Source: an uncultured Pseudomonadota bacterium
GTDB lineage: Bacteria; SAR324; NAC60-12
Direction of reading: 5' to 3'
NCBI GenBank assembly: GCA_913020725.1
Contig: CAJWCD010000060.1
Span: forward strand, 1-21,150
DNA length: 21,150 bases
Shown here: one piece after another, positions 1-21,150 of the stretch
Numbering within the stretch: position 1 is the first letter of the stretch
How the letters are laid out: each line of letters starts with the position of its first letter
Made by a program: the position numbers and the translations under genes
The notes under the pieces: generated by a model
What the model was told of the DNA's origin: nothing
The model's input: the letters and a program-made list of their open reading frames with translations, nothing else
The model's database searches: none

Positions 1-91
1 TCACTCGAAGCAACCTTCAATGGGGATGATCCGCTGATGGGACTGGACATCTGAGGACTCAAACAACCCTCCTTGAGACCTGAATAGTTAC
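1..91 (+). mobile_element. 3' end of a putative IS66-family element: transposase C-terminus (1-54) and right terminal inverted repeat (80-91)
   Basis: Frame 1 reads SLEATFNGDDPLMGLDI* (stop 52-54), resembling the C-terminus of single-ORF IS66 transposases. CTGAATAGTTAC at 80-91 is the reverse complement of GTAACTATTCAG, and IS66 ends start with GTAA. PIN-domain similarity begins immediately after it. Confidence 0.55.
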
Positions 92-307
92 CTTTCAGAA
101 CACATTGCAGAGCGAGCCATCAAGTTGCGGAGCGAACTGCCGATCAAGCTGCCCGATGCCGTGATTGCTGCAACCGCGTTGGTCTTGCGAGTCCCGTTGC
201 TGACTCGTAACCATCGTGATTTTCAGAAGATCCCCAACCTGACTCTCCCTTGGAACCTCCACCTCTATAAAGTTTGGGTAGTTTCGTGGCGGTTCCACTG
301 TGTTTGA
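92..307 (+). pseudogene. vapC: C-terminal half of a PIN-domain (VapC-like) toxin gene, 5' part missing
   Basis: In-frame LSEHIAERAIKLRSELPIKLPDAVIAATALVLRVPLLTRNHRDFQKIPNL carries the PIN motifs KLPDAxIAATA and LLTRNxxDF. In-frame TGA at 74-76, and no N-terminal DTN motif or start. Confidence 0.8.
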
Positions 308-348
308 ACCGTCTGATTTCACGATTTCAAGGGTTCTGGTCAGAAGCA

Positions 349-1044
349 TCACATGATTCCAAAGGTCTGGAAGGCATCCACGGTGCTCATGCCGTTGCGA
401 ATGGCCTGGGCGACTTGTTTCTCACCACGCGCTTTTTCAAGGGATTTGGCGATTGTTTCTGCTTCCGCCTCCCGGGGAATGATGAGAACGCCTTCATGAT
501 CAGCAAACAGCAGCGAACCGGGTTCAATGCGGACGCCGCCGATTTCCACTGGAACTCGGAAGTCGATGACCTTGCCACGCGGGCCTTGGTCCTGGGCGTA
601 CTTGCCGATGCAAAAAGTCGGGAAGTTCAATGCCAGTATGCCCCGAGTATCACGGGCGAATCCATTGACCAAGACGCCGGCTGCCCCCAAATTCGTCGCC
701 CGGATCGTCATCAGTTCGCCCCACAACGCGTAGCTCGGTGAAGCTCCGGTCGCAACGTAAACCTCGCCTGGCTTCAGATCATCGAGTGCTTCGAGCATCA
801 ATCCAAACGGCTTGGCTGCCAGTGGCCCCGCCGTTCCTGTGATGCTCTCAGCAAAGACATCGGCCTCAAGAACTGGCATGGCGCGGCCGACCAAAACCAT
901 ATCGTCACGCAGTGGGCCGATATTTGGTGGCAGGAATTGACGGAGCAACCCCAGTTTGTCCATGACATCGCCGATAACGGCGGTGAACAACTCTCGCTTC
1001 ATCAAGGCGAAGAGTTCCGTATCGTTCGTGTACGTTTTCGTCAT
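349..1044 (-). CDS. RraA-family protein / HMG-CHA aldolase-like (demethylmenaquinone methyltransferase-like fold)
   Basis: Motifs TAVIGDVMD, VGRAMP, ALWGELM, GFARD, IEPGSLLFADHEGVLIIP. ATG at 1044 with upstream GGGAGA preferred over GTG at 1071. Confidence 0.85.
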   Translation of the reverse strand: MTKTYTNDTELFALMKRELFTAVIGDVMDKLGLLRQFLPPNIGPLRDDMVLVGRAMPVLEADVFAESITGTAGPLAAKPFGLMLEALDDLKPGEVYVATGASPSYALWGELMTIRATNLGAAGVLVNGFARDTRGILALNFPTFCIGKYAQDQGPRGKVIDFRVPVEIGGVRIEPGSLLFADHEGVLIIPREAEAETIAKSLEKARGEKQVAQAIRNGMSTVDAFQTFGIM

Positions 1045-1111
1045 CTCATTTCTCCCGCAATTTGATTGCACTCATGGGTTGTATTCGCAGTTTGATCGCA
1101 ACGGAGGGGTC

Positions 1112-1140
1112 TTGAGCTTTCTCAAGGAAACCTCTAAATT
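1112..1140 (+). promoter_or_regulatory. Candidate sigma70 promoter for tRNA-Arg
   Basis: TTGAGC (1112-1117), 17-nt spacer, TAAATT (1135-1140), about 50 nt upstream of the tRNA. Confidence 0.3.
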
Positions 1141-1189
1141 GTTGGACTGACTGCTGGAATTGCTTGATCCAAGCCGATTCCGGGATCCA

Positions 1190-1265
1190 GCTCCCATAGT
1201 TTAACAGGATAAAACGGCGGTTTCCTAAACCGCAGCTCGGGGTTCAAGTCCCTGTGGGAGCACCA
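1190..1265 (+). tRNA. tRNA-Arg (anticodon CCT)
   Basis: 76 nt. Acceptor stem GCTCCCA/TGGGAGC, anticodon arm GCGGT-TTCCTAA-ACCGC, T arm CGGGG-TTCAAGT-CCCTG, discriminator A and encoded CCA. Confidence 0.96.
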
Positions 1266-1275
1266 CGCCTTCAGC

Positions 1276-1550
1276 CTGCTCTCAGACACTCATCCGGCAG
1301 GACGATCAAAGGCGAGGCTACTGAAGCATCTGGGTTATACACGGGCCAATGCCAAGGATTTGGAAACGGCCCTTTTGAGATCGCTACGAACGGAGTGTTG
1401 TGGGGCACGGTTTCGGTGGAGCAAGGAATCAAGTATATTGTTGACGGGAACTTGCACACGACGACAGGACGCAAGGTGCCCTTTCGTACCGTGTGGATTG
1501 TGGAGCAAGACACTCCCCCACGCTTGGTTACGGCCTACCCCTTGAAGTGA
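1276..1550 (+). pseudogene. DUF6883-family protein, 5'-truncated and frameshifted
   Basis: Frame 1 reads LLSDTHPAGRSKARLLKHLGYTRANAKDLETAL. At the T4 run (1373-1376) it shifts to FEIATNG...GIKYIVDGNLHTTTGRKVPFRTVWIVEQDTPPRLVTAYP. The HPxGxxKAR, RTVWI and PRLVTAYP motifs are typical of the family. No start codon in the first frame. Confidence 0.75.
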
Positions 1551-1558
1551 GGAGTCTC

Positions 1559-1809
1559 ATGAACGAACTGAACTTGGTGGAACTGAAACAGGAATTGATG
1601 GAATACGGCCTGAAGGTTGGGGATGTCGGCACGATCGTCCATTGCATGCGGGAGAACGCGATTTTGAGGTGGAGTTTGTCCGGACGGACGGTTACACGCA
1701 GGCGTTGCTCACACTCTCGATTGATCAAATTCAGCCGCTGGAGCAGCCGGGCATCCTCCATGTCCGTTCTCTTGACAACCAAGCTGCTGTGTCGCAGGAC
1801 TCATTCTGA
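1559..1809 (+). pseudogene. DUF4926-family protein, frameshifted
   Basis: GGAG RBS and ATG 1559 give MNELNLVELKQELMEYGLKVGDVGTIVHC. One base is missing at about 1646, then AGERDFEVEFVRTDGYTQALLTLSIDQIQPL...SF* (TGA 1807-1809). GLKxGDVGTIV and EVEF are family motifs. Confidence 0.8.
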
Positions 1810-1907
1810 CTGGGCAGGTTCGATTTCGTTGGTCCTGAAGCTCTGTTGGAGGGAACTCCGCGCCATTAGGAAATACCCTGGAACCCTTGTGACCTCACTT
1901 TGATTTC

Positions 1908-4046
1908 ATGAGCAACACCACCTACACGACCGCAGGCGGCATCTGCATCGAGAAGCGAGTCACGCCGCTGGAAACCAAACACGCGCTAGACAAGGTGTAC
2001 CAGTACATTGACACGCACAAGGGGGCGCTGTTTGTCAGCAACTACGAGGTGCCTGATCGCTACTCGCGCTGGGACTTGGGCTTCATTCATCCAGCGTTGG
2101 AGTTGGTCACGCGCCAGCGGCATTTCGAGTGGAACGCGCTCAACCCCAACGGCACAAAACTGCTGCGGTTGATTGCCCCGGCCTTGCGCGGGCATCCGCA
2201 TCTGGAAACGCTGGTGGAGCATCCGGAGCAGGTTTCCGGCACGGTGAAGCCGATGCCCGACTTCTTCCCGGAGGAGGAACGCAGCCGCCAACCCAGCGTG
2301 TTCTCCGTGATCCGCTCGCTCTGTGAACTCTTTCGCAGCGAGGATTCCTACCTCGGCCTCTACGGCGCCTTCGGCTACGACCTCGTGTTGCAGTTCGAGG
2401 AAATCGCCACCCGCCACGCCCGTGACCCGGAACAGGTGGATTGCCACCTCTTTTTTCCTGTGGAACTCGTCGCGGTGGACCGCCAGAAGGAGGAGGCGTT
2501 CCTGCTGCAATACCACATCCACACGCCGGACGGCCTCACCGAAAGTTGGTGGAACACGGGCGCAGAGTGCCCACGGGCTTCCGGAACAGCGGACGGACAG
2601 ATTCACTGCGACCACGAACCGGGAGCGTTTCAGCAAAAAGTCGAACGCATCCGCGAGGGCTGCCAACGCGGGGATTTCTTCGAGATCGTGCTGTCGCAGG
2701 CGTTTTCGACCGGATTCAACGACACACCTTCCGCGCTCTTCCGGCAAATCTGCGAGCGCAACCCTAGCCCCTATAGCTTCCTCATCAACATGGGGGCCGA
2801 ACAAATCGTGGGTGCCTCACCGGAAATGTACGTCCGCATCAGCGGCAACCGCTTCGAGACCAGTCCGATCTCTGGAACCGTGCCCGTCGGCGGTGATCCG
2901 ATGGAAACCGCCGAGCGCATCAAAACCCTGATTTCTTCAGAAAAAGAGGAATCGGAATTGACGATGTGCACGGACGTGGACCGCAACGACATGGCCCGCG
3001 TCTGCAAACCCGGCACAGTGAAATTGCTAGAACGGCGGATGCTGGAGCGTTATTCCCGGCTGATCCACACCGTGGATCACGTTGAGGGCGAACTGCTGGA
3101 CGAGCGCGACGCGCTGGATGCGATCCTCACCCACATGTGGGCCTGCACCGTCACGGGATCACCCAAACCGATTGCTATGCAGACCATCGAGGATTTGGAA
3201 CTGTCGCCGCGAGGGTGGTACAGCGGCTGTATCGGTTTTCTCTGGTTCAACGGCTACGTCAGCACGGGCATGACGCTGCGCACCGTCCACCTCAAGGACG
3301 GCACCGCCACCGTGCGGGCGGGCGCGACGCTGCTCTACGATTCCGACCCGGAAGCCGAGGAACGTGAAACGCGTATCAAGGCATCGGCTTTCCTCGAAGC
3401 CACGCTCGGACAGTCGAACTCCACAGGCGCAGCGGACGGCGCTTTGCCGCAATCCGGCAAGGACCGCACGGTGCTTTTCGTGGACTACCACGACAGCTTT
3501 GTCCACACGCTGGCAAGTTACGTCCGGCAGACCGGAGCCAAGGTGATCACGCTGCGGGCGGGCTTTCCGGAGTCCATGCTCGATGAAATCCAGCCCGATC
3601 TCGTCTTCCTCTCTCCGGGACCGTTCACGCCGTCCGAACAGGGCGTGCCACAACTCGTCAAAGCCGTGGTGCAGCGTGGGCTTCCGCTCTTTGGGGTCTG
3701 CCTCGGGCATCAAGGAATCGCCGAGCATTTCGGGGCAAAACTGGGCACCTTCGAGCATCCGGTGCACGGCAAACCCTCTGAGGTACAGCACAACAACTCC
3801 GGGATTTTCTCAGGACTATCCAGCCCTTTCACGGCGGGTCGTTACCACAGCCTTTTCGTGAAGCGCGAGACGCTTCCGGAGGAACTGGAGGTGACGGCAG
3901 AAACCGAGGATGGTGTGATCATGGGCTTGCGGCACAAAGCTCTGCCGATTGCCTCCGTGCAGTTTCATCCTGAATCCATCCTCAGTCTCAAGGACCGCTC
4001 CGGTTTGCGCTTGCTTCAGAAGGTGCTGACGGAGCTGTGCCCTTGA
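1908..4046 (+). CDS. trpEG: Fused anthranilate synthase component I + II, TrpE(G)
   Basis: 712 aa. Chorismate-binding motifs NPSPY, GASPE, PISGT, EESELTMCTDVDRND, TVTGSPK, RAGATLL. C-terminal GATase with SPGP, GVCLGHQ, GRYHSL, QFHPES. Confidence 0.93.
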   Translation: MSNTTYTTAGGICIEKRVTPLETKHALDKVYQYIDTHKGALFVSNYEVPDRYSRWDLGFIHPALELVTRQRHFEWNALNPNGTKLLRLIAPALRGHPHLETLVEHPEQVSGTVKPMPDFFPEEERSRQPSVFSVIRSLCELFRSEDSYLGLYGAFGYDLVLQFEEIATRHARDPEQVDCHLFFPVELVAVDRQKEEAFLLQYHIHTPDGLTESWWNTGAECPRASGTADGQIHCDHEPGAFQQKVERIREGCQRGDFFEIVLSQAFSTGFNDTPSALFRQICERNPSPYSFLINMGAEQIVGASPEMYVRISGNRFETSPISGTVPVGGDPMETAERIKTLISSEKEESELTMCTDVDRNDMARVCKPGTVKLLERRMLERYSRLIHTVDHVEGELLDERDALDAILTHMWACTVTGSPKPIAMQTIEDLELSPRGWYSGCIGFLWFNGYVSTGMTLRTVHLKDGTATVRAGATLLYDSDPEAEERETRIKASAFLEATLGQSNSTGAADGALPQSGKDRTVLFVDYHDSFVHTLASYVRQTGAKVITLRAGFPESMLDEIQPDLVFLSPGPFTPSEQGVPQLVKAVVQRGLPLFGVCLGHQGIAEHFGAKLGTFEHPVHGKPSEVQHNNSGIFSGLSSPFTAGRYHSLFVKRETLPEELEVTAETEDGVIMGLRHKALPIASVQFHPESILSLKDRSGLRLLQKVLTELCP

Positions 4047-4214
4047 CCCGGCCCGCGAACACCGAGTTATTTTTTGCCACAGATTTTCGTGGATAAAACG
4101 CCTGAGTTCAAATCGTTTCGGATCCGTAGAACGTTATGCTTAAAGGCGCCATTCGTTGAAGCAAAGAGACTGGCTGAGGCCTTGGGCTGAAAAATTGCGC
4201 ACGAGCCTCCGCAC

Positions 4215-4782
4215 TCACTCCGCCCAGAGCGCAGAGAGCGGAAAAGTGATCGCGTCAAACGGTGCAACACGGATTTCATCGTTTCCTCCGTAACTCCCCA
4301 GCAGAGTCCATTGCCCGTCTTGCAGGGCAAAGGCTTCCAACAGCTTGATTTTCTGGTCCACCAGCCAGCAGTGGGCAACTCCGAATTCCACATAAATTGG
4401 GAGCTTGAGGACACGATCCGTGCGAGCCGTGGAGGGCGACAGCACTTCGCACACCCAATCCAGAGCGAGTTCGAAATAGGCGGTTTCCGGGATTTTCGGC
4501 AGCCGCTCCCTGCACCAGCCTGCAAGATCGGGAACCAGCACATGCTCGCCAAGATGCATCTCCGGCTCGTCCAGAATCCACCCGCCGCCAGGGCCGCCGC
4601 GCCCCTTGTGGAAAGGGCTGACCAGTTCATCGCCAATTGACGAAGACGTGACTGCATGACTCGGAGTTGGTCGGGGGTGCGTGTGCAGTTCCCCGCAAAG
4701 GATTTCTGCAACCAGTGGTTCCGGAACCGCAAGCAGGTCGGCGTATCGCTTGCGGCTCGATTGTTGTGGCTAAGGAACTCAT
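4215..4782 (-). pseudogene. Uma2-family (PD-(D/E)XK) endonuclease, frameshifted near the 5' end
   Basis: CAGGAGG RBS and ATG 4782 (MSSLATTIEPQA). Frame change at about 4746 into YADLLAVPEPLVAEILCGELHTHPRP...ILDEPEMHLGEHVLVPDLAGW...DWVCEVLSPSTARTDRVLKLPIY. Confidence 0.8.
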
Positions 4783-4898
4783 GGAGCCTCCTGTGTTGTT
4801 GATGGGCAAGAGGTGGAGCTTCAACATTTACCGAACTTTGGCCGAGAACCCCAGTCGAAGATGAAAGCGGCGTGGTCCAGCAAACTGCGGGAGAGGAC

Positions 4899-4931
4899 AA
4901 GAGACAAGAAACCCGCAAGCTGTTGCGGGTT
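4899..4931 (-). terminator. Rho-independent terminator downstream of nuoL
   Basis: 9-bp perfect stem AACCCGCAA/TTGCGGGTT (4910-4931) with a 4-nt loop, followed on the minus strand by T-rich TCTTGTCTCTT, about 50 nt after the nuoL stop. Confidence 0.7.
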
Positions 4932-4978
4932 CTGCATTCAAGCTGAAAAGGTTTTGTGAAACTGGAAGGTCTCGTGTG

Positions 4979-6886
4979 CTAGAGCAGCACAAATCCGAGG
5001 ATGAGCATGGCTCCCAACGAGAAGATGAGCACATAGCTCTGCATCATCCCGTTTTGGGTGAGGCGCAAACCACTACCGATTCCACGGGCGACATTTCCGG
5101 GCAGCATCACCAGCCGATCAATGATATTTTGGTCAATCAGTTTCCAGAGTACGAAGGTGGAAAACAGTTTTGCAGGCACGACGATGACGGCGTTGTAGAT
5201 TTCATCCACATACCACTTGTGGAGAGAGAGCCGATACGCCAGTTGAAAACGCTCGCGGAGGATGGCTACGGCTTCAAGGCTCGTTGCGTAGTAGCGCCGA
5301 GCTAGTGACCAAGCAATGATTGCAAGCAAAACGGAGGCGATCATCAGCCCAACCTCTGCGGCGGCGGAACCATGGCTGGTTCCCGGAACTTGCGCGAAGA
5401 AGCCCTCGAAGTAAAGCTCTATGCCGTTGGGCAGAAAATTCAGGATGTGGGGAACCCCGAAGAAACCTCCAAACACAGACAGCACTGCAAGGATCACGAG
5501 CGGCACCGTCATCACTGCTGGAGATTCGTGCAAATGTTCAGCAATGTGGGCATCCACCCGGGACTCCCCGTGGAAGGTGAGGTAGATGAGCCGGAACATA
5601 TAGAACGAGGTCAACCCTGCGGTGACAAAGCCGACCAACCAGAAACCTCCGCCCCCCAAGGGTGAACTGAACGCTTTCCAGAGGATTTCATCCTTGCTGA
5701 AGAATCCGGAGAAAAAGGGAATGCCTGCAATCGCCAATGTGCCCATCAGCATTGTGAAGTAAGTCACAGGCAGTTTTCTGCGCAGTGCGCCCATGCGCAT
5801 CATGTCCTGTTCGTGGTGCATTGCATAGATCACTGATCCGGAACCGAGGAAGAGCAACGCTTTGAAGAAGGCGTGGGTCATGACATGAAAGATACCTGCG
5901 GAGAACGCCCCCACCCCAAGTGCGAGGAACATGTAACCCAACTGGCTGACGGTGGAGTATGCCAACACACGCTTGATGTCTGTCTGCGTGAGCGCAATGG
6001 TCGCCGCCAACAAGGCTGTGGCTGCACCAATGACTGCGATCATGTTCATCGTGAAGGGCGCCAGCACGAAGAGGTGGCTGAGTCGAGCGATCATGTAAAG
6101 TCCCGCCGTCACCATCGTTGCGGCATGGATGAGCGCGGAAACCGGAGTCGGCCCCTCCATTGCGTCCGGAAGCCAGACATAGAGCGGAATCTGCGCGGAT
6201 TTTCCGGTGGCTCCAAGGAAGAGGAAAAGTGTGATCACCGTCACCAAAATGCCTCCGGCTTCCAAGCGCGAGGCGGCTTCGGCGTTGACCATATTGAAAT
6301 TGAGAGTGCCGAAGGTGATGAAAATCAACATCACGGCAGAAAGCACTCCGAAGTCACCCACGCGGTTGAAGAGGAACGCCTTCTTAGACGCCTCAGCAGC
6401 CGAGTGTTTCTCGAAATAGTAGCCGATCAGCAGATATGAACAGAGGCCCACCCCTTCCCAGCCGACGAACATCAGCAAGAAGCTGTCGCCCAACACGAGA
6501 ACGAGCATGAAGAAGATGAAGAGGTTAAGGTAGGCGAAGTAGCGGTAGTAGCCCGCTTCCTCCCCCATGTAGCCGATCGAATAAACGTGGATGAGAAAAC
6601 CCACGCCCGTGATGATCAGGAGATAGAGTCCGGAAAGCTGATCAACCTGAAAGGCAACATCGACCTGGAAAGCACCCGTCGCCATCCAAGTGTACAGCGT
6701 CTCCACTAGACGGTGTCCATCCGCTGCCCGCATTTCAAAGAAGAGGATGAGAGACTGCAAAAACGCAAAGCCCACCGCCGCCGGAGCGATGATCGTGACG
6801 AAACGCTTACCGAAGAACTTTCCAAAAAAACCGTTGAGAAGGAAGCCCAGCAGTGGAAAAGCCGGGACCAGCCAGATTTGAGACAT
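4979..6886 (-). CDS. nuoL: NADH-quinone oxidoreductase subunit L
   Basis: Polytopic membrane protein with GWEGVGLCSYLLIG, NRVGD, GKSAQIPLYVWLPDAMEGPTPVSALIHAATMVTAG, KRVLAYSTVSQLGYM, THAFFKALLFL. ATG 6886 lies just after the nuoK stop. Confidence 0.96.
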   Translation of the reverse strand: MSQIWLVPAFPLLGFLLNGFFGKFFGKRFVTIIAPAAVGFAFLQSLILFFEMRAADGHRLVETLYTWMATGAFQVDVAFQVDQLSGLYLLIITGVGFLIHVYSIGYMGEEAGYYRYFAYLNLFIFFMLVLVLGDSFLLMFVGWEGVGLCSYLLIGYYFEKHSAAEASKKAFLFNRVGDFGVLSAVMLIFITFGTLNFNMVNAEAASRLEAGGILVTVITLFLFLGATGKSAQIPLYVWLPDAMEGPTPVSALIHAATMVTAGLYMIARLSHLFVLAPFTMNMIAVIGAATALLAATIALTQTDIKRVLAYSTVSQLGYMFLALGVGAFSAGIFHVMTHAFFKALLFLGSGSVIYAMHHEQDMMRMGALRRKLPVTYFTMLMGTLAIAGIPFFSGFFSKDEILWKAFSSPLGGGGFWLVGFVTAGLTSFYMFRLIYLTFHGESRVDAHIAEHLHESPAVMTVPLVILAVLSVFGGFFGVPHILNFLPNGIELYFEGFFAQVPGTSHGSAAAEVGLMIASVLLAIIAWSLARRYYATSLEAVAILRERFQLAYRLSLHKWYVDEIYNAVIVVPAKLFSTFVLWKLIDQNIIDRLVMLPGNVARGIGSGLRLTQNGMMQSYVLIFSLGAMLILGFVLL

Positions 6887-6888
6887 GG

Positions 6889-7191
6889 CTACCACTTGAG
6901 CAGATTGAATTCGTCGATGTTGAGCGTCTTGCGGGTCCGGTAGATGGAGAGGATGATCGAGAGTCCGACCACCGCTTCTGCTGCCGCTACGACAATGATG
7001 AAAAAGATGAAGATGACACCCGTCATGTCGTCCATCGTGCGTGCAAAGCCGACGAAGGAGAGGTTCACGGCGTTGAGCATCAGTTCGATGCTCATGAAAA
7101 CGACAATGACGTTGCGGCGCAACATGACCCCCAGCACTCCAATGCTAAAGAGCAGGGCACTGAGGACGAGGACATGGGAGATGGGAATCAT
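6889..7191 (-). CDS. nuoK: NADH-quinone oxidoreductase subunit K
   Basis: 100 aa, [20 protein letters not shown] and [10 protein letters not shown]. Confidence 0.96.
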
Positions 7192-7199
7192 CCGGACTC

Positions 7200-7712
7200 T
7201 CAGGAAACGCGTCGTTTAGCGATGATGACCGCCCCAATCACGGCGACCAGCAGCAGAATCGAAATGACCTCAAACGGCAGCACGAACTCCGTGAAGAGCA
7301 ACTGCCCGATGAGAGCGATGGAACCAATTTCCTGAATGCGCTCCACAGGATAGGCTCCGGGTTCGCCAAAGCGGATCGTCGGGTCCATGAACGCTGTGAG
7401 GATTTGGACAAGCAGCACTCCCGTGGTGGCGACCGCCAGACCTCTCGGCACATTGAGCTTGAGGGCGTATTGATCGTTGTCGTTTGAGGAAAGCAGCATG
7501 AGCACGAAAAGGAACAGCACCATGATCGCACCTGCGTACACCAAGACCTGAATCACCGCGACAAACTCGGCGTTGAGCATGACATAGATCGCCGCAAGGC
7601 AGAAGAAGGTACCCACAAGGCTGAGAGCGCTGTGGATGGGGTTCTTGAACACCAGTACCCCCAAGGCCAAGAGCAGGCTGGCCAAGGCGAAAACATAGAA
7701 GAAAACGATCAT
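7200..7712 (-). CDS. nuoJ: NADH-quinone oxidoreductase subunit J
   Basis: 170 aa, [44 protein letters not shown]. Confidence 0.95.
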
Positions 7713-8017
7713 CCGGCTTTATTGGCAGTAGGGGTTTAGGCAGAAGCTGTGCGGAGATCGACGAGCGAGCGCCCGGAATCACTTGACTCGCCGGGGAGCA
7801 AAGTTCCGGCTAAGGTACCCACAAGGCTGAGAGCGCTGTGGATGGGGTTCTTGAACACCAGTACCCCCAAGGCCAAGAGCAGGCTGGCCAAGGCGAAAAC
7901 ATAGAAGAAAACGATCATCCGGCTTTATTGGCAGTAGGGGTTTAGGCAGAAGCTGTGCGGAGATCGACGAGCGAGCGCCCGGAATCACTTGACTCGCCGG
8001 GGAGCAAAGTTCCGGCT
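7606..8017. repeat. Perfect 2 x 206-bp tandem duplication (7606-7811, 7812-8017) of the nuoG 3' end / nuoJ 5' end
   Basis: Both copies run AAGGTACCCACAAGG...GAGCAAAGTTCCGGCT and are identical by eye. The duplication creates the chimeric 60-aa ORF 7736-7918 (NuoJ N-terminus + NuoG C-terminus). Confidence 0.95.
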
Positions 8018-9582
8018 TCGGAAATCCCGGTCAACGAAATGTTCTGAAAAGCTGGAACCTCCTGACCAAGTGCCTGCAAAACCGTGTCCGCGCTATCAAG
8101 CCCAGAGTCTTTGTCCAAGACTCGAAGCAGATCGGCAAAAATCTGCCACTCCGGGCGAGTCTGCCGTGGGGCTTGCACCGCGCTGTGGGTGCGCTGCACC
8201 CGTCGTTGCTTGTTCGTGTAGGTCGCGTTCTGCTCAGAATGCAGTTGTCCGGGAAGCACGACATCGGCAATCTCGGCCCAACCGTTGAAGAGTGTGCTGA
8301 TTGACACAATCAGTTGGGCTTTGCTGAGTGTCTCCCGAAGTTCCGTTGCGTTCTCAAACGGATTGCCGAGGACGATGACCACCTTGGGGTTTGCCGCAAG
8401 CGCGGTTGCAAGTTCTGCCGTGTCAGCCACTCCGGTGAGTCCAAGTTCGCGGGCACCGGCACGGTTCGGAGTCTTGTCTGTGGTGATGAGCGAATTAATG
8501 AAAAAATCAGATTCCGGCTGCTGCCAGTCTGGCATTGGGCAATAGACCTGCTCTGCACCTAAGCCGTCTTGTGCGAACTTCCTGAACATGAACAGCGCCT
8601 CGTTGCTGGCGTTCGTGTCGGTCAACACCAATACGTCTCCCGCTCCCGGATTGAGGGTGGAAATGCGCTCGGCGAGTGCCTGATACGCCTGTTCAAAGGA
8701 AACTGGCTGTAGCTTCCCCTGCACACGGCCCAGCGGTTTCATGATGCGGTTTTCGCGCTCGTTCATCACGCGGTAGCTGAGGCGTCCCTCATCACACATC
8801 CACCAGCGGTTGACGGCTGGATTCTCACGCGGCTTGAGCCGGAAGACCTCGTTCTTGTCGTACTCGATGGTGACATTGCAACCCGTGGAGCATCCAGTGC
8901 AAATCGACGGGGTTTTCTTGAGACGCCAGACGCGGCGCTTGAAGCGGAACTCCTTGTCCGTGATCGCTCCGACCGGGCAGATGTCCGCCATGTTGCCCTG
9001 AAACTTATTGGTCATTGGACGGTCGGCGTAGGTGTCCACCGTCAATTCATGCCCCCGGTTGTACATGCCAAACTCGTTGGTGCCCGTGACCTCGCGGGTG
9101 AAGCGGTCGCAGCGCGTACAGTGAATGCAGCGGTTGCGTTCCAGCGCGACGAAGGTGCCAATGTCCCGCCAACCATACACGCGCTTGGCGTACTCCATCT
9201 CGGACTTCCCCGTGCCGTGTTCAAAGGAATAATCCTGCAACACGCACTCGCCGGACTGATCGCAGATTGGGCAATCGAGCGGATGGTTGATGAGCAGAAA
9301 CTCCATCACATCTTCGCGGGCCTCTAGCGTCTTTGTGTTCTGCGTTTCCACCTTCATGCCCTCCACCGCGTCCATCGAACACGAGGTCTGGAGCTTCGGC
9401 ATCGGACGTCCATTGCCCATGTCCACCACGTCCACAAGGCACATGCGGCAGGTCGCCACCACCGAGAGTCCAGGATGGAAGCAGTAGTGTGGAACCTCGA
9501 CCCCGGCACGGAGCGCGGCGGACAGCACCTTCTCTCCCGGTTCAAACTCAACGGGCTGGCCATCCAAGTGGAAAACAGGCAT
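7942..9582 (-). CDS. nuoG: NADH-quinone oxidoreductase subunit G (short form, 546 aa)
   Basis: N1b motif YCFHPGLSVVATCRMC..SC, N5 motif HPLDCPICDQSGEC, N4 motif CIHCTRC..ICP, N7-type CTGCSTGC..MCD, and a molybdopterin-oxidoreductase-like C-terminus. Confidence 0.92.
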   Translation of the reverse strand: MPVFHLDGQPVEFEPGEKVLSAALRAGVEVPHYCFHPGLSVVATCRMCLVDVVDMGNGRPMPKLQTSCSMDAVEGMKVETQNTKTLEAREDVMEFLLINHPLDCPICDQSGECVLQDYSFEHGTGKSEMEYAKRVYGWRDIGTFVALERNRCIHCTRCDRFTREVTGTNEFGMYNRGHELTVDTYADRPMTNKFQGNMADICPVGAITDKEFRFKRRVWRLKKTPSICTGCSTGCNVTIEYDKNEVFRLKPRENPAVNRWWMCDEGRLSYRVMNERENRIMKPLGRVQGKLQPVSFEQAYQALAERISTLNPGAGDVLVLTDTNASNEALFMFRKFAQDGLGAEQVYCPMPDWQQPESDFFINSLITTDKTPNRAGARELGLTGVADTAELATALAANPKVVIVLGNPFENATELRETLSKAQLIVSISTLFNGWAEIADVVLPGQLHSEQNATYTNKQRRVQRTHSAVQAPRQTRPEWQIFADLLRVLDKDSGLDSADTVLQALGQEVPAFQNISLTGISEAGTLLPGESSDSGRSLVDLRTASA

Positions 9583-9707
9583 TGCTGGTTGCTGGTTGGT
9601 TTATAGTTGTCAGTTGTCAGTGTTCAGCTATCGGTTTCCGGCTTTGTTTCTCTGTCCACTGAACACGCTCTAAGCTTTGTCGCTCATCTGCCTTTTGCCT
9701 TCTGCCT
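9582..9707. repeat. Degenerate heptamer repeats in the nuoF-nuoG spacer
   Basis: TTGCTGG x2; GTTGTCA GTTGTCA GTGTTCA GCTATCG; TCTGCCT TTTGCCT TCTGCCT (9687-9707). Confidence 0.65.
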
Positions 9708-9710
9708 TAT

Positions 9711-10970
9711 TCAGGCAGCGAGGGCTTGGACCTCGCGGAACTCATCCGCGAATTTAGTCGTGAACGCTTGAATGGGCATGCCGCAGGCATCCCCAAGCGC
9801 ACAAACCGTGGTGCCTATCATGTTGCCACCCACACGGTGCAGACGCTTGAGCTTGCGCTCGTTGCCGTTACCGTCAAGAAAGTCCCGGATGATCATGCGT
9901 GCCCAGTGCGTGCCTTCACGGCAGGGGGTGCATTGTCCGCAGGATTCATGGCTGAAGAAGCGGACGATACGGTGCAACAGCTTGACGGAATCCGTGTCTT
10001 CATCAAACACCATGATCGCCGCCGAACCCATCATCGTTCCGGCTTTGGCGAGGGCATCAAAGGAGTAGGTGACATCAATCTCAGCGGCAGTCAGCACGGA
10101 AGAGGACGCGCCTCCCGGAATCACCCCCTTGAGCTTTTTGCCGTTGGGAATGCCGCCACCGAGATCGTAAATGATGTCCTTGAGGTTCGCGTCCAGCCGC
10201 ACCTCATAGACTCCGGGCTTGTTGACGTGTCCGCTGAGGCTGATGAGGTGAGTGCCCGCGTTGTTCTCCGGGCCGAACGATTTGAACACCTCTGCGCCTT
10301 CGTTGACAATGAAGGGCAGGCAGGCAAGCGTTTCAACATTGTTCACCGTCGTCGGGCAGGCGTTGAATCCGGAAACTGCCGGGAAGGGCGGCTTGACTCG
10401 CGGATGGCCGCGCTTGCCCTCAATCGAATCGAGCAGGGCGGTTTCCTCCCCGCAGATGTAAGCCCCGGCTCCAGGGTGGACGGTCAGGTCGAGCTTTGGC
10501 CCTTTGCCGAGCAGTTTTTCACCAAGGATGCCGTCATCGTACAACTCCTGCACCGCCGCGTTGAGCGACTTGATGGAGGGCCAGTATTCGCCCCGGACGT
10601 AGATATACCCGTGTCGGCAGCCAATGGCGAGGCAACTGATCATCATGCCCTCCAGAAATTGATGCGGGTCGTGGAGCATCAGCTCACGGTCCTTGCAGGT
10701 TCCGGGTTCGGATTCGTCGGCGTTGCAGACGAGGTAAGTCGGCTTGCCCGTACCCTTCGCCATGAAACTCCACTTGAGTCCGGTCGGGAAGCCTGCGCCA
10801 CCGCGTCCCCGCAGTCCGGAATCTTTCGTGAGTTGCACAATTTCGCCGGGCTGCATCTCCAGCGCCTTCCTCAGTGCCGTGAAGCCGCCTGTCTTTTTGT
10901 AGCCCTTGAGGGATTTGTCGTAGTCGGAGTTCCGGATGTTCCGGAAGAGTACCAGCGTTTCCTCAAGCAT
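9711..10970 (-). CDS. nuoF: NADH-quinone oxidoreductase subunit F
   Basis: GLRGRGGAGFPTGLKW, NADESEPGT, GAGAYICGEETAL, ESCGQCTPCREG..C. Confidence 0.97.
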   Translation of the reverse strand: MLEETLVLFRNIRNSDYDKSLKGYKKTGGFTALRKALEMQPGEIVQLTKDSGLRGRGGAGFPTGLKWSFMAKGTGKPTYLVCNADESEPGTCKDRELMLHDPHQFLEGMMISCLAIGCRHGYIYVRGEYWPSIKSLNAAVQELYDDGILGEKLLGKGPKLDLTVHPGAGAYICGEETALLDSIEGKRGHPRVKPPFPAVSGFNACPTTVNNVETLACLPFIVNEGAEVFKSFGPENNAGTHLISLSGHVNKPGVYEVRLDANLKDIIYDLGGGIPNGKKLKGVIPGGASSSVLTAAEIDVTYSFDALAKAGTMMGSAAIMVFDEDTDSVKLLHRIVRFFSHESCGQCTPCREGTHWARMIIRDFLDGNGNERKLKRLHRVGGNMIGTTVCALGDACGMPIQAFTTKFADEFREVQALAA

Positions 10971-11484
10971 GGGCCTGTCCTTGTGTACGCAGTTTGTCCA
11001 GCAGTCGGTCCAGCTTCTCCGGATTCATCTGCTCGTGGTAGTCCTCGTTGACGATCACAGCAGGGGCGTAGCTGCAGGCGCCGATGCACTCGACCTCTTC
11101 CACACTAAACACGCCATCGTCCGCCGTGTGGCCCGCGTGCGTGTCCAGCTGCTGCTCCACATGCTCCAAAAGCTCTTCGCCGCCCAGCAGACAGCAAGGC
11201 ACACAGGTGCAAACCTGCAGATGAAACTTTCCGGGCTTCTCCAGCTTGTACATCGTGTAGAAGCTGATGACGCCTTCAACGTGGGTTTGGGAAACCTCGC
11301 AGATGCCCGCCACCTCTTCAAGCAGTTCCGGGGTTAGGTAGCCTGCGTTGGCCTTTTGCACCACATGCAGGATCGGCAGTAGAGCGTTGCGCTTGATGGG
11401 ATAGCGGCTGAGGAGTTGCGTGATTTCCTTCTGAGTGTCCGGAGCAAGCAAGCGAGCGTTTGGGGTTGGAGTTTGAAAAACCAA
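10963..11484 (-). CDS. nuoE: NADH-quinone oxidoreductase subunit E
   Basis: [2Fe-2S] motifs CTCVPC and CIGAC, plus ALLPILH and SFYTMY. Overlaps the nuoF start. The TTG start is uncertain. Confidence 0.9.
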   Translation of the reverse strand: MVFQTPTPNARLLAPDTQKEITQLLSRYPIKRNALLPILHVVQKANAGYLTPELLEEVAGICEVSQTHVEGVISFYTMYKLEKPGKFHLQVCTCVPCCLLGGEELLEHVEQQLDTHAGHTADDGVFSVEEVECIGACSYAPAVIVNEDYHEQMNPEKLDRLLDKLRTQGQAHA

Positions 11485-11748
11485 TTTTCAGTTCAAGCAA
11501 CCATGTTTTAGCCAATACCCTGCGAACAAGCAAATGGTTTCTTGGAATCTTCGTCAGAAATGATGAATTCGCACGGATTTTCACAAAGTGGCAATTTTCC
11601 CACGACTCGACACCTGAATTCACCCACCCTGAGAGGATAAGCGGATTTTTGTTGTTGATTTGCACAATTTTCTTGAATTCTCCTGAAAAACATGCAAGTC
11701 TTTTAGAAAAGTTGACACCCTTAGATTACTACAACAGGAGAAAGTCAC

Positions 11749-13458
11749 ATGAACGGTGCACAAGTTGTGATCGAGGCATTTGAACGCGAGGACGTTGATT
11801 TTGTGTTTGGGTACCCGGGCGGAGCGTGCATGCCCATTTTTGACGCCTTGGTGGATGCCTCGAAACTCAAGCTCGTCCTCGTCCGGCACGAACAGGGCGG
11901 CACCCACATGGCAGATGGCTATGCCCGCGCCACTGGCAAGCCCGGCGTGGTCCTCGTCACTTCCGGTCCCGGTGCAACGAACACGGTCACCGGATTGCTC
12001 ACCGCCCAGATGGATTCAGTCCCGCTAGTTGTGGTCACGGGCCAGACGCTCACAGTGAACCTCGGCAAGGACGCCTTTCAGGAAGCCGATGTCTTTGGAG
12101 TCACCATGCCGGTGGTCAAGCACAGCTACCTCGTCAAGGACATCAACGACTTGCCTCGCGTACTGAAAGAGGCGTTTTACATTGCCAGTTCCGGGCGTCC
12201 GGGGCCGGTGTTGGTAGACATTCCCAAGGACGTGCAGACCGCCGAATGCACCGCCGACTTCCCAGACAAAGTGGACATGCCCGGTTATCAGGTGCAGACC
12301 CGCTGCGATCCGGACGACTTGCAACGCACGGCAGATCTGCTCATGAACTCCAAACGCCCACTGCTTTATGTGGGGGCAGGCGCAGTGATCTCCCAAGCCG
12401 GAAAGCAGGTGCGGGCCTTGGCCGAAAAGCTGGGGGCACCGGTCACCACCACTCTGCTCGGCAAGGGAGCGTTTCCGGAAACCCATGAATTGTCCGTGGG
12501 AATGCTTGGGATGCACGGCACCGCCTACGCGAACAAGACGGTGGTGGACTGTGATTTGATCATGGCCATCGGCGCCCGCTGGGACGACCGTATCACCGGC
12601 AAGGTCAGTGCCTTCTGTCCGGAGGCCGTCAAGATTCACATCGACATCGACCCCGCCGAGTTTGGCAAGATCATCCAGCCCGATATCTCACTTCAGGGTG
12701 ATGCGAGCCTTGTGCTCGCAGACTTGCTTCCGCTCGTGAAACCTCTCAAGACCAAGCCGTGGCTCACACAGATCGCGAAGTGGAAACGACGGCATCCCCT
12801 CAAGTACCCCAAGCGCGGCGGCTTGCGGGCACAGCATGTTCTTGACGAACTGAACCGACTCACAGAATCGCGTGGTGTGATCGCCACCGACGTGGGGCAG
12901 CATCAGATGTGGGCGGCACAGTTCTGCAAATCCTCCCGCGAGCGTCAGTGGCTCTCCAGCGGCGGAGCCGGAACGATGGGTTACGGACTCCCAGCAGCTA
13001 TTGGCGCACAGTTTGGATGTCCGGATGATCTGGTGATTGCCGTGGTGGGTGATGGCGGCTTCCAGATGACGCAGTTCGAACTGGCCACGGCAGCAATCCA
13101 CAAGCTCCCGATCAAGATCCTCGTCATCAACAACAGCTACCTCGGCATGGTCCGGCAGTGGCAGCAGTTGTTCTTTGACAACCGCGAGAGCGGCGTGGGC
13201 ATGGAGGGCAATCCGGACTTCGTGAAACTCGCCGAAGCCTATGGGATCAAGAGCTTCCGCATCCGCCGTGCTGGAGATGTCACCCGCATTCTCAAGAAGG
13301 CCCTGGACTACAACGCTGGCCCGGTGTTGATTGATGCCGTGGTGGTCAAGGCCGATAACGTGTTCCCGATGATTCCTTCAGGCGCTCCGGTCGCAGACAT
13401 GTTGATCGATGAGCCGCCTCCAACCACCAAGCTCGAAAAACCTGTCGGCAGCACCTGA
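11749..13458 (+). CDS. ilvB: Acetolactate synthase large subunit (biosynthetic type)
   Basis: FGYPGG, RHEQ, TSGPGATN, GMLGMHG, DVGQHQMW, GTMGYGLPAAIGA, GDGG...NN TPP motif. CAGGAG RBS. Confidence 0.96.
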   Translation: MNGAQVVIEAFEREDVDFVFGYPGGACMPIFDALVDASKLKLVLVRHEQGGTHMADGYARATGKPGVVLVTSGPGATNTVTGLLTAQMDSVPLVVVTGQTLTVNLGKDAFQEADVFGVTMPVVKHSYLVKDINDLPRVLKEAFYIASSGRPGPVLVDIPKDVQTAECTADFPDKVDMPGYQVQTRCDPDDLQRTADLLMNSKRPLLYVGAGAVISQAGKQVRALAEKLGAPVTTTLLGKGAFPETHELSVGMLGMHGTAYANKTVVDCDLIMAIGARWDDRITGKVSAFCPEAVKIHIDIDPAEFGKIIQPDISLQGDASLVLADLLPLVKPLKTKPWLTQIAKWKRRHPLKYPKRGGLRAQHVLDELNRLTESRGVIATDVGQHQMWAAQFCKSSRERQWLSSGGAGTMGYGLPAAIGAQFGCPDDLVIAVVGDGGFQMTQFELATAAIHKLPIKILVINNSYLGMVRQWQQLFFDNRESGVGMEGNPDFVKLAEAYGIKSFRIRRAGDVTRILKKALDYNAGPVLIDAVVVKADNVFPMIPSGAPVADMLIDEPPPTTKLEKPVGST

Positions 13459-13510
13459 TTGCATTGAGCATCCACCCTTCAGAAGTCTGGACCCTGCCTC
13501 ATGGGTTCTA

Positions 13511-13552
13511 GGCTCCTGAATTCTGACTCCTGAATTCTGACTCCTGACCCTC
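13511..13552. repeat. Heptamer tandem repeat between ilvB and ilvN
   Basis: GGCTCCT GAATTCT GACTCCT GAATTCT GACTCCT GACCCTC. Confidence 0.8.
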
Positions 13553-14044
13553 ATGGAAGAGCAATTCACCATCAGCATCTTCGTCAATAACAAGCCCGGC
13601 GTCCTCGTCAGGATCGCCCAAACCTTCGCCCGGCGCGGCTACAACGTGGCATCCCTCGTCGTTTCCGCCGCACACGATCCGCAGTTCTCGCGGATGACTG
13701 TGGTGGTGATCGGCAATCCGGTTGACTTCGACCAGATCCTCCGGCAGCTCAACAAACTCGTGGATGTCGTCCACGCCTCGCACCACGAATCATCGGATTC
13801 CGTGGATCGTGAAATGGCACTCTTCAAGGTCGAGGTCGAGCCGGAATTGCGCTCAGCAGTGTTTCAGGTGGTGGAGGTCTTCCGGGCCAAGACGGTGGAC
13901 ATCACCGAGCGGTCACTCATCATCGAGACCACCGGGAATTCCTCGAAGATTGATGCGCTGGAGCGGCTGCTGGGCACGATGGGGCTGGTGGAGATGGTCC
14001 GGACCGGCAAGCTCATCATGGCCCGAGGTGCCGCAGAAACTTGA
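13553..14044 (+). CDS. ilvN: Acetolactate synthase small (regulatory) subunit
   Basis: ACT domain NKPGVLVRIAQTFARRGYNV, QLNKLVDV, REMALFKV, EMVRTG. Directly downstream of ilvB. Confidence 0.95.
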   Translation: MEEQFTISIFVNNKPGVLVRIAQTFARRGYNVASLVVSAAHDPQFSRMTVVVIGNPVDFDQILRQLNKLVDVVHASHHESSDSVDREMALFKVEVEPELRSAVFQVVEVFRAKTVDITERSLIIETTGNSSKIDALERLLGTMGLVEMVRTGKLIMARGAAET

Positions 14045-14046
14045 GT

Positions 14047-14280
14047 TCAGAGAAACCGGGAGACGAGGTACTTCTTGATGGTTTCGGATTCCTTCATCGT
14101 CTTGCCCTCCACCACCAAGCACGGCACGGTCTTGTTGCCGGTGCGCTCAATCAGTTCTGCCTCAAACTCCGGATGCTCCCGGATGTTCTTCAGTTCCACC
14201 TGATCCAGCACCTTGAGATTCCTGAGCGTGTTCAGCACTGCCTGCGAAAAACCGCACGCTTCGTAGTAGTACAGTTCCAT
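14047..14280 (-). CDS. Small glutaredoxin-like protein with CGFS active site
   Basis: 77 aa, MELYYYEACGFS...TGNKTVPCL...ES..I..YL. Thioredoxin fold with the cis-Pro TVP motif. Confidence 0.85.
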   Translation of the reverse strand: MELYYYEACGFSQAVLNTLRNLKVLDQVELKNIREHPEFEAELIERTGNKTVPCLVVEGKTMKESETIKKYLVSRFL

Positions 14281-14325
14281 TGGAGTTTTGGAAATGCGGA
14301 CACCGCAGCGCCCGCATGAGAGGGG

Positions 14326-14790
14326 TCAGCTGTTGTTGATTTTTTGGCACTCGGCCAGCAAATCGGCGGCGTAGCGTCGGCCTCCGGCCTCGACCAGCGC
14401 GGCGTAGCGCACCACGCCTTGCTTGTCAATGATCACGGTCGAGCGGGCGATGAGACCCCTCTTCTCCAAGTACACCCCATATGACTGGGCCATTGCGCCC
14501 TTGGGATGGAAGTCCGCCAGCAGTGGGTACGAAACCCCACCGAGGGAACTGGCCCAGTTGTCATGGCTGAACTTGCTGTCCACGCTCACACCCAGAACCT
14601 GAGTGTCTGCGGCCTTGAAGTCGGCGATGCTCTGCTCCAAGTCCGGAATCTCCTTGCTTCAAGTGGACGTCCAGTCGAGGGGGTAGAAGACGAGCATGAC
14701 ATGCTTCTGTCCCTTGAATTGACTCAGGGAAAATTCCCCAAGCTGGCTGTCCAACGTGAAGTCCGAAGCCTGTGATCCAACCTCGATCAT
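14326..14790 (-). CDS. Peroxiredoxin (AhpC/TSA family, AhpE-like), putative selenoprotein with UGA at codon 44
   Basis: AAGGAG RBS and ATG 14790 give MIEVGSQASDFTLDSQLGEFSLSQFKGQKHVMLVFYPLDWTST-[TGA 14661-14659]-SKEIPDLEQSIADFKAADTQVLGVSVDS...LLADF...ARSTVIIDKQGVVRY. The TGA occupies the C of the PxxxTxxC motif and the frame continues to 154 aa. Confidence 0.9.
14635..14648 (-). promoter_or_regulatory. Candidate bacterial SECIS upper stem-loop
   Basis: mRNA UGA-AGCAAGGAGA-UUCC-GGACUU-GGAG: a short stem starting at +11 after the UGA with a G-initiated apical loop. The stem is short and was not folded computationally. Confidence 0.45.
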
Positions 14791-14948
14791 GTGCACTCCT
14801 TTGCTTGATGTTAGAAATTGAGAGTCCGCGCCACAAGCGGTGTAGGTGGATTTATTGGAGCGATTTCCACGAATATAGGCAAGGCGTTTTCAAGGTCAAC
14901 GAGAGAGTGCTCCCCGTCTGAACTCCGGAACTGAAAAAACGCTTGGAG

Positions 14949-14987
14949 AATTTGCAGTTCTTGACTAGAATATAGAACTGCCAAATT
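14949..14987. promoter_or_regulatory. Inverted repeat (candidate operator) in the prx / rubrerythrin divergent promoter region
   Basis: AATTTGCAGTTCT-N12-AGAACTGC(C)AAATT, overlapping a TTGACT -35-like hexamer (14961-14966). Confidence 0.45.
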
Positions 14988-15047
14988 GCAGTTTTGTCGT
15001 TAATTCCCTAACGCTCCTGCGGGAGCATTTCATCTAAAAAGGAGACT

Positions 15048-15467
15048 ATGCCAAATCTGGACGGAACCAAAACACACGAGAACCTCAAAGACGCCTTCGC
15101 AGGGGAGTCTCAAGCCAATCGCCGCTACCTCTGGATGGCCAAGGCTGCCGATGTTGAGGGCTTCCCGGAAATTGCCGGAAATTTCCGGCAGACCGCCGAA
15201 GGAGAAACTGGCCACGCCCACGGACACCTCGACTACCTCCAGCAGGTGGGTGATCCTGCCACAGGTCTGCCCATCGGAGAAACCCCGGAAAACCTGAAGG
15301 CCTCCATCGCTGGGGAAACCCACGAGTACACGGACATGTATCCGGGCATGGCAAAATCCGCCCGCGAGGAAGGCTTCGGTGAAATCGCCGACTGGTTCGA
15401 GACCCTCGCCAAGGCCGAGAAATCCCACGCCGGACGCTTCCAGCAAATGCTCAACAGCGTCTCCTGA
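15048..15467 (+). CDS. Rubrerythrin-family protein, short form without the rubredoxin domain
   Basis: [40 protein letters not shown] di-iron ligands, and no C-terminal CxxC. AAGGAG RBS. Confidence 0.93.
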
Positions 15468-15583
15468 TTGCACCGTTGGGAACCCAAGCGTTCGTGCTGC
15501 AATTGTGGCGCGAACGCCCCACCTTTTTATATTTCCCGGCACCCTTGCCTGTCTGCTTCCTCCGCTAAGAACAGGTTTCTGAC

Positions 15584-16945
15584 ATGAGCACTGAATCCGA
15601 AAACATCTCCTATCTGCCCTCGGACGGCCTCTGCTACGATCCGAGCGAACCCAAGTATTGGGACGAGTCGGCCTTCCAAAAGGAACTCACTCGCGCCTAC
15701 GAAATCTGCCACGGTTGCCGCAGGTGCTTCAAGTACTGCGACTCCTTCCCCACGCTCTTCGATTTGCTCGACCAGCAGTACGACGGAGATGTCCGGAAGG
15801 TGAACGCGCAGGACACCGAGCGCATCATGAACGCCTGTTTCCAGTGCAAGCTTTGCGAGGTGCAGTGCCCGTACACCCCCCGTGAGGAGCACGAATTCCA
15901 GCTCGATTTCCCGAAGCTTGTCCACCGCTACAAGGCGCTTGAGGCAAAGCAACGACCACCCTCGCTACGAGATCGGGTGCTGCGTGATCCGGACGCTTCC
16001 GCCAAGGCGGCGCGGGCCAGCTTCGGCCTTGCCAACGCAATGAACCGCGCCAAGGCGCACCGCTGGCTGCTGGAAAAGGCACTCGGCATTCACCGGGACA
16101 AGGAGCTTCCGGATTTTGCCCCACGGACCTTTGAGCAAATTGCCGGGGATCGTGGGAAAATCCAGTCGGCGACCGAGGGTGTCGAGGCGGTGCTGTTTCA
16201 GACGTGTTACGTCCAGAACAACGAGCCGCAGATTGGGCAGGACACTTTGGAGGTGTTGGAGCGGAGTCAGGTCAACTGCGCCTGTGCCAAGGGACTCCAG
16301 TGCTGCGGGATGCCTGCGTGGGAACAGGGCAACTTGGAACTCGTCCGCAAGCAAGCCCAGCACAACCTCGATGTGCTGCTGCCTTATGTCGCGTCCGGAG
16401 CAAAGGTGCTGGCGATCAACCCAACCTGTTCGATGATGATGTCCCGCGAATATCCGGAACTGCTTGCAGGCAAGGATCGGGAACGGGCGCAGCAGCTTGC
16501 AGAAGCGGTACAGAACCCCGCTGATTTCCTCTGGAAGATCCGCAAGGAGGAACGTTTCAACAAGGATTTCAAAAGCACTCCGGGGGAGAAAGTGGCCTAC
16601 CACGCCCCGTGCCACTTGCGCACACAAGGAGTCGGCTTCAAGGGGCGTGACCTGCTCCGGCAGATTCCCGGAGTGAAACCCACGACCACGATGGAATGCT
16701 GTGGACACGATGGCACCTATGCCATGAAGGTCGAGTCCTTCGAGGATTCCGGACGCATCGGCAAGAAGGCATTTGACGGCATGAAGGACGCCCGTGCAGA
16801 AGTCTGGGCGACTGACTGCCCACTGGCCGCGATTCAGTTCGGACAATTTGCGGGAGTCCGCGCCATGCACCCCATGTCCATCCTCGCCCGTGCCTACCGC
16901 GAGGACGGTTTCCCCCAAAAAATCACACCATCCGAAGAAGTTTAA
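15584..16945 (+). CDS. Rubrerythrin-associated Fe-S oxidoreductase (GlpC/HdrD-like, two 4Fe-4S motifs + two CCG domains)
   Basis: CHGCRRCFKYC, CFQCKLCEVQCP, QCCGMP, YHAPCH, ECCGHDGTY, TDCPLA. Confidence 0.88.
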   Translation: MSTESENISYLPSDGLCYDPSEPKYWDESAFQKELTRAYEICHGCRRCFKYCDSFPTLFDLLDQQYDGDVRKVNAQDTERIMNACFQCKLCEVQCPYTPREEHEFQLDFPKLVHRYKALEAKQRPPSLRDRVLRDPDASAKAARASFGLANAMNRAKAHRWLLEKALGIHRDKELPDFAPRTFEQIAGDRGKIQSATEGVEAVLFQTCYVQNNEPQIGQDTLEVLERSQVNCACAKGLQCCGMPAWEQGNLELVRKQAQHNLDVLLPYVASGAKVLAINPTCSMMMSREYPELLAGKDRERAQQLAEAVQNPADFLWKIRKEERFNKDFKSTPGEKVAYHAPCHLRTQGVGFKGRDLLRQIPGVKPTTTMECCGHDGTYAMKVESFEDSGRIGKKAFDGMKDARAEVWATDCPLAAIQFGQFAGVRAMHPMSILARAYREDGFPQKITPSEEV

Positions 16946-17502
16946 TGCGCCCTGTCGAACGCCACGAAATCATTGATTACGCCACTTACGAGGAACAGCG
17001 CAACGCAATCCGCGAGCAGGTTCTCAAGGTCAAGGAAGCCCACCGCATTCATGTTGGCGACCACCTCACTTTTCTCTTTGAGAACGCCGAGACGGTGCGC
17101 TATCAGGTGCAGGAGATGATGCGAACAGAGAAGATTGTCAAGGAATCCGACATCCAACACGAGATCAACACTTACAACGAACTGCTGGGTGCGGAAGGAG
17201 AGTTGGGCTGCGTCCTGCTCATCGAATACACCAGCCCGGAGGAACGCGACGTGCAACTCCGCAAGCTGCTTGGCCTGCCGGAAAAGCTCTATGCGCTCTT
17301 GGAGGACGGACGGCGGATTCCCGCGAAATTCGATGATCGGCAAATTGACGACGACCGGCTCTCCTCCGTGCAGTACCTCAAGTTCAACACTGGAGGCGCA
17401 ACGCCTGTCGCGCTGGGTAGCGACCACCCAAACCTCATGCTGGAAGCTCCTCTTTCGCATGAACAACGACAAGCCCTCACAGAGGATTTGACATCTCAAT
17501 GA
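16945..17502 (+). CDS. DUF3501-family protein
   Basis: RIHVGDHLTFLFEN..TVRYQVQEMMRTE, EINTYNELL, SSVQYLKF. TAATG coupling to the upstream gene and the typical position after rubrerythrin and the Fe-S oxidoreductase. Confidence 0.85.
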   Translation: MRPVERHEIIDYATYEEQRNAIREQVLKVKEAHRIHVGDHLTFLFENAETVRYQVQEMMRTEKIVKESDIQHEINTYNELLGAEGELGCVLLIEYTSPEERDVQLRKLLGLPEKLYALLEDGRRIPAKFDDRQIDDDRLSSVQYLKFNTGGATPVALGSDHPNLMLEAPLSHEQRQALTEDLTSQ

Positions 17503-17679
17503 GCGCTCCCCTGATGTGAGCCCTACCTGAGTTTTTTCATTCTCAATGTGAACCAGCAATCTCTCATCAGGCTCAAACCACTCACCGGACATTGAGTCGC
17601 ATCTTCTTTTCCTTGCTGGCGTTTTCTGACGATTGTATGACCGAAAAGTGCGCACGGAGTCAAGGCCGTGGTTGCACTT

Positions 17680-20600
17680 TTATTCCAACTCCCCCTGAAT
17701 CTCGATAATCGCGGATTCAAGCGCGTCCAGTGTTTCCGGATTCGCGTCTTCCCAGAGCTGGCGTTCGTGGGCTTCGAGCAGACGTTGGGCGGCATCGCGC
17801 AAGGCGAGCGGGTTGTGGTCTCGGAAGAACTGCTGTTGTTCCGGATCAAGCAACAGTGTTTGAGCGATCTCCTCGTACTGGTAGTCTGCCACGATGTCGC
17901 AGGTCGCGTCGTAGCCAAAGAGGTAATCCACGGTTGCCGCCATCTCAAACGCGCCCTTGTAGCCGTGTTCGCGCATCCCGGAAATCCACTTTGGGTTGAG
18001 GACGCGGCTGCGGAAGACGCGGTTGAACTCCTCCTTGAGGGTGCGGATGCGCACTTTTTCCGGGTTTGCAGAATCGCCGTGGTAGGTGATCGGAGCTTGC
18101 CCGCGCAGTTCGGAAACGGCGGCGTGGAGTCCGCCCTGAAACTGGAAGTAATCGTCTGAGTCGAGCAAGTCGTGTTCGCGGTTGTCCTGGTTCTGGTGGA
18201 CGATCTCCACGGTGGAAAGCCGATCCCGGAGCAAGCCGATTTCCTCGGTGCTGGAGCCGTCGGCGCGGTAGGCGTGCCCACCCCACTTGAGGAAGACCTC
18301 GGTGAGGTCGCCCTTCGTTTCCCAGTTGCCTGCGTCAATCAGTGGCAACAGGCCCGTGCCGTAGCATCCGGGACCAGAACTGAAGACGCGCAACTCGGCC
18401 AACTGCTCTGCCACTTCCGGGGCATGCCCCGACTCCACCAGCCGTTGCTGATCCCGGAGCCACGCGGCCCGAATCGGGTTGAGGTCTTCCGGTTCGTCCA
18501 GTGCGGCGAGGCGTTTCGGAATGGTGGACAGCAGCCGCATCGCATCTCCAAAGGCATCCCGGAACATCCCGGAAACGCGCAAGACGACATCCACGCGGGG
18601 TCGTCCCAGCACCGAGACGGGCAGAATCTCGAAATCCACGACACGCCCGGAAATCGGTTCCCAAACCGGCTCGCAGCCCCAAAGCCAGAGCGCCTGTGCC
18701 AAATCGTCACCACCGGTGCGCATGTTCGAGGTGCCCCAGATCACCAACGCCAGCGTCTTTGGCCAGTTGCCGTGGTCAGCCTTGTAGCGTTCCAGCAGCG
18801 CGTCTGCCAGTCGCTGTCCGCATTTCCACGAAGTCTGCGTTGGAAGCACACGCGGATCGATCGAGTAGAAATTGCGTCCGGTCGGCAGCACGTCAATACG
18901 CCCCCGCGTCGGCGCTCCGGCAGGTCCGGGCGCAAGGAACTTCCCGGAGAGGCCGCCCAGCAATCGTTGTGGTTCGAGTGCGCAGCGATCCAGACGTGGA
19001 ATCAGTGTTTCGTGCAACCATTCCCGCAAAGCCTGAATCGCTTCATTGTCCGGGAACGCCCCACCAATTCGTAATTCGTAATTTGTAATTTGTAATTCTC
19101 TTGCCACCCAGTCCCGCGCCAATCCCTCCACGTGGTCACGCTTGGTGATCGACAGGGAATCGAGGTCGAAATCCGACTGCTTGCCGAGCAACGCTTGGAG
19201 CAGCCCGGGGCGTTCCACCGAGGACATTCGCAGTAGGCTGAGCAAAAAATCGAGCCGACGCTCGTGCTGCGGAACTTCGCCAAAAATGTGCAGTCCGGAG
19301 CGGATTTGGCTCTCCTTGAGTTCGCAGAGGTAGTTGCTGAGGGCGTTGAGCCAGTCGTCTTCCTCCGGAAGTTCCTCGCGCCACGGGGCTTCTTCCAGCA
19401 GATGCTCGATTTCGTGTTCCAACTCATGTGCCCGTTCCGGATACATTGTCTCGCACTGGGCGTGTTCCTCCAGCAGCCGCTCCACGCGGTCGAGGGCGTC
19501 GTAGAGTCCAGCGCGGGTGAGCGGCGGGGTGAGGTGATCCACAATCACCGCGGAGGTGCGGCGCTTGGCCTGCGTGCCCTCTCCGGGGTCGTTGACGATG
19601 AAGGGGTAGAGGTGCGGAAGCGGGCCTAGCACGCTTTGCGGAAAATCCTCCGGGCCCAGCGCGACACTGCGTCCCGGAAGCCATTCAAGGTTGCCGTGCT
19701 TACCGAAATGGATGAGCGCATGGGCCTTGAACTCCGTGCGAATCCAGTGGTAGAACGCGAAATAGTTGGGCGGTGGGGCAAGCTCTGGGTCGTGGTAGAT
19801 CGCCTGCGTCTGTAGCCCGAAGCCGCGCTGCGGCTGGATGCCGATGAAGACGTTGCCGAGGCGCATTCCGGCGACCGGAACGGTAGTGTTGGGTTTCCCG
19901 GAGTCAGCATCTTCCGACCACTGCCGCCTTAGCCGCTCCTGCGCGGAGTCGGGCAATCTGGAAAGCACCTGTCCGAGTTCCTCCGAGGAAATTCCCTGCG
20001 CGATTGGTTTGCCATAGCTTTGCTCCTCATCGTTGGTGATTCCTGCCTGAAGTTCCCGGATGAGCGCGTCACCGTCTTCTGGAATTTCACCGACATCGTA
20101 ACCGTCGGTCTGCATTCGGTGCAGAAACTTGACAACACTCGCCGGGGTGTCCAGTCCCACGCCGTTGCCAAGTCGGCTGTCGCGGTTGGGGTAGTTTGCC
20201 AGAATGATGGCAATGTGTTTCTCGGCGTTCGAGACTTTCCGGAGCTGCACCCAGTTCGCCGCAAGTTCAGCAACGAACTGAATTTGCGCGGTATCCGGTT
20301 CTACGCCTTTGGCCTGAAACTCCAGTTCCGGGTGCGTCGCCTGCGTTTCTTTGAAGCCGACTGCCGTGGTCAGCACCCGCCCGTCGGTTTCGGGCAAAGC
20401 CACCGACATCGCCACATTGGAGGGCGTGAGGCCACGCGGGTTCGCCTGCCACGCCTCACGGCTGTCCGAGGACGCCACCACCTGCAAGACCGGACAGCCG
20501 AGGGTTTCCAAAAACGAAACCCGCTCGTCGAGCCGCCCGATGGAAAAGCTCTGGAGCGTCAGCACCACGTCCGGAGGGTCAACCTCAGCGCGGCGTAGCA

Positions 20601-20874
20601 GTTCCTCCTGTGCCTCCGGCTCCCGTAGCGAGTAGGCGTAGAAGGCGGAAACTTCGAGTCCGCACGAAATCAAGGCTCCTGCCAGCGCGTCCACCACGGC
20701 AAGGTCGCCCGTCTGGTGCCAGGCGCGGTAGAAGGTGATCCAGGCGCGTCCGGGAGCAGAAGCACCACCGGAAGAGGAGCGCAAGAGGATGTCTGGTTTC
20801 AAAGTGGTCAGCCGCTGGGGGTTCTGCTTGGGAACGGGAGGTGTTTTCTTCTCCGGATTCATCACAGAGGGCAC
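17680..20874 (-). CDS. cobN: Cobaltochelatase subunit CobN, apparently lacking the usual N-terminal segment
   Basis: ALPETDGR, NYPNRDSRLGNGVGLDTPAS, HFGKHGNLEWLPG, YPFIVNDPGEGTQAKRR, LPTGRNFYS, GRPRVDV, DSDDY, NPKWISGMREHGYKGA. 1064 aa; the start is uncertain (GTG 20874 or ATG 20862). Confidence 0.92.
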   Translation of the reverse strand: MPSVMNPEKKTPPVPKQNPQRLTTLKPDILLRSSSGGASAPGRAWITFYRAWHQTGDLAVVDALAGALISCGLEVSAFYAYSLREPEAQEELLRRAEVDPPDVVLTLQSFSIGRLDERVSFLETLGCPVLQVVASSDSREAWQANPRGLTPSNVAMSVALPETDGRVLTTAVGFKETQATHPELEFQAKGVEPDTAQIQFVAELAANWVQLRKVSNAEKHIAIILANYPNRDSRLGNGVGLDTPASVVKFLHRMQTDGYDVGEIPEDGDALIRELQAGITNDEEQSYGKPIAQGISSEELGQVLSRLPDSAQERLRRQWSEDADSGKPNTTVPVAGMRLGNVFIGIQPQRGFGLQTQAIYHDPELAPPPNYFAFYHWIRTEFKAHALIHFGKHGNLEWLPGRSVALGPEDFPQSVLGPLPHLYPFIVNDPGEGTQAKRRTSAVIVDHLTPPLTRAGLYDALDRVERLLEEHAQCETMYPERAHELEHEIEHLLEEAPWREELPEEDDWLNALSNYLCELKESQIRSGLHIFGEVPQHERRLDFLLSLLRMSSVERPGLLQALLGKQSDFDLDSLSITKRDHVEGLARDWVARELQITNYELRIGGAFPDNEAIQALREWLHETLIPRLDRCALEPQRLLGGLSGKFLAPGPAGAPTRGRIDVLPTGRNFYSIDPRVLPTQTSWKCGQRLADALLERYKADHGNWPKTLALVIWGTSNMRTGGDDLAQALWLWGCEPVWEPISGRVVDFEILPVSVLGRPRVDVVLRVSGMFRDAFGDAMRLLSTIPKRLAALDEPEDLNPIRAAWLRDQQRLVESGHAPEVAEQLAELRVFSSGPGCYGTGLLPLIDAGNWETKGDLTEVFLKWGGHAYRADGSSTEEIGLLRDRLSTVEIVHQNQDNREHDLLDSDDYFQFQGGLHAAVSELRGQAPITYHGDSANPEKVRIRTLKEEFNRVFRSRVLNPKWISGMREHGYKGAFEMAATVDYLFGYDATCDIVADYQYEEIAQTLLLDPEQQQFFRDHNPLALRDAAQRLLEAHERQLWEDANPETLDALESAIIEIQGELE
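19066..19098. repeat. Heptamer tandem repeat inside cobN
   Basis: AATTCGT AATTCGT AATTTGT AATTTGT AATTC, an AT-rich patch in a GC-rich CDS, encoding ELQITNYELRI. Confidence 0.85.
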
Positions 20875-21008
20875 CGAGGTCGGCTCCCTGTGTGCTTCGC
20901 TCCGAGTAGTTTATGGGTTCCGTGATGCGGACGCGAGACTTTAAGCCGATTTCAGGACAGAAACTTCAGGTGGGGACAAGGAGCCGCCAGTGCCATGCCC
21001 GCCTCCGC

Positions 21009-21150
21009 TTACGCACCCTCCTCCAGCAAACGCCGATTTTTCTCTTTGAGCATCCCACCGACTTCATTTAGGATTAACCTTGTTGTCAGCCGATAGAGCG
21101 TGAGGGTTTCCTCAAGACCCTCATCGAGGCTGTTGACGGCAGACTGGTTG
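21009..21150 (-). pseudogene. IS256-family transposase fragment running into unrelated sequence
   Basis: The minus strand reads NQSAVNSLDEGLEETLTLYRL (21149-21087), like the SLxEGLEETLTxxRL motif of IS256 transposases. The expected TTNxIES segment does not follow, and the frame stops at 21011-21009. Confidence 0.6.

Follow-up and report, generated by a model that had tools for sequence, protein, structure and literature searches.

The window, i.e., the whole stretch of 21,150 nucleotides that was analysed, carries on its minus strand a peroxiredoxin gene with an in-frame TGA, followed 45 nt downstream and on the same strand by a glutaredoxin-like gene. The features of this locus are the following, with their basis in brackets.

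14326..14790, minus strand: gene for an AhpE-like peroxiredoxin of 154 aa, with a predicted selenocysteine (Sec) at codon 44 (frame, Pfam and PDB matches)
14659..14661, minus strand: predicted U44, an in-frame TGA at the peroxidatic position of P37xxxT41xxU44 (codon 44)
14443..14445, minus strand: catalytic Arg116 in ARSTVIID (aligned proteins, AhpE Arg)
14347..14349, minus strand: Cys148 in the last helix, alpha5 (residues 141-154), a possible resolving Cys (helix H141-154 of the predicted model)
14796..14801, minus strand: ribosome-binding site AAGGAG, 5 nt 5' of the ATG (sequence)
14872..14899, minus strand: Sigma70-like promoter match TTGACC-16-TATATT, upstream of the peroxiredoxin gene (consensus match only)
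14610..14645, minus strand: best SECIS candidate, a long interrupted stem-loop from +16 to +51 counted from the U of UGA (minimum-energy fold)
14635..14648, minus strand: short hairpin of the original prediction, which excludes the long stem and vice versa (-2.5 kcal/mol)
14047..14280, minus strand: glutaredoxin/GST-N-like gene of 77 aa, with CGFS and TVPC (Pfam Glutaredoxin, 43.8 bits against a cut-off of 22.9)

The remainder of the window contains genes of various functions. Divergent from the peroxiredoxin gene, positions 15048-17502 (plus strand) encode a rubrerythrin, a CCG-domain Fe-S oxidoreductase and a DUF3501 protein, which together with the peroxiredoxin make an oxidative-stress cluster. 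The set of rubrerythrin, CCG-domain and DUF3501 genes presumably corresponds to a described rubrerythrin neighbourhood. On the other side, ilvB-ilvN (11749-14044, plus strand) ends 2 nt from the convergent glutaredoxin gene. Complex I genes occupy 4979-11484 (minus strand) in the order nuoE, F, G, J, K, L as judged by sequence, with nuoG alone confirmed by Pfam and with nuoH and nuoI not lying between G and J. A fused anthranilate synthase (TrpE plus glutamine amidotransferase) is encoded at 1908-4046 (plus strand). Possible remnants are a partial DUF6883 frame that follows a tRNA-Arg(CCT) at 1190-1550 and a partial Uma2-family frame at 4215-4559. Finally, a cobN cobaltochelatase gene is found at 17680-20874 (minus strand); its model is matched only from position 196, and the contig end at 21150 possibly truncates the gene.

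The peroxiredoxin frame runs over 154 codons from the ATG at 14790 to the TGA stop at 14328-14326, and its sole internal TGA, codon 44, is situated in FYPLDWTST-U-SKE. The original prediction had described this frame, with its ribosome-binding site, start codon and single TGA, and all of these elements are present in the sequence. It had also remarked that the open reading frame track shows nothing more than a 104-aa C-terminal piece, which indeed corresponds to 14640..14326 under code 11. The promoter match is one of 2 in the region, where 0.4 would be expected. When the frame is read through the TGA, the protein scores 123.4 bits with the Pfam model AhpC-TSA (cut-off 26) and combines the PxxxTxxU motif (P37, T41, U44) with the catalytic arginine, R116. 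This arginine is unchanged in 38/38 aligned proteins and matches the AhpE Arg in the alignment. Cys148 is the only Cys of the protein, so that the intact Arg and the single Cys are as they had been claimed. The gene is intact and its TGA44 is very likely read as Sec; the product would be an AhpE-type peroxiredoxin of 154 residues, for which the reduction of hydroperoxides at Sec44 is predicted.

This reading is supported by the conservation of codon 44. A total of 111 fetched loci were aligned to the peroxiredoxin, 109 of which span codon 44 (L036 and L037 do not) and 100 of which are unique. Among these 100 loci, 66 have TGA at this codon, 33 have a Cys codon (TGC/TGT) and one has GGA. In the alignment with AhpE, the TGA stands at the place of the peroxidatic Cys. 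Within the core loci (at least 52% identity), which span records of SAR324, Binatia, Syntrophobacteraceae, Myxococcota, Planctomycetota and Acidobacteriota, TGA is present in 54/55 and GGA in the remaining one. Codon usage was compared in the 55 intact core genes, leaving out L021 and L090 as broken: invariant residues near codon 44 are each written with two to five synonymous codons, while codon 44 itself is TGA in all of these genes but one. The alternation of TGA and Cys that had been suggested as a check is thus observed, with TGA in close kin and Cys in more distant homologues; the TGA is not private to this genome, and no core locus has TGC or TGT. Together with the alignment to the AhpE Cys, this bears out the proposal of a Sec-peroxiredoxin. 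The Cys loci closest to the core are 27 genes, mostly of Acidobacteriota, which group on a supported branch of their own in the tree; this one clade supplies 27/33 of the Cys loci, and the relatives are not independent of each other. The tree, calculated without L021 and L090, is unreliably rooted, contains long branches and does not tell in which direction Sec and Cys were exchanged. A Cys is also found at the codon-44 site of the public protein P0044, which is 54% identical. The GGA (Gly) belongs to L088, a Planctomycetota record with an otherwise intact gene, and represents either a one-base error or the loss of the catalytic residue. Further TGA-bearing peroxiredoxins make up family f2 (L022, L026-L032, L034 and L035), consisting of two lineages with 34-40% identity; 9/10 of these loci have no Cys after the TGA, 0/10 have a glutaredoxin neighbour, and several copies occur per genome.

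A pseudogene or a base-call error, in which TGC or TGT has become TGA in this genome, would explain the interrupted frame as well. The genome (G000) is a draft of 204 contigs with 93% completeness, and two relatives are broken in other ways, L021 by an internal deletion and L090 by a frameshift. In L021, from a genome of the same genus (G002), the second half of the peroxiredoxin is missing and the frame runs into the glutaredoxin gene; L090 additionally has a stop in the glutaredoxin gene. The occurrence of TGA at the same codon in two thirds of the unique loci, from several phyla, already refutes this explanation, and both halves of the frame, including the part downstream of the TGA, are conserved in frame among relatives. 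Public reads agree with this. At least half of the window's words are found in 19 public runs from 15 studies, one of which is possibly the source of the window DNA. From four runs compared with the window, three independent ones have codon 44 unchanged, namely X7 (DNA) and X16 and X17 (RNA libraries), so that no base-call error appears at 14659; the fourth, X3, does not cover the codon and is no evidence. Two read differences lie inside the gene (14455 and 14545), both at third positions and synonymous by reading of the sequence. The RNA-library contigs span codon 44 but do not reveal the strand, the level or whether there is a single transcript; they end near 14733-14742, where the DNA run X7 goes on, and this gives a weak hint only. 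Altogether, a pseudogene or sequencing error has a negligible probability.

A second alternative is a genome-wide alternative code in which TGA means Trp or Gly, or the production of two real peptides from the frame. The GGA of L088 could be taken in this sense, as could the W that many public homologues have at the codon-44 site. In public protein sets (P0002-P0040; P0046-P0121), the homologues occur either as full-length proteins that carry W in place of Sec, which was the case for 9/14 of the proteins fetched, or as fragments of about 100-110 aa. The expectation that standard annotation splits such genes is borne out by these sets, and the W looks like a gene-caller artefact on short contigs. 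Moreover, TGA is the main stop codon in G000, where it ends 722/1140 frames of at least 400 codons, and it ends the peroxiredoxin gene itself; a genome-wide recoding of TGA is excluded on this ground. The only tRNA with a TCA anticodon in G000 is the single tRNA-SeC reported by ARAGORN. Two separate peptides would, according to the predicted model, part the PxxxT loop from R116 within a single domain. This alternative is therefore considered very improbable.

The machinery for Sec insertion, the presence of which had been proposed as a check, is found in G000 with matches above the curated cut-offs for selA (531 bits), selB (388), selD (363) and tRNA-Sec (66). A selA match is also present in 40/41 related genomes. 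The selD gene of G000 has a TGA of its own, in a CG-U motif. Besides selD (C93:516, plus strand), other likely selenoprotein genes in this genome encode a SelW-like protein with CxxU (C5:47324, plus strand) and a PrdB-like protein with UxxC (C35:5357, plus strand). The hairpins of the latter two have the loops GGUCU and GGUCG, which are nearer to the consensus SECIS than that of the peroxiredoxin gene. A blind coding-score scan for TGA read-through, which is noisy, kept 444 of 26,432 candidates; most matches are stops between tightly packed genes. It recovered the peroxiredoxin gene as well as the SelW-like and PrdB-like candidates, while SelD is not among the matches listed (140 of the 444 kept).

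Two structures downstream of the UGA were considered as SECIS element. In bacteria, the consensus places the loop 16-37 nt after the UGA, with a G in its first two positions and a folding energy of at most -7.5 kcal/mol, and some elements are described to lie outside this model (PMC13188914, in the available part of this review). The stem-loop that had been noticed about 11 nt downstream of the UGA can indeed be folded, with 4 bp, yet it is weak (z -1.7) and probably not the SECIS: it is missing from the minimum-energy fold of longer stretches, and 0/4 of its pairs have a compensatory change among 53 distinct sequences. The short hairpin was rejected as SECIS for its weakness and lack of covariation. 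Folding of 14600-14661, as had been advised, gives the long stem as minimum-energy fold, but the z-score of this 62-nt region is only -1.05 and the short hairpin is absent from it; after trimming to its own ends, which were chosen post hoc, the long stem reaches z = -2.36. Compared with the consensus, the long stem fits the spacing and the energy but its loop (AUC) is without a G, whereas the short hairpin contains the G and falls short of the energy. The consensus G is found in 14/50 predicted apical loops. The register of the long stem (at least 6 pairs) is present in 38/55 core genes versus 4/27 Cys homologues. When the +15 to +60 window is compared with synonymous-codon variants, the mean z is -1.84 for the core genes versus -0.28 for the Cys genes; none of the 22 windows compared gives a stronger signal, although one upstream of the UGA reaches z -1.54. 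RNAalifold on 54 sequences gave no consensus structure, and covariation of the long stem is weak, with 61.6% of cells paired versus 58.3% (1/500 shuffles) and a score matched by 43/500. The long stem at 14645-14610 is likely the SECIS, and is named here as a putative one.

Concerning the class of the enzyme, the best PDB sequence matches are AhpE proteins (E 1e-28), which take all of the top 7 places. The predicted model (pLDDT 95.7) finds AhpE in all of its top ten PDB fold matches, with TM 0.90-0.92, followed by Prx1 chains with TM 0.87-0.91 and lower identity. The peroxiredoxin is thus predicted to be AhpE-like, in the sense of closest sequence and modelled fold, the subfamily itself being defined by active-site profiles (DASP/PREX; PMC4749874, in part). 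No NCBIfam cut-off is passed. The best-scoring model, PrxU (NF040737), gives 77.9 bits against a cut-off of 270 and has 233 positions compared to the 154 aa of the window protein, which is thus not a member; we take this model to represent the Sec-peroxiredoxin of the Eubacterium acidaminophilum type. Prx-SUH (NF045827) gives 37.2 bits against a cut-off of 298.

The genes around the peroxiredoxin suggest how the enzyme may be recycled. Neighbours were counted in 54 core loci, leaving out L021, L090 and the truncated L059. A glutaredoxin-like partner (CxxS) is present in 39/54 loci, adjacent in 30 and fused in 9, one of which (L077) may be a frameshift, and absent in 15. The partner occurs in 0/33 Cys loci and in 0/10 of the other TGA-bearing peroxiredoxin loci. 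Both Pfam domains are also joined in P0041, a further fusion, and in the fused Cys-form P0044 the glutaredoxin Cys is lost. A PDB sequence search with the glutaredoxin-like protein gave no match. In L012, L014 and L020, a second glutaredoxin-like gene, of the CPFC type, additionally lies upstream of the peroxiredoxin gene. With respect to glutathione, G000 has a GCS2-family ligase above the cut-off and a glutathione-synthetase-like gene below it; TIGR02049, a gshA type, has no match in G000 nor in any control genome and is uninformative. In Mycobacterium tuberculosis, mycoredoxin-1 serves to recycle AhpE, by a monothiol route (PMC8113037, in part). Because of the gene coupling and fusion, the glutathione genes and this precedent, the 77-aa CGFS neighbour together with glutathione is preferred as the recycling route, a reading that is somewhat favoured by the gene context.

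The enzyme could also be recycled as a 2-Cys type, through a Sec44-C148 selenenylsulfide reduced by thioredoxin, in which case the glutaredoxin-like neighbour would have another job. C148 lies in alpha5, where some AhpE members carry their resolving Cys (PMC4749874, in part); it is kept in 36/54 core genes, and none of the 54 is without a Cys in the domain. Thioredoxin reductase TrxB is found above the cut-off in G000, and the 15 core loci without partner and the loss of the glutaredoxin Cys in P0044 count against the glutaredoxin route. Against recycling through C148, this residue is absent in 18/54 genes and is thus not essential clade-wide, while the fusion with a glutaredoxin domain, seen in nine loci and also in P0041, points to a direct link. 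Furthermore, no canonical thioredoxin was found in the incomplete G000, where two weak PF00085 matches occur, in longer frames only. C148 does not track the partner (28/39 with versus 8/15 without). Altogether, thioredoxin-dependent 2-Cys recycling appears rather unlikely, and the glutaredoxin-like neighbour is retained as the probable partner.

The proposed mechanism would proceed in four steps. Firstly, SelD, SelA and tRNA-Sec, the genes of which are present, would make Sec-tRNA, an activity that is well established for these components. Secondly, SelB would insert Sec, guided by a stem-loop after the UGA, for which the 14645-14610 stem is the best candidate. Thirdly, the selenolate, placed by P37, T41 and R116, would attack ROOH to yield a selenenic acid, by analogy to the chemistry of peroxiredoxins. 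Lastly, the enzyme would most likely be recycled via glutathione and the product of the neighbouring CGFS glutaredoxin-like gene, with C148 as an optional resolving residue.

Sec-peroxiredoxins are a published prokaryotic family with PF00578 and a TxxU motif (PMC1088965, PMC2398784, PMC5029168 and PMC13188914, each in part), and the window gene shares both the Pfam family and the motif. In the parts of these papers available, they are among the commonest bacterial selenoproteins, with 43 genes in the Sargasso data (PMC1088965), 253 sequences in GOS (PMC2398784) and 91 genes in 78 genomes (PMC5029168). Dataset S1 of PMC2398784 contains 14 PLDWT..TUSKEIP sequences under the heading Peroxiredoxin, which by eye match the lineages of L016, L019 and L070; the clade has therefore been annotated with U since 2008. 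The find of a Sec-peroxiredoxin is thus sound but ordinary, the clade having been published as a selenoprotein in that year. Its main value is an annotation fix, as fragments of 104-107 aa or a Trp at the catalytic site hide the gene in public sets, and with it a likely main peroxide defence of a marine bacterium, which is SAR324-like judging from its relatives. Additionally, the conserved glutaredoxin neighbour and the fusions offer a candidate for how a Sec-peroxiredoxin of AhpE-like type is recycled. In the available text, no subfamilies are distinguished within the published family, "AhpE" does not occur as a term (0 matches) in PMC2398784 and PMC13188914, and the fusion section of PMC2398784 does not hold the glutaredoxin partner. 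The open-licence literature searched gave no paper that describes the AhpE assignment of this clade or its pairing with a glutaredoxin; subscription papers may bear on it.

Compared to known systems, the enzyme resembles AhpE of M. tuberculosis (Rv2238c) most closely, with about 1.5 A rmsd, 35% identity, the same length, the same Cys/Sec and Arg register, and no C-terminal tail as in Prx1. Unlike Rv2238c, the window enzyme has Sec in place of Cys45 and an extra Cys in alpha5, and it has a glutaredoxin-like neighbour and probably glutathione instead of mycothiol and mycoredoxin. A peroxiredoxin tied to a glutaredoxin reductant is also known from the Prx5-Grx hybrid of Haemophilus influenzae (PDB 1NM3; PMC8113037, in part). 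That hybrid belongs to the Prx5 subfamily, is Cys-based and is always fused, whereas the window domain is AhpE-like and its two genes are separate; the clade mostly has two genes, with a partner that is usually CxxS. The window pair does not belong to this hybrid type and at most works alike. The evidence is about evenly balanced on whether the clade constitutes a Sec-AhpE paired with a dedicated glutaredoxin that depends on glutathione, in the form of either two genes or one fusion, and decoded via a long SECIS without the usual loop G across SAR324, Binatia, Myxococcota, Planctomycetota and Acidobacteriota. If so, the AhpE-mycoredoxin pair and the Prx5-Grx hybrid would both have in it a Sec counterpart that has not been described.
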